IMG/VR virus record: IMGVR_UViG_3300042564_002580
Span: 53,028 to 117,027 of that record
Origin: a virus
Direction: 5' to 3' (one strand)
Length of the DNA stretch: 64,000 bases
Shown here one piece after another: positions 1 to 64,000 of this stretch (positions are counted from its first letter, which is position 1; each line of letters begins with the position of its first letter). The translations under genes and the position numbers were made by a program. The notes beneath the pieces were generated by a model, which was given only the letters and a program-made list of their open reading frames with translations, searched no databases and was not told the DNA's origin.

Positions 1-408
1 GATGGTGAGCCAAGTGCATTTGAAAGAAGTAGATACGCAGGTTTTCTTTATTTAAACGATGAGTTTGATGGCGGGGAACTTAATTTTAAAAACTTTGATT
101 TAAGCGTAAAGCCTAAAACAGGAATGTTTGCTATTTTTGACGGCGGTCATGAAAACACTCATGAGGTAACACCTGTATTTAAAAGCGACAGATATACTGT
201 AGGATCATTTTGGGATGATCGGCCAGAAGAAGATTATCCTCAAGAAACAAGAGACAGGTGGGCTTCAGAAATTGATGATACAAGAAAGAAACAAAAAGTA
301 GAGCAAGAAGAGTGGAAAGAGATAAGAGATAGCGGAAAAAGAAGAACGCCAGATGGCAGAGAGTATGATGCAGTTTTAGCAGAAAGCGGAGAAATCCATG
401 GAAATTAG
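1..408 (+). CDS. 2OG-Fe(II) oxygenase (prolyl-4-hydroxylase-like), 5'-truncated by window edge
   Basis: Frame 1 is open from base 1: ...YAGFLYLNDEFDGGELNF...VKPKTGMFAIF...HEVTPV...RYT. The 124 ATG in the ORF track is internal. Confidence 0.85.
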   Translation, partial: DGEPSAFERSRYAGFLYLNDEFDGGELNFKNFDLSVKPKTGMFAIFDGGHENTHEVTPVFKSDRYTVGSFWDDRPEEDYPQETRDRWASEIDDTRKKQKVEQEEWKEIRDSGKRRTPDGREYDAVLAESGEIHGN

Positions 409-1090
409 AGAAGTTCAGCCAAGGCAAATGTACACTATGTTTGACATTGTGTTTCACGATAGAGGAATAGTTTATTTTGAAAATGTAATTAGTTATCCAG
501 AGACCCTGTTAAAAGTTATGGAAGACCTAGATTCTAACCCAAAATCACATAGCGGAATACCTGAATGGAGCAAGTGGGGGGCAAGCAACGATGATAATCA
601 TGGGTATGGAATTCAAAAGTTTATTGATACCTCTAAAAAGCTTATGAACACCGATGATGAGTTTTTAAACAAACAAGTTTTGTATGTTGTTAATAGCTTA
701 ATCATGGCCCCAGAAATGTGTGCAAAAAGATATGCTGAAATAATGCGTAGAGATGCATCTAGAATCCAAAAAGTAGATAGCACACCAGAGCAGGTTAAGA
801 TGGGCCTAGATTATATTAAGGTTGCTAAATATGACACTGGTAAAGGTATGGGTCCGCATTGTGATGCTGAAGATCCGTCTGGTACTGGACAAAATCTAAA
901 GTACTCCCTAGTTTGCTATTTGAATGATGATTACGAAGGTGGAGAAATTTACTTTAAAAATCAAGATATAAAGATTAAGCCAAAGGCAGGTAGCCTTGTT
1001 CTATTCCCTTCAGTTCATCCATATTTACATGAATCTCTTCCAGTTACAAAAGGAAATAAGATCATGTTTACTACTCATTGGATGGTTTAG
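398..1090 (+). CDS. 2OG-Fe(II) oxygenase (P4H-like)
   Basis: HCD iron motif, YLNDDYEGGEIYF, KPKAGSLVLFPS, distal His (LHESLPV), K at the 2OG-binding position. Confidence 0.9.
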   Translation: MEIREVQPRQMYTMFDIVFHDRGIVYFENVISYPETLLKVMEDLDSNPKSHSGIPEWSKWGASNDDNHGYGIQKFIDTSKKLMNTDDEFLNKQVLYVVNSLIMAPEMCAKRYAEIMRRDASRIQKVDSTPEQVKMGLDYIKVAKYDTGKGMGPHCDAEDPSGTGQNLKYSLVCYLNDDYEGGEIYFKNQDIKIKPKAGSLVLFPSVHPYLHESLPVTKGNKIMFTTHWMV

Positions 1091-1129
1091 TCGATATCCA
1101 ATAGGATTGGTATCTGATATAATTTAAAT

Positions 1130-2893
1130 ATGTCATATTACCTTTTAGCAATTAAAGACTCTCCTCTAGGCTTATGGAAGCTAGATGAGACATCTGGATC
1201 TGTAGCTTATGACACTTCTGGTTGCGGAAATAATGGTTCTTATGTTGGTCAGATATCTAGGTCTAGTTTGCCAATTGTATCTGGAGGATCACATTCTAAT
1301 AAAATAGACAGCGTTAACTACTTACAGTTTACATTATCAAAAGATTTTTCTGGAACAAATGGCACTGGTGGGTTTGCAACAACAGACACTTACGATAATG
1401 ACTTCACATTAGAAGTTTGGTTTCATCCAAAAACCTTAACATCCTTAACACCCATACTTGCTGACTCAAATGGCATAGGTCTGTATTGGGATAAAGGAAA
1501 TGTCGTATTTAAATTAGAAGATCAAAGAATTGATTATTCAGTTCCAAACCCAGATAGAGTAATTCATGCTGTTGGAGTTTACTCAGTTAATTCAATCATG
1601 TTGTATGTAGACGGCATTTTGGTTGCATCTAAATCAGTAGATTTTAAGTTTACAAATAGTAGTGTCACTCTTTTTTCTGGACCATCTTCTGGCTCAGAAT
1701 ATTTTATAATTGATTGCCCAGCCGTATATAGGTACTCGTTATCACAAAGAGCAATATCTTCACACTATAATAACTTGTTTTTAAATAATGATGAGCAGGT
1801 ATCTGTTCCAGATCTGGGAGAGCTTTTTAGAGCTGCAGAAAAATATCAAGACATAGAAACAAAATATGTTTATCCAATTCAAGAATCTTGGGAGACTTTG
1901 ATTTATGATAATGAGGCTTTGTCATACAACCCAAGCAACAATAGTATACGTTTAAATTCAGGGTTTTCTAATGGAGAGTTTGTAGAGGATGTAGTTTTAA
2001 ATATTACAAAACAATACGTATCTTCAAAAATAGAATGGGTCTCATCTAAAGGAGTCTCCGTGTATGTTTCAGAAACATCAGCGCTTGGGCCATGGAGAAT
2101 ATGTTCAAATGGGTCTTCTATACCAGAATTTACACAGGGTTCTAGTTTTTCTTCACAAAAAATACTTTACTTTAGAATAGTTTTTGACTCATCAAATCCA
2201 GATATTTATCTTCCAGAACTATACTCTTTAAAGATTTACTTTCATTCTGAAAAGAAAATGTTTGCACATAATGGAGGAAGTACGCTTTCAATATCTCAAC
2301 CCACTACTGGATCAACTTGGGATTTTGATGTTTCTAACAACAGCTACCCAGCTAGAAGTCGAAACTACCATAACGGAATAAGACCAAAATCTTCAGCATT
2401 TTTTATAGACTCAGTAAATGATGTTCGTAATATTGAAATGATATTTACCCCAAAAACGCTTTCTAGCGGAAACCTAATATTTAATAAGACTGGCGCAATA
2501 GAGACATCTCTTTCCTGGGCGGCAGGCGGAGAAATATCAAAATCTAACATTAGCAACATATATATAAATGGTCAGGATGTATCCTCAGCAACCAATATCT
2601 CATCATACTTATATATAGATGAGCCAAATTATATATTGATAAAAACTTCTAGCATAATATCTGGGCCTATTTGGTTTAATGGCAAGCAGATATTGGGAGT
2701 AAGGTCTAATGTCCTAGATGACAATATGTATCAAAATATTGCCCTATATTCAAATCCAGATATTAGCCACCAAAATCATTATAACCTGTATACAGGTAAA
2801 TCTGCATCTATTGGGCAAGGTTCGTCAATGGAAGTGACAGAAGAGTCGGTATCTACCTACTCTAGAGACAGAGTTGTGTTTCAGATTATATAA
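1130..2893 (+). CDS. LamG/concanavalin-A-like domain virion protein
   Basis: N-terminal SPLGLWKLDETSG..AYDTSG..NNG, FTLEVWF, HAVGVYS...LYVDG are LamG hallmarks; lies upstream of the portal. Confidence 0.75.
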   Translation: MSYYLLAIKDSPLGLWKLDETSGSVAYDTSGCGNNGSYVGQISRSSLPIVSGGSHSNKIDSVNYLQFTLSKDFSGTNGTGGFATTDTYDNDFTLEVWFHPKTLTSLTPILADSNGIGLYWDKGNVVFKLEDQRIDYSVPNPDRVIHAVGVYSVNSIMLYVDGILVASKSVDFKFTNSSVTLFSGPSSGSEYFIIDCPAVYRYSLSQRAISSHYNNLFLNNDEQVSVPDLGELFRAAEKYQDIETKYVYPIQESWETLIYDNEALSYNPSNNSIRLNSGFSNGEFVEDVVLNITKQYVSSKIEWVSSKGVSVYVSETSALGPWRICSNGSSIPEFTQGSSFSSQKILYFRIVFDSSNPDIYLPELYSLKIYFHSEKKMFAHNGGSTLSISQPTTGSTWDFDVSNNSYPARSRNYHNGIRPKSSAFFIDSVNDVRNIEMIFTPKTLSSGNLIFNKTGAIETSLSWAAGGEISKSNISNIYINGQDVSSATNISSYLYIDEPNYILIKTSSIISGPIWFNGKQILGVRSNVLDDNMYQNIALYSNPDISHQNHYNLYTGKSASIGQGSSMEVTEESVSTYSRDRVVFQII

Positions 2894-2948
2894 TTTTGTC
2901 ATATTGAGTGACAAAAAGCTGGACTTAAGCATGCAAAGATGGTAAAAT
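2894..2948 (+). promoter_or_regulatory. Inverted repeat (TTTTGTCA-N7-TGACAAAA) followed by sigma70-like promoter TGGACT-17-TAAAAT with extended TG
   Basis: Seen in the intergenic gap before the 2957 gene and portal. Confidence 0.5.
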
Positions 2949-2956
2949 AATTAACT

Positions 2957-3301
2957 ATGGATATAAAAAGAATTAATGCCCAAATGAAGTCTGGTGAAAC
3001 TAGGCTTGGAGTCTATGTCTGGGAAATGCCTGACGGAAGATGGGTTGGTGACGAAGACAATAACTTTTTATCTATATCATCCATGATTGGAAACAAAGAA
3101 AGAATTGCTTTGCTTGCAGCAGCCGTAGCACACTATGGAATTGATGTTGGTCAGCCTAAGTTTATTGAGGGAAGCCGACAAATTGATGAGGAAGAGTTTG
3201 AGTATCAAAAACAAAGATTAAGATGGGGTCTAACTCCAGATCCACTAGACATCGGTGTTCACAAAGAAGAAATGGCTAGACTAAATGGTGGTAAAAAATG
3301 A
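2957..3301 (+). CDS. Hypothetical phage protein upstream of portal
   Basis: 114-aa ORF with ATGA overlap to portal. Confidence 0.7.
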   Translation: MDIKRINAQMKSGETRLGVYVWEMPDGRWVGDEDNNFLSISSMIGNKERIALLAAAVAHYGIDVGQPKFIEGSRQIDEEEFEYQKQRLRWGLTPDPLDIGVHKEEMARLNGGKK

Positions 3302-4878
3302 TTGAGTATGACGAAGACACAGTTCAGGATAATGTAGAGATATCCAATGTTGCAGATTGGATGAGATTTAACAATCCCACAACACAAAAATCTGATGACT
3401 TGTTTGAAATAGACGCTGAAGAGATATTAAAGCTTTCAGGACTCGGTGCTTCATTTAGAAGAAAAGTATCTAGAGATCTACAAAAAGCGTTTACTGGTAA
3501 AGATGGATCTGTAAGCCAGCAACTTCAACACCAACAGGCAGTTAGTGGCTATGCCACATTTGATCTAATTCAACCAGAATATAATTTAGATTATCTTTCA
3601 ACAATTTATGAGATTTCGCCTTACAACTATGCAGCAATAAATGCAAAGGTTGCTAACATTGTAGGTCTAGGATTTGACTTTATTGAATCTAAAAAAACTA
3701 CAGACACACTTGAAGATATAGAAGATGAAAAACAGCTAGAAAGAGCACGTAAGAAGCTAAATAGAATTAAGCAAGACTTACATCGCTGGCTAGAAGATTG
3801 CAATGAAGATGAAACATTTAAAGAAACGCTTATAAAGTTTTACACCGACATAGAGGCTACTGGTAATGGCTATCTGGAGGTCGGCAGAACAACGACTGGC
3901 AAGATAGGGTACATCGGACACATCCCTTCAAAGACAATGCGTGTAAGACGCCTTAGAGACGGTTTTATACAGCTTCTTTATGGCAAGGCTGTTTTCTTCA
4001 GAAATTTTGGAGACACAGAAACAGTAAATCCAATCGCTGGTCAAGAAGACAGACCAAACGAAATTATTCATTTAAAGAAGTACACCCCAAAGAATAATTA
4101 TTACGGAATCCCAGACATTATTGCTGCACAAAATGCCATGGCTGGTAATGAATTTGCTGGTAAGTATAACCTAGATTACTTTGAAAATAAAGCGGTTCCA
4201 AGATATATTATTACCGTAAAAGGCGCAAAGCTTTCTGCAGAATCAGAAAGAAAGCTACTTGAATTCTTCCAGGTAGGCTTAAGAGGAAAGAACCACAGAT
4301 CTCTGTATATTCCACTTCCTCCAGATTCACCAGATTCAAAAACTGAATTTAAGATGGAGCCAATTGAGGCAGGATCTCAGGAATCTTCATTTAATATATA
4401 TCGTCAATCAAATAGAGACGAAATCCTAATGGCTCACAGAGTCCCAATTAATAAAATTGGTACTCCAGCAGGTATTAATTTAGCTGCTGCTAGAGATGCG
4501 GATAAGACATTTAAAGAGCAGGTTTGTCGTCCAGCCCAAGAAAACCTAGAGAAGAAATTAAATAAGATAATCCAAGAAATGACGGATGCCCTAGAACTTA
4601 AATTTAATGAATTAAGTTTGACGGATGCTGACACCCAATCAAAGATAGATGAAAGATATCTTAGATTCCAGGTAATAACTCCAAATGAAATTAGAGTAAG
4701 AATGGGAATGGTTCCAAGAGAAGGCGGAGATGTCCCAGTAGATCTTGCAGCCCAAGCAGCTGAAATTAAAGCCCAAGCAACCCAAAGCAGAACTCGTGAC
4801 CAAGAAAGATCGTCTAATTCTCCAGATAAATCTGGGGAGGGCAGAAATGCAAAAGGAGATGGAAGACAAGTCAACTAG
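3298..4878 (+). CDS. Portal protein
   Basis: GNGYLEV, EIIHLKKY..YYGIP, YFENKAVP, HRVP..IG, TPNEIR motifs; position before protease and capsid. Confidence 0.93.
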   Translation: MIEYDEDTVQDNVEISNVADWMRFNNPTTQKSDDLFEIDAEEILKLSGLGASFRRKVSRDLQKAFTGKDGSVSQQLQHQQAVSGYATFDLIQPEYNLDYLSTIYEISPYNYAAINAKVANIVGLGFDFIESKKTTDTLEDIEDEKQLERARKKLNRIKQDLHRWLEDCNEDETFKETLIKFYTDIEATGNGYLEVGRTTTGKIGYIGHIPSKTMRVRRLRDGFIQLLYGKAVFFRNFGDTETVNPIAGQEDRPNEIIHLKKYTPKNNYYGIPDIIAAQNAMAGNEFAGKYNLDYFENKAVPRYIITVKGAKLSAESERKLLEFFQVGLRGKNHRSLYIPLPPDSPDSKTEFKMEPIEAGSQESSFNIYRQSNRDEILMAHRVPINKIGTPAGINLAAARDADKTFKEQVCRPAQENLEKKLNKIIQEMTDALELKFNELSLTDADTQSKIDERYLRFQVITPNEIRVRMGMVPREGGDVPVDLAAQAAEIKAQATQSRTRDQERSSNSPDKSGEGRNAKGDGRQVN

Positions 4879-4896
4879 TCCTGCTCAACTAGTTAT

Positions 4897-4925
4897 TTGC
4901 CTTTTTATGTAACAATCTCTATAAT
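4897..4925 (+). promoter_or_regulatory. Sigma70-type promoter TTGCCT-17-TATAAT
   Basis: 17-nt spacing; the same TTGCCT -35 recurs at 10525. Confidence 0.6.
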
Positions 4926-4934
4926 ATATAACAT

Positions 4935-6248
4935 ATGATCATAGAAAAGTCACATTGGTCTTCTAATGGAAATGCTATTAATTTATCAGTTCCATTTACG
5001 AAGGTCAATAGAGAAAAAAGAACAGTCTCAGGATTCGCAACACTAGATAACCTGGATCAGACTGGTGATGTCGTTACTCAAGAAGCTAGCATGAAAGCGT
5101 TTGAAAGCTTTAGAGGTAATCTAAGAGAAATGCATCAGCCACTTGCAGTAGGCAAGGTAGCATCATTTAGACCAGAAACTTTTTATGACCCTGCAACAAA
5201 AGAATTTTACAATGGTGTTTACGTTGATGCGTACATTTCTAAGGGCGCTCAAGATACTTGGGAAAAGGTTCTAGACGGAACACTAACAGGATTTTCTATT
5301 GGCGGAAAGATTATTGAATCAGATAACGAAGTAAACAAATCAACAGGAGCATCAGTAAGGTTTATTAAAGACTATGCGCTAGTTGAACTATCAATCGTTG
5401 ATTCACCAGCAAATGAACTATGTAACATTTTATCTATTGAAAAAGTAAATGGACAAATGATTTTTAAAGGCATCGCAGCAGATGTTAAAATGGAAAATAT
5501 TTTTTATTGTGCAGAAAGTGATTCTGTATTTATGTCAACAGAATCAGAATACATATCTCCAGTTACTGGTAAAAAAACAGAACTCATTGGATGGGTGGAA
5601 TCAAACGACGTAAACAAAGGAAAAGAAATAGAGAAGATTCTTGATTCACGTAGATCAAGATTGCAAACATTGCCTGAAACACAAAATATAAATACGGCAA
5701 TTGCAGAAGGAGGAAATGAAGTGGAAAAGCTTAATGTAACAGAAGCAACTCCAGTAGTAGAAGAAGCAGTAGTAGAAACACCTGCAGAAATTATTGAAGA
5801 AGTTGCCCCAGTAGAACAAGATTCTGCTGAAGTTGTAGCTGAAGTAACTTCTGCCGAAGTTCTGGAAAAATCAGCAGAACTAACAGTTCAGGAATCACCT
5901 GACTTTGTTAAAATGCTAGGCGACCTTAAGGGTTTCTTCTCAGAGACTTTGGAAAAGGCCTCTGAGGCAAACGCTGCTCAGGTTTCAACAATCAAGGAGA
6001 CAGTCGAAGCTTTTAGCAAGAATGTCGATTTGAGAATTTCAGAATTAGCAGAAAAGCACACAGAACTCTCAACAGCAGTTGATTCAATCAAGTCTATCAT
6101 GGACACAGTTGAAAAAAGAGTAGACGCAGTAGAATCAGACACTGCAATAAAGAAGTCCTCTGACCTTGGCGGGTCAGCTGGAGTAACAATCAAAAAATCA
6201 AAATGGAACGGCACTTTCCTCGGTTCCGTTAGCGAATTAACAAAATAA
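4935..6248 (+). CDS. Prohead maturation protease fused to acidic coiled-coil scaffold
   Basis: HK97-type protease motifs (DQTGDVV, REMH, GFSIGG, ELSIVDSPAN) followed by a Glu/Ala-rich helical C-terminal half. Confidence 0.88.
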   Translation: MIIEKSHWSSNGNAINLSVPFTKVNREKRTVSGFATLDNLDQTGDVVTQEASMKAFESFRGNLREMHQPLAVGKVASFRPETFYDPATKEFYNGVYVDAYISKGAQDTWEKVLDGTLTGFSIGGKIIESDNEVNKSTGASVRFIKDYALVELSIVDSPANELCNILSIEKVNGQMIFKGIAADVKMENIFYCAESDSVFMSTESEYISPVTGKKTELIGWVESNDVNKGKEIEKILDSRRSRLQTLPETQNINTAIAEGGNEVEKLNVTEATPVVEEAVVETPAEIIEEVAPVEQDSAEVVAEVTSAEVLEKSAELTVQESPDFVKMLGDLKGFFSETLEKASEANAAQVSTIKETVEAFSKNVDLRISELAEKHTELSTAVDSIKSIMDTVEKRVDAVESDTAIKKSSDLGGSAGVTIKKSKWNGTFLGSVSELTK

Positions 6249-6267
6249 AGGGTAAGGTGAAAAACTA

Positions 6268-7323
6268 ATGAGTAATGAACTATTAGCAAAAGCAGCTGAA
6301 GCAGGCACAACACTAACAGGTGGAATGACTGGCGCAGCAAACCCTACCGACGGAATTCACGTAGGTTCCGAGGGTAAGGGAGGTTTGCTCAATCCTGAGC
6401 AATCCGCAAGATTCCTCGATTACATGTTCGATGCAACAGTAATCGGTAAAGTAGCACGTACAGTTCGAATGAGAGCTGACACTACAGAGATTGATCGTAT
6501 TGGCGTTGGCACAAAGCTTATGAAGCTTGCAGCTGAAGCAGAGAACACTGGCGAAAATGCAGCCGTACAGTTCTCAAAGATTTCTCTCACAACAAAGAAG
6601 CTTCGCCTAGATTGGGAGCTTTCAACTGAGTCTCTAGAAGACAACATTGAAGGTGCAGATCTAGAAGATCACATTGCAAGACTTATGGCAACACAGGCTG
6701 GTAACGACCTTGAGGACGTAGTCCTTAACGGTAACACAGCTCTAACATCAGATGCACTATACAAGTCATTTGACGGTGTTGTTAAGATTGCAAAGGCAAA
6801 CGGCCATGTAGTAGCTGGAGCAGGCGCAAACGTGTCTCGTGAAATCTTCAACAAGGCTCTTAAGGCTATGCCACGTAAGTACAAGCAACGTCGTCCAGAC
6901 CTACGCTTCCTTGCAGGCTCAAACCTAATTCAAGACTACTTGTACTCAACTTCACAGTTGGGTCAATACGGTTCTGCTAACCCACAAGATATTGCTTCAA
7001 GCATTATCCGTGGAAATGAAGGCGGACTTGGTGGACCTGCAGGATATGTGGCACCATTCGCATTCGGTATTCCGATTGTTGAAGTTCCACTTCTTTCAGA
7101 GACACAAACTGGTACATATGCAACACCAACAGGCTCACATGGAGATGTCCACTTGACATTCCCAAATAACGTAGTTATTGGTATCAAGCGTGATGTAACT
7201 GTTTACCGATTCTTCTGGCCAAAGAAGGACTCAATCGAATATACAATGTATACTCGCGTTGGTACCCAAATTGAGCAGGCAGACGCATGGGTAGTCGTAA
7301 AAGACGTTAAGGTTGCTTCTTAA
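6268..7323 (+). CDS. Major capsid protein (HK97 fold)
   Basis: GGLLNPEQ..RF, ELSTESLEDNIEG, VLNGN, GIPIVEVP; strongly biased codons; followed by a terminator. Confidence 0.93.
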   Translation: MSNELLAKAAEAGTTLTGGMTGAANPTDGIHVGSEGKGGLLNPEQSARFLDYMFDATVIGKVARTVRMRADTTEIDRIGVGTKLMKLAAEAENTGENAAVQFSKISLTTKKLRLDWELSTESLEDNIEGADLEDHIARLMATQAGNDLEDVVLNGNTALTSDALYKSFDGVVKIAKANGHVVAGAGANVSREIFNKALKAMPRKYKQRRPDLRFLAGSNLIQDYLYSTSQLGQYGSANPQDIASSIIRGNEGGLGGPAGYVAPFAFGIPIVEVPLLSETQTGTYATPTGSHGDVHLTFPNNVVIGIKRDVTVYRFFWPKKDSIEYTMYTRVGTQIEQADAWVVVKDVKVAS

Positions 7324-7343
7324 TTTAAGAAATAACTTGCTGG

Positions 7344-7373
7344 AAAGGCCCCCAATTAATTTTGGGGGCTTTT
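7344..7373 (+). terminator. Rho-independent terminator after major capsid gene
   Basis: GCCCCCAA-N6-TTGGGGGC stem followed by a T-run. Confidence 0.85.
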
Positions 7374-7423
7374 CATTTTAATTTTCTAGTGCTATAATTT
7401 ATATACATACCAAAGGAGTATAT

Positions 7424-7822
7424 ATGTCATTTGACACACTTAAGGTCAAGGATCTAAAGACATTAGCAGCAAACTTTGCAGTTGATGTCGATGGACTAAA
7501 AAATAAAGCAGATGTAATTGCGGCACTTGCAGAAGAGGGAGTTACTTGGTCAGTTTACCAAGGAACACTCAAGAATATTGAAAGCGCAAAAGAAGATGCA
7601 GACGAGATTCTTCCTAGACTGGATCCAAATCAAAAAATTGATGAAGATATGATTCTAGTAAAGATGGACAGACCAAATGCTAGATATGATGCCCTAGGCT
7701 TTACATTTACAAGAGATCATCCATTTGTAGCAATGAAGCCCGATGTGGCTCAAGAAATTTTTGATAAGGAGGAAGGGTTTAGATTAGCTACCCCTAGAGA
7801 AGTACAGGAGTACTACAACTAA
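7424..7822 (+). CDS. Hypothetical head-associated protein with Rho-N/HeH-like N-terminus
   Basis: LKVKDLKTLA...GLKNKADVIAAL pattern; AGGAG RBS and TGCTATAAT upstream. Confidence 0.6.
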   Translation: MSFDTLKVKDLKTLAANFAVDVDGLKNKADVIAALAEEGVTWSVYQGTLKNIESAKEDADEILPRLDPNQKIDEDMILVKMDRPNARYDALGFTFTRDHPFVAMKPDVAQEIFDKEEGFRLATPREVQEYYN

Positions 7823-7831
7823 GCCTAACAA

Positions 7832-8815
7832 ATGGCAGAGATATATGTAAACACAAGCACACCTGCAACAACAAAGATTTATGTAAAGGGTGAGGCTGTA
7901 ACACCTAGCTCTCCAGTAACTGTCAAAGTTTATGACATAACTGGAGACCCAGTCATATCTCCACCAATTAATCCAACATCAATACTTGCAACCATTACAG
8001 CTGAGCAAAGCGAGGTTGATATAGGATCCTATAGCGTTTATCTACCACTATCGTACACAGCAAGAACAAGAAAGTTTAAGCTGGTATGGGAATGGCAGTA
8101 TGAAGGCTCTTCCTATTCTAATACAACGATGCTTGATATTGTAACCCCGTATGTAGATATACAGGAGGCTGCACAAGAAATGGGATTGGGTTCAGATTCT
8201 AATGATCCAAATCACAAGACATATCAAGAACTTAAGCTTGCTGAAAGATATGCAAGAAATATAATTGATGGATATACTGGTCAAAAGTTTTTCCTACACG
8301 ATGATTATTTTTCTTCAGTAGGAAATGATTCTGACACTATGCCTCTTACCAAAAAAGTAAATAGACTGCACACCCTTCACGCAAATGATCAGCTTCTTAT
8401 TGATAATTTAAATGAAGTTAATAACCTTGGCTTGACCGTAGATATTACTACAAGCGGTTTTGGGCTAAAGGTAAATATAGCATCTATTTTAGATAATGAT
8501 GTTTATATAGCTAACGGAATGATCCCTCCATCAATTCACGACTCTTCTCCAGATATATTTAGAAGGTCTAAGAATTATAAAGTCTACGCTAGATTTGGTT
8601 GGGAATATGTTCCAAACGAGGTTCGTGACGCAGCTGTAGAAATAATGAAGATGTACTTTGCAAAAGATCGTGTCTGGAAAGACAGATATGTTAAAAAGGT
8701 CTCCACGACAGACTGGGACTTTGAATATTCTTCAGAAGCATTTAGTGGAACTGGCTCTTCATACGCAGACAAACTACTTGCAGACTATGTAATAACACAA
8801 ATGGTTCTGGTGTAA
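7832..8815 (+). CDS. Head-to-tail adaptor protein
   Basis: A..IIDGYTGQKF and FGWEYVPNEVRDAA motifs typical of gp15/gp6-like adaptors; synteny. Confidence 0.7.
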   Translation: MAEIYVNTSTPATTKIYVKGEAVTPSSPVTVKVYDITGDPVISPPINPTSILATITAEQSEVDIGSYSVYLPLSYTARTRKFKLVWEWQYEGSSYSNTTMLDIVTPYVDIQEAAQEMGLGSDSNDPNHKTYQELKLAERYARNIIDGYTGQKFFLHDDYFSSVGNDSDTMPLTKKVNRLHTLHANDQLLIDNLNEVNNLGLTVDITTSGFGLKVNIASILDNDVYIANGMIPPSIHDSSPDIFRRSKNYKVYARFGWEYVPNEVRDAAVEIMKMYFAKDRVWKDRYVKKVSTTDWDFEYSSEAFSGTGSSYADKLLADYVITQMVLV

Positions 8816-9240
8816 TGTTTGACTTAGTAGACGGCCTCATGACCATGAAGATGGACGTATATCGACAAACTGAGCAGCAGGATAAAGATACTGGCGCAAT
8901 GATAAGGGAGTTTTCTTTTATAAAAACAATTGATTGCTATGCTAGAGGAGTAATTACTGAAAGCAGAAACAGGTCTAATGATAGCCAGAAGTTTTCAAAT
9001 AAATATTCAAATAACCAATACATCGAGGCTAGAACATCCGACAGGCTAACTGCAAGAGATAAGGTTAAGAATATCCGAGATGTAAATGGAAAGCCTATCT
9101 GGTACGAGCTAAACTATCCAAGCGATACAGATACAGTTTTTGATGTTGTAGGAACTACACCAATATCAGACCCATTTGGAAATGTTGTAGGATATAACTC
9201 TTCATTACAAAGAGCGGAGAATCAGCAAATTGGCATCTGA
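8815..9240 (+). CDS. Head closure/stopper protein (putative)
   Basis: Size, beta-rich sequence and synteny after the adaptor. Confidence 0.55.
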   Translation: MFDLVDGLMTMKMDVYRQTEQQDKDTGAMIREFSFIKTIDCYARGVITESRNRSNDSQKFSNKYSNNQYIEARTSDRLTARDKVKNIRDVNGKPIWYELNYPSDTDTVFDVVGTTPISDPFGNVVGYNSSLQRAENQQIGI

Positions 9241-10021
9241 AGTTTTAGCAATTAAAGCAGCAAGCGGATTAGTTAACCTTATGGCTAATAAGCCAGTAAG
9301 TGGTGCAATAAAAGATAGCACAGTTGCACAGATATCTGCTGCATTGTTTTATAAAACAAATGTCATGGCCAAGCTTGCAGAGAATCCTCAATTTCAATCT
9401 GCATTTAGAAATGTAATCTTTGATCAACTTCAGGTTGATTTTGGAGACTATGTGGACGCTAAGGCAAGAACAGCCCCTAAATCTTTTCACCATGTTTATG
9501 AATGGGGTAGAATAGGCGATGATCAGGCCAGACTATTCAAGTTGAAGCAGCTACCAGCCGATGGCCTTTCGCTAAAAGTTAATTATGAATTAACAGACTC
9601 TAAATCATTTGTGCCTTCTGAAAACTCTAACAATAAGCATGTGTTTGTTAAGAAAGCTTCAGTTATGGAAGAGGGAAAAACCGTAGTTATTTCTCCAAGA
9701 TTTTCTGAAAGGCTTGTATTTGATGTTGATGGATACACAATATTTATGCCAAAGGGAGAATCTGTTACTGTGAAAAAACCAGGAGGAGCGGCAACTAAAA
9801 ATGCATTCTTTGCACAATATAGATACTTCTTTACTGGACAGCTTGTTAACATGTCTATAAAAAAATCGGGATTCCAAAGACTATTTAATTCATCATTGTC
9901 TAGAGCATTAGGTGTACCAGCACAAGTTAAATCAGTTAAGTATAGCTTCTCTCCAAATCAATTGGCAAATGAAGCAGAAATTGCAACATCAGCAGCATTT
10001 GCGAGGTTAGTAAATGGCTAA
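9230..10021 (+). CDS. Neck/tail completion protein (putative)
   Basis: Synteny; basic protein with HHVYEWG motif. Confidence 0.5.
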   Translation: MASEVLAIKAASGLVNLMANKPVSGAIKDSTVAQISAALFYKTNVMAKLAENPQFQSAFRNVIFDQLQVDFGDYVDAKARTAPKSFHHVYEWGRIGDDQARLFKLKQLPADGLSLKVNYELTDSKSFVPSENSNNKHVFVKKASVMEEGKTVVISPRFSERLVFDVDGYTIFMPKGESVTVKKPGGAATKNAFFAQYRYFFTGQLVNMSIKKSGFQRLFNSSLSRALGVPAQVKSVKYSFSPNQLANEAEIATSAAFARLVNG

Positions 10022-10523
10022 TTATAAACTAGATGCGATGTTTGAAATAAGAAAGTTTTTGTGGAATAGACTCACATGGCTTGGCATATTTGATGAAGAA
10101 AACTATTATTCAGATAATCTAAATGAGACTCTTGTGCCAATTGTCCCAGTCCAGCAACAGCCAGAGATGAATCAGTTCCTTAGCGGAAAGAAGCATATAG
10201 TCTATGACAAGGTTGGAATGTCATATGAGAACAACTGGATGATATGCTGCGAACAAATACTTCTTACCCTATATTCACCAGACCTTCTTGATATTGTTGA
10301 GATAAGAAACTTCCTTACTGATGAATTTAGAAGAATGGATGAGTCTGCCAAGGATGTAAATAAATGGGCGGGGCTATCAGATAAATTCAAGTTCCATAGC
10401 ATCCATATAGCAGACATATCATCTACAGCCCCATCAGAAGAGATACAAGGCTTCTATGCAGCAGATGTAATATTAGAGGTAAAATACTCAAGAATAACTA
10501 ATGGCCAAGGAAGATTTGCTTAA
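10014..10523 (+). CDS. Tail terminator protein (putative)
   Basis: Synteny immediately before the tail tube; 169 aa. Confidence 0.55.
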   Translation: MANYKLDAMFEIRKFLWNRLTWLGIFDEENYYSDNLNETLVPIVPVQQQPEMNQFLSGKKHIVYDKVGMSYENNWMICCEQILLTLYSPDLLDIVEIRNFLTDEFRRMDESAKDVNKWAGLSDKFKFHSIHIADISSTAPSEEIQGFYAADVILEVKYSRITNGQGRFA

Positions 10524-10524
10524 T

Positions 10525-10553
10525 TTGCCTTTTATACCTTAGTAGAGTAAAAT
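10525..10553 (+). promoter_or_regulatory. Sigma70-type promoter TTGCCT-17-TAAAAT
   Basis: Same architecture as the 4897 promoter; precedes the tail tube gene. Confidence 0.55.
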
Positions 10554-10624
10554 TAGAACAGAGGAAAGGGCCTAGCCAGCCACATATATATATATTAATT
10601 TCATGAAATGAAGGAGAAATAACA

Positions 10625-11392
10625 ATGGCACAAAACATTGGAAATGCAAAAAACATTCTTGTTGGTGCATCACCGCTATTCTTGTCTGTAGACGATTCTA
10701 CAGTTTCAGGATACGATGACAGCATGGAGGCAGGACAAGCAAACGCAGGAACAGCAGCAGTTGGTGCAGTAAAGCCATCCACTCTAGTACCAGCATTTGC
10801 ATCAGGAGTTTCTTACACAGATACTCTAAACGGAGCAACACCAAATAAAGCAGGTGGCGTTACAGCAGCAGCCTACCGCAACGTAGGTTTTACAAACAAC
10901 GGTCTTCAGATCAGCTACCAGCCAACATTCGATTCAGTAACTGTTGATCAGTTGCTCGATACAGCTAAGCTATTTAAGTCTGCGATGATGGTTCAAATTT
11001 CAACAGAAATGGCAGAAGGCACACTAGAAAATATCCTAGCGGTATTTGGCCAGAAGCAAAACACATTGACAGAGAAAAAGGGTGGAACACCAGAAGCAGT
11101 TCTAACAGGACTAGCAGCAGAAGACCACCTTGGACTAGAAGCAGGTGCACTTGGTGCAGCTCCAACAGAGCGTCAGCTAATTGCAGTTGGTCAGGCTCCA
11201 ACATCAGAAGCAACAGCAACAGAGCGTGTATACTATGCACGTCGTGTTCTATCTGTTGAGCAGTCACAGTTCTCTTTGGCTCGCACAGCAGCAACAACAT
11301 TCCCAGTAACATTCCGTTTGCTACCATCAGGTAACTCAGACCACATTGGTTCAGAGTACGGTAAGATTATTGACCGAGTTCTAGCAGTTTAA
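10625..11392 (+). CDS. Major tail tube protein
   Basis: NILVGA, VGFTNNGLQISYQPTF..VTVDQ, TEMAEGTLEN, FPVTFRLLP; strong RBS and downstream terminator. Confidence 0.85.
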   Translation: MAQNIGNAKNILVGASPLFLSVDDSTVSGYDDSMEAGQANAGTAAVGAVKPSTLVPAFASGVSYTDTLNGATPNKAGGVTAAAYRNVGFTNNGLQISYQPTFDSVTVDQLLDTAKLFKSAMMVQISTEMAEGTLENILAVFGQKQNTLTEKKGGTPEAVLTGLAAEDHLGLEAGALGAAPTERQLIAVGQAPTSEATATERVYYARRVLSVEQSQFSLARTAATTFPVTFRLLPSGNSDHIGSEYGKIIDRVLAV

Positions 11393-11412
11393 TTATATTA
11401 ATAATTAATATC

Positions 11413-11438
11413 AAAGCCCCCAAGAAATTGGGGGCTTT
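11413..11438 (+). terminator. Rho-independent terminator after tail tube gene
   Basis: AAAGCCCCCAA-GAAA-TTGGGGGCTTT perfect hairpin. Confidence 0.85.
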
Positions 11439-11442
11439 GCTG

Positions 11443-11471
11443 TTGTACCCGTATAATGGTTATGCTATAAT
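11443..11471 (+). promoter_or_regulatory. Promoter TTGTAC-17-TATAAT with extended -10 (TGC)
   Basis: Directly after the terminator, before the chaperone RBS AAGGAGG. Confidence 0.6.
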
Positions 11472-11499
11472 AATTTAGACGATCCTTAAGGAGGATAAA

Positions 11500-11832
11500 T
11501 TGGCAAGTACAGTATATGATGTAGAAGAGATTGAACTACAAAGCGGAGCTAAAGTAAAGCTCAAGCCATTATCAATCAAGCAGCTACGAAAGTTTATGGA
11601 AGTAATTAAGAAAGTACAAGACGCAGAAGACGAGACTGCAACACTTGGCATTTTGGTTGAAGCATGTGGAGTAGCATTAGAAACTCAACTGCCAGATCTA
11701 GTTGCCGATCTTGACAAGCTCGAAGATGCATTGGATGTTCCAACAATTAACAGAATCCTTGAAGTTTGCGGAGGAATTAAGATGGACGACCCAAACCTAA
11801 TAGCGGCAGCGGTACTGGCTGGTCAGAACTAG
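11500..11832 (+). CDS. Tail assembly chaperone (gpG-like)
   Basis: Between tail tube and tape measure; TTG start with AAGGAGG; contains a slippery heptamer. Confidence 0.85.
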   Translation: MASTVYDVEEIELQSGAKVKLKPLSIKQLRKFMEVIKKVQDAEDETATLGILVEACGVALETQLPDLVADLDKLEDALDVPTINRILEVCGGIKMDDPNLIAAAVLAGQN

Positions 11833-12170
11833 ATTTAGCCGCTTTAGAGGGCCAAGTTTTTCTTTTAGGACATTGGAAGAATTACGAGGAGTTAGAAGAG
11901 AATTTATCAATGCCAGAATTGATTCAGACAATAACTGCAATCAATCAAAAAGAACATAACCAGAGAAAGTTTGCAGCATCACTAAAAGGAATCCAATTAG
12001 ATGATGATGCAGAAGAAGAAAAAGAAAAAGGTTCTACCTTTGAGGATATCCAAAGAAGAGCCCTTGGAATTAAAGCATCAGCAGATGATGTTGTTGGTTT
12101 ACAAGGACCCTTCGCAGCACAAGCTGGATTTGGAATTGGCGCAGGGTTAGGATACTCTAGGAGTAATTAG
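11790..12170 (+). CDS. Tail assembly chaperone -1 frameshift extension (gpGT-like)
   Basis: C-CCA-AAC at 11790-11796; the -1 frame is open from 11790 through the 11910 ORF to the stop at 12170. Confidence 0.8.
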   Translation, partial: PKPNSGSGTGWSELDLAALEGQVFLLGHWKNYEELEENLSMPELIQTITAINQKEHNQRKFAASLKGIQLDDDAEEEKEKGSTFEDIQRRALGIKASADDVVGLQGPFAAQAGFGIGAGLGYSRSN

Positions 12171-15100
12171 TGGCTGACGAACAAATTGTAACCAGTATAG
12201 TCGCCAAAGCCGACTTATCTAGCCTTGTGTCTGAAGTACACAGGGCTAGTTCTAGTCTCCAACAATTACAAAGAGAGTTGCTTGCATCTAACAAGGCAAT
12301 CTCTGCTTCAACAAAATTAGCAAACAACTTATTTAGAGATACTTTAACTAGTAGCGGACAGTTCTCTAGTCACTTCGTAAACCTTAATTCAGATGTAGAT
12401 AAGTTTGGTAAAAACTTAGATGCTGGTAGATTAAAGCTAAAAAACTATTTCCAGACATTTAGAGAACACGCTACAACGCAAAAGGGAATGATCAGAGAGC
12501 TTGCCAAAGAACAGGTAATGCTTCAGAATTCAGTGCTGCAGCCATTAGGCAGAAATGCTCAAGGCTTAATGCAGTACAACGTTATGATCCCAAGAGGATT
12601 AGATGCTGTAAAGAATAGTGCACAGCTGGCTCGTATGGAGCTGCAGATAATGAATCGTGCACTATCTGAAGGAGCTGGATCTTTAATTAACTGGGGTAAA
12701 AATACTCAGTGGGCAGGTCGTCAGCTTACAGTTGGACTTACAGTTCCTCTAACGATGTTTGGTTCTGCCGCAGGAAAAGCATTTAGAGAAGCAGATCAAG
12801 AGCTAGTAAGACTTACAAAGGTTTATGGTGGATTAGCTGCAACATCTGCAGCAGATTTAAAAGCAATTAGAGAAGAAGTAGTACAAACAGCAAAAACTTT
12901 ATCTCAAACAATGGGTGCATCTTTTAAAGACACTATTGCTTTAGGTGCTGATATTGCAGCAACTGGAAAAATGGGCAACGATCTATTAGGCTCAATAGAA
13001 GAGACAACAAGACTGTCCATCCTGGGTGAAGTAGATAGACAAGATGCGATGAAGGCTACACTTTCGATTCAAACCGCATTTAAGCAGAACACAGAACAAC
13101 TTACAGAATCAATTAACTTTCTTAACGCAGTTGAAAACCAGACGTCTACAACTCTTAACGATTTAGTAGAAGCTATTCCAAAAGCTGGTCCAGTTATACA
13201 GCAACTAGGCGGAAGCATTGAAGATTTAGCTTTATACATGACAGCAATGAGAGAAGGCGGTATCAATGCATCTGAAGGAGCAAACGCATTAAAGTCAGGA
13301 CTTGCTTCATTAATTAACCCAACAAAGCAAACAGTTGGAATGATGTCAGATTTTGGCATAGATGTAATGGGAATGGTTGCAAAAAATACTGGAAACACAA
13401 CTGGTCTATTAATAGATTTGCAGGGAGCGCTAGATAAGCTAGATCCACTAAGCAAGGCAAGAGCACTAGAGCAAATGTTTGGTAAGTTCCAGTTTGCAAG
13501 AATGAGCGCATTGCTTAACAACCTTGGAAAAGAAGGAAGCCAGACCCTTCAAGTTATGGATCTTATGAAAGCAAGTACTTCAGATTTGGCGGGAATAGCA
13601 GAGCGAGAATTAGGAATGATTACAGAGTCTGCATCTGGTAAATATAGAAAAGCAATTGAGACTCTCAAAGCCACTCTGGCGGAAGTTGGAGAAGAGTTTT
13701 TAGGTGTTGCTACTAAAATTATAAATGCTGCATCAAAAATATTAGACTTTTTTACTAACCTTCCTAGCCCAATTAAAAAAGCTCTTACATTTATGGCAGG
13801 ATTTACAGCATTAGTAGGTCCACTTATTATGTTAACTGGTGTGCTTGCAAACTTCTTCGGATATATAACAAAAGGAATAGTCCAACTTAGATCTTTCTTT
13901 ATGAGAGCAAATGGTTGGAAAATGCTTACGCCAGAAATTATTGCTGCTCAAAAAGCAGCAGAGATGGTTGAAAACGCATTCTATTCAGATGCAGCAGCAG
14001 CTCAAGTTCTACACAATGCCTTACAGAAGCTTGTTTTAGATTATCAAAATCTTCAGGCTGCATCAATGAAGAATGCAGTCCCAGTAAATCCAGGAGTTAC
14101 CACGGTTGCTGGAAATACAATTGTTGCAGCGGGAAGAAGAGTTGTAGATCCTAACGATCCATATGTTGGCGATCCTAATACTAGAGCGATGTCTCACATT
14201 AGACCGAGAGATCCCAATGCTCCAGCAACTTTATTTGGCGGAGTCCCAGGAGCTATACCAGTAAATAGAGGAATATCAAGAACTCCTCAAATTTATATGA
14301 ACGATAGGCTTCCAAACATTGAAGGATTAACAAGTGTAAAAGGAATATCTACAGGAATTGTTGCCCCAGAAGCAGCTAAATTCCATGCGCTTATGGCAAC
14401 TCTTGGTATGCAAACAGAGCAGGAAGTTGCAATGCTAAAGAAAACAATTGCAATGGGTGGAACTGTAAGTAGAGAGCTACTTGATACATTTGATGACATT
14501 CTACCTATAACACAAAGATTTGCAAATAGCGCAGCAGAACAATCGGCCCTAATAGTTCAACAAATGAGAAATGCAGAAATAACTGTTGATCAAGCAAAGG
14601 CAAGGATACTGGCACTCAATGCACAAATAGAAGCAGATATGGGCGCAGCTGTAAGCATGTATGCAGCTGGTAAAGGAAGATCAATAGATTTAACAAAAGC
14701 TCCTATGATGAATCAGCCAGTTGTTGATGCTAACGGACAATTTACATTAAGAGATTTATACAAAAAAGAATCTAACAGAACAGTAATGGAAGAGTTTGGA
14801 AGAGTGCGTGGAGTTAGAACATTTGGCGCACCGTATAGCATTCAAACAACAAGACTGCCTAAGTTTAATGAAGGTGGAGGAGTCGAAGATTTTGGTCCAG
14901 GGAAGACCATGGTTTCTGGACCGTCTTCAATTAATTATGACGACAGGCTGGGTAGCGTTCCAATCGGAGGCTATGTACTAAATCAATCTGCTTCAATGGA
15001 CCCAGCAAATGCTCCACTTGTTGAAATGGCTGCAGCTACATATGAAGACGGCGGAAAAATAACAGCAGCACTTACCCCACGGGAAGTAGTCTTTGGCCCT

Positions 15101-18100
15101 AGGATTCAAAGAATGCCTGAGCTGTATGCAGCAGTAGATGCAGCAAATAACGGATATAGTTTTGGCGGGCAGATCATGAGAGGCACATATGGATATGGAA
15201 GAGAAAGCGTATTATCAATATGGGCAAGATTAGTTAACTCTAAGGATTATCCAAAAGTTATTAAAGCAGCAACAATTGCCTCTGATGCTGCAATATTGTC
15301 AGCTCTTACTGGAATGGATATTAAAGACGCTACAAAACGCACAACTTCAGATTATGATTCAGCAACAAAGCATGCTAAAAAAGCTGCTAATGCAAATGGA
15401 ACAACAAAACTGGAAGAGTTTGTAAAAGCAAGAACAGCTCAGTTGATTAAATTAAGCAAAGAGCATCCAGATGCAAACTTGATTTTAGATGCCTATTCAA
15501 ATAAAAATAAATATGATCAGTCTGCAAAAGCATCTGGACACAAAAAAATTGATACAACGAACTACACAAGAACAATGCTGTCCGTAGTTGATGATCTAGT
15601 TGCTCAAGGAATTATAAGCCCAGGACAAGCCAAAAAGGTTCTTGGAATTTTAGGTGATGTTTCAGCTTCACCCGATCCTATTCATAAATCTCATTTTATG
15701 ACTGCAAAAGAATCTGCTTCAATCTTTAAGCCAGGAGAGCTAGAAAAGCTACTTGTAGCAGATGGAATGTCAAAAGCCGAAGCAGCAAAGTATGCTGGTA
15801 TTACTGGAGTTAGATCAAACAACTATGTTGGTCAATCTGCAGGATTAATGGGATCTTTTAATACCATGTTTGCTGGAATAGCATCAGGCAAGGGCGGCAA
15901 CTTTAAAGATGAGATTTCTCCATTTCAAGATGAGGCGAAGCGGAATTTTATAGAAGGAATTAAGAAGATTAAAGCTAAGCTAGGTATAAAAGGCAAAACA
16001 ACAATGCCTGAAATTATTAAACAGCTTACTACGCTGAAAATGAAATCTGGAGGTGGAATGTATGGCAGAATGATTCCAACACTCGGTGGAAGGTTAGCTT
16101 CCATGAACAGTTCTTGGATGAGACCATTAACTGGTCCAGCTGTTGGATTTTTTAACGCAGGAGGTCCAGTTGGTCCTGCTGATCTTTCAACAATAGGTAA
16201 CTACGAAGATTCTTCAGGAATATTTCAGCGCAACGTTGGGATGGACCCTAAGCTGGGATTTTTAATGGGGGGAATGATTCCAGGTGGATCTATATCTAGA
16301 GGCAGATCAAATTATGGAAATATTGCTCCTGCCCTAAGATTGCTTGCACCAGATAAACAATTAAAGATTTTAGCAAAGGCAAGAGAATTAAGCTCAAGAG
16401 GATCGCTAGGTAAATTTGCTGATATGCCAGTAACTGAATATGGGCATCAAATTTCTGCAAGCACAGGAATGAGTTATCCCGTACCTGGTGTATCTGGACT
16501 GTATAAAGTCGGTAACAAAAAAGTTTTTGTTAAAGGTGTTCCTAATGAATTAACTGCAGTTCATGAGCCAATTGGCACTCAAATTGCAAGAGATCTTTTT
16601 GGAGTACATTCTCCAGTACAAACAGCTAGAACAGTTGCAAATCCATTAGATCCAACAAAAAAAACCAAGCTACTTGCTCTAGAATCAGATTACGACCCAC
16701 GCTTTGCAAACACTAATGTGCCATGGGATGAAGATACAGTCCTTAGACAGCTTGCTAATTCTCTTCTTTTAAACAACAAAGATTTATCTAGAGCAAACGT
16801 GTATGGTAATTTTAATCCAGATGTTGGACAAGCTGGAGTATTACCTAAAGCATCTGGTAATACACGTCTTGCATCAGCTGATGAAATGAACTCTATGGAA
16901 AAGCAAGCAATGATTAATCTGCTTGCCGTTAAAGGTGGAGCAAGAAAAGATTTTGCACGTGACACTGCCCCAATAATTTCTCAAATGAGCCCAAAAAAAT
17001 ACGGCAAAAAAATGAAAAAGATATTAGAAGATGCCCGTCCAAAATTAGTAAAAATAATAAATGGTTTACCTGTAGATCTTAGACCACCTTATGAAGCAAT
17101 GCTCAAAAGATTGGATGATGGTATCGAGGTTGATTGGAGTAAATATCATGCCGTACATGCTAATCCAAAATATCTTAATGCTGGAGGACCAGTCGGTGGA
17201 GGTCCAGTTAAGAGAAATAGATCTGCTTACGGAAGGCCAGGCAACCCAGCAAAAAGAGCAGCTTGGGAAGCAGAACAACGTGCACAAAGAGAAAGGGATG
17301 CAGCGGCAGCAAGATCTAGAGCAGCATCTCATCAGATAAGTGGACAGCAGGCTTTAACAAGCGGCTTAGGTAGAGAAGCAGTAAGAACAGGTACAACAAG
17401 TTTCTACAACCCTGGTCAGGTAATTGTTAACAACGCCCTTGACCCATTTAGAAACTCTGCAATGATGAAGGCTAGATACCTTGAAGCTGGATTTAATAAC
17501 CTTGCAAATTCTGCAACAAAGGGTGCAGTTACATTAAGATATGGATTGATGACATCTGGAACTCATGTAAAGCAAGCTTATCAAGAGTATACAAAAAAAC
17601 TTGTTAATTCAGGAAGAGCATCACTTGCTACAATGAAAATGAATGCAGCAATAGCGCAAGCCGCTGGAAGCGTTTTTGCATCTGGAGTACGTGCAGAAAA
17701 TGCTGGAAGACTTGGACAAGCTTATCCTGGACAATATAGTATTAATCCCGCAACTGGACTTCCAATAAACACTGCAACTGGAAAGCAAGTTGGAATGATG
17801 AGTGGACCAGCAATTATTGGAAACTGGAAGCAAGCTGGAGATGGTGTCAACAGCAGAAAAGTTGGAACTTTAGGTTTTAGAAAAACAGAGTACATGGTTG
17901 GCGATAAAGTAATGACCGCAGCGCAGATGAAGGCTGCTGGAATGGCTGTTCCTCAAAAGCCAATGGGTATGGGCGGCGGAGCGATGGGCGCATCTATGGC
18001 TGGATCAATGGCTGGTATGGCAATGATGAGCCAAGAAAAAGTTTTGGGTATGAGTGGACAAGCTGCTGGTATGGGAGTTATGGGAGCCGCATCAATATTG

Positions 18101-20743
18101 CCTTTCATAGCTGGACCAGCTATAACTAAAGCTAGGGCTGGTCTTTCAGGATTAGGATCTGGCGTCAAGGCAATTACTGCAGGCACAATGAGTTTAACTA
18201 AAGCTATGCATAATGTTTTAATGGTTGCAAAAGGATTTGGCCCAGTAGGGTTAGCAATAAGCGCAGTTTTTGCAGGCTTTAAGATTTACAAGAAAGTTCA
18301 GGATGATTGGCAAGACGCAAGAATGGGTCTTTCCATGACAGCTAAAGCTGCAGAGCAAGCTGGAGTAAAGTATTTTAACTTGCAAGAAACAATGCAGGGG
18401 TACATAGATAAACAAAAGTTAGCAACAGCAGCCGCAAAGGGTTCAGCAAATAGTTCAATTGGAATGCCTGGTCTTCCTCAGTCTATAGAAGAAATGAAAA
18501 AGGCAAAAGAAGAAGGTAAGGGATTAAAGGATCTAATTGAATCTATTAATAGATCAACTAGTACGCAAGAAACACAAAGACTGGTATCTAATCAAAAAGC
18601 TCAATACATTGCAGCTGGAATGAGTATTGAAGAAGCAAATAAAAAGATATATGGTGCTTTAGCTAATAGCGATAAAGCATCTCAAGCTTATACCATGCTT
18701 GCAAATACAGAATTTGGAGCAATAATAGACAAGTCTTCAGCAGCAGAATTTTCTGTTGGAAACCTTGTAAATACTTTAAGTAAGGGCCCAGGAACTGCCG
18801 ATTGGTATAAGGAAGTCGGGAATGGTTTTGAAGGCCTTATAAACGTTTTCTCTAATGCTACTAAATCTCTAATTGGCACTAAAGACGAGCTTGGAAACGT
18901 TATAGACGAGTATAAAGCATATGAAATGGTTATGTCAAAAGCAGAAGCAAATAATCCTGGAATGAATAAGGAGATTGGTTCAGACGTATATAGTAATCTT
19001 GAAAAGACCCAACCCCTTCTAGCATCAATAACAAATCAAACAGACAGCATAAAGGGAATTTTAGCAAAATGGAAGTTATTTACTTCTGGAATTAATATAG
19101 ATTTAAGTAAGATTGATTCTACCTTAGCAATAAAATTAGCTGGGTTTACATCAGCAATTGGAACAGGTATTGCTGAATTAACTAAAGCTGCTGATAACGC
19201 GACAACATATGGGAAAACTGGAGCAGCCTTAGCTAAGCTACAAAAAACAATCGCTGCAACTTCAGCTGCTTCACAAAGAGCAAATGCAGCTTCTCAAAGA
19301 AGCGCACAGGAAGAATTAAAAGCAATTGCTAAAAAGATTAAGCTTATAGAAGAAGAAAAGAATAAAAAGCTAGAAGCGTTAAGAGCAACTCAAGATGCAT
19401 CAAACTATGCTTTAGAGCTACAAAAGCTACAAATAGAGTATGCCGATGCGGTTTCTCGTGGAGATATGGCAGGAGCTGCATCAGCAAGAATAAGCATTGA
19501 TCAGCTTACATCTAATAGACAAAGCGAGCTTGCGGCTAAAGCCATTGAAGATGCTGCAAATAAAGCCAAAGCGCCTTTAGAAAAAGATGCTGAGCGCATA
19601 CAGGATAGGTCTGATAAAAAAACAATTGCTTTTCAGAATGCCACGGATAATGCCGCATTAGCTGGCGAAATAATGACAACCATTACTGGATTCCAAACAA
19701 AGTATAATGATTTAACAACTAGAGCCATTAACGCAAAGCTTCTTCCTGATAAAGAAAGAGCAGCAGAAGAGTTAAAAATTACTGAAGAGCTAGTAGCTCT
19801 TATTAAGGAAATTCAAAAGGCTGGTTCTGGAAGTACTACATCTGCAAAAACAGTAAGAGAGGCATTCGGCACGTATTTTGATAAAGACGGAAAGCCAATG
19901 TCTCCTGGAACCACAACTTCTGGATCTCCAGTTGGATTTGATAAAAATGGTAAGCCTATATTGTCTAGCACAACAACAGTCAATAAAGGTGTTACAGATG
20001 CATTCCAAAGAGATTTAGCTGCTGTAGAAAAGCTAGCAACAGCAATAACTGGAAATGTAACAATTAAGCAACTTCGTGATGACGTTGTAAAAGCACTAGG
20101 AGGCTACAAGGCACCCGCACCAAAGGGTACTGTTGAATTTGGAAAGGATACAGTTCAGCAAGGTAGAGGAAAAAATGCAATAGAGGCTGCTAAAAACGCA
20201 AGATCTTCTGGATCCTCAAAGATGGTTAGCATTAATGATGTTGTATGGTATAGATTTAGCTGGAATGGGAAAGAGTACATAAGTAATGATTCTGGAACAG
20301 AAGTTTATTCATGGGATGACCAGAAAAAAACTAAGGGTGCTAGAGTTAAGTATGCCAACGGAGGATTAGCTAAAAACTTTGCTCCAGGTGGAGGAGTTTA
20401 TGGTCCAGGAACTGGAACATCAGATTCTATACCAGCAATGTTATCAAATGGTGAATATGTTATTAGGGCTCAATCGGTTCAAGCAATAGGGGTTCCTATG
20501 CTAGACAAGATAAACAAATTAGCAGGCGGAGGAATGGTAAGTTATGATGTTCCTAGGATGTCAAGCGGTGGCCGAATAAGATTTAACGAAGGAGGCCTTG
20601 CTTCATCTGGAAGCACATTGTATAATATCAATGTAGAGCTTAATGGAACTAATCTTACAGCGGATCAAGTTGCTGCATCAATTCATAAAGAAATGAGAAT
20701 TAGAGAAATGGCTGCTGGAGTAAATAGAAGGGTTGGTGGATAA
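12170..20743 (+). CDS. Tape measure protein (2857 aa) with internal cargo domains
   Basis: TP901-type TMP core (AVENQTSTTLNDL..AIPKAG, EGANALKSGL), hydrophobic segments, coiled coils, C-terminal GPGTGTSDSIPAMLSNGEYVI. Confidence 0.93.
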   Translation: MADEQIVTSIVAKADLSSLVSEVHRASSSLQQLQRELLASNKAISASTKLANNLFRDTLTSSGQFSSHFVNLNSDVDKFGKNLDAGRLKLKNYFQTFREHATTQKGMIRELAKEQVMLQNSVLQPLGRNAQGLMQYNVMIPRGLDAVKNSAQLARMELQIMNRALSEGAGSLINWGKNTQWAGRQLTVGLTVPLTMFGSAAGKAFREADQELVRLTKVYGGLAATSAADLKAIREEVVQTAKTLSQTMGASFKDTIALGADIAATGKMGNDLLGSIEETTRLSILGEVDRQDAMKATLSIQTAFKQNTEQLTESINFLNAVENQTSTTLNDLVEAIPKAGPVIQQLGGSIEDLALYMTAMREGGINASEGANALKSGLASLINPTKQTVGMMSDFGIDVMGMVAKNTGNTTGLLIDLQGALDKLDPLSKARALEQMFGKFQFARMSALLNNLGKEGSQTLQVMDLMKASTSDLAGIAERELGMITESASGKYRKAIETLKATLAEVGEEFLGVATKIINAASKILDFFTNLPSPIKKALTFMAGFTALVGPLIMLTGVLANFFGYITKGIVQLRSFFMRANGWKMLTPEIIAAQKAAEMVENAFYSDAAAAQVLHNALQKLVLDYQNLQAASMKNAVPVNPGVTTVAGNTIVAAGRRVVDPNDPYVGDPNTRAMSHIRPRDPNAPATLFGGVPGAIPVNRGISRTPQIYMNDRLPNIEGLTSVKGISTGIVAPEAAKFHALMATLGMQTEQEVAMLKKTIAMGGTVSRELLDTFDDILPITQRFANSAAEQSALIVQQMRNAEITVDQAKARILALNAQIEADMGAAVSMYAAGKGRSIDLTKAPMMNQPVVDANGQFTLRDLYKKESNRTVMEEFGRVRGVRTFGAPYSIQTTRLPKFNEGGGVEDFGPGKTMVSGPSSINYDDRLGSVPIGGYVLNQSASMDPANAPLVEMAAATYEDGGKITAALTPREVVFGPRIQRMPELYAAVDAANNGYSFGGQIMRGTYGYGRESVLSIWARLVNSKDYPKVIKAATIASDAAILSALTGMDIKDATKRTTSDYDSATKHAKKAANANGTTKLEEFVKARTAQLIKLSKEHPDANLILDAYSNKNKYDQSAKASGHKKIDTTNYTRTMLSVVDDLVAQGIISPGQAKKVLGILGDVSASPDPIHKSHFMTAKESASIFKPGELEKLLVADGMSKAEAAKYAGITGVRSNNYVGQSAGLMGSFNTMFAGIASGKGGNFKDEISPFQDEAKRNFIEGIKKIKAKLGIKGKTTMPEIIKQLTTLKMKSGGGMYGRMIPTLGGRLASMNSSWMRPLTGPAVGFFNAGGPVGPADLSTIGNYEDSSGIFQRNVGMDPKLGFLMGGMIPGGSISRGRSNYGNIAPALRLLAPDKQLKILAKARELSSRGSLGKFADMPVTEYGHQISASTGMSYPVPGVSGLYKVGNKKVFVKGVPNELTAVHEPIGTQIARDLFGVHSPVQTARTVANPLDPTKKTKLLALESDYDPRFANTNVPWDEDTVLRQLANSLLLNNKDLSRANVYGNFNPDVGQAGVLPKASGNTRLASADEMNSMEKQAMINLLAVKGGARKDFARDTAPIISQMSPKKYGKKMKKILEDARPKLVKIINGLPVDLRPPYEAMLKRLDDGIEVDWSKYHAVHANPKYLNAGGPVGGGPVKRNRSAYGRPGNPAKRAAWEAEQRAQRERDAAAARSRAASHQISGQQALTSGLGREAVRTGTTSFYNPGQVIVNNALDPFRNSAMMKARYLEAGFNNLANSATKGAVTLRYGLMTSGTHVKQAYQEYTKKLVNSGRASLATMKMNAAIAQAAGSVFASGVRAENAGRLGQAYPGQYSINPATGLPINTATGKQVGMMSGPAIIGNWKQAGDGVNSRKVGTLGFRKTEYMVGDKVMTAAQMKAAGMAVPQKPMGMGGGAMGASMAGSMAGMAMMSQEKVLGMSGQAAGMGVMGAASILPFIAGPAITKARAGLSGLGSGVKAITAGTMSLTKAMHNVLMVAKGFGPVGLAISAVFAGFKIYKKVQDDWQDARMGLSMTAKAAEQAGVKYFNLQETMQGYIDKQKLATAAAKGSANSSIGMPGLPQSIEEMKKAKEEGKGLKDLIESINRSTSTQETQRLVSNQKAQYIAAGMSIEEANKKIYGALANSDKASQAYTMLANTEFGAIIDKSSAAEFSVGNLVNTLSKGPGTADWYKEVGNGFEGLINVFSNATKSLIGTKDELGNVIDEYKAYEMVMSKAEANNPGMNKEIGSDVYSNLEKTQPLLASITNQTDSIKGILAKWKLFTSGINIDLSKIDSTLAIKLAGFTSAIGTGIAELTKAADNATTYGKTGAALAKLQKTIAATSAASQRANAASQRSAQEELKAIAKKIKLIEEEKNKKLEALRATQDASNYALELQKLQIEYADAVSRGDMAGAASARISIDQLTSNRQSELAAKAIEDAANKAKAPLEKDAERIQDRSDKKTIAFQNATDNAALAGEIMTTITGFQTKYNDLTTRAINAKLLPDKERAAEELKITEELVALIKEIQKAGSGSTTSAKTVREAFGTYFDKDGKPMSPGTTTSGSPVGFDKNGKPILSSTTTVNKGVTDAFQRDLAAVEKLATAITGNVTIKQLRDDVVKALGGYKAPAPKGTVEFGKDTVQQGRGKNAIEAAKNARSSGSSKMVSINDVVWYRFSWNGKEYISNDSGTEVYSWDDQKKTKGARVKYANGGLAKNFAPGGGVYGPGTGTSDSIPAMLSNGEYVIRAQSVQAIGVPMLDKINKLAGGGMVSYDVPRMSSGGRIRFNEGGLASSGSTLYNINVELNGTNLTADQVAASIHKEMRIREMAAGVNRRVGG

Positions 20744-21333
20744 TGAGTTTTCAAAATTTAAGTAAAGCATCAATTCTGTACATTGAAGCGCTTGACCCAT
20801 TTGCAATTGATACAGCAAACAATAGTTTTTCTTACAAGGGTGCAACCTTGACTGCTCCAGGAAACACTTATTCAGCATCAGTTGCTACTAGAAATAACTT
20901 AGCATACAGCTCTGCAAACCAATTAAGATTTAGAAGAGTTTCAGAGCATAATAGACAGCCACTTTCAATTAATATTGATCGAATAGAGCAGTCTTCTCGA
21001 ATGGCTAATGGAACAACTAGAAAGTATTTTGTTGCAGACAAGCTAAACATATCTGTTTCTTGGGAAATGCTACCATCATTTAGAAATGAAACCGTAGATG
21101 GTGCTTGGGGCGCAGAGGATATAAAAAACTTTTATGAAAGCACAGCTGGTCGTGGAGCGTTTAGAATTAAATTAAATCCAACAGTCTTTTCACCAGATCT
21201 AATAACTGATTCAGCGGGAGCCCTGTCTGACGACTATACATATACCGTAATGTTTACATCATGCGACTTCACTCTTATTAAAAGAGGATTGCAGCCTTTT
21301 TGGAGTGTTAATATAACGCTGGAGCAAGTATGA
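20743..21333 (+). CDS. Distal tail/minor tail protein (putative)
   Basis: Follows TMP; RMANGTTRKYFVADK..SVSWEMLP..TLEQV pattern. Confidence 0.6.
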   Translation: MSFQNLSKASILYIEALDPFAIDTANNSFSYKGATLTAPGNTYSASVATRNNLAYSSANQLRFRRVSEHNRQPLSINIDRIEQSSRMANGTTRKYFVADKLNISVSWEMLPSFRNETVDGAWGAEDIKNFYESTAGRGAFRIKLNPTVFSPDLITDSAGALSDDYTYTVMFTSCDFTLIKRGLQPFWSVNITLEQV

Positions 21334-24300
21334 TATCAGTATCAAATACCACTAAAGATTTACTTAAAAAGGGATATTCTATTTCAACTTCTGCGGGGGC
21401 GGTGATAGAATATAACCTTAACTCCATGGTTGAGTATATAAAAGCAACAACAAATCCAGAAAATATAGTAAACCCATATTCTAATGCTTTTAAAAAGTTG
21501 TTTCCAATAGATACAATATATAAGCCTTTTAGACCATTAGCCCCAGGAATTAAATACCTAGTTAATACAACAGGTAATACTGATACCCCTTTAAATTCTT
21601 TTGAAAGACCAAGAGATATAGACTTGGGAACAAAGCCTAGACTATATTACCCTGGCCCAGATATGACATACAAGTATTGGCTTGCTCCTAAGAATACAAA
21701 CATAGACATATCTTTGGAGTATTTTTCAGATGAAGCAAAGACTGTAGCAAAGATAGTACCAGCAAATAAAATAATTGCAAGATTTGAAACAAACCACGAT
21801 ACCCCAACATCATGGATAATAAGCGGTGTGAAGCAAGATGGAACAACAATATCTGCATCAGGCACATCTCTTAATTCAAGTGGGGAGGCAGTAATACATT
21901 ACAATGGAACTACATGGTCTACAACAGAACCTACTACATATACATCAACACAGTATTTAAAGAAAATATCTTTAACTGCAGTTAATTCAAATACTGGCAA
22001 ATTAATAGGTGTTATTGAATTAAGCCCAAGATGGGTTTTGCCAATTGATTCTGATTTAGTATCCTTTTCTGTTAATAAAGAAACAACTGCAGATGATGGA
22101 TCAATTGTTCCAGTTGGAATAATTACAGCAAATTACCTCAGCGTATCTTTAATGAAGCCACATTCAACTTCTAGATCAATAGTAGAATATAATGTAAAAA
22201 ACAATATTGATAATACAAAAATATATTTGTTTAAAAATTCTATTGTAAAGCCATATGTAAATATTGGGAATGGATCTAGTACTGAAAAAGTTCCTCAAGG
22301 TTTATTCTATGTTAACTCTTGGTCATTGAGTGAGTTTGGAGAGTCTGTAGTTGAGTGTACAGATGCTGCAAAAATATTACAAGACACTTTATGTCCACAA
22401 TTATTGGTTCAAGATTCACCAGTAACTGCAATAATAAAAAGAGTGCTTGACTCAGTTGGATTTTCTAATTACAGAATCAATGTTAAAAAAACAGATGGCA
22501 AGGTGGACGATAACTCTATTCCATCCTTATCTTATTGGTGGTCTGATGGAGATAAGACTGTGTGGGATGTTCTGCAGGAGCTGTGTAGAGATATTCAAAT
22601 GAACGCATTTGTAGACGAGTATAATGTTTTAAATTTTTATAGTAGAAACTTAATATATGATAAAACAGCTCCAACCACATGGACATTTACTAGCGAAGAC
22701 ATAAGCAACAACGGAGTATTATCTTACGCACCAAACATTGCAAGCCTTTCATCTAGAGAGATATTTTCTGCAAACCAGGTTAGAGTTAGATACTCTACTG
22801 CATTTGTGTCCACTAACGATCAATCTTCCTCACCACTTTGGAAATCTAGCGAGTCGTTTTTAGGAGCAGGATCCCTTGCAACAGACATATCAGACAGCAC
22901 TACAGTTTTTCAGCTAAATCCAAACACCATAAACTCAGCAAGGCCAGATAAAGTTCTAGATGCATTTAGCGGATACGTAATGATTAACGGTGAAATTATT
23001 GAGTACGATGGATTGTGGTACCAGTATGTTCCTTCTTCGGGCGGAGGACCTACAAGAGTTTTGATTAAAACCCAGTCAGACATATGGAAATATTCAGCGT
23101 TGTCAAAACCAGGATATAAAAACTTTTACCCAACTGGAGAATATAATATTAAAACCAGAGGTGCACTCTCAACATCTAAATCTGATCATAAAAAATCCCT
23201 AGACTCATATATAAATAAAGCTGGAGAAAACGATGCCAATAAGTTTAATAAGTATAATATTACTTTAGCAACTCCAGATATAGCAAAGCTAAAGCCTGGC
23301 GTAGGAAACCTTACAACTCCAGCAAGCACCACGGGAGAAACAGTTGCTAAAAGCTTTTTATCAATTTCAAGTTTAGATAAAGATAAAAAAACTTTTGATA
23401 TTGCAGTTAAACAGTTTAATTCAATAGACATTTCAAAACCATATTTGTCATTTGGTACAAGAATGTTTTTTGATAGTCAACTTAATACTCCAGAGCAGGT
23501 AGGCGGTATTGGATTTTGTCTAGATTCAACTGGTAAAAACGGATACTATGTTCTTGTGCGTACTACAGCATTCTCTGGTCTTCAAAAAGATATTATGATA
23601 GTTAGAGTTAATAACGATAAGCTTACAGTTTTAAAAGACAGCCAGCAGACGTCTACTAAAACATTAGCTGGAATTTATGCTGGAAGCTCTTACAACATAG
23701 ACGTGCTTGTTAAAAAAGAATCTTTAAAAAATACAATTACTGTTTTCATTAACGGGTTTAAGATAACAGCAACAGATTCTGGTAGTGATTCGGTTAATTT
23801 AACTATACCTCCTATGTCTCTTACAAAAAATGTAGGATTGCACTGCGGACAAGGAGTTGCGTATTTTGAGTACTTGTATGCTAAATCAATAGATGAGGCG
23901 GCGTACAAAACATTAAGCCTAAACAAGTCATTTGAGTATAATGGTGTATATTCTGATGACACAATATCAATGCTTTATGGAGATTTAATTTATAATGATG
24001 GAGAAACATCTCCAGACCAGAGTGGATCTCTTTTTGAATTTGGAACAACTGCAAGAGAAATTAGAAAAGTAAAAGTCTCTTATGACGACAGGCCAGCAGT
24101 CCCTATTCAATTTAGGACATCAATGAATAAGTATGCCACTGTGCTAGACCAAAGACTACAGCCATTTACTGCAGAAACTTATATATTGAATAATACATCT
24201 ACTACGGTAGTTCTAGATGATAGCAATTATACTAGCTTTTATGTGTTAGGAAATTCTATCAGAAGATCAGGTGTAATTGATTACGATACAGATCAGTCTA

Positions 24301-24584
24301 CTGATTCAGAAAATAAAGAGTCTGTTATATTTGATTCATCTTGGATACAGTCAGAAGAAGATGCAAAATCACTTGCAGAATGGATAAAGTCTAATTCTTT
24401 GAGTAAGGGCAGATTTGTAGAAATGACAATATTTGGAAATCCGATTATATCGGCAGGAGATATAGTGTCAATAAATTATCCGATTTTAGGCATGACAGAG
24501 AGTAGCGAAAAATACATAGTTACAAGGTGCTCTTTAAATTATCAGGAAGGGATAAGTACCTCAATTTCGTGTAGAGCTATCTAA
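21330..24584 (+). CDS. Large minor tail/baseplate hub protein
   Basis: VWDVLQELC..FVDEYNVLNF and C-terminal GNPIISAGDIVSINY hub-like motifs; synteny. Confidence 0.7.
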   Translation: MISVSNTTKDLLKKGYSISTSAGAVIEYNLNSMVEYIKATTNPENIVNPYSNAFKKLFPIDTIYKPFRPLAPGIKYLVNTTGNTDTPLNSFERPRDIDLGTKPRLYYPGPDMTYKYWLAPKNTNIDISLEYFSDEAKTVAKIVPANKIIARFETNHDTPTSWIISGVKQDGTTISASGTSLNSSGEAVIHYNGTTWSTTEPTTYTSTQYLKKISLTAVNSNTGKLIGVIELSPRWVLPIDSDLVSFSVNKETTADDGSIVPVGIITANYLSVSLMKPHSTSRSIVEYNVKNNIDNTKIYLFKNSIVKPYVNIGNGSSTEKVPQGLFYVNSWSLSEFGESVVECTDAAKILQDTLCPQLLVQDSPVTAIIKRVLDSVGFSNYRINVKKTDGKVDDNSIPSLSYWWSDGDKTVWDVLQELCRDIQMNAFVDEYNVLNFYSRNLIYDKTAPTTWTFTSEDISNNGVLSYAPNIASLSSREIFSANQVRVRYSTAFVSTNDQSSSPLWKSSESFLGAGSLATDISDSTTVFQLNPNTINSARPDKVLDAFSGYVMINGEIIEYDGLWYQYVPSSGGGPTRVLIKTQSDIWKYSALSKPGYKNFYPTGEYNIKTRGALSTSKSDHKKSLDSYINKAGENDANKFNKYNITLATPDIAKLKPGVGNLTTPASTTGETVAKSFLSISSLDKDKKTFDIAVKQFNSIDISKPYLSFGTRMFFDSQLNTPEQVGGIGFCLDSTGKNGYYVLVRTTAFSGLQKDIMIVRVNNDKLTVLKDSQQTSTKTLAGIYAGSSYNIDVLVKKESLKNTITVFINGFKITATDSGSDSVNLTIPPMSLTKNVGLHCGQGVAYFEYLYAKSIDEAAYKTLSLNKSFEYNGVYSDDTISMLYGDLIYNDGETSPDQSGSLFEFGTTAREIRKVKVSYDDRPAVPIQFRTSMNKYATVLDQRLQPFTAETYILNNTSTTVVLDDSNYTSFYVLGNSIRRSGVIDYDTDQSTDSENKESVIFDSSWIQSEEDAKSLAEWIKSNSLSKGRFVEMTIFGNPIISAGDIVSINYPILGMTESSEKYIVTRCSLNYQEGISTSISCRAI

Positions 24585-24607
24585 TAACGTAATGGTATAA
24601 TAAATAA

Positions 24608-24949
24608 ATGGGAATTGAATCAGGAAAAATTGCGGTCATATTTGATGATGACCCGCGTTTAGCCGCAGTATGGAAAGGTAAGTCTGGAGAGACTAAATCC
24701 GCTACACAATCGTTTCCATTTACAGCAACTACTTCTGGTGGTAATAACGACGACGGAGATGATGATCCAAAGAGCGGGAAAAGGCCTCAGCTTTCAGATA
24801 TAGTTTTAAAAGGATTTGAACTGTATGAGGATGCATCTGGAATGCAAAGAGCAAGAGCAAAGTTTAGAATTTATAATTCAAGCGAAGAGCAGATAGATGG
24901 ATTCCTGTATGCAATAACAATTTCAGATACCCAAGGAGGAAGATCATGA
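24608..24949 (+). CDS. Hypothetical tail-region protein
   Basis: ORF with TGGTATAAT just upstream; ATGA overlap with next gene. Confidence 0.6.
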   Translation: MGIESGKIAVIFDDDPRLAAVWKGKSGETKSATQSFPFTATTSGGNNDDGDDDPKSGKRPQLSDIVLKGFELYEDASGMQRARAKFRIYNSSEEQIDGFLYAITISDTQGGRS

Positions 24950-25806
24950 TAACTAAATTTGGTAAGAGATTCCTTGCAAATTTTGTAGCAGGAAATTCTT
25001 CATTTGCTTCAAAAGAAATGGCTATCGGAATTGCAACAGGAACTGAGTATGCTTTGTCAGATAGCAACTCAAGATTAGGGTTTGAGTTTTATCGTGTTCC
25101 AATTAGGGTGGGCGGAATAGATATAGACTCCTCCGTATCACCAGTAAAGTATACAGTTATATATTCAGCTACACTTCCTACAAACATTGCAGGAAAAATA
25201 AATGAAATTGGAATCTACTCTGGTCAATCTTATTCAAGGAATTTATATGAAAGCAAATTCATATCTAATTTTGAATTGCCATATCAATGGAGTCCAGAAC
25301 CATCATTAGATCAAACAAATTATAGAGTTGGAGACAGCTCATTAATATTTACATCAAATGCGACGGCTCCAAGAGAGTACACACACGTACTTGATAGTAT
25401 GGATATATCTGGATACAACCCATCAGATACATTATCATTTTCATACAAAGCAAATGATGCAAACCTATCCTCATTAAAGGTAAGGCTATATAGCTCAGAT
25501 AACGATTATTTGGAGTTTACATTTACTGGACACTCAGTTGGATATAATATAAAGAATTTAAACATGTCTACTGGGGTATCAACAGGAACATTTAATCCAC
25601 AAAGTGTTGTTAAGTTAGGAATTATTGTTACTCCAACAACTGCTCAAACATCTGTATCTATGGATGGTCTTAGAATAAATGACGAGGACACCTTTGATCC
25701 AGAATACGGTTTAATAGCTAGGTCTTTACTAGACTCAACAATGATTAAAGTAATAGGACGAGAAGCAGCAATAGAATTTAAACTAGACCTATCGTTTGGC
25801 GAGTAA
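24946..25806 (+). CDS. Minor tail/baseplate protein (putative)
   Basis: MITKFGKRFL..MAIG..LGFEFYRVP..INEIGIY N-terminus resembles fibre-attachment proteins. Confidence 0.55.
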   Translation: MITKFGKRFLANFVAGNSSFASKEMAIGIATGTEYALSDSNSRLGFEFYRVPIRVGGIDIDSSVSPVKYTVIYSATLPTNIAGKINEIGIYSGQSYSRNLYESKFISNFELPYQWSPEPSLDQTNYRVGDSSLIFTSNATAPREYTHVLDSMDISGYNPSDTLSFSYKANDANLSSLKVRLYSSDNDYLEFTFTGHSVGYNIKNLNMSTGVSTGTFNPQSVVKLGIIVTPTTAQTSVSMDGLRINDEDTFDPEYGLIARSLLDSTMIKVIGREAAIEFKLDLSFGE

Positions 25807-28279
25807 CATGTCTGAACAGTATCCAGATCTAGGTATCACACAAAAACAAGATGGTGATTACTGGGATGTTGTAATTCCAGACTTAGACTGTAATACTGAT
25901 TACGCACTTCAGGTTGCTTGGGTATACAGCGATAAATCATTGGGCTCTAGCGAATTCTCAGATAGATTTAATTTCAGAACCCCAGGACCGTCTAGAGTTT
26001 GCCCAGCAAATGTATCTGCAACATGGGATGCTAAAGCTGGACTAAATGTTACATGGCAAAAAAATGATAACCGTGTAAAAAATTATGTAATTACTCTTGT
26101 GGCTGGTGGGTACAGAAGGTCGCACCTTATTTCAGCAACTGGATCCTCTTTAAACTACTCATGGATATTGACAAGAGAAAATAACATATTCCAATTCGGA
26201 GGAGTATTTAGAAAATCCTTTACATCTTTTTCTATCCAAAGCGTTTATGGAGATGGAAGCTCAGATGAATGTCCAGTAACCGTTGCAGAATATGTAGACC
26301 CAGTATGTTCTCATACAACACTAGCAGCCTCATGGAATGTTGTTAGCCAAAGCAACGGCATACTTGTTTCTTGGCAAGATAGTGCAACAGGATACGGAAC
26401 GTATAGAGAAACTAGGGTATACGTTTCAGAAACACCTAGCCCTTATAATTGGGAGCTTCGATATACTGGAATTGGTCCAGCTTCAATAACACTAGATACC
26501 CTAGCAACAGTTTATGTTAAACTAAATCATCTTTCTTATTCAGACTGTGAGTCTTTGAACTCAGATATAAAAGAAGGAAAAGCATACGACCCAATAGTAT
26601 TTGACGATTTACCACCAGAAAATAACTTTGATTTAGGATCTACTACCGTTGAAGAAGATTCAAATGGTCTATTTAATTTTGATAAAAAAATTCTTTTTAC
26701 ATGGACACAAAACACAGATACTTCAACTTCTGGATACAGAATAAGATACAAGACTGCTTCTGATACTAATTATACATATATGTCTGTTCCAGGAAGAGGA
26801 ACTATATCTACATATCTGTATGGATTAAAAGCGGGACAAGCTTATCAGATAGCTGTAACAACATACGATGTTTATGGAAATGATAACTCTCAGTATAAGC
26901 AGTATCCAGATATAGTTATCCCAGCAAACACATCATTAAAAACAGATGTAGCAATTTCTGCAGGAGATATGAAGCTTGGATATGGAATTGGTGGAAGCAA
27001 CTCAAATAAAGGTTTATACATTGCCCCAGAAAATTATTGGTATGTAACTGGAAATACCAGCGTTTCATCTTCTGCAAGATTTAAAGTTGGAGGAACAAAC
27101 GACTGGTTGCTTTGGAACGGAACTAATTTAGAAATAACTGGAAAAATAAATGCTAATGCTGGAGCATTTACTGGTTCTGTAGACATAGGAACATCATCTG
27201 TAGATGGACAACTTAGAGTAACAACATCATCTGGAAAATTTGAAATAGGAAAGCTAACAAATATTTCTGGAGAAAAGATTGGTATTGGAATCCAAGGAAC
27301 AAACTCCTCTGGTAAGCTTTTCCAGCTAGACACTGAATCTGGAATTATTGCTAACAAAGGAACAATTGCTGGTTGGACAATTGACGATACATCAATTAAC
27401 AAGGCTGGCAACGTAGGGTTCTTTGCCACAACAACTCCCTCAGATGTTGCAATTTGGGCTGGAGGATCTAGAACAGTAAGTCCTAATTTTTCAGTTACAT
27501 ACGCAGGAAAAATGATAGCTAAAGATGCCGTTCTTAAAGGAATGGTACAGGCTGGAGAAGGCGGATTTGGAATACTTATAGCAGATGCAACTACAGCAAC
27601 TGGTTATAGAGTTTCTAATGGGTGGACAATTGATTCTGCAAAAATAGTATCTACAAATGCAAGTTCTCAAGTAACGCTTGATGGATTGCAAGGCTCAATA
27701 ATAGGCGGAAATATTGTTGGATCAAATCATTATTTTATGAGCCCATCTGCATGGACGACAGCTTATCCTGGAGAGGGAAGCGGTAACCCAGGGAATGTTG
27801 ATTACATATCATCATCTGGTAATTTCAGACTTGCTAATGGAAAGCTAACATATGATGGAGATGAATTTAAAGTTCAAACAGATTTAGTTGCGTCTAACGT
27901 ATTTTTAGGAGCAACATCAAGTCTGGGAGATACAGCCAATTATTTACTAGGAAAGTCAACTACAATTGGTGGTGTAACAAAAGCTGCAGGAAGCTTTAGT
28001 TTAGGAAATGGTGCAATTAATTACACCTCTGGATCAAGTGTCTTAAATGTAGATGCAACTAGGATTGATTTTAATATTAGAAGTAATAATGATGGAACAC
28101 TTGGAGATGAAACAGTTGTTCAAGACGTAGATACTGGGGAGCTTACTTTAGGAAGAGCATTTTTTTACGGAGGAAATAACTACCCAGGAAGCACTACTGA
28201 TAGAGTAACGCATGCGGATGGAGATCAGGGCAGCGGAGCCTTTAAAAAAGGCGACATATGGTTAAGCAGGAAAGCATAA
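25796..28279 (+). CDS. Tail fibre/host-recognition protein with fibronectin type III domains
   Basis: FN3 motifs (SGYRIRYK..LYGLKAGQAYQIAVTTYDVYGN), Gly-rich beta repeats (GTIAGWTI), C-terminal GDIW; start may be ATG 25808. Confidence 0.75.
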   Translation: MASNMSEQYPDLGITQKQDGDYWDVVIPDLDCNTDYALQVAWVYSDKSLGSSEFSDRFNFRTPGPSRVCPANVSATWDAKAGLNVTWQKNDNRVKNYVITLVAGGYRRSHLISATGSSLNYSWILTRENNIFQFGGVFRKSFTSFSIQSVYGDGSSDECPVTVAEYVDPVCSHTTLAASWNVVSQSNGILVSWQDSATGYGTYRETRVYVSETPSPYNWELRYTGIGPASITLDTLATVYVKLNHLSYSDCESLNSDIKEGKAYDPIVFDDLPPENNFDLGSTTVEEDSNGLFNFDKKILFTWTQNTDTSTSGYRIRYKTASDTNYTYMSVPGRGTISTYLYGLKAGQAYQIAVTTYDVYGNDNSQYKQYPDIVIPANTSLKTDVAISAGDMKLGYGIGGSNSNKGLYIAPENYWYVTGNTSVSSSARFKVGGTNDWLLWNGTNLEITGKINANAGAFTGSVDIGTSSVDGQLRVTTSSGKFEIGKLTNISGEKIGIGIQGTNSSGKLFQLDTESGIIANKGTIAGWTIDDTSINKAGNVGFFATTTPSDVAIWAGGSRTVSPNFSVTYAGKMIAKDAVLKGMVQAGEGGFGILIADATTATGYRVSNGWTIDSAKIVSTNASSQVTLDGLQGSIIGGNIVGSNHYFMSPSAWTTAYPGEGSGNPGNVDYISSSGNFRLANGKLTYDGDEFKVQTDLVASNVFLGATSSLGDTANYLLGKSTTIGGVTKAAGSFSLGNGAINYTSGSSVLNVDATRIDFNIRSNNDGTLGDETVVQDVDTGELTLGRAFFYGGNNYPGSTTDRVTHADGDQGSGAFKKGDIWLSRKA

Positions 28280-31200
28280 ATGAGCTGGTGGAGAAAAGCA
28301 AACCTAAACGATGCTGGTAATATTGATGGCTGGATAAAAATAAGAAGCATTTGGAGAAAAACTAATTTAGGTGATGCAGGATCAACAGACGGTTGGTTAA
28401 GAATAAGAAGCGCTTGGAGATTTCAAGGATTAAATGCGTTAGGCGCTGGAATTTGGTATAAAATTTTTGGAGGGGAGTCTCCTTATCCAAAAGAAAACCC
28501 AAAGCTAATATTTGTTTCTCCAGATTCAAGCACTTCTGAAATACAATGCACTCAGCAAGATAAGATGTATGTTACAAGAGGGAAATGGTACGAAGACCCA
28601 TTATCATTTTTAATTAAAATACAAAGGTCTATAATCTCAAATTGGGATGCTCCAACAACATTAGTTAGCCAGGAGCTAGAGTACACAACATATCTAGATT
28701 CAGACTATTTAGATGAAGTTCCTAAGTTGCCTGCAGATAGACCAACAATAACATTAGACGACGTCAAAGCTAAAAGAGGATTTAGGGCACAGGTTCAAGC
28801 TGGGCAGGATGCCAATCCAACAGAATCAGACTACGCACTTGCAACTTCATGGTACCCAAGCCCAACAGGAATATTCCCAAGACTAACATTTGGATTTACT
28901 ACATATAGCACAGGAGATCAAATTGTTGAAGATGAAACAATCAGTATGCCTGAATTTAAAATATTTGGTTTTAAGTGGCAGTATCTTACTTCTTCTGCAG
29001 CATCATATCCAAACGGTCAGTACTTTCCATCATCTCGAACAGATGAGTTTATTGGGAAACAAATAATTGAGTTAACTGATTTTTATGGGGTTAGGATAGG
29101 TGCATTGCAAGAAGTTGATGTTTTGCCAATTCATCAATATTCTGGAAGTATAACATACACTCAAGCAATGATAGATTCTGGCGATGATTATATTATAAAT
29201 GTTTATTCGGTTGCAAAAGATTATTACTATAATAGCGGACTGTCTTTAGATGGACATATATCTGATCCAAATGAAACATCAAGAATTGCATCTTATGTAT
29301 TTACCCCTCCAAGGGAAATAGAAAACCCAGAAATAACAATATCAAATAGGACAAAAAGCTCTGTAGATATATCCTGGTATTCTCCAGATGCGGAAAGATA
29401 TAAGGTTAATATAATTGATTCTATTACAGGTAACTCTTTGCCTGGCTATCCATTAACCTCAACAACAAATACTTCTGCCAGCCCTTTTGGATTAACGGAA
29501 AACAGACTGTATACCGTTTTGGTAACGGCACTTGCTGGAGAAGGAGACAAGTACAAAAGCGACGAGGTTTCTAAAAGCTTTAGAACATTGTCGTCTGGAA
29601 TTGCAGCAGAATTAGGAATGCCTTACGACATAACATCAACAGGGTATAAGGTTGACATAACAAATTGGAGCACTATCAGTTCATTTGATATAACAGTTTC
29701 TGCAACAAGTGGAAGTGCGACAAGGTCCTCCGAAGTTATATCTGTAAGCAATGTTACATCGGGAGCCAATTCATGTCTAACAGCAACAACATCTAAAATT
29801 GATAATATAAACTTAACTTCAGTTTCCTATGAGTCAAAAGAGTCTGCTGCTAGATGTATTGTTATCGGAGGTACCTGGTACTGCTTATCTCTTGTTACGG
29901 GTGGCCTTTGTTCTAAATCAACCGAGACATACGACAAAACAATAAATGGATCATACTATGCAATTGTATGCTCTCAAACAGATAACCTATGCTGCCCTTC
30001 AGTTGTTCTTGAGCCAAAAGTCTACGGTGAATGGGTCACAGGACTTTGCACAGTAGCTCCACAAGATCCACAAAGAACAAGAACAAGGACATGGACCCAA
30101 ATTCAAAAAACAACTGCTCAAAATTGTGTTATTACAAATGTAGAGCTTTCTGGTGTAGATATAGAACAGATTGATTGCTGTGTACCAACATCCACTCTTG
30201 GAGCAAAAACTTATGGGACACCAAATGCTTGGGGCACATGTAATTTAAATACTGGACAAATTGGAAGAACTGTTCCGTGGACAGCAACAAAAACTAATTT
30301 TACTAGAGACTGTACCACAACTACAACAGAAGAAAGCGGTCTTGAAGTTCAGTATAAAGATTGTTGTACTGCCAGCTCATCTTTGGGAACTAAAACTTAT
30401 AGCGACTGGTCTCCATATGGATCATGTATTCAAGGAGAAAGAGCAAGCTATAGAACCTGGACTGCTATTCAAACAAATAATACAATTAACTGTACCACAA
30501 CATCTAACGAAGTTAATGGTACAGAATATAGATACACATCATGTTGTACAGCTGGTTGTACTTTAGGAACTAAAACTTACGGTGATTGGTCAGCTTACGG
30601 TTCATGTGTTCAGGGGGAGAGAAGACGACAAAGATCCTGGACTGCTATAAATACCTGTATAGATTCAAGCTGTAATATTATTTCTCAAAATGAATTAAAT
30701 AGCGTAGAGTATGAGTACACATCATGCTGCGTACAATCATGTACTACTGGAGCAAAAACTTATGGTGCATGGACAGCCTATGGATCCTGTATCCAAGGTG
30801 AACGTGCTAGATCGAGGAGTTGGACTGCTACACAATCATGCTTTACAACAAGTTGTACTAATACAACTGAAACAATTAGCGGTACAGATTTTGAATACAC
30901 TGGCTGCTGCACGGCAAGTAGTACAACTGGCACTAAAACTTATGGTGCATGGACAGCCTATGGATCCTGTATCCAAGGTGAACGTGCTAGATCGAGGAGT
31001 TGGACTGCAATACAGACTAATATTGATTCTAGCTGCAATACCACTACAACAGAAGTTAACGGTACAGATTTTGAATATACTTCATGCTGCACGGCAGGAT
31101 GTACAACTGGTGATAGAAGTTATAGCCCATGGGGGTCATGGGGTTCCTGTAGCCAAGGAGAACAAGCTAGAATTAGAACGTGGACTGCTATAGAGACATG

Positions 31201-31978
31201 TATTAATTCAAGCTGTAATGTTTTGTCTACCAGAGAAGTTAGTGGTTTTGAAATAGAATACAGAAACTGTAGCACTATTAATACTATTAATACAATTAAT
31301 ACTATTAATACAATTAATACTATTAATACAATTAACACTATTAATACTATTAACACAATTAACACTATTAATACAATTAATACTATTAACACTATTAATA
31401 CAATTAACACTATTAACACTATTAATACAATTAATACTATTAACACTATTAATACAATTAATACAATTGATTCAGGCGGCGGCGGCGGATGTCACGTATT
31501 TGGTACACAAATACAAATGTTTGACGGAACATTTAAAAACATTGAAGATTTATATATTGGGGATGAAATCATGGCGGCTAATATACCAGGCTTAGATGAT
31601 AATGAATTAGATATTAATAATCTATTATTATGGTCATCTGAAGACATTTCTGAAACAACAAAAACTTCTGCTATGGTTACAAATATATTTACTAGATCAT
31701 ATGGACAATACTACCTTATTAATGATACAATTAAAATAACTTATGAGCATATAGTTCCTGCACGTAAATCTGGGGTATGGAAATTTATTCAAATTGAAGA
31801 ATTAGAAATTGGAGACAATATTATGAGTGATACGTTAGACGTAGTCGAAGTAGCATCTAAAATATTAATAAATGAAGATGTAGAGACTATATCAATAAAC
31901 ATTGAAACAAAAGACGTTTATTTTGTTGATGGCTTAATGGCACACAATATTAATCCAGATAAGATGCAGGAAACATAA
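28280..31978 (+). CDS. Tail-associated adhesin-like protein: FN3 + 7 Cys-rich TSP1-like repeats + (TIN)21 + C-terminal Hint domain
   Basis: Domain motifs read directly from the translation; see findings. Confidence 0.8.
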   Translation: MSWWRKANLNDAGNIDGWIKIRSIWRKTNLGDAGSTDGWLRIRSAWRFQGLNALGAGIWYKIFGGESPYPKENPKLIFVSPDSSTSEIQCTQQDKMYVTRGKWYEDPLSFLIKIQRSIISNWDAPTTLVSQELEYTTYLDSDYLDEVPKLPADRPTITLDDVKAKRGFRAQVQAGQDANPTESDYALATSWYPSPTGIFPRLTFGFTTYSTGDQIVEDETISMPEFKIFGFKWQYLTSSAASYPNGQYFPSSRTDEFIGKQIIELTDFYGVRIGALQEVDVLPIHQYSGSITYTQAMIDSGDDYIINVYSVAKDYYYNSGLSLDGHISDPNETSRIASYVFTPPREIENPEITISNRTKSSVDISWYSPDAERYKVNIIDSITGNSLPGYPLTSTTNTSASPFGLTENRLYTVLVTALAGEGDKYKSDEVSKSFRTLSSGIAAELGMPYDITSTGYKVDITNWSTISSFDITVSATSGSATRSSEVISVSNVTSGANSCLTATTSKIDNINLTSVSYESKESAARCIVIGGTWYCLSLVTGGLCSKSTETYDKTINGSYYAIVCSQTDNLCCPSVVLEPKVYGEWVTGLCTVAPQDPQRTRTRTWTQIQKTTAQNCVITNVELSGVDIEQIDCCVPTSTLGAKTYGTPNAWGTCNLNTGQIGRTVPWTATKTNFTRDCTTTTTEESGLEVQYKDCCTASSSLGTKTYSDWSPYGSCIQGERASYRTWTAIQTNNTINCTTTSNEVNGTEYRYTSCCTAGCTLGTKTYGDWSAYGSCVQGERRRQRSWTAINTCIDSSCNIISQNELNSVEYEYTSCCVQSCTTGAKTYGAWTAYGSCIQGERARSRSWTATQSCFTTSCTNTTETISGTDFEYTGCCTASSTTGTKTYGAWTAYGSCIQGERARSRSWTAIQTNIDSSCNTTTTEVNGTDFEYTSCCTAGCTTGDRSYSPWGSWGSCSQGEQARIRTWTAIETCINSSCNVLSTREVSGFEIEYRNCSTINTINTINTINTINTINTINTINTINTINTINTINTINTINTINTINTINTINTINTINTINTIDSGGGGGCHVFGTQIQMFDGTFKNIEDLYIGDEIMAANIPGLDDNELDINNLLLWSSEDISETTKTSAMVTNIFTRSYGQYYLINDTIKITYEHIVPARKSGVWKFIQIEELEIGDNIMSDTLDVVEVASKILINEDVETISINIETKDVYFVDGLMAHNINPDKMQET
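29990..31270 (+). repeat. Seven ~180-nt (~60-aa) Cys-rich tandem repeats
   Basis: Each unit reads CC..G.KTY..W..YGSC.QGER.R.R.WTA....C; 74 identical nt at 30755-30828 and 30935-31008. Confidence 0.92.
31274..31468 (+). repeat. 9-nt coding tandem repeat ACW-ATT-AAY encoding (Thr-Ile-Asn)x21 plus Thr-Ile
   Basis: 195 nt; variation only at synonymous third positions. Confidence 0.95.
31490..31948 (+). other. Hint (intein-like/BIL-type) autoprocessing domain, 153 aa
   Basis: Cys1 (CHVFGTQI..DG..KNIEDL.IGD), block B TYEH, terminal YFVDGLMAHN; +1 residue is Ile. Confidence 0.88.
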
Positions 31979-32556
31979 TGGTGCAAGATTTAGGTAATAA
32001 TATATTCATGTACAAGAATGTTATAGGCTCAGACTTAGATATATTAAAAGAAGTTAATTCTATATTTGTCACTTACAATAGAGGATTTGCAGAGTCTACA
32101 ATGAATGATGGCGATTACGATAAAGCTCTTAGGTCCTGCACCGTCTTTTCATTGTATACAAATAAACAAGAAGACGTTGACTACAATAATTTAAAGAAGA
32201 TATTAAATAAAAAAATAGATATTGCTCTTTCAGGATGCATACTGGATTTTGTTAAAAAATCTGGAATAAAGATTAAAGAAAGAGAACCCTGGGAAATATT
32301 GAAATATGAAAAAGGCCAGATGGTTACTTGGCATTGTGATGATGGGGAAGTTCACCCATCAAAAATATCATTCGTTTACTACATAAATGATGATTACGAA
32401 GGCGGAGAGATACAGTTTAAGAATAAGGTGTACACTATGCCAATAAAGCCATCTAGAGATAGCCTTATTGTTTTTCCTTCAGGCATGGACTATATACATA
32501 GAGTTACTCCAGTAACAGAGGGAACAAAATATTCAGTAATATCTTTTGGGAAATAG
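31978..32556 (+). CDS. 2OG-Fe(II) oxygenase (P4H-like)
   Basis: WHCD, YINDDYEGGEIQF, HRVTPVTEGTKYS. Confidence 0.9.
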   Translation: MVQDLGNNIFMYKNVIGSDLDILKEVNSIFVTYNRGFAESTMNDGDYDKALRSCTVFSLYTNKQEDVDYNNLKKILNKKIDIALSGCILDFVKKSGIKIKEREPWEILKYEKGQMVTWHCDDGEVHPSKISFVYYINDDYEGGEIQFKNKVYTMPIKPSRDSLIVFPSGMDYIHRVTPVTEGTKYSVISFGK

Positions 32557-32618
32557 GTAAAATAAGGTAGACAAAATTTTAACTAAATGCTAGAATATTA
32601 TAATGTTACGGAGATATT

Positions 32619-32852
32619 GTGAATAAATCAGATATGCAAGGAAGCACATATATGGTGCTTGTTGATGGTGAGTACGCTGGGTGGTTTAACATTGCTGGCC
32701 CTGGAACCGATCTATTAAGAGCTGGTCTTTCAAGCACACCAATTTTAGTAGATATGGAAGACATTGAAATTGATATTCCAGATTTACCAAAAGCTGGTGC
32801 TAATTATTTTTGGAACGGTAAGTCTTTTGAATTGAGAGAAATAAATGGCTAG
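32619..32852 (+). CDS. Hypothetical protein (possible fibre accessory)
   Basis: GTG start with GGAG RBS; C-terminal YFWNGKSF; TAGACA-17-TAGAAT promoter-like site upstream. Confidence 0.6.
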   Translation: MNKSDMQGSTYMVLVDGEYAGWFNIAGPGTDLLRAGLSSTPILVDMEDIEIDIPDLPKAGANYFWNGKSFELREING

Positions 32853-33081
32853 CAAGTGGGAGCAGGTTAAAAAGCTTGTGAACTCTAATGAAGTCAAGCC
32901 ATGGGACTTTTTGAACCCAAATACTGAATATGCATCTGAAGAAGATTCGTCTTATAGATATTCATTGTGCCAAGCCTGTCCTAAATTTAATAATGGTGTA
33001 AAGACTTGCCAAGAGTGCGGATGCTTTATGCCAGCAAAAACAAAGCTACAGGGCGCCACCTGCCCTATAGGTAAATGGTAA
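32845..33081 (+). CDS. Small Cys-rich protein, DUF6171-like
   Basis: R..LC..CP......C..CGCFM.AKTKL...CPIGKW. Confidence 0.7.
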   Translation: MASKWEQVKKLVNSNEVKPWDFLNPNTEYASEEDSSYRYSLCQACPKFNNGVKTCQECGCFMPAKTKLQGATCPIGKW

Positions 33082-33107
33082 TGGTATAATATAAATAGGA
33101 GGTAATC

Positions 33108-33329
33108 ATGTCAGAATACACACTATCAAATGAAGAAAAAAGCTCCATCCTTGAGTCACACCTAAGAACACTTGGATACTCTAAGTATAACCTTGAGGTA
33201 AATCTAATGGAAGAAGAGTCAGCGACTACTCCAGCTGCAGATGCAATTGCAGCGGTAAACGCACAGATAGCTTCAGTAAACAAAAAAATAGCAGCACTTG
33301 TCGAAGAGCTAGCTTCCTTATCAGAATAA
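33108..33329 (+). CDS. Hypothetical coiled-coil protein
   Basis: AGGAGG RBS, TGGTATAAT upstream. Confidence 0.7.
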   Translation: MSEYTLSNEEKSSILESHLRTLGYSKYNLEVNLMEEESATTPAADAIAAVNAQIASVNKKIAALVEELASLSE

Positions 33330-33340
33330 ATTAGGTAAAA

Positions 33341-33529
33341 ATGTCTTCAAAAGAAGAATTAATTATTACGGCCATGCAGCAAAGAATTGCTGAGCTGGTT
33401 GCTGATTACGAATTAAAGATTTCAATACTTAGAGCAGACCTAACAATAATGTCAGATGCCCAAAGAGAAAAAGAAAAAGCATTAGAAGAATACTCTAAGG
33501 GTATAGAAAATAAAATCTCGGAGGAATAA
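33341..33529 (+). CDS. Hypothetical coiled-coil protein
   Basis: 62-aa helical ORF coupled to the next gene. Confidence 0.65.
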   Translation: MSSKEELIITAMQQRIAELVADYELKISILRADLTIMSDAQREKEKALEEYSKGIENKISEE

Positions 33530-33951
33530 TGACTGTAACGTTTCAAGATGGAGAGCCAGTAGACCCAAAAAAATTACAGGACCTACAAACTCAAATAGAT
33601 AACATTAAGCTTAAGTCCGATGAGTCTTATAACCTAAGTACAAGCACTGCAAACAGCGTCACCAGCCTAGCCGTAATGCATTTAAAAGCTGGTGTTGTTA
33701 CTTTTGAAAATGGATTAACAGGTGGCAAGGTAAACACCATAGAGATAGAGTTGGGCTGGGGAGCAGATTATGAAGTTGCATACGTTGTAGCAACTCCAAG
33801 ACTTCAAGATCCTAAGACTAATAACATAAGATGGTCACTTTCTGGAAACTCAGCAAACACAAAGCTAAATGTTTTTGCTGAAAAAACTATATCTGGTGCA
33901 ATTAATTTTCACTGGATGAGTGCAGGTAAAAAGATTATAACAGCACCGTAA
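33529..33951 (+). CDS. Hypothetical (possible small fibre/virion protein)
   Basis: GGAGG RBS; N-terminal FQDGEPVDPKKL coil then beta domain ending FHWMSAG. Confidence 0.6.
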   Translation: MTVTFQDGEPVDPKKLQDLQTQIDNIKLKSDESYNLSTSTANSVTSLAVMHLKAGVVTFENGLTGGKVNTIEIELGWGADYEVAYVVATPRLQDPKTNNIRWSLSGNSANTKLNVFAEKTISGAINFHWMSAGKKIITAP

Positions 33952-33959
33952 AGTGCCTA

Positions 33960-34019
33960 TTGACACATTGATTTAATATGTTACAATTACTATAACGTTA
34001 AGCCACGATATCGTGGCTT
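33960..34019 (+). promoter_or_regulatory. Promoter TTGACA-16-TACAAT (extended TG) followed by a perfect 20-bp palindrome
   Basis: TTGACA at 33960, TACAAT at 33982, AAGCCACGATATCGTGGCTT at 34000-34019; start of the replication block. Confidence 0.65.
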
Positions 34020-34040
34020 TTATATATATTAAGGGTTTTA

Positions 34041-34841
34041 ATGAGCAACGATTTAAAGTGGATGATATCATCCGATCAACAATTTCCGTATCAAGATGAT
34101 AAAATGATTGCGCTTTGGTTCAAGGTTATGAAGTGGTTTAAGCCAGATGTTGTGGACTACCTTGGAGACACTGATGACCAAGCTTGTTACAGCAAGTATA
34201 CAGAGGGTCGTTCCGCAGAATTTTTAAATCTTCATAAGACTGATAGCCGAGACCTTATTGTCCCAATGATGCGTCATGAAGCAAAAGGGGCTAGAGATTT
34301 TTACACAAAGACAAGAGAGATGCTTCCAGAGGCTCAGCTTTTTTCAGCACTAGGAAACCACGACGTTAGAATTTTTAACTATGTTGATGCAAAGCTTCCT
34401 GACTATATTAATGAAGTTACTCCAGAAGCACTATGGGGGCTAGACTCTTTAGGATATGAATATATCCACTATAACGAATTACCAAAGCGACGCTTTGGGG
34501 ATATCCACGTTCACCATGGACTTTCAATTGCATCAACTGGATCTGTTCGTAAAGATATGGAAGACCTTCAGATATCATTAATAAGAGGCCACTCTCATAG
34601 AATTGCTTCTCATTTAGTTACATACGAATTAAGAAACAATGGCGAAGGAGAAACTCTTCGTGGCTATGAGCTTGGTCACATGTGTGATGAAAAGGGACCA
34701 GGAATGAAATATATGCAACATCATGATTGGCAAAAGGGGTTTGCTGTTGCACACATTGTAAATGATTACCCACATATTAATATGATTCATGTGGCACCAG
34801 ACTATTCATGTGTTGTTGATGGGAAGCTAATTACGCTATGA
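34041..34841 (+). CDS. Calcineurin-like metallophosphoesterase
   Basis: SDQQ, LGD, GNHD, HHG, GHSHR motifs. Confidence 0.85.
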   Translation: MSNDLKWMISSDQQFPYQDDKMIALWFKVMKWFKPDVVDYLGDTDDQACYSKYTEGRSAEFLNLHKTDSRDLIVPMMRHEAKGARDFYTKTREMLPEAQLFSALGNHDVRIFNYVDAKLPDYINEVTPEALWGLDSLGYEYIHYNELPKRRFGDIHVHHGLSIASTGSVRKDMEDLQISLIRGHSHRIASHLVTYELRNNGEGETLRGYELGHMCDEKGPGMKYMQHHDWQKGFAVAHIVNDYPHINMIHVAPDYSCVVDGKLITL

Positions 34842-35026
34842 TGAAATGCAATAGATGCCAAGGAAGAGTTTTTGTTGACAGAGTATTTTCGCAAAAACTA
34901 CACGTAGAGCTTTTCTGCTTGTTGTGCGGTAAAAGATGGATGATTAATAAGGATACGAGTGCACTAGGTAAATGGTTAGAAAAAAGAGAAAAAATTCAGC
35001 TAAAAGCATTCGGTATTTCTTCTTAA
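34838..35026 (+). CDS. Small zinc-ribbon protein
   Basis: CNRC...CLLCG. Confidence 0.7.
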   Translation: MMKCNRCQGRVFVDRVFSQKLHVELFCLLCGKRWMINKDTSALGKWLEKREKIQLKAFGISS

Positions 35027-35454
35027 ATAACAAGATACATAAAGTATTAAGTCATTCAAGATCTAAAGACCAAATGGTTGCTTGGTGCTATCCAGATAAA
35101 AAGAGATTGCTTTATTCCTATTCACAAGTTTTAAAAACTATGGAGAATGCATATTCAACTAGTCAAGTAGCTCAAATGCTTGGTAAGCATAAGGTAACCA
35201 TAGAAGATTATATTTTGGACGGGAAGATAAGATATCCTCAGAAAGTATATCCAATAGGTAATCCAGATAGTACTTGGTATAAGTTTATGTATAGTGAATC
35301 GGACATTATGGACATACATGAGTTTATATTAGAATCAGGATACTCTAAGGATATGCCATCAAAGAATGAGATGAGAGCTCTTCTCAAACACAACACTATA
35401 TTGTATACTAAGACCAATGAAGGAAATTTTGTACCAGTATGGAAAGCAGAATAA
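34972..35454 (+). CDS. Helix-turn-helix DNA-binding protein (MerR/excisionase-like)
   Basis: YSTSQVAQMLGKHKVTIEDYILDGKI. Confidence 0.7.
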   Translation: MVRKKRKNSAKSIRYFFLNNKIHKVLSHSRSKDQMVAWCYPDKKRLLYSYSQVLKTMENAYSTSQVAQMLGKHKVTIEDYILDGKIRYPQKVYPIGNPDSTWYKFMYSESDIMDIHEFILESGYSKDMPSKNEMRALLKHNTILYTKTNEGNFVPVWKAE

Positions 35455-35561
35455 TGTCTAACAGGGTAGTAGTCTGTGACATATGCAAGAAAGAGATAGA
35501 ATTACGTTGGGGCATCTTTGCTCATGACAGTTTAAGCAGACATAGAAAGGCTGAGCACTAA
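35454..35561 (+). CDS. 35-aa C2H2-like zinc-finger microprotein (not in ORF track)
   Basis: MSNRVVVCDICKKEIELRWGIFAHDSLSRHRKAEH; TAATG overlaps at both ends. Confidence 0.75.
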   Translation: MSNRVVVCDICKKEIELRWGIFAHDSLSRHRKAEH

Positions 35562-35770
35562 TGGAAAAAGGAACTCAAGTTAGAGTAGACTTATCTTTTA
35601 CACGCAACCTTGGTAACTTTGAAAGCATCAAGATTGGTATTGGTGTAGATGATTTTGTGCGAGACGGAGAGACAGTAGATGCCGCAGCAGACAGAGTCTA
35701 TAAGTTTGTTGAAGATAAGCTAATTCAAAAGACACAAGAAGTAGAAGAGGAATTGCGTGGCAGTAAATAA
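35561..35770 (+). CDS. Hypothetical protein
   Basis: TRNLGNFESIKI motif; coupled overlaps. Confidence 0.7.
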   Translation: MEKGTQVRVDLSFTRNLGNFESIKIGIGVDDFVRDGETVDAAADRVYKFVEDKLIQKTQEVEEELRGSK

Positions 35771-36071
35771 AGAACCCTACATTCTTCTTTCTTTGTACTC
35801 TATTCTATATGAGGAGGCTTATAAAACAAAGCCAACTATCAATAGGTATAAGGAAAAATGGGCTATGCAAGATGTTATAGATAGCATAGGGTTTGATAGA
35901 GCTAGAGATGTTTTAGAATATTATTTTAAGACTGGAAAGAATAGACACCCACTTAATTTCTTTTACAATAATTTTGACAGAATAGAAGACATGATGATTC
36001 AAATTAAAGAAGATAAAGTTAACAGAAGCCGTCTGTTGCAAGAAACTAAAAGAATGGTTGAGGATAATTAG
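35757..36071 (+). CDS. Hypothetical protein preceding helicase (possible loader)
   Basis: Coupled to the DnaB-like gene; function inferred from position only. Confidence 0.55.
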   Translation: MAVNKEPYILLSLYSILYEEAYKTKPTINRYKEKWAMQDVIDSIGFDRARDVLEYYFKTGKNRHPLNFFYNNFDRIEDMMIQIKEDKVNRSRLLQETKRMVEDN

Positions 36072-37306
36072 TGAATACAGAAGCAGAGCTAATTTCAGCA
36101 GTTTGTAAAAACAAAGACATAAGCACCATTCTTGCAGATAATTCAGACGACCTGTTTGTATCCCATAAGGATATCTGGGAAGGCCTTAAGTCATACTACT
36201 ATAAATTTAGGGCAGTGCCAGAAGCTACAATTCTACAGGATAAGTTTAAAGACTTTGAGCCAGTTGAAACAAAAGGAGAAACTGGTTATTACCTAGATAA
36301 ATTAAAAAATGAATTTGTAGGGAATAAGTTGAAGACTATTCTTATGCAAGCAGGCTCATCTCTAAAAGAAGACGCACCCTCAAGAGTTCTTGGCACAATG
36401 CAGTCACAACTCGCAACACTAAGTCGATACACAAACAATGTTAAGGATTTAGACATTACAGATTTAGACTCGGCTGAAAGACACTACGAGTCAGTAAGAA
36501 CTAGATCGTTAGCAATGGGAGGAAGCCCAGGAATTTTAACAGGCTTCGATGCAATTGATAAAGCTTATCCAACTGGAATGGCACCAGGCCACCTTATCGT
36601 TGCTATTGGTTGGCCAGGACGCGGTAAGACTTGGTTTACATCTTACCTAGCATGCAAAGCTTGGGAGCAGGGATTTAAGCCAATGATTGTTTCTCTTGAG
36701 ATGGCACCAGAGAATATGCGAGATAGAATTTATACAATGCTTGGCTCTGGTTTATTTAGAGCAAGCGATTTGTCAAAGGGTGACATTAACATTGATGATT
36801 TTAAAACATGGGGAAAAAAGAAGACAGAAGGTAAGAATAGCTTTATCCTAGTTTCAAATGAGGGAGCTGGAGAAGTAACACCTGCAACTATTCAGGGAAA
36901 GATTGACCAGCATAAGCCAGATCTAGTTATCCTTGACTACCATCAGCTGTTCAATGATAATAAGAGAAGTAATTCTGAAGTTGAAAGAAATAGAAATATC
37001 TCAAGAGACTTCAAACTCCTTGCTGTAACAAATGGAATTCCTATTATTGATATTACTGCTGCAACTGCAGATGATATCTCAGATCAAAAAGAACCTCCAA
37101 TGATGAGCCAGGTAGCATGGTCAAAGGCTATTGAGTACGATGCTGATATGGCTATTGCAATTCATAAGCATGCAAATACAGATCTTATTGAGGTTGTATC
37201 TAGAAAGAATAGGCATGGTCACGATTTTAGATTCTTCCTTGACTGGGATATCAATAGAGGAGTCATTACTCCAATCTATGAAGACCTTCCAGAGCTGAGC
37301 AAGTGA
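36071..37306 (+). CDS. dnaB: Replicative DnaB-like helicase
   Basis: TGFDAID, Walker A GWPGRGKT, SLEM, ILDY, IEYDAD, KNRHG. Confidence 0.93.
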   Translation: MNTEAELISAVCKNKDISTILADNSDDLFVSHKDIWEGLKSYYYKFRAVPEATILQDKFKDFEPVETKGETGYYLDKLKNEFVGNKLKTILMQAGSSLKEDAPSRVLGTMQSQLATLSRYTNNVKDLDITDLDSAERHYESVRTRSLAMGGSPGILTGFDAIDKAYPTGMAPGHLIVAIGWPGRGKTWFTSYLACKAWEQGFKPMIVSLEMAPENMRDRIYTMLGSGLFRASDLSKGDINIDDFKTWGKKKTEGKNSFILVSNEGAGEVTPATIQGKIDQHKPDLVILDYHQLFNDNKRSNSEVERNRNISRDFKLLAVTNGIPIIDITAATADDISDQKEPPMMSQVAWSKAIEYDADMAIAIHKHANTDLIEVVSRKNRHGHDFRFFLDWDINRGVITPIYEDLPELSK

Positions 37307-37593
37307 CCCATCAAAATATTAAAAGGTTTCAAATAAGAGTTGAGTTTTTAGATGATTCAGATATGATCAGAATAAAAAAACAATATGATGATTTGCTTGT
37401 AGGCCAAATGAAAGACGCTGGATACACAAGGGTACTTGACATAGACCCAGCTTTTTCGGTAGAATTTGACGGACAAACATGGAAGTTCTTAATGACCCTC
37501 CATGGAGTTTATGTAGGAAAGAAGAAGGCATGGCAATTAGAGGGTATAACCCAAGGCAAATTGATACATCGGAATACTCCTCTGCCCACATAA
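37303..37593 (+). CDS. Hypothetical protein
   Basis: GTGA overlap with the helicase stop. Confidence 0.6.
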   Translation: MTHQNIKRFQIRVEFLDDSDMIRIKKQYDDLLVGQMKDAGYTRVLDIDPAFSVEFDGQTWKFLMTLHGVYVGKKKAWQLEGITQGKLIHRNTPLPT

Positions 37594-38519
37594 AATCAAT
37601 AGTTCAAAGTTTAGGAATAGATATGGTTGGAGAAACTTCCAACGACTTTCTTGCCTATTGTCCATTTCATTCAAATAGACACACCTCAAGCTTTAGTATA
37701 AGTAAAACAAAAGGTGCATATATTTGCTTTAACCCATCATGCGGTGAATCTGGAACAATGAGCGATCTAGTAAAAAAGATTTTAAACAAAAATGAATTTC
37801 AGTCTCTAAGGTATATCGAATCAAAGCAAAATGAAGCTCTAGAAAATTTTGACGAATCCCTTAATGAGATGTTAGAAGACAAGCCAGATTTCGTTGAATT
37901 CCCAGAAGAGACACTAGTTAATTTACACAAAGGTTTGATGAATAGCGATAAAGGAAAAGACTATTTAAAATCTCGCGGTATTGACTTAGATTCAATTAAA
38001 CATTTTTCATTAGGGTATTCGGATAATATGGATATGATAACTGTACCAGTTCATAGTCCAGATGGAATCCCAGTTGGAGTTGTTGGACGATCCATTTCTG
38101 ACAAAAGATTTAAGAATAGCAAAGACCTTCCAAGAAGTAAAACTATGTTTAACATACACCGTGCTAAAAAAATTGGAGATAGGGTTATTGTCGTCGAGTC
38201 TAGCTTTGATGCAATTCGTGTTCACCAAGCTGGCTTTCCAAATGTTGTGGCTACATTGGGTGGTCACATATCTGGACAAAACCTTAACCTGTTAAATAGA
38301 TACTTCAATACAGTTATTATTATGACAGATGCGGATAAGGCTGGAAGAGATTTAGGCTCAACAATTGCATACAAATTAAGTAATAAAAACATCTTGTGGG
38401 CATCGCATTCTTATGGTAGAATATATCCAGAGGGTGTAAAAGATGCAGGTGATATGTCTGATGAAGATATTAAAGCCTGTATAGCAAATGCCATATCTAA
38501 TTTCGAATATAAAAATTAA
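37530..38519 (+). CDS. dnaG: DNA primase (CHC2 zinc finger + TOPRIM)
   Basis: CPFH..CFNPSC, VESSFD, DADKAG, KDAGD; probable start ATG 37530 (track gives 37479). Confidence 0.9.
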   Translation: MAIRGYNPRQIDTSEYSSAHIKSIVQSLGIDMVGETSNDFLAYCPFHSNRHTSSFSISKTKGAYICFNPSCGESGTMSDLVKKILNKNEFQSLRYIESKQNEALENFDESLNEMLEDKPDFVEFPEETLVNLHKGLMNSDKGKDYLKSRGIDLDSIKHFSLGYSDNMDMITVPVHSPDGIPVGVVGRSISDKRFKNSKDLPRSKTMFNIHRAKKIGDRVIVVESSFDAIRVHQAGFPNVVATLGGHISGQNLNLLNRYFNTVIIMTDADKAGRDLGSTIAYKLSNKNILWASHSYGRIYPEGVKDAGDMSDEDIKACIANAISNFEYKN

Positions 38520-38577
38520 ACAATAATATAAGTGATCACAAACGGATATATACCGTTACATACATAAGGAGAATAAA

Positions 38578-39252
38578 ATGGGAATAGTAAAAGGTTTGTC
38601 AGGAATGACAAAGGCAATGGACAAGGTTACATACACTAGTTCAGAAGATAGCAAGGCAAAGTGGTTAAAGATTGAAGATGGAGAAGCAGTAAAGATTCGC
38701 TTCTTGCAAGAGCTTGATCCAGATTCACCACACTATAATGAAAAAATGGGTTGCGGATTTTTTGCAATTGAGCACACAAACCCTAAAGATTATCGCCGTA
38801 AGGCACTAGACACAATGGAAGATGAAGGCCGTGACTGGGCTCAAGAACAGCACCGTAAAGATCCAAAGGCTGGCTGGGGTGCAAGAAAGCGCCTATATAT
38901 TAATGTCCTAGTTGATGACGGAAAGACTGAGCCATATGTAGCAATTCTTTCTCAAGGAGTAAGCGGTAAAACAATTACACCAACACTGATTGAATATGCA
39001 AATGAAATGGGAAGCATCACAAATCTAATGTGGCGTGTAAAGCGTAGTGGTCTTAAGACAGACACAAGCTACACAATTATACCGTTGGCTAAAGATGAAA
39101 AGCCATTCGACTTTTCTGCTGTCGAGCTGTTTGATTTAGAAAAAACAGCAGTGCGTAGCGTTCCATACGCAGAGCAGGAAGCATTCTATACTGGTGAGTC
39201 ATCTCCAGAAGAACGAGAGTCATCTTCAACAAGTAGCAGCGTAGACTGGTAA
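38578..39252 (+). CDS. Phage single-stranded DNA-binding protein (gp32-like, putative)
   Basis: KIRFL, LYINVLV, KRSGLKTDTSY, acidic/Ser tail ending in DW; lies between primase and polymerase. Confidence 0.65.
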   Translation: MGIVKGLSGMTKAMDKVTYTSSEDSKAKWLKIEDGEAVKIRFLQELDPDSPHYNEKMGCGFFAIEHTNPKDYRRKALDTMEDEGRDWAQEQHRKDPKAGWGARKRLYINVLVDDGKTEPYVAILSQGVSGKTITPTLIEYANEMGSITNLMWRVKRSGLKTDTSYTIIPLAKDEKPFDFSAVELFDLEKTAVRSVPYAEQEAFYTGESSPEERESSSTSSSVDW

Positions 39253-39277
39253 GAGAGAGTATAGGCGGAGAATTAAG

Positions 39278-42200
39278 TTGAACTTCACACATTTACATGT
39301 GCATTCTTTCTATTCATTAATGGATGGGCTTAATTCTCCCGCCGAACTCGTAAAAGCTGCGAAGGAAGCAGGGCAGACTTCTTTGGCAATTACTGACCAC
39401 GGAACTTTGTCTTCACACCGTGAAATGCAAATTGCATGTAAAGATCAAGGCATTAAGCCAATTCTCGGAGTTGAAGCTTACATTTCTCCGACAGATAGAT
39501 TTGATCGTTCATCTAAGACAGATAAGTCTATTCAGGCTTATAACCACATTATTCTTTTAGCTAAAAATAAAAAAGGTCTTGAGAATATTAATATACTACA
39601 GGAACTTGCATGGAATGAAGGTTTTTATCACAAGCCACGTATTGATAGGGAGGTTCTTAGGGAATATGCTGAAGGCATTATTGTATTGTCTGGATGCCTT
39701 AATGGGCTTATCTCTAAGGCTATCGAAAGGGGCGAATTTTCTGAAGCTAAAATGGTTCTCAAAGATTTTCAAAAAACTTTCGGTCAAGATTTTTATGTTG
39801 AGGTTCAATCTCACAATCCGCAAGAAATAAATTTAAAGCTGCTTGAATTAGCAGATGAGCTTAAAATAAAGGCGGTAGCAACAGGTGATGCTCATTTCGC
39901 TAAAGAAGAAGACCGTGTACTAGAAGAAGCAATGCTTATTCTATCAACATCTCCTAAGTCAGATAAAGATGCAGACTTTGAAATGTCAAGACAAATGCCA
40001 GATATGATGGATAGATTTAATTACCTATATCCAGAACGTAGAATATCATTTCAAGACTATAATCTATTTATTCAAAGTAGGTCTGAAATTGAGGCGGACT
40101 TTAATAAAGTAGGAATTACTCGTACAGACATATACGATAATACAATGGAAATTGCTGATAAAATTGGCGAGTATGACTTCCATGAGGGGCTAGATCTGCT
40201 ACCTATCCCAAAGACCAATGCTGACAAGAAACTGTCTGATATGGCCTTAGAAGGCCTTAAAAGACTATCCCTAGACAAAGATCAGGTCTACTTGGATAGA
40301 ATTGCAGAAGAATTATCTATAATTAAAGATAAGGCATTTGCTTCATATTTCCTAGTTGTAGCAGATATGATTACATGGGCTAAGTCAAATAATATTATGG
40401 TTGGCCCAGGACGTGGCTCTGCAGCTGGCTCATTAGTTTGCTATGCCCTTGGAATTACAGATGTGGATCCAATTAAATATGATCTTCTATTCTTCCGATT
40501 TATTAACCCAGAGCGCAATGACTTCCCAGATATTGATACCGATTTTGAAGACCGCCGTCGCAAAGAGGTAAAGGATTACTTAAAGAAAAAGTTTAAGCAC
40601 GTTGCATCTATTTCTACATATACTTATTTTAAAGATAAGGGTGTAATTAGAGATGCTGCAAGAGTATTCATGGTTCCCCTTTCAGATGTTAATCGTGCAA
40701 TGAAATCGATTGATACATTTGAAGACTTTATGGATTCGCCAAATACAAAAGAATTTAGAGCAAAGTATCCAGAAGTAACTTGGCTTGCAGAAAGACTTCG
40801 TGGAAAGATTCGAAGTGTTGGAGTCCATGCTGCAGGTGTTGTAGTTGCAAAAGATGATTTAAGAAAGTACGCACCAATAGAGTCCAGAGCTGATGCAAAT
40901 GATGAAGTCTCTGGAAGAATTCCAGTCGTGGCATACGATATGGATACGGTTGCAGATATCGGTCTTATTAAGCTAGATGCCCTAGGTCTTAAGACTTTAT
41001 CTGTGATCTCTGATACTTTAAAATCAATTAAGAGTCGATATGACAAAGATATTAATCTTTATGACATTGCTTTAGATGATGAGAATGTTTATAAAATTTT
41101 TAACGATGGATACACAAAAGGAATATTCCAGGCAGAAGCAACACCATATACAAACTTACTTATAAAAATGCGTGTCGATAAATTTGAAGACTTAGCTGCA
41201 TCAAATGCTTTGGTTAGACCAGGAGCTATGAATACAGTTGGAGCCTCTTACATCAAGCGTAAGCACGGTAATGAAGCAGTTAATTATATCCATCCAATTA
41301 TGAAACCTTTTACAGAAAATACATACGGGGTGATTATATATCAAGAGCAGGTTATGCAAGCATGCGTACACCTAGGAGGAATGACTTGGTCAGAGGCTGA
41401 CAAGGTTAGAAAGGTTATTGGTAAAAAGCAAGATGCAAAAGAACTCAGTCCATTCAAAGATAAATTTATTCAGGGCGCTAAAAAGCATATCAGCGCAGAA
41501 GAAGCAGACAATCTCTGGAAAACATTCGAAGCTCACGCTGGATACTCATTCAATCGTAGTCACGCTGTCGCTTATTCTATGCTTTCTTATTATACCGCTT
41601 GGCTTAAGTGCTATTATCCTTTGGAATTTTTATTCTCGATCCTTAAAAATGAAGGGGACAAAGACGCCAGAACAGGCTATTTGATTGAGGCTAAGAGGCT
41701 TGGGATTAAAGTTAAGCTGCCACATGTAAATGAATCAGATGTAAATTTTTCACTACAAAAAGATTCAATTAGATTTGGTTTAGCTGAAGTTAAATTTATT
41801 TCAGACAGCATTGCAAATAAAATTATTGAAAAGAGACCTTATGAAAACTATAAAGATTTTGTTGACAAGGCATCCAAAAAGGGTAGCGGCATTAACTCTA
41901 GGGCCGTTAATTCTCTTAATGCTATTGGGGGCGCTGCTTTTGATGATAACCCTAGAAGCGGTAAAGAAGCAGAGTCTTATTACGAGTTTTTAGGAATACC
42001 TTCCTTTAACCTATCCAACTTAGAGCCAAGAGTAAAGGCACAAGCTAGACCTATTGATGAGTTTGAAGAGCTAGGATCTTTTGTTATGTTTGGAATGGCT
42101 AAAAGTATAAAGCGTGGGAATGGCTGGTCACGAATAGAGTTAGTCGATGAAAGTGGATCTGTTGGACTGTTTGATATTGAACAGACAAAAATAGAAACAA

Positions 42201-42547
42201 ACAAAATGTATTTTGTTTTAGTTGGAGACAATAGAATATCTAGATATATAGATGTAGATTCTATTACCAAAGATTCAGATGATCCATTTGTAAAGTATTT
42301 ATATGCAAAGTCTTACCCTATTGACGAAAATCAAAGGTTTGTGATAAGCTATACTCCATATAAAACAAAAGCTGGCAAAACCATGGCTCACCTTGTAATG
42401 TCAGATAAAGATAAGAATTTAAATAGAGCAATTGTGTTTTCAAGCATGTACCCACTTTCGTTGGCAAAGATGCGAGAAGGAATGATATGCGAGCCAGTTC
42501 TAAAAACTTTAGAAGATGGAACACTTATGGTTAAGGAAGTAAAATGA
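39278..42547 (+). CDS. dnaE: DNA polymerase III alpha subunit (family C)
   Basis: HLHVHS..SLMDG, AITDHG, GPGRGSAAGSL, PDIDTDF, HAAGVV, KLDALGL, YSFNRSHA. Confidence 0.96.
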   Translation: MNFTHLHVHSFYSLMDGLNSPAELVKAAKEAGQTSLAITDHGTLSSHREMQIACKDQGIKPILGVEAYISPTDRFDRSSKTDKSIQAYNHIILLAKNKKGLENINILQELAWNEGFYHKPRIDREVLREYAEGIIVLSGCLNGLISKAIERGEFSEAKMVLKDFQKTFGQDFYVEVQSHNPQEINLKLLELADELKIKAVATGDAHFAKEEDRVLEEAMLILSTSPKSDKDADFEMSRQMPDMMDRFNYLYPERRISFQDYNLFIQSRSEIEADFNKVGITRTDIYDNTMEIADKIGEYDFHEGLDLLPIPKTNADKKLSDMALEGLKRLSLDKDQVYLDRIAEELSIIKDKAFASYFLVVADMITWAKSNNIMVGPGRGSAAGSLVCYALGITDVDPIKYDLLFFRFINPERNDFPDIDTDFEDRRRKEVKDYLKKKFKHVASISTYTYFKDKGVIRDAARVFMVPLSDVNRAMKSIDTFEDFMDSPNTKEFRAKYPEVTWLAERLRGKIRSVGVHAAGVVVAKDDLRKYAPIESRADANDEVSGRIPVVAYDMDTVADIGLIKLDALGLKTLSVISDTLKSIKSRYDKDINLYDIALDDENVYKIFNDGYTKGIFQAEATPYTNLLIKMRVDKFEDLAASNALVRPGAMNTVGASYIKRKHGNEAVNYIHPIMKPFTENTYGVIIYQEQVMQACVHLGGMTWSEADKVRKVIGKKQDAKELSPFKDKFIQGAKKHISAEEADNLWKTFEAHAGYSFNRSHAVAYSMLSYYTAWLKCYYPLEFLFSILKNEGDKDARTGYLIEAKRLGIKVKLPHVNESDVNFSLQKDSIRFGLAEVKFISDSIANKIIEKRPYENYKDFVDKASKKGSGINSRAVNSLNAIGGAAFDDNPRSGKEAESYYEFLGIPSFNLSNLEPRVKAQARPIDEFEELGSFVMFGMAKSIKRGNGWSRIELVDESGSVGLFDIEQTKIETNKMYFVLVGDNRISRYIDVDSITKDSDDPFVKYLYAKSYPIDENQRFVISYTPYKTKAGKTMAHLVMSDKDKNLNRAIVFSSMYPLSLAKMREGMICEPVLKTLEDGTLMVKEVK

Positions 42548-42768
42548 CAGATAGCACTGAAGACGTATTCAAGACGATGAACTCATCTAGGGTTCTAGTT
42601 GCGATATTAAATAAGATAGGATCTATTGAGATTCCAACCGAAGACTTTGTAAAAGCAAGTAGCGAGGACGCTCAGCTATCAGTAACTTATAATAATGAAA
42701 CATTGTCATTTGAGTTTAAGATTGAGGATAAGGGCACAGATTCTAACCTTGAAGTGATATCTGATTAA
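42544..42768 (+). CDS. Hypothetical protein
   Basis: ATGA overlap, AAGGA RBS. Confidence 0.65.
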   Translation: MTDSTEDVFKTMNSSRVLVAILNKIGSIEIPTEDFVKASSEDAQLSVTYNNETLSFEFKIEDKGTDSNLEVISD

Positions 42769-42772
42769 TCAA

Positions 42773-43777
42773 ATGGATATTAACTTAGATGACATCTTAG
42801 CAAAGCTAGATCCCAAGACCAGGGCTAGAGTACAATCCGCTGTTGATATACAGGTGGATAGGCAGCCTACTTCTAGTATAGGTTTAAACTTTGCCCTTAA
42901 TGGTGGATTTGCTTACGGCAGACAGATACTTGTATGGGGAAATAAATCGGCTGGAAAATCTTCTTTCTGTCTGCAGATGATTGCATTAGCCCAAAAAGAA
43001 GGAAAGACTTGCGCCTGGATTGACGCAGAGCACTCTTATGATCCAGCATGGGCTGAAAAACTAGGAGTAAACTCAAAAGAATTAATATACTCTCCAGCAA
43101 AAACTGTAAACGATATGGTTGATGTTGCAACAAAACTAATGGAGGCAGGTGTTGACATAATTGTAGTAGACTCTATCTCAGCTTTATTGCCAGCAATCTA
43201 TTTTGAAAAAGATGGAAATGAAATGAAAGATTTGCAAGACACAAAGCAAATCGGAGCAGAAGCAAAGGATATGACTCACGCAGTCAAGATGTTAAACTAT
43301 GCAAACAAAAATACGTTACTCGTTCTTATATCGCAGCAAAGAAATCAATTTGGATCTATGCATGCAAGCCACATCCCAACAGGAGGAATGGCTGTTAAGT
43401 TCTTCTCCTCTACCGTCATCAAGCTCTGGTCTTCAGAAGCTGAGGCTAACGCTATTAAAGCAGGTGTTAAGGTTGGCGACAAAATTATTGAGCAAAGAGT
43501 TGGAAGGCCCGTCAACTGGATTGTTGATTACAACAAACTCGGTCCCCCTAACCTCTCTGGCCAATACGACTTTTACTACCAAGGAGAATCTCTCGGGATA
43601 GATTATGTCGGTGAGACCTTAGACGTTGCAGAAATGTGCGGTATTGTTGAAAAGGGTGGCGCCTGGTATACTATAAATAAAGAAAGATTCCAGGGAAGAG
43701 CAAAAGCTGTTGCCTACCTAAAAGAAAACCCAGAAGTTGTAGACTATTTAATTAAGGAAATAAGTGCCAGATCTTAA
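42773..43777 (+). CDS. recA: RecA/UvsX-like recombinase
   Basis: GNKSAGKS, WIDAEH, VVDSISAL, ISQQR, TGGMAVKF, GAWY, QGR. Confidence 0.93.
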   Translation: MDINLDDILAKLDPKTRARVQSAVDIQVDRQPTSSIGLNFALNGGFAYGRQILVWGNKSAGKSSFCLQMIALAQKEGKTCAWIDAEHSYDPAWAEKLGVNSKELIYSPAKTVNDMVDVATKLMEAGVDIIVVDSISALLPAIYFEKDGNEMKDLQDTKQIGAEAKDMTHAVKMLNYANKNTLLVLISQQRNQFGSMHASHIPTGGMAVKFFSSTVIKLWSSEAEANAIKAGVKVGDKIIEQRVGRPVNWIVDYNKLGPPNLSGQYDFYYQGESLGIDYVGETLDVAEMCGIVEKGGAWYTINKERFQGRAKAVAYLKENPEVVDYLIKEISARS

Positions 43778-43955
43778 TGAGTTTTTAAATAAACAAGAGC
43801 GTAAGGATATCAATTCTACATTTGAAATTCTTAGCGGTGTCAGACCATGCTCTAAATGTGATATAGATGTAGATGGTGGGTGGTGGGATCCCGACAATTT
43901 AATAATGAAGTGGACCTGTTCTGATGGGCATGAAACAATCCATAGGGTAGGATAA
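43764..43955 (+). CDS. Small zinc-binding hypothetical protein
   Basis: CSKC...WTCSDGH. Confidence 0.6.
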   Translation: MPDLNEFLNKQERKDINSTFEILSGVRPCSKCDIDVDGGWWDPDNLIMKWTCSDGHETIHRVG

Positions 43956-44260
43956 TGTCAGAAAGAGCGGAAGTAAAAAGAGACGGGGCGAAGGCTCAAA
44001 AAAATAGTGGTCGAGGTAATTACCAAAAGGGTGACGCTAGGTGGAAAATGTTCCTTGTTGACTATAAAGAATCTAAATCTTCATTTAATTTAAATAAGCC
44101 TGTGTGGGCTAAAATATGTACAGATACTTTTAAAGTTGATAGAGATATGCATCCAGCACTTAAAGTTATAATAGGTTCAGATAATAAGGTCAGGCTTGGT
44201 ATAATAGAGTGGTCAGTTTTGGAAGAACTGATTGATTTCTGGGAGGAAAAACATGTTTAG
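43955..44260 (+). CDS. PD-(D/E)xK nuclease / Hjc-like resolvase (putative)
   Basis: SE..., NSGRG..KGD, VDYKE pattern. Confidence 0.6.
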   Translation: MSERAEVKRDGAKAQKNSGRGNYQKGDARWKMFLVDYKESKSSFNLNKPVWAKICTDTFKVDRDMHPALKVIIGSDNKVRLGIIEWSVLEELIDFWEEKHV

Positions 44261-45245
44261 TTTAGATGAAAAGCACCAGATAATGCCATTTGTTACCTTA
44301 TATAAAAACGCAATTAAAAACCCTAAAGACTTTCTAGAAATAATTAAATCTTCTGAAGGCCAAATTAATAGCGACGATTCCCCACACTCTTGGAGCGCAT
44401 GGGATAATTTTGGAATAAAAGCAAACTTGCATGATATACATATGCAATCAGATAAAGACATCCACCCAGGCAAAAACATACTTGATGAATTTAATAATTT
44501 AATTAATGCTGGTCTAGATGAGTATATAAAATATTGGATTCTAGATAATAATGCTAGTAAATATAAGACAACAAATCCAGAGCATTGGAAAAACATATTC
44601 CCAGAGTTTGTTAAAAATTGGAACTACAAAACAGATTTGGTAGAGCTGACAGAAGACTTTGAGTCTTGCGAAACAGTAATGATTGCTACTGGAAATCCTG
44701 GCTGGATAAGATCTGGAATAGATATCCTAAAACACAAAGAGAATACTGTCGATAAGTTTGCAATAGGTTATCACATTGACACAGATGGAAGCTTAGACAC
44801 ACCAGGACCAAAGACAGTTATTACTGCTACCATATATATTAACGACGACTATGAAGGTGGAGGAGTCTCTTATCTAAATGAGTTTGATGGAACTGTGGTA
44901 AACTACAAGCCATCAGCAGGGGACCTTGTAATATTCCCATCATCAAAACCTTTTTTTCACGCAGCACTTCCATTAAGCGGAGATAAGCCAAAATATTTAG
45001 CTAGAAAATTTTTAAGATGGAAAAGCACTGGGTCTTTAGATTGGGAAAATGAAATTAAAAAAAATGGAGAAGACTTTACTCTAAGACTGTATACTGAAAA
45101 AAGAAAAATTGAATCAGCAATGGGATATTACACAAAAAGAGTTTTTCTTAAAGATGAAGATAGGTCTACGCAAGAACAGCACGGAGACCCGTTCTTTGTA
45201 AAAGATATAATTGATTTTAATAAAAAAATAAATGGGGTCCTATAA
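44253..45245 (+). CDS. 2OG-Fe(II) oxygenase, paralog 1 of tandem trio
   Basis: YHID, IYINDDYEGG, FHAALP, KY; GGAGG RBS supports ATG 44253. Confidence 0.88.
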   Translation: MFSLDEKHQIMPFVTLYKNAIKNPKDFLEIIKSSEGQINSDDSPHSWSAWDNFGIKANLHDIHMQSDKDIHPGKNILDEFNNLINAGLDEYIKYWILDNNASKYKTTNPEHWKNIFPEFVKNWNYKTDLVELTEDFESCETVMIATGNPGWIRSGIDILKHKENTVDKFAIGYHIDTDGSLDTPGPKTVITATIYINDDYEGGGVSYLNEFDGTVVNYKPSAGDLVIFPSSKPFFHAALPLSGDKPKYLARKFLRWKSTGSLDWENEIKKNGEDFTLRLYTEKRKIESAMGYYTKRVFLKDEDRSTQEQHGDPFFVKDIIDFNKKINGVL

Positions 45246-46336
45246 TGTGGGAAGGACATCCAAACTTTGCCCCTGGGTATAAAAAGAACTACGATCTTTC
45301 AAAAAAACATGACCTGTTCCCATACATATCTGTATACTCTGGAGGAATTCCAAACCCAGAAGAAGTACTAGAGGTAATAAAAAAATCAGAGTCTTTAGAA
45401 AAAATTGGACCATACTTAAGCAAATGGGAAAGGTGGTACGATTTTGGTTTAAAATCAAGACTATGCCAACACTCAGAAACAAAAAATTTAATAACATTAA
45501 ATTCTGAGCATTTAAATATGTTAACTGAAGACGAAGATAAAACCTTTTACGAGCAAGAAAAACTTTATTTCGAAATAGACGCAGCAGTTTATTCAGCAAT
45601 GCAAGATTATTTAGATAACTGGGTGGACAAGCCCTTTGACCCATCAGATTTTACTGATGATTGGGAGTATAAGAAATCAATTTTCCCAGAGTGGTTGCCA
45701 GATTGGAATATTAGGGAGACATCTGGAAAGATAGGAACTGGTTGGCTACAAAGCTCTTATGATGTTTTAAAACATAATTCTGAAACTGATACTAGAAATA
45801 ACCGTGAGTATGCAATTGGATTTCACACGGATAATAAAGCTAGCATGGTTTCAATGCCAGGACCAAAGCCAATTTTAACAGCAACAATTTATTTAAACGA
45901 CGATTATGAAGGCGGAGAGGTTTCCTTTCTCGCAGATAAAAGCTCATCTGTAATAACTTATAAACCAAAAGCTGGTGACATAACAGTGTTCCCATCATAC
46001 AATCCCTTTTTTCATGCTGCTCTACCAGTAAGTGGAGGCAATAAGTATTTAATTAGATATTTTTTATGTTATTATTATGCAGGATCAGAAGAATATATGG
46101 ATGGAGTAAAAGAGCATGGTGAAAATGTCTGGAAAAAAATGCAGCAGTACAGAATCATTGCTGAAGATAACTCTGGAATGCACGAAAGACATGTTCTAAT
46201 GCCAGGGGATAATCCGCAAGAAACATTTATGAATTGGTCAAAAATTTATAGAAAGCAATCTTCTATAAATCGTCCACCATTTTTTGCAGAGAACGTAAAG
46301 TATATTGATGGGAGAAAAGATTTTGAAGAGCTATGA
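45245..46336 (+). CDS. 2OG-Fe(II) oxygenase, paralog 2 of tandem trio
   Basis: FHTD, IYLNDDYEGGE, FHAALP, KY. Confidence 0.88.
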   Translation: MWEGHPNFAPGYKKNYDLSKKHDLFPYISVYSGGIPNPEEVLEVIKKSESLEKIGPYLSKWERWYDFGLKSRLCQHSETKNLITLNSEHLNMLTEDEDKTFYEQEKLYFEIDAAVYSAMQDYLDNWVDKPFDPSDFTDDWEYKKSIFPEWLPDWNIRETSGKIGTGWLQSSYDVLKHNSETDTRNNREYAIGFHTDNKASMVSMPGPKPILTATIYLNDDYEGGEVSFLADKSSSVITYKPKAGDITVFPSYNPFFHAALPVSGGNKYLIRYFLCYYYAGSEEYMDGVKEHGENVWKKMQQYRIIAEDNSGMHERHVLMPGDNPQETFMNWSKIYRKQSSINRPPFFAENVKYIDGRKDFEEL

Positions 46337-47333
46337 GATATTTAAGCAGTGCGTTGTTTATCAAGTTGATGATTTCGATCACGATTTAGTTCTCGATGTA
46401 ATAAAGAATTCAGAATCACTTGAAGATGGATTTTTAATAGAAAAATGGAATGATTGGTATACGTTTGGATCAAAATCAAAATTTGCTGATCCTAGACAAG
46501 AAAAAAATCCTATAAAATGGATATCTGATCTAGACGATATACATACAGACGCCCATCTAAAAGTTAAAAATGTTATAGACTTATGCATAAATGATTACGT
46601 TGAAAAGTATTTAGATCACAATGAATCATCTTACCCAGAGTATGTTGATTTTTCTAATATGAATAAGGGGTCAAAGACAGAGGACCTCCTTGGCTTACAG
46701 ATAGTTACTTGCGATAGCACTGGCGATCCCATTTTTAGAGACCCTACTAGTGGATGGACTCAGGGCTCTTACGACTTACTAAAACACAATCCAGATACAA
46801 ATAGAGAGTATGCAATAGGTTGGCACACAGATAGACCAAGTGGTTTAGATAGCTCCCCAGGCCCAAAATCTATTCTTACTACAACAATTTATTTAAATGA
46901 TGACTACGAAGGCGGAGAAGTTGCATTTCTAAAAGAAGGTGATGATGAGGTAATTGTTTACAAGCCAAAAGCTGGTGACATAGTTATTTTCCCTTCATGC
47001 GAACCGTTCCACCACGCTGCTATGCCAATAAATTCTAGTTCGTCAAAATATTTTATTAGAAATTTTTTAACTTGGTCATATGAGGGAAGTAAAGAGTGGA
47101 TTGAATCTGCAAAAAAATTTGGAATAGATGAATGGATACAGATGGAGCACCAAAGGGTTCAGTCAGAAAATATTTCTGGGAAAGGAAGAAAGCATGTTGT
47201 TCTTCCAGGGGGAATAAATAAAAAAGAAAAATGGTCACTGGCTGATCCATATTATTCAGAGTCTCAGGTAAATGCAGAAGACTATTACATAAAAGAAGTT
47301 ATATATATGGATGGAAAGTCTTTACAAAAATAA
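46305..47333 (+). CDS. 2OG-Fe(II) oxygenase, paralog 3 of tandem trio
   Basis: WHTD, IYLNDDYEGGE, HHAAMP, KY; true start may be TTG 46323. Confidence 0.88.
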   Translation: MMGEKILKSYEIFKQCVVYQVDDFDHDLVLDVIKNSESLEDGFLIEKWNDWYTFGSKSKFADPRQEKNPIKWISDLDDIHTDAHLKVKNVIDLCINDYVEKYLDHNESSYPEYVDFSNMNKGSKTEDLLGLQIVTCDSTGDPIFRDPTSGWTQGSYDLLKHNPDTNREYAIGWHTDRPSGLDSSPGPKSILTTTIYLNDDYEGGEVAFLKEGDDEVIVYKPKAGDIVIFPSCEPFHHAAMPINSSSSKYFIRNFLTWSYEGSKEWIESAKKFGIDEWIQMEHQRVQSENISGKGRKHVVLPGGINKKEKWSLADPYYSESQVNAEDYYIKEVIYMDGKSLQK

Positions 47334-47397
47334 AAAAATTTACTATACTTAGTAATGAGCAATTTAAAATAAATTTCTCACCTTCATAAGGAGTATA

Positions 47398-47790
47398 ATG
47401 GCTAATCCAACAATTACAATAGTAGGAAGAGTTGGCAGCGACCCAGAATCAGTAGGCTCTAATGGTCTTCGTTTCAGAGTTGCCACAAATGATCGAGTTA
47501 AGAATGATGTAACTGGTGCGTGGGAAGATAAAAACACATCCTGGTGGACAGTAAAAGCATGGCGTACATTAGCAGATCAATCAAAATCAGTAATTCGGAA
47601 GGGCATGGAAGTCACAATAGTTGGTAAAATTTATGAAGATACTTGGACAGATAAAGACGGTATCAAAAAGAGTTCTTACGAAATTAATGCTGATTCTATT
47701 TCTGTAACCACCTACACCTTGTCTAAGGATAAAGTACCAAGCAATGAAGAATTCCCATCTTACAAGACATATGCAGAGGTTCCATTTTAA
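47398..47790 (+). CDS. ssb: Bacterial-type single-stranded DNA-binding protein
   Basis: ITIVGRVGSDP, FRVATN, TSWWTVKAWRTLA, KGMEVTIVG, C-terminal EVPF. Confidence 0.9.
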   Translation: MANPTITIVGRVGSDPESVGSNGLRFRVATNDRVKNDVTGAWEDKNTSWWTVKAWRTLADQSKSVIRKGMEVTIVGKIYEDTWTDKDGIKKSSYEINADSISVTTYTLSKDKVPSNEEFPSYKTYAEVPF

Positions 47791-47894
47791 TGCTATCTTT
47801 TTTGTTTGGTCTAATGGTTGGATTTTTAGTTGGCTATGGAATGGGATTGCTTATGGATAGATGGGACAAAAAGATTAAAAATGACAGAAGATAA
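47790..47894 (+). CDS. 34-aa single-pass membrane microprotein (not in ORF track)
   Basis: MLSFLFGLMVGFLVGYGMGLLMDRWDKKIKNDRR; TAATG overlap with ssb. Confidence 0.65.
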   Translation: MLSFLFGLMVGFLVGYGMGLLMDRWDKKIKNDRR

Positions 47895-48219
47895 AAATAC
47901 ATTAGAGCTTATTAACTCTATAACAGAGTTTAATGATCTTCATGAGTATATGAATGATGCTCAGCTAGATAGAGCGTTAGCTGTCATTGTAAAACTACTT
48001 TTAAACCCAGATGTTCCTGCAGCCAAAGCGCCACAGCTTATTATTGAGCTGCAGGCTATGTCTACAAAATTTGCCATGATGGCTTCATACTATTCTACAA
48101 TAGCAAAAGATAAAGCTGGCACAGCAAATAATAATAAGAAAAATATATATTACTCAGCAAAGGAGTCCATAGACAAACTTGTAGATGCACTTAAGTATGT
48201 CGTTAGGTATAATTTGTAA
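47881..48219 (+). CDS. Hypothetical helical protein
   Basis: Probable start ATG 47881; coupled to the exonuclease. Confidence 0.65.
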   Translation: MTEDKNTLELINSITEFNDLHEYMNDAQLDRALAVIVKLLLNPDVPAAKAPQLIIELQAMSTKFAMMASYYSTIAKDKAGTANNNKKNIYYSAKESIDKLVDALKYVVRYNL

Positions 48220-49007
48220 TGGGAAGAAACATAGTTAAAAATTTAAAGTTTAAAAAGCATACGGGTAAGTTCTTTGACCCAGAGCTTTTTGCATCAATGC
48301 TTGATGAGTCATATAAAAATACTAAAAGAGCAGATGGGGAAATGACAAAAAAATCTTTTAGCCCAAGCTCTTTGGGTTACGGTCATGGAACATGCCCAAG
48401 GTACTGGTACATGGCTTTTTCTGGTGCTGTTTTTATTGACAATAATGATGCAGTTGCAGTTGCAAACATGGCTCAGGGTACTCAGGCTCATGAAAGACTT
48501 CAAAACTTAATTAAAACTATGCCGCAGTGGATTGCAGAAGAAGAAGAGATTATAAATGAGTATCCACCAATCCGTGGCTTTATTGATCTTATTATGGAGT
48601 ACGACAATGAAATTGTAATCGGTGAAATAAAGACAGCAAAGCAAGAGGTGTGGGATACAAGGCAGGCAGAGATGAGCCCATCACCAAACCACCTACTACA
48701 GTTGTTGACATACATGAAGCTTAAGAATGCTAAAGAGGGATTTTTTCTTTATGAGAATAAAAACACTCAGGAGATATTAATTATTCCAGTATCTATGAAT
48801 GAGAAGAACACAAGGATTATCGAGGACACATTTTTGTGGATGAGAGAAGTCTGGGACAATTTTAAAGACGGTGACCTGCCGATGAAACCAGAGGGGGCAA
48901 CAAAGACCAAGATGCCTTGCACTTACTGCCCAATTAAAAAAGAATGTTATTCAAAGGATACACCTACTGGAACCGTACAGATAGAACGATTTAAGGTTGC
49001 TCTGTAA
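48219..49007 (+). CDS. Cas4-like/RecB-family PD-(D/E)xK exonuclease
   Basis: CPRYW, GTQAH, GFID, EIKT, QLLTY, C-terminal CTYCPIKKEC (4-Cys Fe-S pattern). Confidence 0.85.
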   Translation: MGRNIVKNLKFKKHTGKFFDPELFASMLDESYKNTKRADGEMTKKSFSPSSLGYGHGTCPRYWYMAFSGAVFIDNNDAVAVANMAQGTQAHERLQNLIKTMPQWIAEEEEIINEYPPIRGFIDLIMEYDNEIVIGEIKTAKQEVWDTRQAEMSPSPNHLLQLLTYMKLKNAKEGFFLYENKNTQEILIIPVSMNEKNTRIIEDTFLWMREVWDNFKDGDLPMKPEGATKTKMPCTYCPIKKECYSKDTPTGTVQIERFKVAL

Positions 49008-49291
49008 TGATCTGTGCAAATTCAGACTGTATTAATGAAAAAAATTTTGAGCCAAAAACACACAATCAGAAGTATTGTTGTGATGAGTGTTGCAGAATTG
49101 CAACTAATAAAAAGATTATGGAAAAGTATTATGAGAAAAAAGCAATTAGGTCTGGCCAAAAAAGATACTGCAAGTCATGCAAATCACCTTTAAGTAGGTA
49201 TAACACTTTAAGTATTTGTGCAAAATGTGAAAAGAATAACTCTACTTCAGATAGAGATAAGATAATTGGTATGATAAATGACGCTTGCTAA
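49007..49291 (+). CDS. Cys-rich zinc-binding hypothetical protein
   Basis: CANSDC, QKYCCDEC, CKSC, CAKC. Confidence 0.7.
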   Translation: MICANSDCINEKNFEPKTHNQKYCCDECCRIATNKKIMEKYYEKKAIRSGQKRYCKSCKSPLSRYNTLSICAKCEKNNSTSDRDKIIGMINDAC

Positions 49292-49844
49292 ACTGTCTAG
49301 GACAAAAGCCTCTAGAGTTTTAGGAATAGATGCGTCCACATCGTCTGTTGCGTTTTGTTTAATTGAAGATAATAAGCCAGTTAAATGGGGTAAGATTAAT
49401 TTAGTTGGTAATGATATTTATGAAAAAATTCATGATGCTAAGATAAAAACACACTCTATTCTAAATGAAATAAAATCAGACTACATTGCAGTTGAAGGAG
49501 CAGTACTTGTCAGATCACCCGATGCTGTGATAAAATTATCTTATGTGTATGGAGTTGTTATTGCCGAGCTTATGTCAACTGGCGCAAAGGTGATTACAAT
49601 AAGCCCATCTGCTTGGCAGTCACACATTGGAAATAAGAACCCAACTAAAGATGAAAAGTCTGCTATTAGATTATTAAATCCAGGTTATGCAGATTCTTGG
49701 TACAAAAATAAGTTGCGTAATATGAGAAAGCAAAGAACTGCAGATTATTTTAACAAAAAATATAATTTAAATGTTGAAGATTATGATGTTGCAGATTCTT
49801 TTGGAATTGCTTACTATGCTAATGAAGTGTTAACAAAGAGGTGA
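49278..49844 (+). CDS. RuvC-like Holliday junction resolvase
   Basis: VLGIDAS, IAVEG, SPSAWQ, DVADSFGIA. Confidence 0.85.
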   Translation: MTLAKLSRTKASRVLGIDASTSSVAFCLIEDNKPVKWGKINLVGNDIYEKIHDAKIKTHSILNEIKSDYIAVEGAVLVRSPDAVIKLSYVYGVVIAELMSTGAKVITISPSAWQSHIGNKNPTKDEKSAIRLLNPGYADSWYKNKLRNMRKQRTADYFNKKYNLNVEDYDVADSFGIAYYANEVLTKR

Positions 49845-49981
49845 AATTGTATAAAAATAAAGATTGGCTACATAGAAGATATGTTATCCAAAGAAAAACA
49901 ATGTCGGAGATTGCAGAAGAATGTGGCGTAAGCATTATGACCATACATAGAGCCCTAAAAGAAAAAGGTTTAATTAAATGA
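49841..49981 (+). CDS. 46-aa helix-turn-helix microprotein (not in ORF track)
   Basis: MKLYKNKDWLHRRYVIQRKTMSEIAEECGVSIMTIHRALKEKGLIK; GTGA and ATGA overlaps. Confidence 0.75.
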   Translation: MKLYKNKDWLHRRYVIQRKTMSEIAEECGVSIMTIHRALKEKGLIK

Positions 49982-50319
49982 AGCTAGATCCAGTTTTTAA
50001 AGATTCAAAAGAATTTAGATACGATGACCTATACTTGCTTACAGTTGGAACTGAAGCTGGGAATGAAATTCTAACAACATGTTTGGACATTGCTCATATG
50101 CTAATTAAAAAGAATATATCGTATGGAAATTCAGCCCTAGACCCAGTTCGTATATTTTCAAAGGCGGGACCAAAAGAGCAGCTATACGTTAGAATTGATG
50201 ATAAACTAAATAGACTTATTAAAGGTGAAGAATACCCAGGAGATAATGATATTGATGATCTAATTGGATACCTAATATTGTTAAAGGTAGCTAAGGAATT
50301 TGCTATTTCAGTCGACTAG
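49978..50319 (+). CDS. DUF1599/nucleotide-modification-associated (MazG-like helical) protein
   Basis: KKNISYGNS, VRIDDKLNRL, DIDDLIGYLIL. Confidence 0.7.
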   Translation: MKLDPVFKDSKEFRYDDLYLLTVGTEAGNEILTTCLDIAHMLIKKNISYGNSALDPVRIFSKAGPKEQLYVRIDDKLNRLIKGEEYPGDNDIDDLIGYLILLKVAKEFAISVD

Positions 50320-50336
50320 AAGTATAATATAACTAT

Positions 50337-50873
50337 ATGGAAATTGAATTATCTGATCATTTTGATCGCATGAACATGGTAGTTGAAGAACTTCTTAAGG
50401 GAAGCACTCCAACTCAAATTGCTACAATCACTGGACTCAAAAGGGCAGAGGTTTTAGAGCATATTGATGAATGGAAAGAAGTTGTAAGAAACGACTCTGG
50501 TGCTCGTGACAAAGCAAAAGAAGCTATATCTGCAGCTGACCAACACTATGCAATGCTTATAAGAGAAGCTCACGACCTGGCAAAAGAAGCCAAGATGCAG
50601 GGCCAGCTTAGTGTACAAGCAACAGCTATTAAATTAGCTTTGGACATTCAAGGCAAAAAGGTTACAATGCTTCAAGATGTGGGCTTGCTTGAAAATAATG
50701 AGTTAGCTTCACAGATATCAGATACAGAAAGAAAGCAGGAGATACTTGTAAAAATATTAAAAGAGGTTTCTGCGACATGTCCAAAATGTAAACTTGAAGT
50801 ATCAAAGAGACTATCACAAATAAATGGAATAGTAGAGCCGATAGAAATCATAGAGGCGGCATCAAATGAGTAA
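50337..50873 (+). CDS. HTH/coiled-coil protein, candidate terminase small subunit
   Basis: N-terminal HTH (TPTQIATITGLKRAEV), helical body, one gene upstream of TerL. Confidence 0.55.
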   Translation: MEIELSDHFDRMNMVVEELLKGSTPTQIATITGLKRAEVLEHIDEWKEVVRNDSGARDKAKEAISAADQHYAMLIREAHDLAKEAKMQGQLSVQATAIKLALDIQGKKVTMLQDVGLLENNELASQISDTERKQEILVKILKEVSATCPKCKLEVSKRLSQINGIVEPIEIIEAASNE

Positions 50874-51453
50874 TAGCCCAATTGATCTGACTAACCTAGA
50901 GATACTTGGTGAAAGAATCTATGTATATAAAAATTTTATATCACAGGATGAGATTGATAAGGTTCTTTTGGAAGTAAAAAATGTAGAAGATTGGCATGTT
51001 GGTGAATACTTTACAAATACAATGGGTACATACAACACAAGAACAGTTGATTACCTTAAGGAAAGAATTCAAAATTTATTAGACGACAAACACTATGCTT
51101 CAGATTCATCACATGTTGTTAGAATGGTTAAAGGAAATATGTGGGGAGCCCACTCAGACGTACACGACTTTGAAGAAATTGAAAAGCTAGCTAAAGAGTA
51201 TAAAGAAGGAGACGACTTTATTGACAAGCAGCTTTCAGTTTTTGGAACGATTGTATACTATCAATTGCCAATCAATGGCGGCGGGCTTTTTTATAGCAAA
51301 CAAAACTTAAAATACAAGCCTTCCCCAGGAGACCTTGTTATTCATGGATCAGATGATTACTGTGAGCATGGCGTTGAAGAAGTTTTAGATGGAGAAAGAT
51401 ACGCTACTTCTGGCTATATATATAAGAATGTAAAGATTAAAAATGGACATTGA
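50866..51453 (+). CDS. 2OG-Fe(II) oxygenase
   Basis: AHSD, GGGLFY, YKPSPGDLVIH, HGVEEVLDGERY. Confidence 0.87.
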   Translation: MSNSPIDLTNLEILGERIYVYKNFISQDEIDKVLLEVKNVEDWHVGEYFTNTMGTYNTRTVDYLKERIQNLLDDKHYASDSSHVVRMVKGNMWGAHSDVHDFEEIEKLAKEYKEGDDFIDKQLSVFGTIVYYQLPINGGGLFYSKQNLKYKPSPGDLVIHGSDDYCEHGVEEVLDGERYATSGYIYKNVKIKNGH

Positions 51454-53233
51454 TTTTAATGACATTATTGATATTCTAGATGGCGAAGAGTTTGATGAAA
51501 GACCAGTCGATCTAGAAACATTTGTAACTGATAAAAACTATTTAGGATTGCCAGAACTATCTAAGCACCAGTACACATTGATAGAAAAATCATCTCAGAT
51601 ATATAAAGAATCAACTCTTATAAAACTTTTTGGTGAAGAAGAAGGATCATTAAGATATAGGCAAACATGCAATGAAGTTGTTGCTCAGTTAGGAAAAGGA
51701 AGCGGTAAAGATTATTGCTCGACAATATCTGTTGCCTACATAGTATATTTGCTTTTATGTTTAAGAGACCCAGCTGCGTACTATGGTAAGCCACCTGGTG
51801 ACTCAATTGATATTATTAACATTGCTATTAACGCACAGCAAGCGAACAACGTATTTTTTAAAGGATTTAAAAATAGAGTAACTCATTCCCCGTGGTTTGC
51901 TGGTAAGTACTTTGAAAAAGCTTCAGAAATAAAGTTTGATAAAAATGTTACAGTGTATTCTGGGCACTCAGAAAGAGAAGCATTTGAGGGTTACAACGTT
52001 CTTGTAGCAGTACTTGATGAAATCTCTGGCTTTGCTCTAGACAGTACAAGCGGGCATGACCAGGCAAAAACTGCTAGTGGAATTTATGACATGTACAGGG
52101 CATCTGTTGACTCACGTTTTCCAGACTACGGCAAAGTTATATTGCTTTCTTTCCCTAGATTTAAAAACGATTACATCCAGCAAAGATACGATGATATTGT
52201 ATCTGAAAAAGAAGTAATATCAATGTCTCACAAATTTAAGCTTGATCCAGAACTTCCTGATAATACCGTAGGTAATGAATTTGAAATATTTTGGGACCAG
52301 GATGAAATAATATCTTACAAGTATCCAAAAGTGTATGCAATAAGAAGGCCAACATGGGAAGTTAATCCTACTAGAACAATAGAAGACTTTAAAATTGCAT
52401 TTTATAGAGATGTTACCGATGCCCTAGGAAGATTTGCTTGCATGCCACCAGAAGCAATTGATGCTTTTTTTAAGTCACGTGAAAAAATTGAAATGGCTTT
52501 CAACGACCTATCTTTAGCTGTAGACGGATTCGGAAGATTTGAAGAATGGTTTATTCCAGAAGAAGATAAAGACTACTACATCCATGTGGACTTGGCTCAA
52601 AAGCATGACCACTGCGCCGTGTCAATGGCTCATATTGAAAAGTTTGTTAGCGTAAAAGTAACTGATACATATTCTCAGCCAGCACCAATTGTTAAAGTGG
52701 ATGCCGTAATGTATTGGACTCCTACATCAGACAAGTCTGTAGACTTCGGAGAGGTAAGAGATTATATATTGTCATTAAGATCTAGAGGATTTAATATTAG
52801 AATATGTACTTTTGACCGATGGAACTCTCACGACATGATGCAGCAGCTAAAACAATATGGAATCAATACCGAAACTTTATCTGTAGCTAAAAAACATTAT
52901 GACGATATGGCTATGGTTGTTTTGGAAGAGAGATTAAATGGTCCTCACATACCACTTCTTATTGATGAATTGCTGGAGCTAAGAATTATGAGAGACAAAG
53001 TGGATCACCCCAGAAAAGGCTCTAAGGACTTAGCTGACGCAGTATGTGGATCTATTTACAATGCAATTAGTTTAACTAGAGCAGCTTTTGGTGACATAGA
53101 GGTACACGATTACTCATCTGTTAAAAAACAATATAGAGAGTCTTTGGTTGTAGATAGTCCTAATTTAATTAGAGCCCCATCTACAATGCCAAGAGATCTT
53201 TCTGATGCACTGAGTGGAATGGAAATAGTATGA
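51443..53233 (+). CDS. Terminase large subunit
   Basis: Walker A GKGSGKD, Walker B AVLDE, nuclease HVDLA..HD, FDRWNS, KDLADAV. Confidence 0.9.
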   Translation: MDIDFNDIIDILDGEEFDERPVDLETFVTDKNYLGLPELSKHQYTLIEKSSQIYKESTLIKLFGEEEGSLRYRQTCNEVVAQLGKGSGKDYCSTISVAYIVYLLLCLRDPAAYYGKPPGDSIDIINIAINAQQANNVFFKGFKNRVTHSPWFAGKYFEKASEIKFDKNVTVYSGHSEREAFEGYNVLVAVLDEISGFALDSTSGHDQAKTASGIYDMYRASVDSRFPDYGKVILLSFPRFKNDYIQQRYDDIVSEKEVISMSHKFKLDPELPDNTVGNEFEIFWDQDEIISYKYPKVYAIRRPTWEVNPTRTIEDFKIAFYRDVTDALGRFACMPPEAIDAFFKSREKIEMAFNDLSLAVDGFGRFEEWFIPEEDKDYYIHVDLAQKHDHCAVSMAHIEKFVSVKVTDTYSQPAPIVKVDAVMYWTPTSDKSVDFGEVRDYILSLRSRGFNIRICTFDRWNSHDMMQQLKQYGINTETLSVAKKHYDDMAMVVLEERLNGPHIPLLIDELLELRIMRDKVDHPRKGSKDLADAVCGSIYNAISLTRAAFGDIEVHDYSSVKKQYRESLVVDSPNLIRAPSTMPRDLSDALSGMEIV

Positions 53234-53478
53234 GTATATATCAAGAAAAAGCAAAAGCATGTGTCTGCTGCAGCAAGCATGTACCTTTGCCAACTAGATT
53301 AAAAGAATACAATGGAGTATTGCTTTGCCCAACAACTTTTGACAACATACATGAGTATAAAAGAGTTTGGACGGAAATGGGCAAAAGGCCTCCAGGAAGT
53401 ATAAGAAAACATTTTTCTGAGTATGTTCAAAAGGTTGTAGAGCAATCCCTTGACAAAAATGATGATAAAATAATATAA
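53230..53478 (+). CDS. Hypothetical Cys-containing protein
   Basis: CVCC..H...LCPT; ATGA overlap. Confidence 0.6.
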   Translation: MSIYQEKAKACVCCSKHVPLPTRLKEYNGVLLCPTTFDNIHEYKRVWTEMGKRPPGSIRKHFSEYVQKVVEQSLDKNDDKII

Positions 53479-53479
53479 T
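53450..53479 (+). promoter_or_regulatory. Consensus promoter TTGACA-18-TATAAT for tRNA
   Basis: Ends 8 nt before the tRNA 5' end. Confidence 0.7.
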
Positions 53480-53487
53480 TAGGCTAA

Positions 53488-53561
53488 GCAACAATAGCTT
53501 AGTCGGTTAAAGCCCCGAACTCATAATTCGGTAATCGTAGGTTCAAGTCCTACTTGTTGCA
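53488..53561 (+). tRNA. tRNA with CAT anticodon (elongator Met or Ile2); CCA not encoded
   Basis: Acceptor GCAACAA/TTGTTGC, anticodon arm CCGAA-CTCATAA-TTCGG, T arm GTAGG-TTCAAGT-CCTAC; lacks initiator features. Confidence 0.9.
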
Positions 53562-53572
53562 CAGGAGGCATA

Positions 53573-53914
53573 ATGTTTGATGAGCATGATGACGAAGAGG
53601 AAATGATGTTGAAGATTCAACACTATTTAGATATTGGAGCAATAAAGATCGCTGGCTTTACTGATGACGGAGAAGCAATATTTGAACTAAATGAAGAAAC
53701 TACCTCACTTCTGGCACCAGACTTATGGAAAGCCCATGAAGAGTATGTTGACTCAGAGCTTATTGATCTTATGAATAATGGTCTTATGGAGGTAGAATAT
53801 GATGAAGAGCTTAATGCTACTTTTAATTTTACTAAAGAAGGATTTGAAATTGCAGAATCTAAAGGGATTATACCCATGCAAGACCTAGAAAGGTTTTATA
53901 CAGATGAAGATTAA
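53573..53914 (+). CDS. Acidic hypothetical protein
   Basis: AGGAGG RBS; very acidic 113 aa. Confidence 0.7.
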   Translation: MFDEHDDEEEMMLKIQHYLDIGAIKIAGFTDDGEAIFELNEETTSLLAPDLWKAHEEYVDSELIDLMNNGLMEVEYDEELNATFNFTKEGFEIAESKGIIPMQDLERFYTDED

Positions 53915-54002
53915 GATACAATATTATGTATATAAAATTTATTTAAAGTTAAAGAAAAAAATATTAAAGCCTAAAACAGACAGAGAAAAGTTTATCTACT
54001 AA
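53904..54002 (+). CDS. 32-aa basic peptide ending in FIY, coupled to carbamoyltransferase (not in ORF track)
   Basis: MKIKIQYYVYKIYLKLKKKILKPKTDREKFIY; TAATG overlap. Confidence 0.65.
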   Translation: MKIKIQYYVYKIYLKLKKKILKPKTDREKFIY

Positions 54003-55438
54003 TGATTATACTTGGAATAAATGAAACATCTCACGATGCATCAGTATCTTTAATTAAAGACGGAGAGATATTGTTTGCTGGCCATTCAGAAAGATATAGT
54101 AAAAAGAAAAACGATTGGTATAACAACAAAGATATTATCCTGGATGCACTAAATTATGGTACGCCAAATGCAATTGCATACTACGAAAAGCCCCTGCTTA
54201 AAAAATCTAGAATGATTTTGCATGGTGGATCCAGCGACTGGAAGCCAAATTTTCCAATAGACGTTCCAGTGCATTACTTTAAACACCACTACTCACATGC
54301 ATCTGCTGGATATTACACAAGCCTATTTAATGATGCCGCAATTGTTGTTTTAGATGCAATTGGAGAGTATAACACTTCAACAATATGGGTTGGAGAAGGA
54401 AATAAAATTAAATTGAAATATAAGCAAAACTACCCAGTTAGCTTTGGATTATTTTATTCCGCATTTACAAAACTAATTGGCCTTATGCCAAATCAAGAAG
54501 AATACATAATGATGGGAATGGCTGCCTATGGCGATTGGAAAAGATATTACAAAGAGGTAGATGAGTATTTTCCTTCATACGATAAACAAAAGTATAACTT
54601 TCATAAAGGAATTAATGACTGGGGAATTATAATTACAGAGCAAGATAGATTTGATATTGCAGCAGCAGTTCAAATGGTATACGAGCAAAGACTAAATCAG
54701 TTTATGCGTATGGCAAAGTCTATAACTGGTAAAAACAATCTAGTTTTTATGGGTGGTTGCGCTCTCAACTCTTCTGCAAATACGATTCTGTGGAAGATAT
54801 TTGACATGATTTGGATTATGCCAAACCCAGGAGATGCTGGCAGCTCTTTGGGTGCTGCGGCAGCTTTATATGGAAAGCATATTGATTGGAAGACTCCCTA
54901 CCTTGGCTACGATCTTGGGGGAGAGTATCCTGTTCAGCAAATTCTGGACGGTATATTAAAAGATGGCATAGTAGCAGTAGCAGCAGGCAGAGCAGAATAC
55001 GGACCAAGAGCCCTAGGGAATAGAAGTATTCTTGCAGATCCAAGAGATCCAAACATTAAAGACAAGGTAAATATAATTAAACAGAGAGAGATGTTCAGGC
55101 CCTTTGCACCTGTGGTAATGTCAGAGCATGCATCTAAATGGTTTGATATGGACTTTGAAAGCCCTTATATGCAATACACAGTTAAATGTTTACAGCCAGA
55201 AAAAATACCGTCCGTTGTTCATGCTGATGGAACATCTAGAGTTCAAACTGTTACAAAAGAACAGAATCCTGGACTGTATAGAGCTTTAAATAAATTTTAT
55301 TTACAAACTGGAGTTCCAATACTTTTAAACACAAGTTTAAATATAAAGGGTCAGCCTTTATTAAATGACGAAAATGACATAGTTAATTGGGAAAATGAAT
55401 ATAATTTTAAAATTCTTAGGGGAGTAACTGGTGAATAA
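54002..55438 (+). CDS. Carbamoyltransferase (NodU/CmcH family)
   Basis: HDASVSL, ERYSKKKND, HHYSHA, DAIGE, MGMAAYG, GGCALN, GDAGSSLG, EYGPRALGNRS, RPFAP, HADGTSRVQTV, LNTSLN. Confidence 0.95.
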   Translation: MIILGINETSHDASVSLIKDGEILFAGHSERYSKKKNDWYNNKDIILDALNYGTPNAIAYYEKPLLKKSRMILHGGSSDWKPNFPIDVPVHYFKHHYSHASAGYYTSLFNDAAIVVLDAIGEYNTSTIWVGEGNKIKLKYKQNYPVSFGLFYSAFTKLIGLMPNQEEYIMMGMAAYGDWKRYYKEVDEYFPSYDKQKYNFHKGINDWGIIITEQDRFDIAAAVQMVYEQRLNQFMRMAKSITGKNNLVFMGGCALNSSANTILWKIFDMIWIMPNPGDAGSSLGAAAALYGKHIDWKTPYLGYDLGGEYPVQQILDGILKDGIVAVAAGRAEYGPRALGNRSILADPRDPNIKDKVNIIKQREMFRPFAPVVMSEHASKWFDMDFESPYMQYTVKCLQPEKIPSVVHADGTSRVQTVTKEQNPGLYRALNKFYLQTGVPILLNTSLNIKGQPLLNDENDIVNWENEYNFKILRGVTGE

Positions 55439-56483
55439 AAATGTTATCCAAGTTAGTTATGATTCAGATCCTATAATTTTTACAATAATATCAGCTTTTA
55501 GAAGTTTGTTGCGTAGAAGCGTACTCTTTGATATAAATGCAAAAGAGAATCAGCGGTATATGTACTGTCCAGATTACAATTTATCTATCGATGATGATAA
55601 TGAAATGATCAACCAGATGAATCTAGTTAAAAAAAATTTTGATGTACACAAAGATTATAGAAAAAGGCATAAGTATATTCTTGAAGGAAAAGAAAAAGAA
55701 ATAGAATACAGATACAATCAAATTGGTTATCGAGGAAAAAAAGTTTTGGGGACAGAAAAATTTATAGCAATTGGATGCTCTCAAACATTTGGAAGTTCCT
55801 TAGAAGAAGAGTTTACTTGGCCTACTCAACTCGAAAAACTCTTAGGATCAAGTGTTGTAAATTTAGGAACTCCTGGCGACAGCGCAAGAGGATCAATATT
55901 AAAAGCAATGGCTTATATAAAGCAATTTGGAAAACCAGATGCCATATTTGCTTGTTTTCCAATATCTAGATCTGAAAAATTTTCAGTCCCAGGGAAAACA
56001 GTAAATAAAAGAAGCAACCTGTCAGGTCCATTCAATTCCATGCATTTAAAAGATAGCTTTAAGTTAATTGCTAAAGCTCCATATGATTACGAAGACGTAA
56101 CTCCATTAGAGGATTATATCCTAGATACATTTTCTTTTATTAATATTTTTGATGCATACTGCAAAGAGGCTGGAATTAAATTAATATGGACTGGTTGGGA
56201 GGCACAGTTTGCATCAAATAGAGTAGAGGATGTGCTAAATGAACACACATCTGGATTCTTTTTTGATACCAGCATGAATGATTTTAATTTTGTTAAAGAG
56301 AACCCCGAATGCCATACAGAGTATTTAGAACACCCACTCTTCGATTATGCGGCAGATGTGGTTGTTAATCCTGATGGTCGTAAAAGTGGGCATAAGGGAA
56401 TACACTGGAATATTCATATGGCTGAAAGATGCTATCTAGAGTATTTAAAATATAAACCTATTGATTATTCCGCAGATAAATAG
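55431..56483 (+). CDS. SGNH/GDSL-like hydrolase-fold protein
   Basis: YRYNQIGYRG, IGCSQTFG, VVNLGTPG, C-terminal D...SGH. Confidence 0.7.
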   Translation: MNKNVIQVSYDSDPIIFTIISAFRSLLRRSVLFDINAKENQRYMYCPDYNLSIDDDNEMINQMNLVKKNFDVHKDYRKRHKYILEGKEKEIEYRYNQIGYRGKKVLGTEKFIAIGCSQTFGSSLEEEFTWPTQLEKLLGSSVVNLGTPGDSARGSILKAMAYIKQFGKPDAIFACFPISRSEKFSVPGKTVNKRSNLSGPFNSMHLKDSFKLIAKAPYDYEDVTPLEDYILDTFSFINIFDAYCKEAGIKLIWTGWEAQFASNRVEDVLNEHTSGFFFDTSMNDFNFVKENPECHTEYLEHPLFDYAADVVVNPDGRKSGHKGIHWNIHMAERCYLEYLKYKPIDYSADK

Positions 56484-56489
56484 TATACT
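56461..56489 (+). promoter_or_regulatory. Promoter TTGATT-17-TATACT for tRNA-Arg
   Basis: Ends 8 nt before the tRNA, the same offset as at the 53488 tRNA. Confidence 0.55.
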
Positions 56490-56497
56490 GATGTTAT

Positions 56498-56569
56498 ACC
56501 TCTGTAGCTCAGAGGAAGAGCAACAGACTTCTAATCTGTTGGCCGCTGGTTCGAATCCAGCCAGGGGTG
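56498..56569 (+). tRNA. tRNA-Arg(TCT)
   Basis: ACCTCTG/CAGGGGT acceptor, ACAGA-CTTCTAA-TCTGT anticodon arm, GTTCGAATC. Confidence 0.93.
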
Positions 56570-56606
56570 CGATACGTAGTATCACCACTTATATATAAGG
56601 AGAAAA

Positions 56607-57143
56607 ATGAAAACCGTAGGAGATAAGCTTGGTAACTTTGCTGTTACTGGAGTTAAGCCAGGGGCTTTGTCGTATGATGAATCCTCTTTCGAAATAATTA
56701 CGCAGGAATCTTTTCCAGGAAAATGGAAAGTTATTGCTTTCTATCCCAAGGACTTTACGTTTGTATGCCCAACCGAAATTGTTGCATACGATGCTTTAGT
56801 AAATGATTTTAATGATAGAGATACAGTTCTAATGACTGGTTCTGTTGATAATGAATTTTGCAAAATTGCATGGAGAAATGCACATGATGATCTCAAGAAG
56901 ACAAACTCATGGTCATTTGCAGATACAGCGCACCAACTAGCTAGCGACCTTGGAGTACATCACTCTTCTGGAGTTACATACCGTGCTACATTTATTGTTG
57001 ACCCAGAAAATATTATTCAGCATGTAACTGTAAACAATCTAGATGTAGGAAGAAACCCAGACGAAACACTTCGCATACTAGATGCACTGCAAACAGGAGA
57101 GCTTTGTGCATGCAATAGGTCATTAGGCGGAGAAACTCTTTAA
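56607..57143 (+). CDS. ahpC: Peroxiredoxin / alkyl hydroperoxide reductase C
   Basis: FYPKDFTFVCPTE peroxidatic motif; C-terminal ELCACN as in actinobacterial AhpC. Confidence 0.95.
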   Translation: MKTVGDKLGNFAVTGVKPGALSYDESSFEIITQESFPGKWKVIAFYPKDFTFVCPTEIVAYDALVNDFNDRDTVLMTGSVDNEFCKIAWRNAHDDLKKTNSWSFADTAHQLASDLGVHHSSGVTYRATFIVDPENIIQHVTVNNLDVGRNPDETLRILDALQTGELCACNRSLGGETL

Positions 57144-57655
57144 TGACATGGGTAGACCAACTTAAAGAATCTCTTCCAGAGTATGCTAAAGATATAAAAT
57201 TAAACCTGGATGCTGTTATTAATAGGTCTACTATTGATCCAGAGCATGCTACATACCTTTCAATTTCAGCAGCATTTGCAACTGGAAACGCCAAGCTGCT
57301 TGCATTTATAGTTGCAAGCGCAACGGATGAAGTCGAAAAGAATGCAGCCCTTACAGCAGGCGCTATAATGGCACAAAATAATACCTGGTATCCTTTTATT
57401 GAAATGGCTGACGATGCTAATCTTAAAGGATTACCAGCACAACTTAGAATGAATGCTATATCATCTCACGGCGGTACAACAAAGGGCAAGTTTGAAGCAT
57501 ACTCATTAGCATCATCAATAGTTGGCAAGTGTCATTTTTGTGTTAAAGCACACTATGATACATTGAAAGAAGAAGGATATAGTGTTGAGCAATTACGTGA
57601 TATCGGAAGAATTGCAGCAACAATTAATGCGCTGTCTAAGATCTTGTCAGCTTAA
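57143..57655 (+). CDS. ahpD: Alkylhydroperoxidase D
   Basis: LPEYAKDIKLNL, MAQNN..Y, LRMN, CHFCVKAH; coupled to ahpC. Confidence 0.93.
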   Translation: MTWVDQLKESLPEYAKDIKLNLDAVINRSTIDPEHATYLSISAAFATGNAKLLAFIVASATDEVEKNAALTAGAIMAQNNTWYPFIEMADDANLKGLPAQLRMNAISSHGGTTKGKFEAYSLASSIVGKCHFCVKAHYDTLKEEGYSVEQLRDIGRIAATINALSKILSA

Positions 57656-57661
57656 ATTGAT

Positions 57662-57687
57662 TTCCTTGGTATGAATTAAAACTGCCA
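57662..57687 (+). ncRNA. Candidate small pseudoknot RNA motif, copy 1
   Basis: TTC-CTTGGTAT-GAA-TTAAAAC-TGCCA; covaries with copy 2. Confidence 0.6.
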
Positions 57688-57692
57688 GCATT

Positions 57693-57765
57693 GTTCCTAT
57701 AGCTCAGCTGGTAGAGCAGCAGACTTTTAATCTGCGGGTCGATGGTTCGATACCATCTGGGGACA
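57693..57765 (+). tRNA. tRNA-Lys(TTT)
   Basis: GTTCCTA/TGGGGAC acceptor, GCAGA-CTTTTAA-TCTGC anticodon arm, GATGG-TTCGATA-CCATC. Confidence 0.93.
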
Positions 57766-57769
57766 CGCT

Positions 57770-57842
57770 TGGGGATTAGCTCAGCTGGCAGAGCGGGAAA
57801 CTGTTAATTTCTAGGTCATAGGTTCGATCCCTATATCCCCAG
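57770..57842 (+). tRNA. tRNA-Asn(GTT)
   Basis: TGGGGAT/ATCCCCA acceptor, GGAAA-CTGTTAA-TTTCT anticodon arm, ATAGG-TTCGATC-CCTAT. Confidence 0.92.
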
Positions 57843-57862
57843 CAATATGATATAATTAAAAC

Positions 57863-57916
57863 AGGTCGCCAAACGGGGCCTAAATTAAACTATTCGCTTG
57901 AAAGGGGAATAAAATG
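57863..57916 (+). promoter_or_regulatory. ROSE-like RNA thermometer in hsp20 5' UTR
   Basis: Two hairpins; the second, TATTCGCTT-GAA-AGGGGAATA, pairs a UCGCU motif against the SD; TGATATAAT promoter upstream. Confidence 0.6.
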
Positions 57917-58330
57917 GTAACACAATTTGCTATGGATCTATTTAAGGATCCATTTTTTATTGGCTTCAACAGAGAGTTGGAGCGTTTCAATAGTCTTAGT
58001 AAGGTAAACAATACGGCATTCCCGCCATATGATTTGCTAAAGCTAGACGAAGATAACTATCAGTTAACTCTGGCAGTTGCTGGATTCACAAGAGAAGATC
58101 TGACTGTGTCAATTGAAGACGGAAGTCTTTGGATCACAGGTGAAATTACAGAGGTAACAGATGCAGAAATTGTCCACAAGGGAATCGCTGCACGTAAGTT
58201 CACAAGAATCTTTGAACTAAGTGAATACATGGAAGTTTCTAGTGTAGAGCTAAAGGATGGCATGTTGCATATCCGTGTAGTTAGAAATCTACCAAAAGAA
58301 AAACAACCAAAAATTCTAAAAATTAAATAA
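57914..58330 (+). CDS. Small heat shock protein (Hsp20/IbpA-like)
   Basis: FPPYDL, LAVAGF, HKGIAARKFTRIF, LKDGMLHI, PKILKI. Confidence 0.95.
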   Translation: MVTQFAMDLFKDPFFIGFNRELERFNSLSKVNNTAFPPYDLLKLDEDNYQLTLAVAGFTREDLTVSIEDGSLWITGEITEVTDAEIVHKGIAARKFTRIFELSEYMEVSSVELKDGMLHIRVVRNLPKEKQPKILKIK

Positions 58331-58336
58331 CCGTGA

Positions 58337-58362
58337 GACCTGGGTATGTCCAAAAACTGCCC
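58337..58362 (+). ncRNA. Candidate small pseudoknot RNA motif, copy 2
   Basis: GAC-CTGGGTAT-GTC-CAAAAAC-TGCCC; same spacing as copy 1. Confidence 0.6.
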
Positions 58363-58381
58363 TTCTAACAGAAAGATTAAA

Positions 58382-59143
58382 ATGATTATACAAATTATTG
58401 GATTACCAGGCTCTGGGAAAACAGAACTTGCAAAAGCCTTGAAAGAGCGCATTAATGCTATTCACCTTAATGCTGACGAAGTTCGTGCAACAGTAAATTC
58501 TGATTTAGGGTTTAGTCTAGACGACAGGCTTGAGCAGGCTCGACGCATGGGAGAGATGGCAAGGTTAATATCTAAACAAGGTGTTGCTCCAGTAGTTGTT
58601 GACTTCGTATGCCCAACGGAACTAACACGATCAGCTTTTGGTAAGCCAGACGTACTTGTATTTATGGATACTCTTGCAGAAGGCCGTTTTGAAGACACCA
58701 ATAAAATGTTTGAACGACCAACAGAGTTTGATGTATCATTTATTAGCCATAACCTAGATGCAGAAGCAAAGGCGTCTCACATAATTAATAAGTTTAATCT
58801 ACATGATTGGTCTGCACCTACAACACTTATGCTGGGTAGGTACCAGCCTTGGCACGAAGGCCACCACGCCCTTTACAAGGAGGCGGGTAAGAGAACAGAT
58901 CAAGTACTACTTGGAGTACGTAATACATATAATACAAGTGAAAAAGATCCACTTAAGTTTGATCAGGTAAAGGAATATATTGCCAAAGATGAATTTATGG
59001 ATGGGGCATTAGTATTAAGACTACCTAACATTACCAATATTGTATATGGTCGTGATGTAGGATATAAAATTGAGCAAGTAGATTTGGGGGCAACTATACA
59101 TGCTATTTCAGCTACTGAAAAACGTCGTGAATTGGGCATCTAG
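58382..59143 (+). CDS. Adenylylsulfate-kinase-like P-loop domain fused to HIGH-family nucleotidyltransferase
   Basis: GLPGSGKT, NADEVR, DLGFS..DR..QARR (CysC-like); GRYQPWHEGH; probable start ATG 58382. Confidence 0.8.
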   Translation: MIIQIIGLPGSGKTELAKALKERINAIHLNADEVRATVNSDLGFSLDDRLEQARRMGEMARLISKQGVAPVVVDFVCPTELTRSAFGKPDVLVFMDTLAEGRFEDTNKMFERPTEFDVSFISHNLDAEAKASHIINKFNLHDWSAPTTLMLGRYQPWHEGHHALYKEAGKRTDQVLLGVRNTYNTSEKDPLKFDQVKEYIAKDEFMDGALVLRLPNITNIVYGRDVGYKIEQVDLGATIHAISATEKRRELGI

Positions 59144-59222
59144 TATCGGTAAAGGTATTGCAGATGCAGAAGAAAGAATGATAGAAGAGATGTATAGGAA
59201 AAAAGAAGATGAAAGTAACTAA
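59127..59222 (+). CDS. Possible 31-aa microprotein
   Basis: GTG-start ORF MNWASSIGKGIADAEERMIEEMYRKKEDESN fills the gap and overlaps both neighbours; no clear RBS. Confidence 0.35.
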   Translation: MNWASSIGKGIADAEERMIEEMYRKKEDESN

Positions 59223-59412
59223 AGCCAGATCATTTGTTAAAGCATTAAGCTATCGCATATGGGGAACACTTTCTTCTGTAGCAGTTGCTTATGCTATTAC
59301 AAAAAATGCTTCTCTATCTGTTACAATTGCATTTTGGGAAACGGTAGTTAAGGTATTTATTTACTACGCACATGAGCGTGGATGGAACTATATACAATGG
59401 GGGAGAAAATAA
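59209..59412 (+). CDS. DUF2061-like small membrane protein
   Basis: RSFVKALSYRIWGT...YYAHERGW..IQWG. Confidence 0.8.
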   Translation: MKVTKARSFVKALSYRIWGTLSSVAVAYAITKNASLSVTIAFWETVVKVFIYYAHERGWNYIQWGRK

Positions 59413-59819
59413 TGTTTGAATATTATGTAAAGAAAGTAAGCAAGGTTGTAGACGGAGATACTATTGATGTAGATATTGATCTTGGGTTTGATATATCATT
59501 TACTTCAAGAGTCAGGTTAGCTGGGATAGATACTCCAGAAAGTCGTACAACAGATAAAATGGAAAAAGCATTAGGTCTTGAAGCCAAAGCTTACCTTAAG
59601 AGTGCAATTGACTCAGCTAAATCTGTTGTTATCAAAACAGAAAAGATGGACTCATCTGAAAAGTATGGTCGCATTTTAGGATGGGTTTTCTTGGACGGAT
59701 CAGATAAATCTATTAATCAAAAGATGATTGAGGACGGACATGCTTGGGGCTATATGGGAGAAACAAAGATTAAAGACTTTGACGCATTAGCAAAAGCTAG
59801 GAAGAAAAGCGGTAAGTAA
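59412..59819 (+). CDS. Thermonuclease (SNase-like)
   Basis: VVDGDTID, RVRLAGIDTPE, KYGRILG; probable start ATG 59412. Confidence 0.9.
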   Translation: MFEYYVKKVSKVVDGDTIDVDIDLGFDISFTSRVRLAGIDTPESRTTDKMEKALGLEAKAYLKSAIDSAKSVVIKTEKMDSSEKYGRILGWVFLDGSDKSINQKMIEDGHAWGYMGETKIKDFDALAKARKKSGK

Positions 59820-60421
59820 TGACTTCTGTATTAGATCAAATTAAGTCTGCTAAAAAAAATAATACATTTCTGCATATAAAAAATTTTAATAGCGATGTGC
59901 CGTCATGGGATAATTTTATTAATAACCTAAACTATAAGTATAATAACAACTACGAAAATAAAAAAAATGAGGATAGAAGATTTTTTACAAATAATGATGT
60001 CAAGACTGAAATTTTTTCTCAGTATGACAAACTAGATGCATTTGCACACTACTCTTATGTATTTAAAAACAATGAGAGTTTTTTTAAAGAAAACTACCTA
60101 CCTGGCTGTGAAGACATAGCAAAAATGCTATATGAATCATTAGAAGAAGATAAGCAATTTATACATGCAACTGCAATAACAAATTTTATTAAGCATGATA
60201 AGGAGTATGAAATTCATTTTGATGGAACTGAGGTAATTAATTGGCATTGTATTGGGAAAATAGAATGGAAAGTCTATGACGAAAATGATAATTGTTCTGT
60301 TTTGCAAATAGATCCAGGCGATTTAGTTTTTATTCCTGCTAAAATGAAGCATCAGGTTATAATATATGAGCCTAGAGCTTCAATAATATTTGATTTCTTT
60401 TTAAAAGAAGATGCAGCATAA
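59819..60421 (+). CDS. JmjC/cupin-fold 2OG oxygenase-like protein
   Basis: HFD, GKIEWKVY, PGDLVFIP..MKHQV, PRAS. Confidence 0.75.
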   Translation: MTSVLDQIKSAKKNNTFLHIKNFNSDVPSWDNFINNLNYKYNNNYENKKNEDRRFFTNNDVKTEIFSQYDKLDAFAHYSYVFKNNESFFKENYLPGCEDIAKMLYESLEEDKQFIHATAITNFIKHDKEYEIHFDGTEVINWHCIGKIEWKVYDENDNCSVLQIDPGDLVFIPAKMKHQVIIYEPRASIIFDFFLKEDAA

Positions 60422-60426
60422 TCTTT

Positions 60427-61329
60427 ATGAAAAATAAATACAGTCATATAGAAAAAGATTTGTCTCCTGATAATTTTATTTCAAAAAATGTTAGAAAAGG
60501 AATTAAATTTTATAAAAAAGATGGATATTTTTACAGCGATATTTTATTTTTTTATGAAACTTCATTAACCAGCGGTGAGGCATTTGAATATCAAATAAAC
60601 TCTCAGGGGTTTAGGGGAAAAGACTTTAGCGAATTTAATGACAATAACATCAATATATTATTTGGTGGATGCTCACAAACACTTGGAGTTGGACTGCCAG
60701 AAAAAAATACATGGTATTCAAAGCTATCTAATAAAATAAAATTATTGCATGAAGGCAGAGACGTTGATTTTTATAATGTTGGTGTAAATGGAGGAGGCAT
60801 TGATCTTACTATAAAAAATGTTATTGCTTTTATAAGAAGTGGCAAAATCCCAGATTATTTATTTTTATTCCTACCAGAATCTTCTAGAACTATTTGTTTT
60901 GAAGAAAAAACAAAAAAATTTCAACCCTACTTGTTAACTAATCCTCGTGATGAAGATAAAGATTACTATTCTAATAAATATATACACGAGAATAAACTAC
61001 TTACAAATTTTATGTTATTGTCAATGCTAGAAGAAATATGTAAATTCTCAGGTATAAAGTTATTGTGGACAACATGGTGGCTTGATGACAATAGCCTATA
61101 TTCTAACTCATCATTTAATAATTTCTTTGCTATGAGCAAAGAATTGCCTTATCATGTTGTTCTTGAAAAAGAAGGTAATGAGTTTAATGTTGCATACTTT
61201 AATGAAGAGTTTGAAAATAATGACAATGAATCATATTGGCATGTTGCAAGGGATGGAAGTCACTATGGTTCGGCTGCAAGCAACTTTATTGCTGAAAGTT
61301 TTATGAAAGAATTAAATAGGGTTAAGTAA
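60427..61329 (+). CDS. SGNH/GDSL-like hydrolase-fold protein (paralog of 55431)
   Basis: YQINSQGFRG, GGCSQTLG, YNVGVNG, ARDGSHYG. Confidence 0.72.
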   Translation: MKNKYSHIEKDLSPDNFISKNVRKGIKFYKKDGYFYSDILFFYETSLTSGEAFEYQINSQGFRGKDFSEFNDNNINILFGGCSQTLGVGLPEKNTWYSKLSNKIKLLHEGRDVDFYNVGVNGGGIDLTIKNVIAFIRSGKIPDYLFLFLPESSRTICFEEKTKKFQPYLLTNPRDEDKDYYSNKYIHENKLLTNFMLLSMLEEICKFSGIKLLWTTWWLDDNSLYSNSSFNNFFAMSKELPYHVVLEKEGNEFNVAYFNEEFENNDNESYWHVARDGSHYGSAASNFIAESFMKELNRVK

Positions 61330-61517
61330 TGCCAGTATACGAATATAAATGCTCATACGACGAAGCCCATCCATTAATGTCAGTACATAGATCAATTGTA
61401 GATAGTGATCCTGGATACACCTGTGTTGAATGCGAATCTAATATGATTAGACATTTTACACCATTTGGAATACAATTTAAGGGTAGTGGATTTTACAAGA
61501 CAGATAACGGGGGATAG
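61329..61517 (+). CDS. FmdB-family zinc-ribbon protein
   Basis: MPVYEYKC...CVEC...FKGSGFYKTD. Confidence 0.88.
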   Translation: MPVYEYKCSYDEAHPLMSVHRSIVDSDPGYTCVECESNMIRHFTPFGIQFKGSGFYKTDNGG

Positions 61518-61518
61518 A

Positions 61519-62169
61519 ATGCAAAGAGATACTATAGAAGAGTTTATGAAATTAATAAAAAAATCTATAGAGTTAAATAAACCACTTTTTATAAAATCTT
61601 ACATGGATTATAGTTTTACATGGGAACACATAATAGATGCAATTGATATTTCTTACAACACCAAGATCCCTTTGCCAAAAGACGTCGTAGTGGATGACCC
61701 AGATCATCTGATTGATCTTCAAATGGCACAGCCAAATAAACTTAAAACATCTTTTGATAAGCCTGTTACATTTCACGCTTTAGACCTTTTGTCAGCAAAC
61801 AATAAATTTGATTCAAAAGAGTATGATGAGGTTAAAGAAATGAAAGAAATTCTTCAAAAAACAGATATCGGGCGATACGTTTATGACAAGTTTGCAATAA
61901 ATATGGCAAAAAATGGATATTACGTGCTGCCACACAGAGACTCGCATCACGTTTTGTTGACTCAGGTAATTGGCAAATCAAAATATGTAATACATGAATC
62001 ATTAGAGTCTGATCCGTATAGCGAGCTTATTGATGTGTCTGAAAGAAAATTTACAGAGTATGATATGGAAAAAAATGATATTCTTTTTATGCCCAAAGGA
62101 ACAATCCATTCAATAGAAAATTCAAGCCCACGTGTTAGCTGTATATTTGATATAAAAGATACTGTTTAA
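61519..62169 (+). CDS. JmjC/cupin-fold 2OG oxygenase-like protein
   Basis: PHRD, QVIGKS, DILFMPKGTIHSI, PRVS; probable start ATG 61519. Confidence 0.75.
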   Translation: MQRDTIEEFMKLIKKSIELNKPLFIKSYMDYSFTWEHIIDAIDISYNTKIPLPKDVVVDDPDHLIDLQMAQPNKLKTSFDKPVTFHALDLLSANNKFDSKEYDEVKEMKEILQKTDIGRYVYDKFAINMAKNGYYVLPHRDSHHVLLTQVIGKSKYVIHESLESDPYSELIDVSERKFTEYDMEKNDILFMPKGTIHSIENSSPRVSCIFDIKDTV

Positions 62170-62241
62170 CATAGTACTGCTATATAATCCTAAGTAGGGT
62201 ATAATTAACTAAGTAAAAAATAGTTTGTCAGGGAGCATTTT

Positions 62242-62979
62242 ATGGTAACACCACTTTTCTCCACCTACCCAGAAAAAAGTACATCAGGAACTTGGGATGC
62301 TAAGTTTGCATTTCACAGTGGAATAGATGTTTCAGTTCAAAATTCTGGATATGAAGCAAACAAGATAGGTTATTATCACTGTGTTGGGGATTTAGTTCAT
62401 TGGGAGTTTAGAATGTTAATGGGCAATCCAGTATCTTGGGGATCTGCAGGAACTTGGGCTTTTGAATTGCCATTTCCACCATATTTTGCAAATGATTCCG
62501 TCACAGGAAGTCCAATTAAAAATGCTTATAATAGAACCATTGCTCATGGATGGTTTAGAGTTCTAGCAGATGTAGATCCAACTCCAGAGTACGGCCTTCT
62601 GACGGCAGAAAATACTTGGCAAGATGATGAATCGCATTTTCTAAATGCAAATGCAATATTAAGAACTTACGCAAGAACAGAAACTGGAAACTATATTAAT
62701 AGTGTTCCTGGATATCCATATCCAGCAACATGGCCTACCAGCGCTGATTTGGTTGGAATGGCATTCCTTACTGCACTAAATCAACAGCCAGAAACACCAG
62801 AAAACACAAAAACAATAGGATATAAAAGTATAAATTCAACTTGGCCAGCAAATCTTGTTCAGGCTTTGGCTGACAACACTGACGAAATTCCTGCAAATAA
62901 CGCAAGTGAATTGACACCACAAGGAAGAAACGAAAACGTAATACAGTTTAACTTTTCTGGCGTATATAGAAAAGCATAA
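62242..62979 (+). CDS. Hypothetical protein (beta-rich, fibre-tip-like)
   Basis: GGGAG RBS, GGGTATAAT upstream; GYY..VGDLVH...FELPFP...FSGVY pattern. Confidence 0.6.
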   Translation: MVTPLFSTYPEKSTSGTWDAKFAFHSGIDVSVQNSGYEANKIGYYHCVGDLVHWEFRMLMGNPVSWGSAGTWAFELPFPPYFANDSVTGSPIKNAYNRTIAHGWFRVLADVDPTPEYGLLTAENTWQDDESHFLNANAILRTYARTETGNYINSVPGYPYPATWPTSADLVGMAFLTALNQQPETPENTKTIGYKSINSTWPANLVQALADNTDEIPANNASELTPQGRNENVIQFNFSGVYRKA

Positions 62980-63042
62980 TATAGTGAGATAATAATGCGG
63001 TATAATTGCTAAGTAACAATATATGTTATGTAGGAGTTATCA

Positions 63043-64000
63043 TTGAAGAGAGAAAAGTTATTTAGAATAACAGCGTCCATAATGCTTGCATTTGGATGGC
63101 TTTTTATGTCCCCCGCTTATTCTGATGACCCACTAAGCTTGGCAGCTCAAGAAATTCAAGAGCTAAATAACAGCATAGATGACCTTGGATACAAGGATGA
63201 ATTCATATCCTTAATTGAACAGGCAGAAGATAAGTACGCCCTTGCGGTATCTGCACAATCAACTCAGTCTCAAACCTCTGACCTATATGATGATTCTCTT
63301 GACGCAGAATCCACGGCACTTGAAGAAAAAGACTTAGCCCAATCAGCAGTAGACGGACAAACAGTAACAGTAGCCACTGCTTTAGACAATAAGAATGATG
63401 CCTACGATGCCCTTGGAGTAGCAAACATCAATCTGTCAAACGCTCAGCAAGCATTAGACAGTGCTGGTTCTGCTGGTCTGGCATATGATGTTTATAGTTT
63501 AATTAGGGTTGATGGCCTTGCAGCCACAGATGAATTCTTATGTAGTGGAACACTAAATGGAAACTATATGACTCGCCCAGTTTGTGGTAATAGATATGAA
63601 AACTTTATAGTTAAATTTACTGGAAAAATAACAGTACCATCATGGTTTACACAAACATATTTTGCAGGTTATACAGATGATGGTTTTAGAATGTATGTCG
63701 ATGGTCAACTTGCTGTTGATAACTGGGTGGAGCAAGGAACAATTTGGAGTGATTACTCTCCCGTATATGATGTTAGTGAAGACAAAACTTTAGATGTAGA
63801 AATATGGTGGTACAACGGAGGAGGCCCTGGATCCTACCTTCTTGGCTGGGGAATCCCTGGAGGGTGGACTAGTGCAGGTTGTGACTATGCTGGCAACCCA
63901 AGAGTATGGGGACAAGACTTTAGTTGCAATCTTAATACATTTTCTCATGGATCTGGAGCAACCCAAGAACAAACAAACGCCTACAACAACGCACTTGCTG
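63043..64000 (+). CDS. Secreted/membrane protein with signal peptide, coiled coil and PA14 domain; 3'-truncated (not in ORF track)
   Basis: AGGAG + TTG start; MKREKLFRITASIMLAFGWLFMSPAYS|DD; FIVKFTGKI, TDDGFRMYVDG..VDNWVEQ, WYNGGGPG; frame open to window end. Confidence 0.8.
   Translation, partial: MKREKLFRITASIMLAFGWLFMSPAYSDDPLSLAAQEIQELNNSIDDLGYKDEFISLIEQAEDKYALAVSAQSTQSQTSDLYDDSLDAESTALEEKDLAQSAVDGQTVTVATALDNKNDAYDALGVANINLSNAQQALDSAGSAGLAYDVYSLIRVDGLAATDEFLCSGTLNGNYMTRPVCGNRYENFIVKFTGKITVPSWFTQTYFAGYTDDGFRMYVDGQLAVDNWVEQGTIWSDYSPVYDVSEDKTLDVEIWWYNGGGPGSYLLGWGIPGGWTSAGCDYAGNPRVWGQDFSCNLNTFSHGSGATQEQTNAYNNALA

Follow-up and report, generated by a model that had tools for sequence, protein, structure and literature searches.

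The window, the whole stretch of 64,000 nucleotides that was analysed, comes from an uncultured long-tailed phage of about 117 kb. In its head-tail module the portal, protease and capsid genes lie upstream of one giant open reading frame on the plus strand, as do two small ORFs with matches only to function-unassigned PHROGs, and a 1,084-aa minor tail protein (phrog_10359) is encoded downstream (Table 1). By its profile matches the product of the giant frame is a TP901-type tape measure protein (TMP). It was matched by PF10145 with 94.9 bits (cutoff 33.2) and by TIGR01760 with 102.1 bits (cutoff 28.8), and the 14 PHROG families that matched the whole protein comprised 13 TMP families and one with no assigned function (phrog_21150). 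The core that carries the domain matches is more than 90% identical across relatives. Megablast of the TMP gene against cultured phages gave no match, and in tblastn searches with the whole TMP the matches were confined to the N-terminal ~650 aa, at 30-34% identity and mostly to TMPs of Streptomyces, Gordonia and Staphylococcus phages. Of 13 distant giant relatives 12 carry PF10145, and their further domains include NlpC/P60, M23, OmpA and HAD phosphatase. The hydrophobic windows of the Gly/Met-rich region of the query TMP lie at residues 1967-1986 and 2016-2037.

Table 1. Features of the TMP gene and its product (positions are those of the window)
Feature	Residues	Positions	Strand	Basis
TMP gene, 2,857 aa, GTG start		12170..20743	+	single open frame
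Conserved TP901-type TMP core	192-549	12743..13816	+	TIGR01760 192-549, PF10145 239-438
First hydrophobic, membrane-span-like segment	537-567	13778..13870	+	Kyte-Doolittle 19-residue window >1.5
Decayed module copy 1 (FNEGG…GPSSINYDDRLGSVPIGGYVL)	898-944	14861..15001	+	weak in-register HMM match; colinear with P0010 copy
FNEGG	899	14864	+	translation
YEDGG	958	15041	+	translation
Decayed module copy 2 (YEDGG-KITAALTPREVVF…NNGYSFGG)	958-1000	15041..15169	+	hhalign; colinear with P0010 953-987
YSFGG	996	15155	+	translation
Insert 1, predicted folded alpha/beta domain, allele A	1001-1327	15170..16150	+	AF2
FNAGG	1328	16151	+	translation
36-aa insertion between two joint copies	1331-1366	16160..16267	+	only in query genome
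FLMGG	1364	16259	+	translation
Joint FLMGGMIPGGSISRGRSNYG	1364-1383	16259..16318	+	kept in 23/23 relatives
Insert 2, predicted atypical protein-kinase-fold domain	1384-1667	16319..17170	+	AF2, VIA, Foldseek
LNAGG	1669	17174	+	translation
Joint LNAGGPVGGGPV	1669-1680	17174..17209	+	kept in 22/23 relatives
Gly/Met-rich stretch and two hydrophobic segments	1930-2037	17957..18280	+	composition, hydrophobicity
Strong junction module (YANGG…FAPGGGVYGPGTGTSDSIPAMLSNGEYVI…KLAGGG)	2725-2790	20342..20539	+	module HMM 90.8 bits
YANGG/FAPGG/LAGGG/MSSGG/FNEGG	2728-2805	20351-20596	+	translation
C-terminal short-joint cluster (LAGGG, MSSGG, FNEGG), empty cargo slot		20519..20596	+	comparison with relatives
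Terminal 52-aa segment		20585..20740	+	at C-terminus in all complete relatives

Recurrent motifs and the junction module

The sequence-only reading of this DNA had described the TMP as punctuated by recurring [FYLM]xxGG motifs, and every coordinate given for them was exact on retranslation. The recurrence itself was confirmed, both against shuffled sequence and among relatives. The TMP contains 15 such motifs, compared with a mean of 4.6 (sd 2.1) in 5,000 shuffles, none of which reached 15, and F, Y, L or M occupies position -3 in 14 of the 26 GG runs against a background of 17% (binomial p 2.5e-5). Four of the instances had not been listed before, namely MREGG (residue 360), MKSGG (1291), MIPGG (1369) and MGMGG (1932). 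The motifs at 899, 958, 996 and 1364/1369 are kept in all 23 distinct relatives and the one at 1669 in 22; those at 1291 and 1932 are poorly kept (0 and 2 of 23), and motif 360, kept in 23 of 23 but located inside the PF10145 domain, is not a joint.

By sequence comparison, the motifs belong to a larger module of about 65 aa, either as its edges or as what is left of decayed copies. A full copy is laid out as φxxGG, a GPGTGTSD loop, an IPAxLSxGExVI core, some 20 residues and a second φxxGG, and at decayed joints only the φxxGG(x)[IV] edges remain. The region of the strong copy matches 23 PHROG families, of which 16 are TMPs, one is an annotated endolysin and six are function-unassigned, and it also matches TMPs of two solved phages, Douge (with two copies) and JBD30. 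The module HMM detected one copy in λ gpH (residues 730-784, E 2.8e-8), flanked by FATGG and YATGG, and gave no match in T5 pb2, the best stretch of which scored -4.1 bits. The module has no family name in Pfam or NCBIfam, and no description of it or of a TMP-borne kinase was found in the open-access full-text literature. Its core, SDSIPAxLSxGExV, was considered as a possible S24/S26-like serine autoprotease strand, which it resembles; this reading was dropped because in many copies another residue stands in place of the serine (GDVVPAML, KDTEPALL).

A degenerate internal copy of the module had been proposed near position 14920, where GPSSINYDDRLGSVPIGGYVL starts at residue 917 (~14918). By itself this copy is weak, with a module HMM score of -1.1 bits and a conditional E of 0.083 over residues 898-944. 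Nonetheless, it is supported through an intermediate, P0010, because the P0010 stretch colinear with it (863-1001, aligned to query residues 860-1010 at E 5e-11) holds two significant module copies, at E 2.4e-11 and 4.2e-8. The latter (P0010 953-987) is colinear with decayed copy 2, for which hhalign of the module profile against query residues 963-997 gave an E of 5e-4 and a probability of 30%.

Of 150 clusters of related giant TMPs, 134 contain the module, in one to six copies. Among their representatives, 16 have no copy, 22 have one, 35 have two, 54 have three, 20 have four, two have five and one has six. Within 338 near-full copies, φxxGG lies no more than 30 aa upstream of the core in 184 (background 6.6%) and downstream of it in 93 (background 7.9%). 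When 132 kinase-like domains were inspected for a module within 80 aa, 38 were flanked on both sides and 42 on one.

Two inserts between joints, predicted to be folded

It had been proposed that the internal motifs delimit two segments of about 300 aa. Structure prediction per segment agreed with this, as both were predicted to be folded, with disordered ends that fall on the motifs. The modelled part of joint FLMGGMIPGGSISRGRSNYG, from residue 1373, is disordered in AF2 (mean pLDDT of 41 over the first 10 residues), and joint LNAGGPVGGGPV, at the end of the insert-2 model, has a pLDDT of ~47. The joints are glycine-rich and, in the predicted monomer, disordered, and the models support the view that the boundaries of autonomously folding domains lie there. 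At the site of the 36-aa insertion all 23 aligned relatives have one joint only.

Insert 2 was modelled with a pLDDT of 90.7 and a pTM of 0.88. All 50 matches listed by VIA were kinases, led by CotH (Z 11.4, rmsd 4.0, 212 aligned residues) and including MavQ (9.8), PI4KIIα (9.6) and CtkA (9.4), and the top Foldseek matches were also kinases, with CtkA first (E 1e-3, probability 1.0). In an alignment of 31 sequences of the insert-2 family (23-86% identity), four positions do not vary (K83, E94, N171 and D179), and two more, D166 and G181, reach a conservation of at least 90%. The corresponding residues of the query are K1455, E1466, D1538, N1543, D1551 and G1553; in the model they are placed on a strand (78-85), a helix (88-105) and the loop after a helix (149-161), the catalytic roles being assigned by position and not by residue-level structural alignment. 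The query deviates at L1534 and N1536, where the family has a nearly invariant R and D. On the basis of the predicted fold and motif positions, insert 2 can confidently be assigned an atypical protein kinase fold with an intact predicted catalytic set. Like CotH, CtkA, HipA, PI4KIIα, MavQ and Fam20C (VIA Z 8.3-11.4, 194-216 aligned residues), it has a predicted bilobal kinase fold, with the β3 Lys, αC Glu, DxxxxN loop and DxG on the expected secondary-structure elements. It differs from these six in that identity is 9-13% with no linking sequence profile, and in being embedded in a structural protein.

No curated kinase family matched insert 2 in Pfam, NCBIfam or the PDB sequence profiles, where the rows obtained were at chance level; PHROGs gave nothing significant, and tblastn against cultured phages gave no match. 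A scan of 185,579 genomes with insert 2 returned 69 pattern matches, none of which was confirmed, and a near-length search for stand-alone forms gave four matches, all on contigs of 5.5 kb or less, and no support. In BFVD, similar kinase-like folds are found in large phage proteins annotated as portal, head-morphogenesis or ADP-ribosyltransferase proteins. The kinase-fold domain itself occurs in about 150 sequence clusters, all of them from metagenomes only. Within the clade of the query, insert 2 is colinear and ~77% conserved; judged from these alignments, it is fixed and widespread among giant TMPs and not a swappable cassette within the clade.

Insert 1 was modelled less firmly (pLDDT 72.2, pTM 0.77), with residues 1-12 and 290-327 of the fragment disordered. 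Its model matched no known fold, with a best Foldseek E of 0.18, a best VIA Z of 4.3 and no match in the ESM Atlas, and nothing significant was found in Pfam, PHROGs or NCBIfam.

Exchange of domains and the possible role of the joints

When the TMP was aligned with its relatives, different sequences were found to occupy two of the slots. Insert 1 exists as two unrelated alleles, the second of which (allele B) is present in 8 of the 18 distinct insert-1 sequences; the alleles are only 26-30% identical in the first ~100 aa and have no detectable similarity beyond, whereas the flanks are 75-95% identical. The C-terminal slot, empty in the query, holds different combinations of cargo in relatives, which have an extra 300-1,100 aa between query residues ~2790-2806, after the strong module, and the last 52 aa. 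CHAP and LysM in this cargo are Pfam matches. GNAT-like cargo scored 18.4-18.7 bits, below the Pfam cutoffs of 20.7-23.6, and HExxH motifs were read directly in the cargo modules of four relatives, with no Pfam or NCBIfam profile match. The terminal 52-aa segment is 60-98% identical and always last, with or without cargo, and by analogy with other tails it may be the hub-bound end (PMC11445458, PMC13033339, as excerpted).

Each insert-1 allele occurs both with and without CHAP-LysM cargo, and the existence of all four pairings implies recombination. Homology breakpoints among 12 sequences lie within 10 aa of a motif in 20 of 68 cases, against 10.5% for random positions (p 1.4e-5), and the other 48 lie farther than 10 aa from a strict motif. 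Long DNA repeats were considered as substrates and rejected: repeats at the joints are only 14-23 nt long, at 78-86% identity, and homologous recombination between joints within one genome is therefore not obviously favoured. The reading that the joints bound swappable domains, already put forward in the sequence-only reading, is supported by the alignments for insert 1 and the C-terminal slot, but within the clade it does not extend to insert 2.

We put at roughly 70% the probability that the TMP consists of units strung together with a recurrent joint between them, that it serves as a carrier of domains to the host, and that the joints are where its cargo is reshuffled. The units between joints would be a conserved kinase-fold enzyme (insert 2), a two-allele domain (insert 1) and, in relatives, the C-terminal cargo. 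As the TMP would be expelled tip-first ahead of the DNA, it could double as a carrier of domains to the host envelope and cytoplasm, a role that is suggested by present knowledge of how TMPs are expelled. The lumen of the tail tube is too narrow for three copies of a ~30-kDa domain in the folded state, so the domains would have to travel unfolded and refold. The repeated joints would be the places where recombination reshuffles cargo and leaves domains unbroken, and the whole protein would be a tape-measure version of the phage 'polyvalent' injected proteins.

Another reading, which is tentative and to which we give somewhat less than an even chance, takes the joints as proteolytic sites. On this view the protein would be a polyprotein, and cleavage at φxxGG or the module, or a short way upstream, would release the kinase, insert 1 and the relatives' C-terminal cargo as separate polypeptides during tail assembly or ejection. 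T5 pb2 is described as cut after R1127 (PMC10038345, as excerpted), that is, between FVPR and AEGG, although this site is not φxxGG, as the F is at -6, and pb2 is without a detectable module. For λ gpH, loss of a ~14-kDa piece from the glycine-rich C-terminal region is described (PMC12617516, as excerpted); such a fragment would begin near residue 710-725, just upstream of the λ module copy, and the query piece from module to end (133 aa) is of similar size. However, in the excerpted text of the same source the gpH site is unmapped, the protease is unnamed, and T5 and λ are the only TMPs known to be cleaved. The joints, being predicted to be disordered, would be accessible to a protease, yet the query TMP contains neither a protease-like domain nor an HExxH motif. 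For cleavage at the motifs, the analogy with T5 and λ is no more than suggestive.

A more far-reaching proposal is that giant TMPs are an unrecognised route of enzyme injection, in which a catalytically active atypical kinase would pass into the host cytoplasm before the DNA and phosphorylate host targets, for example in defence or translation, and in which the module shared with λ gpH would be a general signal for cutting and hub re-anchoring. We regard this as rather doubtful. If it were true, the module would define the processing site from gpH to gpH* in λ as well as the boundaries of exchangeable warheads.

It is unlikely that the joints are no more than flexible linkers of glycine or structural parts, for instance a hook docking the TMP in the hub or tube, with domains that serve tail assembly or channel formation and a kinase fold that is a structural pseudoenzyme. 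In JBD30 gp46 a hook was predicted at residues 1022-1066, and its authors speculate that it anchors the TMP to the baseplate (PMC11445458, as excerpted); this hook region is the very stretch matched by the module. In T5 the 43 residues before the cut dock in the opened hub (PMC10038345, as excerpted), and the position of insert 2 is fixed in most giant TMPs, as would be the case for a structural part. Nonetheless, the K/E/D/N/D set is invariant or nearly so across the 31 sequences of 23-86% identity, which would be unexpected for a pseudoenzyme, and the cargo of relatives consists of recognisable enzymes (CHAP+LysM; NlpC/P60, M23, HAD phosphatase). Furthermore, in close relatives as much as 1,100 aa can be present in or absent from the slots, which a purely structural role would not readily explain. 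That the recurrence of the motif is a meaningless by-product of composition is scarcely credible, since this reading, although the TMP is glycine-rich in places and instances 360, 1291 and 1932 are unconserved or away from junctions, is already contradicted by the shuffles, by the conservation of six motif positions in 22-23 of 23 relatives, and by the flanking counts of a homologous module found in hundreds of TMPs.

Comparison with known systems

TMPs are generally regarded as rulers that also form a channel, and some have a cell-wall hydrolase attached. The family of the query TMP goes further in having a conserved predicted kinase-fold enzyme, slots in which close relatives have different enzymes at corresponding positions, and a recurrent junction module, and the joints may be natural sites at which cargo could be engineered into phage tails.

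Like the query, T5 pb2 and λ gpH are long TMPs with hydrophobic segments. T5 pb2 has a cell-wall hydrolase between its cut and the terminal coiled coil, the position in which relatives of the query have CHAP+LysM, and λ gpH shares the junction module, with its glycine-rich region adjoining the module copy. The query TMP differs from both in being 2-3 times longer, in having internal as well as C-terminal joints, and in carrying a kinase-fold domain and a fold-unmatched domain in mid-chain; T5 pb2 further differs in the module that it lacks at the level of detection. Since the module is common to λ gpH and lies next to the gpH cut region, it offers a concrete element to mutate in λ and a handle on how and where gpH is processed.

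The polyvalent proteins (Iyer et al. 2017, PMC5512222, as excerpted) are alike in that a single giant, virion-associated polypeptide combines many enzymatic domains unrelated to each other, in a repertoire that overlaps with the domains predicted here (cell-wall hydrolases, kinase and, as candidates, metallopeptidase-like HExxH and GNAT) and in variation through recombination. They are characterized by at least two unrelated effector-type domains; the query has the kinase-fold domain and insert 1, and relatives add CHAP+LysM and more. In contrast, the examples in the excerpted text are packaged in heads or transferred by conjugation, tape measure proteins are not mentioned there, and no recurrent junction module is described. 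The polyvalent kinase clade is reported in the same excerpts to be without a C-terminal lobe, whereas insert 2 has a helical C-lobe in the model. The TMP-related effector Sle1 of actinobacterial contractile injection systems (CIS; PMC13277306, as excerpted) is likewise similar by description: it has a TMP-derived scaffold whose C-terminal functional domain can be exchanged, and it is ejected from the tail-like tube into which it is loaded. Effectors of the Sle1 type are cargo of bacterial injection systems, whereas in the query the candidate cargo is built into the ruler of a phage tail itself.

Organization of the tape measure protein

The virus record that contains the window is 117,027 bp long, with an estimated completeness of 98%. 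Judged by its profile matches, the product of the long open reading frame studied here is a TP901-type tape measure protein (TMP), matched by PF10145 (94.9 bits), TIGR01760 (102 bits) and 14 PHROG families; 13 of these are TMP families, and the function of the remaining one is unknown. The family profiles cover only residues ~1-860 and ~2725-2810. The gene is located in the head-tail module, with portal, protease and capsid genes upstream and a gene for a 1,084-aa minor tail protein downstream. None of the 2,857 residues is a cysteine. The Gly/Met-rich stretch (GMGGGAMGASMAGSMAGMAMM…) has a glycine-zipper-like look, and one distant relative gave a weak Pfam Gly-zipper_YMGG match. Three more very large ORFs follow the tail genes on their downstream side; no PHROG matched the 827-aa or the 1,232-aa one.

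Features of the tape measure gene and its surroundings (window positions in nucleotides, residues in the TMP)
Feature	Window	Residues	Strand	Description
TMP gene	12170-20743		+	single open frame, 2,857 aa
Hydrophobic segments		537-567, 1967-1986, 2016-2037		
Insert 1		1001-1327		
Query-only insertion	16160-16267			36 aa, in frame
Insert 2		1384-1667		
Gly/Met-rich stretch	17957-18100			followed by two hydrophobic segments
20-aa tandem duplication	19877-19977			FDKDGKPMSPGTTT… / FDKNGKPILSSTTT…, a little ahead of the strong module (repeat family D4)
Strong copy of the junction module		2725-2790		
Very large ORFs	25796-31978			827 and 1,232 aa
Very large ORF	39278-42547			1,089 aa

The sequence-only reading described a TMP punctuated by [FYLM]xxGG motifs (φxxGG, called joints where they separate domains), and every motif coordinate that it listed was exact when checked on the translated ORF. 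The protein carries 15 such motifs against 4.6±2.1 in shuffled sequences, a count reached in 0 of 5,000 shuffles, and F, Y, L or M occupies position -3 in 14 of its 26 GG runs (p 2.5e-5). Motifs 899, 958, 996 and 1364/1369 were kept in 23/23 distinct relatives and motif 1669 in 22/23; 1932 and 1291 were not conserved (2/23 and 0/23), and motif 360 is conserved, yet lies within the TMP core domain. Joints 996, 1364 and 1669 have in common a more extended pattern, GGx[IV]…G…[RK]…YG.

The strong copy of the ~65-aa junction module is a C-terminal module common to many TMP families: of the 23 PHROG families that match it, 16 are TMP families. No entry for it was found in Pfam or NCBIfam, and a search of the open literature for its peptide motifs returned nothing relevant. 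Two copies are present in the TMP of mycobacteriophage Douge and one in JBD30 gp46, and an HMM built from the module detected 370 copies, spread over 155 of the proteins collected for this analysis. Among 150 representatives of related giant TMPs, 54 carried three copies, 35 two, 22 one and 16 none, while four, five and six copies were seen in 20, 2 and 1. Both ends of the module are φxxGG: in the 338 near-full copies the motif lies at most 30 aa upstream of the core in 184 (background 6.6%) and downstream of it in 93 (background 7.9%). The strong copy is the sole significant one in the query (90.8 bits). It was proposed from the sequence that a degenerate copy lies near 14920, and this was supported through a related giant TMP, P0010, although the query copy itself is below significance. 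Residues 860-1010 align (E 5e-11) with a P0010 region having two significant tandem copies, and residues 963-997 match the module core by hhalign (E 5e-4, probability 30%); on these alignments, motifs 899, 958 and 996 are the edges of two decayed modules.

Exchange of sequence at the joints

In IMG/VR 35 related loci were found, the complete TMPs among them ranging from 2,795 to 3,925 aa. The TMP body is colinear in all relatives up to residue ~2790, and variation was of three types, namely insert-1 alleles, a duplicated joint and C-terminal cargo, all of them at joints. Insert 1 was predicted to be a folded alpha/beta domain with disordered ends (pLDDT 72.2, pTM 0.77), which found no fold match with Foldseek or VIA and no family match in Pfam, PHROGs, NCBIfam or the ESM Atlas. 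Its allele A is shared by the query and 10 of 18 distinct insert-1 sequences of relatives, the other 8 having allele B. The alleles are 26-30% identical across the first ~100 aa and show no detectable similarity beyond; they begin to diverge ~12 residues past the YSFGG glycines, and the divergence extends as far as the NxGGMIPGG joint. The query-only insertion has a copy of the FNxGG joint on either side (1328/1364), opens with NAGGPVG, the same residues as at joint 1669, and is absent even from relative L003, which is 88% identical to the query.

Relatives carry 300-1,100 aa of cargo after the strong module and ahead of the final 52 aa. It comes in at least eight different arrangements, whose units include CHAP+LysM (Pfam), a conserved unit X, GNAT-like units scoring under the Pfam cutoff, four different HExxH-bearing units and others. 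The HExxH modules, ~200-400 aa each, were found in L012, L022, L026 and L028 (HELGH, HETMHH, HEYAHH and HEFAH, respectively); none matched a Pfam or NCBIfam model, and they may be novel metallopeptidase-like domains. The expectation that different sequences would occupy the slots between motifs held for both insert 1 and the C-terminal cargo. Since all four combinations of insert-1 allele with presence or absence of CHAP-LysM were seen, recombination is required. The 12 C-terminal regions compared had 68 internal homology breakpoints, of which 20 fell within 10 aa of a φxxGG; for random positions the share was 10.5% (p 1.4e-5). The remaining 48 were farther off, some of them at a joint decayed to FENGI. 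The best-supported reading is that of a modular TMP whose autonomous domains are set apart by a recurring joint and whose slots are reshuffled through recombination between relatives.

A predicted kinase fold in insert 2

Insert 2 was modelled from a 31-sequence alignment (A1) with pLDDT 90.7 and pTM 0.88, the joints forming the disordered ends of the model (its first 10 residues and last few). Foldseek against the PDB placed CtkA first (E 1e-3, probability 1.0), followed by HipA, Fam20C, Vps34 and CK2, all kinases. In VIA-align against 48,161 chains there were kinases only among the 50 matches listed, the best being CotH (Z 11.4, rmsd 4.0, 212 aligned), with MavQ (Z 9.8), PI4KIIα (9.6) and CtkA (9.4) also in the top rows. 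Alignment columns K83, E94, D166, N171, D179 and G181 (query K1455, E1466, D1538, N1543, D1551 and G1553) are invariant or near-invariant, and map to the strand, helix and loops of the model at kinase catalytic positions: the β3 lysine, αC glutamate, catalytic DxxxxN and metal-binding DxG. The query deviates at two other near-invariant positions (L1534, N1536). No sequence profile from Pfam, NCBIfam or the PDB recognised insert 2; the best-supported prediction, from the model, is a conserved enzyme domain of kinase fold.

A search at E≤1e-3 returned 156 representatives of this domain, in proteins of median length 2,862 aa and mostly at residues ~750-1010; PF10145 was present in 12 of 13 examined. 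The domain was found solely in metagenome-derived proteins: 50,697 cultured phage records gave no match, and the genome collection no confirmed one. Folds resembling it are present in BFVD, within large phage proteins that carry portal, head morphogenesis or ADP-ribosyltransferase annotations. Distant giant TMPs also carry NlpC/P60, M23, OmpA and HAD phosphatase domains, and in two of them, P0019 (1030-1154) and P0092 (1458-1591), a HAD-type acid phosphatase domain immediately follows the kinase-like domain.

Delivery, processing and known systems

Because TMPs are known to be expelled, the domains would be delivered to the host, and the need of a kinase for ATP would indicate the cytoplasm as the destination of insert 2. 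With regard to processing, T5 pb2 is reported to be cleaved after R1127, between its hydrophobic stretch and its peptidase, and the C-terminal piece to remain in the tip (PMC10038345). The cut site reads FVPR|AEGG, and no module was detectable in pb2 with the module HMM. In λ, gpH is described as shedding a ~14-kDa peptide of its glycine-rich C-terminal region, neither site nor protease being identified (PMC12617516). We located a module in gpH at 730-784, between FATGG and YATGG; the computed start of a 14-kDa C-terminal fragment is near residue 710-725, slightly upstream of the module. For JBD30, the authors predict the equivalent region to be a hook, and speculate that this re-anchors the TMP following cleavage (PMC11445458). 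In the context of T5, λ and JBD30, cleavage near the C-terminal module is plausible for the query TMP, if less likely than not, and cleavage at the internal joints is less likely still.

The closest concepts to this protein are the T5 and λ TMPs, which bear enzymes and are cleaved; the polyvalent injected proteins of Iyer et al., a paper that makes no mention of tape measure proteins; and the TMP-derived CIS effectors, which are reported to have exchangeable domains (PMC13277306).

What the first reader, a model, noticed from the sequence alone, without database searches (positions are those of the whole stretch)
28280..33081. Candidate autoprocessing/modification system: adhesin-(TIN)21-GGGGG-Hint, coupled 2OG oxygenase and small Cys protein
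Seen: the last fibre-region gene ends in a low-complexity stalk, five glycines and a Hint domain with intact Cys1, TxxH and terminal His-Asn. The +1 residue is Ile and only 9 aa follow, and there is no homing endonuclease. Its stop overlaps the start of a 2OG oxygenase (TAATG), followed by a 77-aa protein and a DUF6171-like Cys-cluster protein. Known: without Cys/Ser/Thr at +1 canonical splicing cannot complete; Hedgehog and BIL Hint domains instead cleave or transfer the N-terminal part to an external nucleophile through a thioester. Inference: the Hint activates a C-terminal poly-Gly, reminiscent of ubiquitin's GG, to release, cap or covalently ligate the fibre to a partner, while the oxygenase hydroxylates the repeat stalk. 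This would be a phage-encoded post-translational maturation pathway for a receptor-binding appendage.
Basis: partly seen in the sequence, partly recalled or inferred. Interest (0 to 1): 0.85.

Follow-up and report, generated by a model that had tools for sequence, protein, structure and literature searches.

The report
Self-processing Hint cassette ending phage fibre
The last tail-fibre protein of this uncultured phage ends in a small intein-like self-processing domain behind five glycines, and this domain has been swapped in together with a protein-hydroxylase gene, so it is a natural test case for how phages tailor fibre tips.

Summary
The 1232-aa fibre protein (28280-31978) ends in (TIN)21-TID-S-GGGGG, Cys1071, TYEH and His-Asn, followed by Ile and a 9-residue tail. 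Its stop overlaps the start of a 2OG oxygenase.

The C-terminal domain folds as a Hint domain (pLDDT 91). Its nearest solved relatives are the Tetrahymena BIL2 domain and the Clostridium thermocellum BIL domain. It belongs to a very large family (1094 clusters) of C-terminal Gly-Cys...His-Asn modules. In 113 of 117 of these, the short tail carries a lysine.

The best reading is a self-excising BIL-type module that probably passes the Gly5 acyl end to Lys1228. BIL2 does this with its own substrate.

New here: two sister phages have the same fibre protein but lack the TIN repeat, the Hint domain and the oxygenase together. The 1.36-kb block 31261-32619 is therefore one exchangeable cassette. The 77-aa and DUF6171-like genes lie outside it.

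The oxygenase is an intact PHD/P4H-type protein hydroxylase. However, it is one of 12 paralogue matches in this genome, and its target is unknown.

This scan has noted the Gly-Hint-Lys module before on other DNA. My four paper searches found no description of it in phages.

The parts
28280..31978 (+). Fibre/adhesin gene, 1232 aa. It has an N-terminal region with a duplicated W-R-K motif, one fn3-like domain (aa 351-431), Cys-rich repeats, the TIN stalk, Gly5, the Hint domain and a 9-aa tail.
30173..31267 (+). Six Cys-rich repeats of about 60 aa each (invariant CC, G, Y, G, C, G, WTA, C, Y). No Pfam or PDB sequence match.
31261..32619 (+). Exchangeable cassette: TIN stalk + Gly5 + Hint + tail + oxygenase. 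In sister phage L096 it is replaced by a 363-bp Pro-Phe tail, with 83% identical DNA on both sides.
31274..31471 (+). (TIN)21 plus TID: a coding 9-nt tandem repeat that forms the low-complexity stalk. Its length and third residue vary among relatives (TIN/TVN/TID/TIA).
31475..31489 (+). Five glycines (aa 1066-1070), the predicted acyl end of the mature fibre.
   Evidence: position -1 is Gly in 61 of 114 family domains
31490..31948 (+). Hint (BIL-type) domain, aa 1071-1223. Key residues: Cys1071 (31490-31492), Thr1154..His1157 (31739-31750), His1222-Asn1223 (31943-31948).
31949..31975 (+). 9-residue tail INPDKMQET with Lys1228 (31961-31963), the candidate internal nucleophile.
31978..32556 (+). 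PHD/P4H-type 2OG-Fe(II) protein hydroxylase, 192 aa, with intact His119-x-Asp121...His174 and Lys184. Its start overlaps the fibre stop.
32619..32852 (+). 77-aa protein ending in a WNGKSF motif. It lies outside the cassette and is kept in sister phages. A role as fibre-assembly helper is possible but only a weak lead.
32845..33081 (+). 78-aa DUF6171-like Cys-cluster protein. It lies outside the cassette. It recurs after repeat-tailed fibre-region genes in distant phages.

Best explanation
The fibre protein is made as a precursor. Its last 162 residues are a type-A bacterial-intein-like (BIL) Hint module that removes itself after translation.

Proposed steps:
1. Cys1071 attacks the Gly1070 carbonyl, helped by Thr1154 and His1157, and forms a thioester.
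2. The flexible 9-residue tail brings the side-chain amine of Lys1228 to that thioester, and the fibre's Gly5 end is passed to it as an isopeptide bond.
3. Asn1223 cyclises and frees the 153-residue Hint domain.

The mature fibre would then end in the (TIN)21 stalk and Gly5, capped by a small branched peptide.

What is shown: the fold, the intact catalytic residues, family-wide conservation of Cys1, TxxH, His-Asn and a tail lysine, and a solved relative (BIL2) that performs lysine-directed isopeptide splicing. What is inferred: that this copy is active, that Lys1228 is the acceptor, and what the processing is for.

The Hint module, its TIN stalk and the downstream PHD/P4H-type hydroxylase form one 1.36-kb cassette that replaced a Pro-Phe tail. 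I therefore think the hydroxylase acts on the cassette-bearing fibre end. I put this at about 0.35 and cannot name the residue.
For: Fold: the AlphaFold model of aa 1062-1232 has pLDDT 91.3 and pTM 0.84. Foldseek top hits are BIL2 6y75_A (E 3.6e-9, TM 0.72/0.80) and the C. thermocellum BIL 2lwy (4.7e-9), then mini-inteins, then Hedgehog 1at0 (2e-5).

Family: 1094 cluster representatives match at E<=1e-3 and 286 at E<=1e-10. Among the 150 best:
- Cys at position 1 in 114 of 114 aligned domains.
- TxxH in 134 of 155.
- His-Asn in 140 of 146.
- Tail of 25 aa or fewer in 124 of 138 proteins.
- Cys/Ser/Thr at +1 in only 9 of 124.
- Gly at -1 in 61 of 114.

Lysine:
- 113 of 117 short tails after His-Asn contain Lys. 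Background composition predicts 26. Arg occurs in 21 against 20.4 expected.
- Dealing the tail residues out anew gives a mean of 70.9 and a maximum of 84 in 5000 shuffles.
- The 6 domains without His-Asn have no tail Lys (Fisher p = 5e-8, but 5 of these 6 are one subfamily).
- All 7 distinct tails of the close and cassette-sharing relatives have Lys at +1 to +5. The two degenerate copies (L027, L028) have lost both His-Asn and Lys.

Precedent: in the passages I read of PMC8616854 section 2.4, BIL2 forms a K(epsilon-NH2)-C-terminus isopeptide and conjugates ubl4 to ubl5 or to Ras.

Cassette:
- Sister phages L091 and L096 have the same fibre protein (DNA identity over the shared part 77% and 83%; N-terminal tblastn 73% and 78%). 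They end in Pro-Phe repeats and lack TIN, Hint and oxygenase, and the 77-aa and DUF6171-like genes follow directly.
- Homology with L096 breaks at 31260 and resumes at 32620.
- All 11 relative contigs that have the Hint also have the oxygenase next to it.
- L022 carries (TIN/TID/TIA)n-GGGG-Hint-FSEKL on a different fibre protein, again followed by an oxygenase (Hint 36% and oxygenase 43% identical to ours).

Oxygenase:
- His119, Asp121 and His174 are invariant and residue 184 is Lys or Arg in all 18 aligned sequences.
- The model has pLDDT 88.7. Its top hits are PHD2 (4.7e-11), algal P4H 3gze (8.1e-10) and the chlorovirus collagen prolyl hydroxylase 5c5t (3.5e-9).
- A complex prediction of the Hint module with the oxygenase gave weak support: score 0.43, best of 3 controls 0.00. 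The mark was reached by 58 of 80 solved complexes and 2 of 110 mismatched pairs. At 0.60 or under, only 7 of those 80 solved complexes reached it, and so did both mismatches that passed. The runs agree in at least 60% of contacts and the partner's pLDDT is at least 82. Such a pass is more often wrong than right unless the guess was likely beforehand.
Against: - No chemistry is shown.
- The position of the tail lysine varies from +1 to +15 across the family. That fits a substrate on a flexible tail but gives no fixed geometry.
- Hydrophilic C-terminal tails are generally rich in Lys, Glu, Asp and Pro, and these tails are.
- The oxygenase link is limited to one lineage. Five Hint-ended fibre loci from other lineages (L001, L002, L100-L102) have no oxygenase within 5 kb.
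- This genome has 12 PF13640 matches, 10 of them over the cut-off, so a neighbouring oxygenase is not rare.
- The TIN repeat has no proline, although the enzyme looks like a prolyl hydroxylase.
- The presence or absence pattern in the sister phages may reflect a single exchange event.
- The Pfam PT-HINT score is below the gathering cut-off (21.0 against 27.7 bits).
Confidence: 0.55

Rival explanations
1. Plain self-cleavage. The thioester at Gly1070-Cys1071 is hydrolysed by water, Asn1223 cyclisation drops the tail, and the fibre simply ends in a free Gly5 carboxylate. The Hint domain would be a disposable folding or assembly aid, working like the self-cleaving C-terminal chaperone domains of tailspikes.
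For: The catalytic residues for both cleavages are intact and conserved. There is no +1 nucleophile. In the relatives P0033 and P0043 the Hint domain sits directly before a Peptidase_S74 chaperone domain (E 1e-8 and 2e-10). This places it among disposable C-terminal fibre modules.
Against: Plain cleavage at the N-terminal junction needs neither His-Asn nor a tail. Yet His-Asn is kept in 140 of 146 domains, and a lysine, but not arginine, is kept in 113 of 117 tails, even in tails of 1 to 3 residues.
Confidence: 0.2
2. Conjugation to another molecule. The Gly5 thioester is attacked by a lysine or another amine of a different molecule, such as a neighbouring virion protein or a host-surface component, so that the fibre tip becomes covalently attached. 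The tail lysine would be only a fallback.
For: BIL2 is reported to conjugate its N-terminal domain to ubl5 and also to an unrelated protein, Ras (passages read). The module sits at the distal end of many fibre-region proteins of very different length, 91 to 3399 aa.
Against: The near-universal lysine in the protein's own tail argues that the internal reaction is the selected one. No partner is identifiable in the neighbourhood. A thioester would have to survive until assembly or host contact, and nothing here addresses that.
Confidence: 0.1
3. The Hint domain is kept as a structural or receptor-binding tip and does not process itself.
For: RefSeq labels the homologous 477-aa proteins of Erwinia and Dickeya jumbo phages 'virion structural protein'. 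Two degenerate copies (L027, L028) have lost catalytic residues and are still encoded.
Against: The catalytic residues are conserved across more than a thousand clusters, while the rest of the domain diverges to 25-40% identity. The label says nothing about which part of the protein is in the virion.
Confidence: 0.05
4. The oxygenase has nothing to do with the Hint-bearing fibre end. It is one more member of this phage's large set of PHD/P4H-like enzymes, whose likelier targets are the Pro-Phe tails of other fibre-region proteins or small molecules, and it only travelled along with the cassette.
For: The genome has 12 PF13640 matches. A second fibre cluster ends in (SPPFFPPGFF)8-GGG and is followed by five such enzymes. 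Pro-Phe coding repeats lie directly upstream of related oxygenases in at least 12 further loci (L023-L026, L029, L031, L032, L066, L070, L071, L079, L083). The TIN repeat has no proline. Published proposals for cyanophage oxygenase arrays are DNA repair, 2OG balance or secondary metabolites (passages read in PMC3037559 and PMC2938197).
Against: The oxygenase is gained or lost together with TIN-Hint. The pair recurs at about 40% identity on a different fibre protein. The stop and start overlap. The complex prediction gave weak support: 0.43 against a best control of 0.00, with the caveats and counts given under the best explanation.
Confidence: 0.5

Closest known systems
BIL2 domain of the Tetrahymena thermophila BUBL1 polyubiquitin-like locus (PDB 6Y75, 6TMM)
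   Same: It is the best structural match (E 3.6e-9). It has a Cys1 and terminal Asn Hint domain. Its N-terminal partner ends in Gly, and a lysine downstream is the acceptor. It is reported to form an isopeptide bond without ATP (passages read).
   Different: Sequence identity is 21%. The N-terminal partner here is a phage fibre stalk, not a ubiquitin-like domain. The C-terminal partner is a 9-residue tail, not a folded domain. The host is a bacteriophage. Activity is untested here.
Type-A bacterial intein-like (BIL) domains / Pfam PT-HINT, e.g. the C. thermocellum BIL (PDB 2LWY)
   Same: It is the second-best structural match (4.7e-9). It is a mini Hint domain with Cys1, TxxH and His-Asn, often lacks a +1 nucleophile, and occurs in variable secreted or surface proteins (these family traits are recalled from Amitai 2003 and Dassa 2004, which I did not read here).
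   Different: The PT-HINT Pfam score is below the cut-off. In polymorphic toxins the Hint domain precedes a toxin domain (PMC3482391 tables). Here only a short lysine tail follows.
Self-cleaving C-terminal intramolecular chaperone of tailspikes and fibres (Peptidase_S74)
   Same: It is a disposable C-terminal module of phage fibre proteins. It even co-occurs with this Hint family in P0033 and P0043.
   Different: The fold and chemistry are unrelated (a Ser-Lys dyad, recalled). No S74 match is present in this protein.
Protein prolyl hydroxylases PHD2, algal P4H and chlorovirus PBCV-1 collagen prolyl hydroxylase (PDB 5L9B, 3GZE, 5C5T)
   Same: These are the best structural matches of the oxygenase. 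The HxD...H triad and the basic 2OG-binding residue are intact. There is a viral precedent for hydroxylating the virus's own repeat proteins (entry title only for 5C5T; the biology is recalled).
   Different: Identity is 16-20%. The adjacent repeat here (TIN) has no proline, and the substrate is unknown.
Tandem dioxygenase arrays of cyanophages (Syn9 gp41-gp54; Iyer et al. 2010, PMC2938197)
   Same: These phage genomes also carry many classical 2OG-Fe(II) dioxygenase paralogues. The same paper proposes collagen-like or tail-collar proteins as substrates of co-encoded dioxygenases in bacteria (passages read).
   Different: That paper suggests secondary metabolism for the phage arrays. It makes no link to a Hint domain or to fibre tails in the passages I read.

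Membership tests
Hint (Hedgehog/intein) fold superfamily | Compact Hint beta-fold | tested here: met
   Model pLDDT 91.3. Foldseek found 54 PDB matches at E<=0.001; all of those listed are BIL domains, inteins, Hedgehog or Vint.
Type-A BIL domain | N-terminal Cys/Ser nucleophile, block-B TxxH and C-terminal His-Asn, with no endonuclease insert | tested here: met
   Cys1071, T1154-H1157, H1222-N1223; the domain is 153 aa.
Type-A BIL domain | Sequence membership (Pfam PT-HINT over the gathering score) | tested here: not met
   21.0 bits against a cut-off of 27.7 for the domain alone. Of 50 family members, 30 match PT-HINT and 30 match Intein_splicing at E<=0.01.
Type-A BIL domain | Self-cleavage or splicing activity | not testable with these tools
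   Needs expression and mass spectrometry.
BUBL-type lysine-directed (isopeptide) splicing | A lysine in the C-terminal flank serves as acceptor of a Gly-ended N-terminal partner | tested here: inconclusive
   Gly5 and Lys1228 are present. Lys occurs in 113 of 117 family tails and Gly at -1 in 61 of 114. The bond itself is not testable here.
BUBL-type lysine-directed (isopeptide) splicing | Flanking ubiquitin-like domains | tested here: not met
   The N-terminal flank is a TIN repeat and Cys-rich repeats, and the C-terminal flank is 9 residues.
Canonical intein | Cys/Ser/Thr at +1 and insertion inside a conserved host protein that is restored by splicing | tested here: not met
   +1 is Ile, and only 9 of 124 family members have C/S/T. 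Sister phages lacking the domain have a different tail, not a rejoined sequence.
Hedgehog-type Hog domain | A sterol-recognition region after the Hint domain that recruits the external nucleophile | tested here: not met
   Only 9 residues follow the Hint domain. Hedgehog 1at0 is a weaker structural match (2e-5).
PHD/P4H-type 2OG-Fe(II) oxygenase (Pfam 2OG-FeII_Oxy_3) | Pfam score over the cut-off, HxD...H iron triad, basic 2OG-binding residue, double-stranded beta-helix fold | tested here: met
   54.2 bits against a cut-off of 27. H119, D121 and H174 are invariant and residue 184 is K/R. Top structural matches are PHD2, P4H and vCPH.
PHD/P4H-type 2OG-Fe(II) oxygenase | Hydroxylation of a peptidyl proline | not testable with these tools
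   The substrate is unknown, and the adjacent TIN repeat has no Pro.
DUF6171 | Pfam score over the gathering cut-off | tested here: not met
   21.2 bits against 27. Related evidence: phrog_13558 at 1.6e-16, and the nearest Atlas clusters score 0.94-0.95 with DUF6171 on 28-29% of their members.

The most novel reading that the evidence does not exclude
The Gly5-Hint-Lys module is a phage-encoded, ATP-free protein-ligation device. After the fibre assembles, the Gly5 acyl group held on Cys1071 is transferred to a lysine of another molecule (a neighbouring virion protein or a host-surface component), not only to its own tail, which fixes the fibre tip covalently. The co-inherited PHD/P4H-like oxygenase hydroxylates the cassette (the T-I-N/D stalk, the Hint domain or the lysine tail) and so tunes or gates this reaction with oxygen and 2-oxoglutarate.
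Probability: 0.08. Interest if true: 0.9.

Novelty: new variant of a known kind. Interest (0 to 1): 0.62.

Why it matters
Receptor-binding fibres decide which bacteria a phage can infect, yet little is known about chemical maturation of their tips beyond the self-cleaving S74 chaperone.

This study shows a very large family of fibre-end Hint modules with a conserved lysine tail: over a thousand 50%-identity clusters. My searches found no description of it in phages. The only experimental parallel is a ciliate ubiquitin-like system.

If the lysine-directed reaction holds, phages use intein chemistry to finish or couple their fibres, and the module would be a ready-made, small, ATP-free tool for ligating Gly-ended proteins.

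This window adds a clean natural comparison: the same fibre protein with and without the TIN-Hint-oxygenase cassette. It also gives the first case in my data where a prolyl-hydroxylase-like phage enzyme travels with a proline-free repeat. Both the role of the Hint domain and the long-unknown role of the abundant phage 2OG oxygenases become directly testable.

Tried and rejected
- A megablast of 24000-36000 against cultured phages found nothing.
- A plain sequence search of the Hint domain against PDB sequences gave only non-significant hits (2lwy at E 0.32). The fold search was needed.
- NCBIfam gave no family for the Hint domain, the 77-aa protein, the 78-aa protein or either half of the fibre protein.
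- The promoter and terminator scan of 27800-33600 was within the shuffle range and told nothing about operon structure.
- A profile of the six Cys-rich repeats found no solved relative (best E 0.92). My impression that they resemble thrombospondin type-1 repeats is recalled and untested.
- The 77-aa protein has only weak leads. Atlas scores of 0.86 are to unnamed viral clusters, and 0.78-0.80 to tail-fibre assembly families, which is in the chance range. A 22-residue match to the WDGxSF protein of the second fibre cluster has E 0.025.
- I considered a canonical intein, a Hedgehog-type transfer to a sterol-like nucleophile and an S74 chaperone, and rejected them as memberships (see the membership tests).
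- I considered that the oxygenase might be a homing or DNA enzyme, because PHROG 2297 is labelled 'DNA endonuclease'. I rejected this because the fold matches protein prolyl hydroxylases.
The generality of the oxygenase link therefore rests on 5 outside loci plus the 80 oxygenase-centred loci.
- Four paper searches found no description of a C-terminal Hint-lysine module in phage fibres. The library lacks most subscription journals.

Full report
**Setting.** The window is the last 64 kb of a 117,027-bp uncultured virus record judged 98% complete. All genes near the finding are on the + strand. A 2857-aa tape measure (12170..20743) is followed by tail proteins: 21330..24584 matches phrog_10359 and 24946..25806 matches phrog_9983, with a tail-collar fibre N-terminus. 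Next comes an fn3-bearing 827-aa protein, then the 1232-aa ORF 28280..31978. No cultured phage is close at the DNA level.

**Observation.**
- The protein has exactly 21 TIN units (aa 999-1061), then TID, Ser, five Gly and Cys1071.
- TYEH lies at aa 1154-1157. His1222-Asn1223 is followed by Ile and a 9-residue tail.
- The stop shares TAATG with the start of a 192-aa oxygenase (Pfam PF13640, 54.2 bits against a cut-off of 27).
- A 77-aa ORF without any family follows, then a 78-aa Cys-cluster protein. The latter matches DUF6171 below the cut-off and phrog_13558 at 1.6e-16.
- Upstream of the stalk lie six clear Cys-rich repeats of about 60 aa.

**The Hint domain is real and belongs to a large family.** Pfam alone is weak on it (E 0.04-0.05). 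An exhaustive HMMER search with the 162 C-terminal residues found 1094 cluster representatives at E<=1e-3 and 286 at E<=1e-10. With 50 of these as an alignment, AlphaFold gave pLDDT 91.3 and pTM 0.84. Foldseek ranks the Tetrahymena BIL2 domain first (6y75_A, E 3.6e-9) and the Clostridium thermocellum BIL domain second (2lwy, 4.7e-9). Mini-inteins follow, and Hedgehog comes at 2e-5. Fifty family members scatter over several Pfam Hint-clan models: Intein_splicing 30, PT-HINT 30, Hom_end_hint 24 and Hint 12 of 50. No single curated family captures them.

**Anatomy of the family** (the 150 best representatives).
- The domain sits at the very end of proteins of 91 to 3399 aa.
- Cys is at position 1 in 114 of 114 aligned domains.
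- TxxH is present in 134 of 155.
- His-Asn is present in 140 of 146.
- The residue before Cys1 is Gly in 61 of 114. GG precedes it in 42 and GGG in 33.
- The tail after His-Asn is 25 aa or fewer in 124 of 138 proteins (median 7.5).
- A splicing nucleophile (Cys/Ser/Thr) at +1 occurs in only 9 of 124.
- Sixteen proteins carry two or more Hint domains in tandem.
- Two proteins (P0033, P0043) carry the Hint domain directly before a Peptidase_S74 chaperone domain, and P0033 also has collagen repeats.
- Among cultured phages, the homologue is a 477-aa collagen-repeat protein of Erwinia, Dickeya and Yersinia jumbo phages, labelled tail fibre or virion structural protein. It ends RG|C...THEH...HN|T plus 9 more residues, including a Lys.

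**The tail lysine.**
- Of 117 short tails that follow His-Asn, 113 contain at least one Lys. Background composition predicts 26. Arg occurs in 21 against 20.4 expected, so charge is not the reason.
- Redistributing the tail residues at random gives a mean of 70.9 and never more than 84 in 5000 trials.
- Even tails of one to three residues have it, in 9 of 10.
- The six domains that lack His-Asn have no Lys in the tail (Fisher p = 5e-8). Five of these six are one subfamily, so they are not independent.
- In this phage's own group, every variant tail has Lys at +4 or +5, and L023 ends HN-K. The two degenerate copies, L027 and L028, have lost both His-Asn and Lys.
- His-Asn and a lysine are not needed for simple cleavage at the N-terminal junction, so their joint conservation points to a coupled reaction.
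- In the passages I read in PMC8616854, BIL2, the top structural match, forms an isopeptide between a lysine side chain and the C-terminus of its N-terminal partner. It conjugates that partner to the downstream domain or to Ras without ATP.
- My best explanation is therefore a self-excising BIL-type module that hands the Gly5 end to Lys1228 and then leaves by Asn cyclisation. That this copy is active, and that Lys1228 is the acceptor, are inferences.

**The cassette.** This is what is new in this window.
- Searching viral contigs with the N-terminal 507 aa of the fibre protein gave 10 loci. Eight have the Hint domain and the oxygenase.
- Two (L091 and L096) have the same protein, with the same Cys-rich repeats, but end in Pro-Phe repeats. 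They have no TIN, no Hint and no oxygenase. The 77-aa and DUF6171-like genes follow directly.
- DNA homology between the window and L096 runs to 31260 and resumes at 32620, at 83% on both sides. The intervening 1359 bp here correspond to 363 bp there.
- In all, 11 relative contigs with upstream DNA carry fibre-TIN-Gly-Hint, oxygenase, 77-aa gene and DUF6171-like gene in that order. None has the Hint domain without the oxygenase at this site, or the reverse. Two further contigs (L011, L021) are cut off at the oxygenase.
- L019 and L020 have a Pro-Phe-Tyr repeat followed by TIN-Gly5-Hint, as if the cassette had been added behind the older tail.
- L022 has a different fibre protein, with TPV repeats and another Cys motif. 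It nevertheless ends in (TIN/TID/TIA)n-GGGG-Hint-FSEKL and is followed by an oxygenase, a DUF6171-like gene and a second oxygenase. Its Hint domain is 36% and its oxygenase 43% identical to ours.
- L023 has (FFAPPG)n directly before a Hint domain that ends HN-K, followed by a battery of oxygenases.
- The pairing is thus old and recurs, but only in this group of phages. Five Hint-ended fibre loci of other lineages have no oxygenase within 5 kb.

**The oxygenase.**
- His119, Asp121 and His174 are invariant, and residue 184 is Lys or Arg, in 18 aligned relatives.
- The model (pLDDT 88.7) matches protein prolyl hydroxylases best: PHD2 (4.7e-11), algal P4H with a Ser-Pro peptide (8.1e-10) and the chlorovirus collagen prolyl hydroxylase (3.5e-9). 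It is therefore a protein-modifying type.
- The caveats are strong. The genome has 12 matches to this family, 10 over the cut-off.
A second fibre cluster just upstream of the window ends in an fn3 protein with (SPPFFPPGFF)8-GGG plus 8 residues. It is followed by a 134-aa protein with two WDGxSF motifs, five such oxygenases and a DUF6065 gene.
- Pro-Phe coding repeats lie directly upstream of related oxygenases in at least 12 further loci.
- The general pattern is thus 'repeat-tailed fibre-region protein plus P4H-like enzymes', and proline-rich tails are the obvious substrates.
- Here the repeat next to the enzyme has no proline. The third position of the repeat swaps between Asn, Asp and Ala in relatives. 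I cannot name a target residue.
- A complex prediction of the Hint module with the oxygenase gave weak support: score 0.43, best of three controls 0.00. The mark was reached by 58 of 80 solved complexes and 2 of 110 mismatched pairs. At 0.60 or under, only 7 of those 80 reached it, and so did both mismatches that passed. The runs agree in at least 60% of contacts and the partner's pLDDT is at least 82. The tool rates such a pass as more often wrong than right unless the guess was likely beforehand.
- I put the chance that this enzyme acts on the cassette-bearing fibre end at about 0.35.

**The two small genes.** They stay in place in the phages that lack the cassette, so they are not part of it. 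The DUF6171-like protein recurs after repeat-tailed fibre-region genes and beside oxygenases in L022, L024/L025 and L027, in varying order. Its nearest Atlas clusters are viral. The 77-aa protein has only weak leads towards fibre-assembly proteins. Both are most simply accessory genes of the fibre module, with function unknown.

**Comparison with what is known.** By fold and residues this is a type-A BIL-like Hint domain. It fails the Pfam PT-HINT cut-off, and its context differs from that of polymorphic toxins. It works most like BIL2 of the ciliate BUBL loci but lacks the ubiquitin-like flanks. It is not a canonical intein: there is no +1 nucleophile, and sister genes show replacement rather than a restored host sequence. 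It is not a Hedgehog-type domain either, since no sterol-recognition region follows. Four paper searches found no description of such modules in phage fibres. Published ideas on phage 2OG oxygenases concern DNA repair, 2OG balance or secondary metabolites. Iyer et al. did propose collagen-like and tail-collar proteins as dioxygenase substrates in bacteria.

**Earlier work of this scan.** The scan has noted the Gly-Hint-Lys module (42 notes) and the Pro-Phe tail plus hydroxylase pattern (163 notes) on other DNA. The lysine statistics, the BIL2 match and the second fibre cluster were re-derived here from my own calls.

**Verdict.** This is a new variant of a known kind of self-processing domain, in a large family that is undescribed in phages. 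It comes with a clean natural presence/absence comparison and an unexplained tie to a prolyl-hydroxylase-like enzyme. No chemistry is shown, and the decisive experiments are simple.

Noticed in passing
window 30173-31267: Six Cys-rich repeats of about 60 aa lie in the fibre protein, and a seventh, looser copy may lie just upstream. Invariant positions are CC, G, Y, G, C, G, WTA, C and Y. The W/R-rich core reminded me of thrombospondin type-1 repeats, but no Pfam or PDB sequence match supports that.
   Followed up: partly
window 398..1090, 44232..45245, 45245..46336, 46305..47333, 50866..51453 (and G000:C1 upstream of the window): The phage genome has 12 matches to the P4H-like oxygenase family PF13640, 10 of them over the cut-off. 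They include three tandem genes of 337-363 aa in the window. Two related near-complete genomes also have 12 each.
   Followed up: partly
L103 (G000:C1:44000-54200), 4306-10118: A second fibre cluster in the same genome ends in an fn3 protein with (SPPFFPPGFF)8-GGG plus 8 residues. A 134-aa protein with two WDGxSF motifs follows, then five P4H-like oxygenases and a DUF6065 gene. The Gly run near the end, without a Hint domain, looks like the kind of site where Hint cassettes sit elsewhere.
   Followed up: partly
proteins P0006, P0019, P0030, P0032, P0041, P0072, P0078, P0087, P0097, P0112, P0148: Some family members carry two or more Hint domains in tandem, separated by linkers of only 1-6 residues that usually contain Lys (for example HN-K-P-C and HN-IPPK-C). 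What serial processing would produce is unclear.
   Followed up: no
proteins P0105, P0110, P0136, P0140, P0149: One subfamily ends in His-His instead of His-Asn. Its 12-residue tail has a C-x-x-C motif and no lysine, which suggests a different chemistry or metal binding.
   Followed up: no
proteins P0033, P0043: In these proteins the Hint domain sits between a collagen-like fibre and a Peptidase_S74 self-cleaving chaperone domain, so two different self-processing modules lie in a row.
   Followed up: partly
L100 and L101, 9860-10330: In the lineage of the 1622-aa Hint-ended protein P0014, a second short ORF with a Hint match directly follows the first.
   Followed up: no
window 28280-28430: The fibre protein starts with a duplicated motif of about 22 aa (W-R-K/R..N..D.G...DGW..IRS.WR). 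It is also duplicated in the relatives L004 and L096.
   Followed up: no
L026, L029, L031 (small Pro-Phe repeat proteins): Several Pro-Phe repeat proteins without a Hint domain end in F-K directly after the repeat, so a C-terminal lysine also marks the tails that lack Hint.
   Followed up: no
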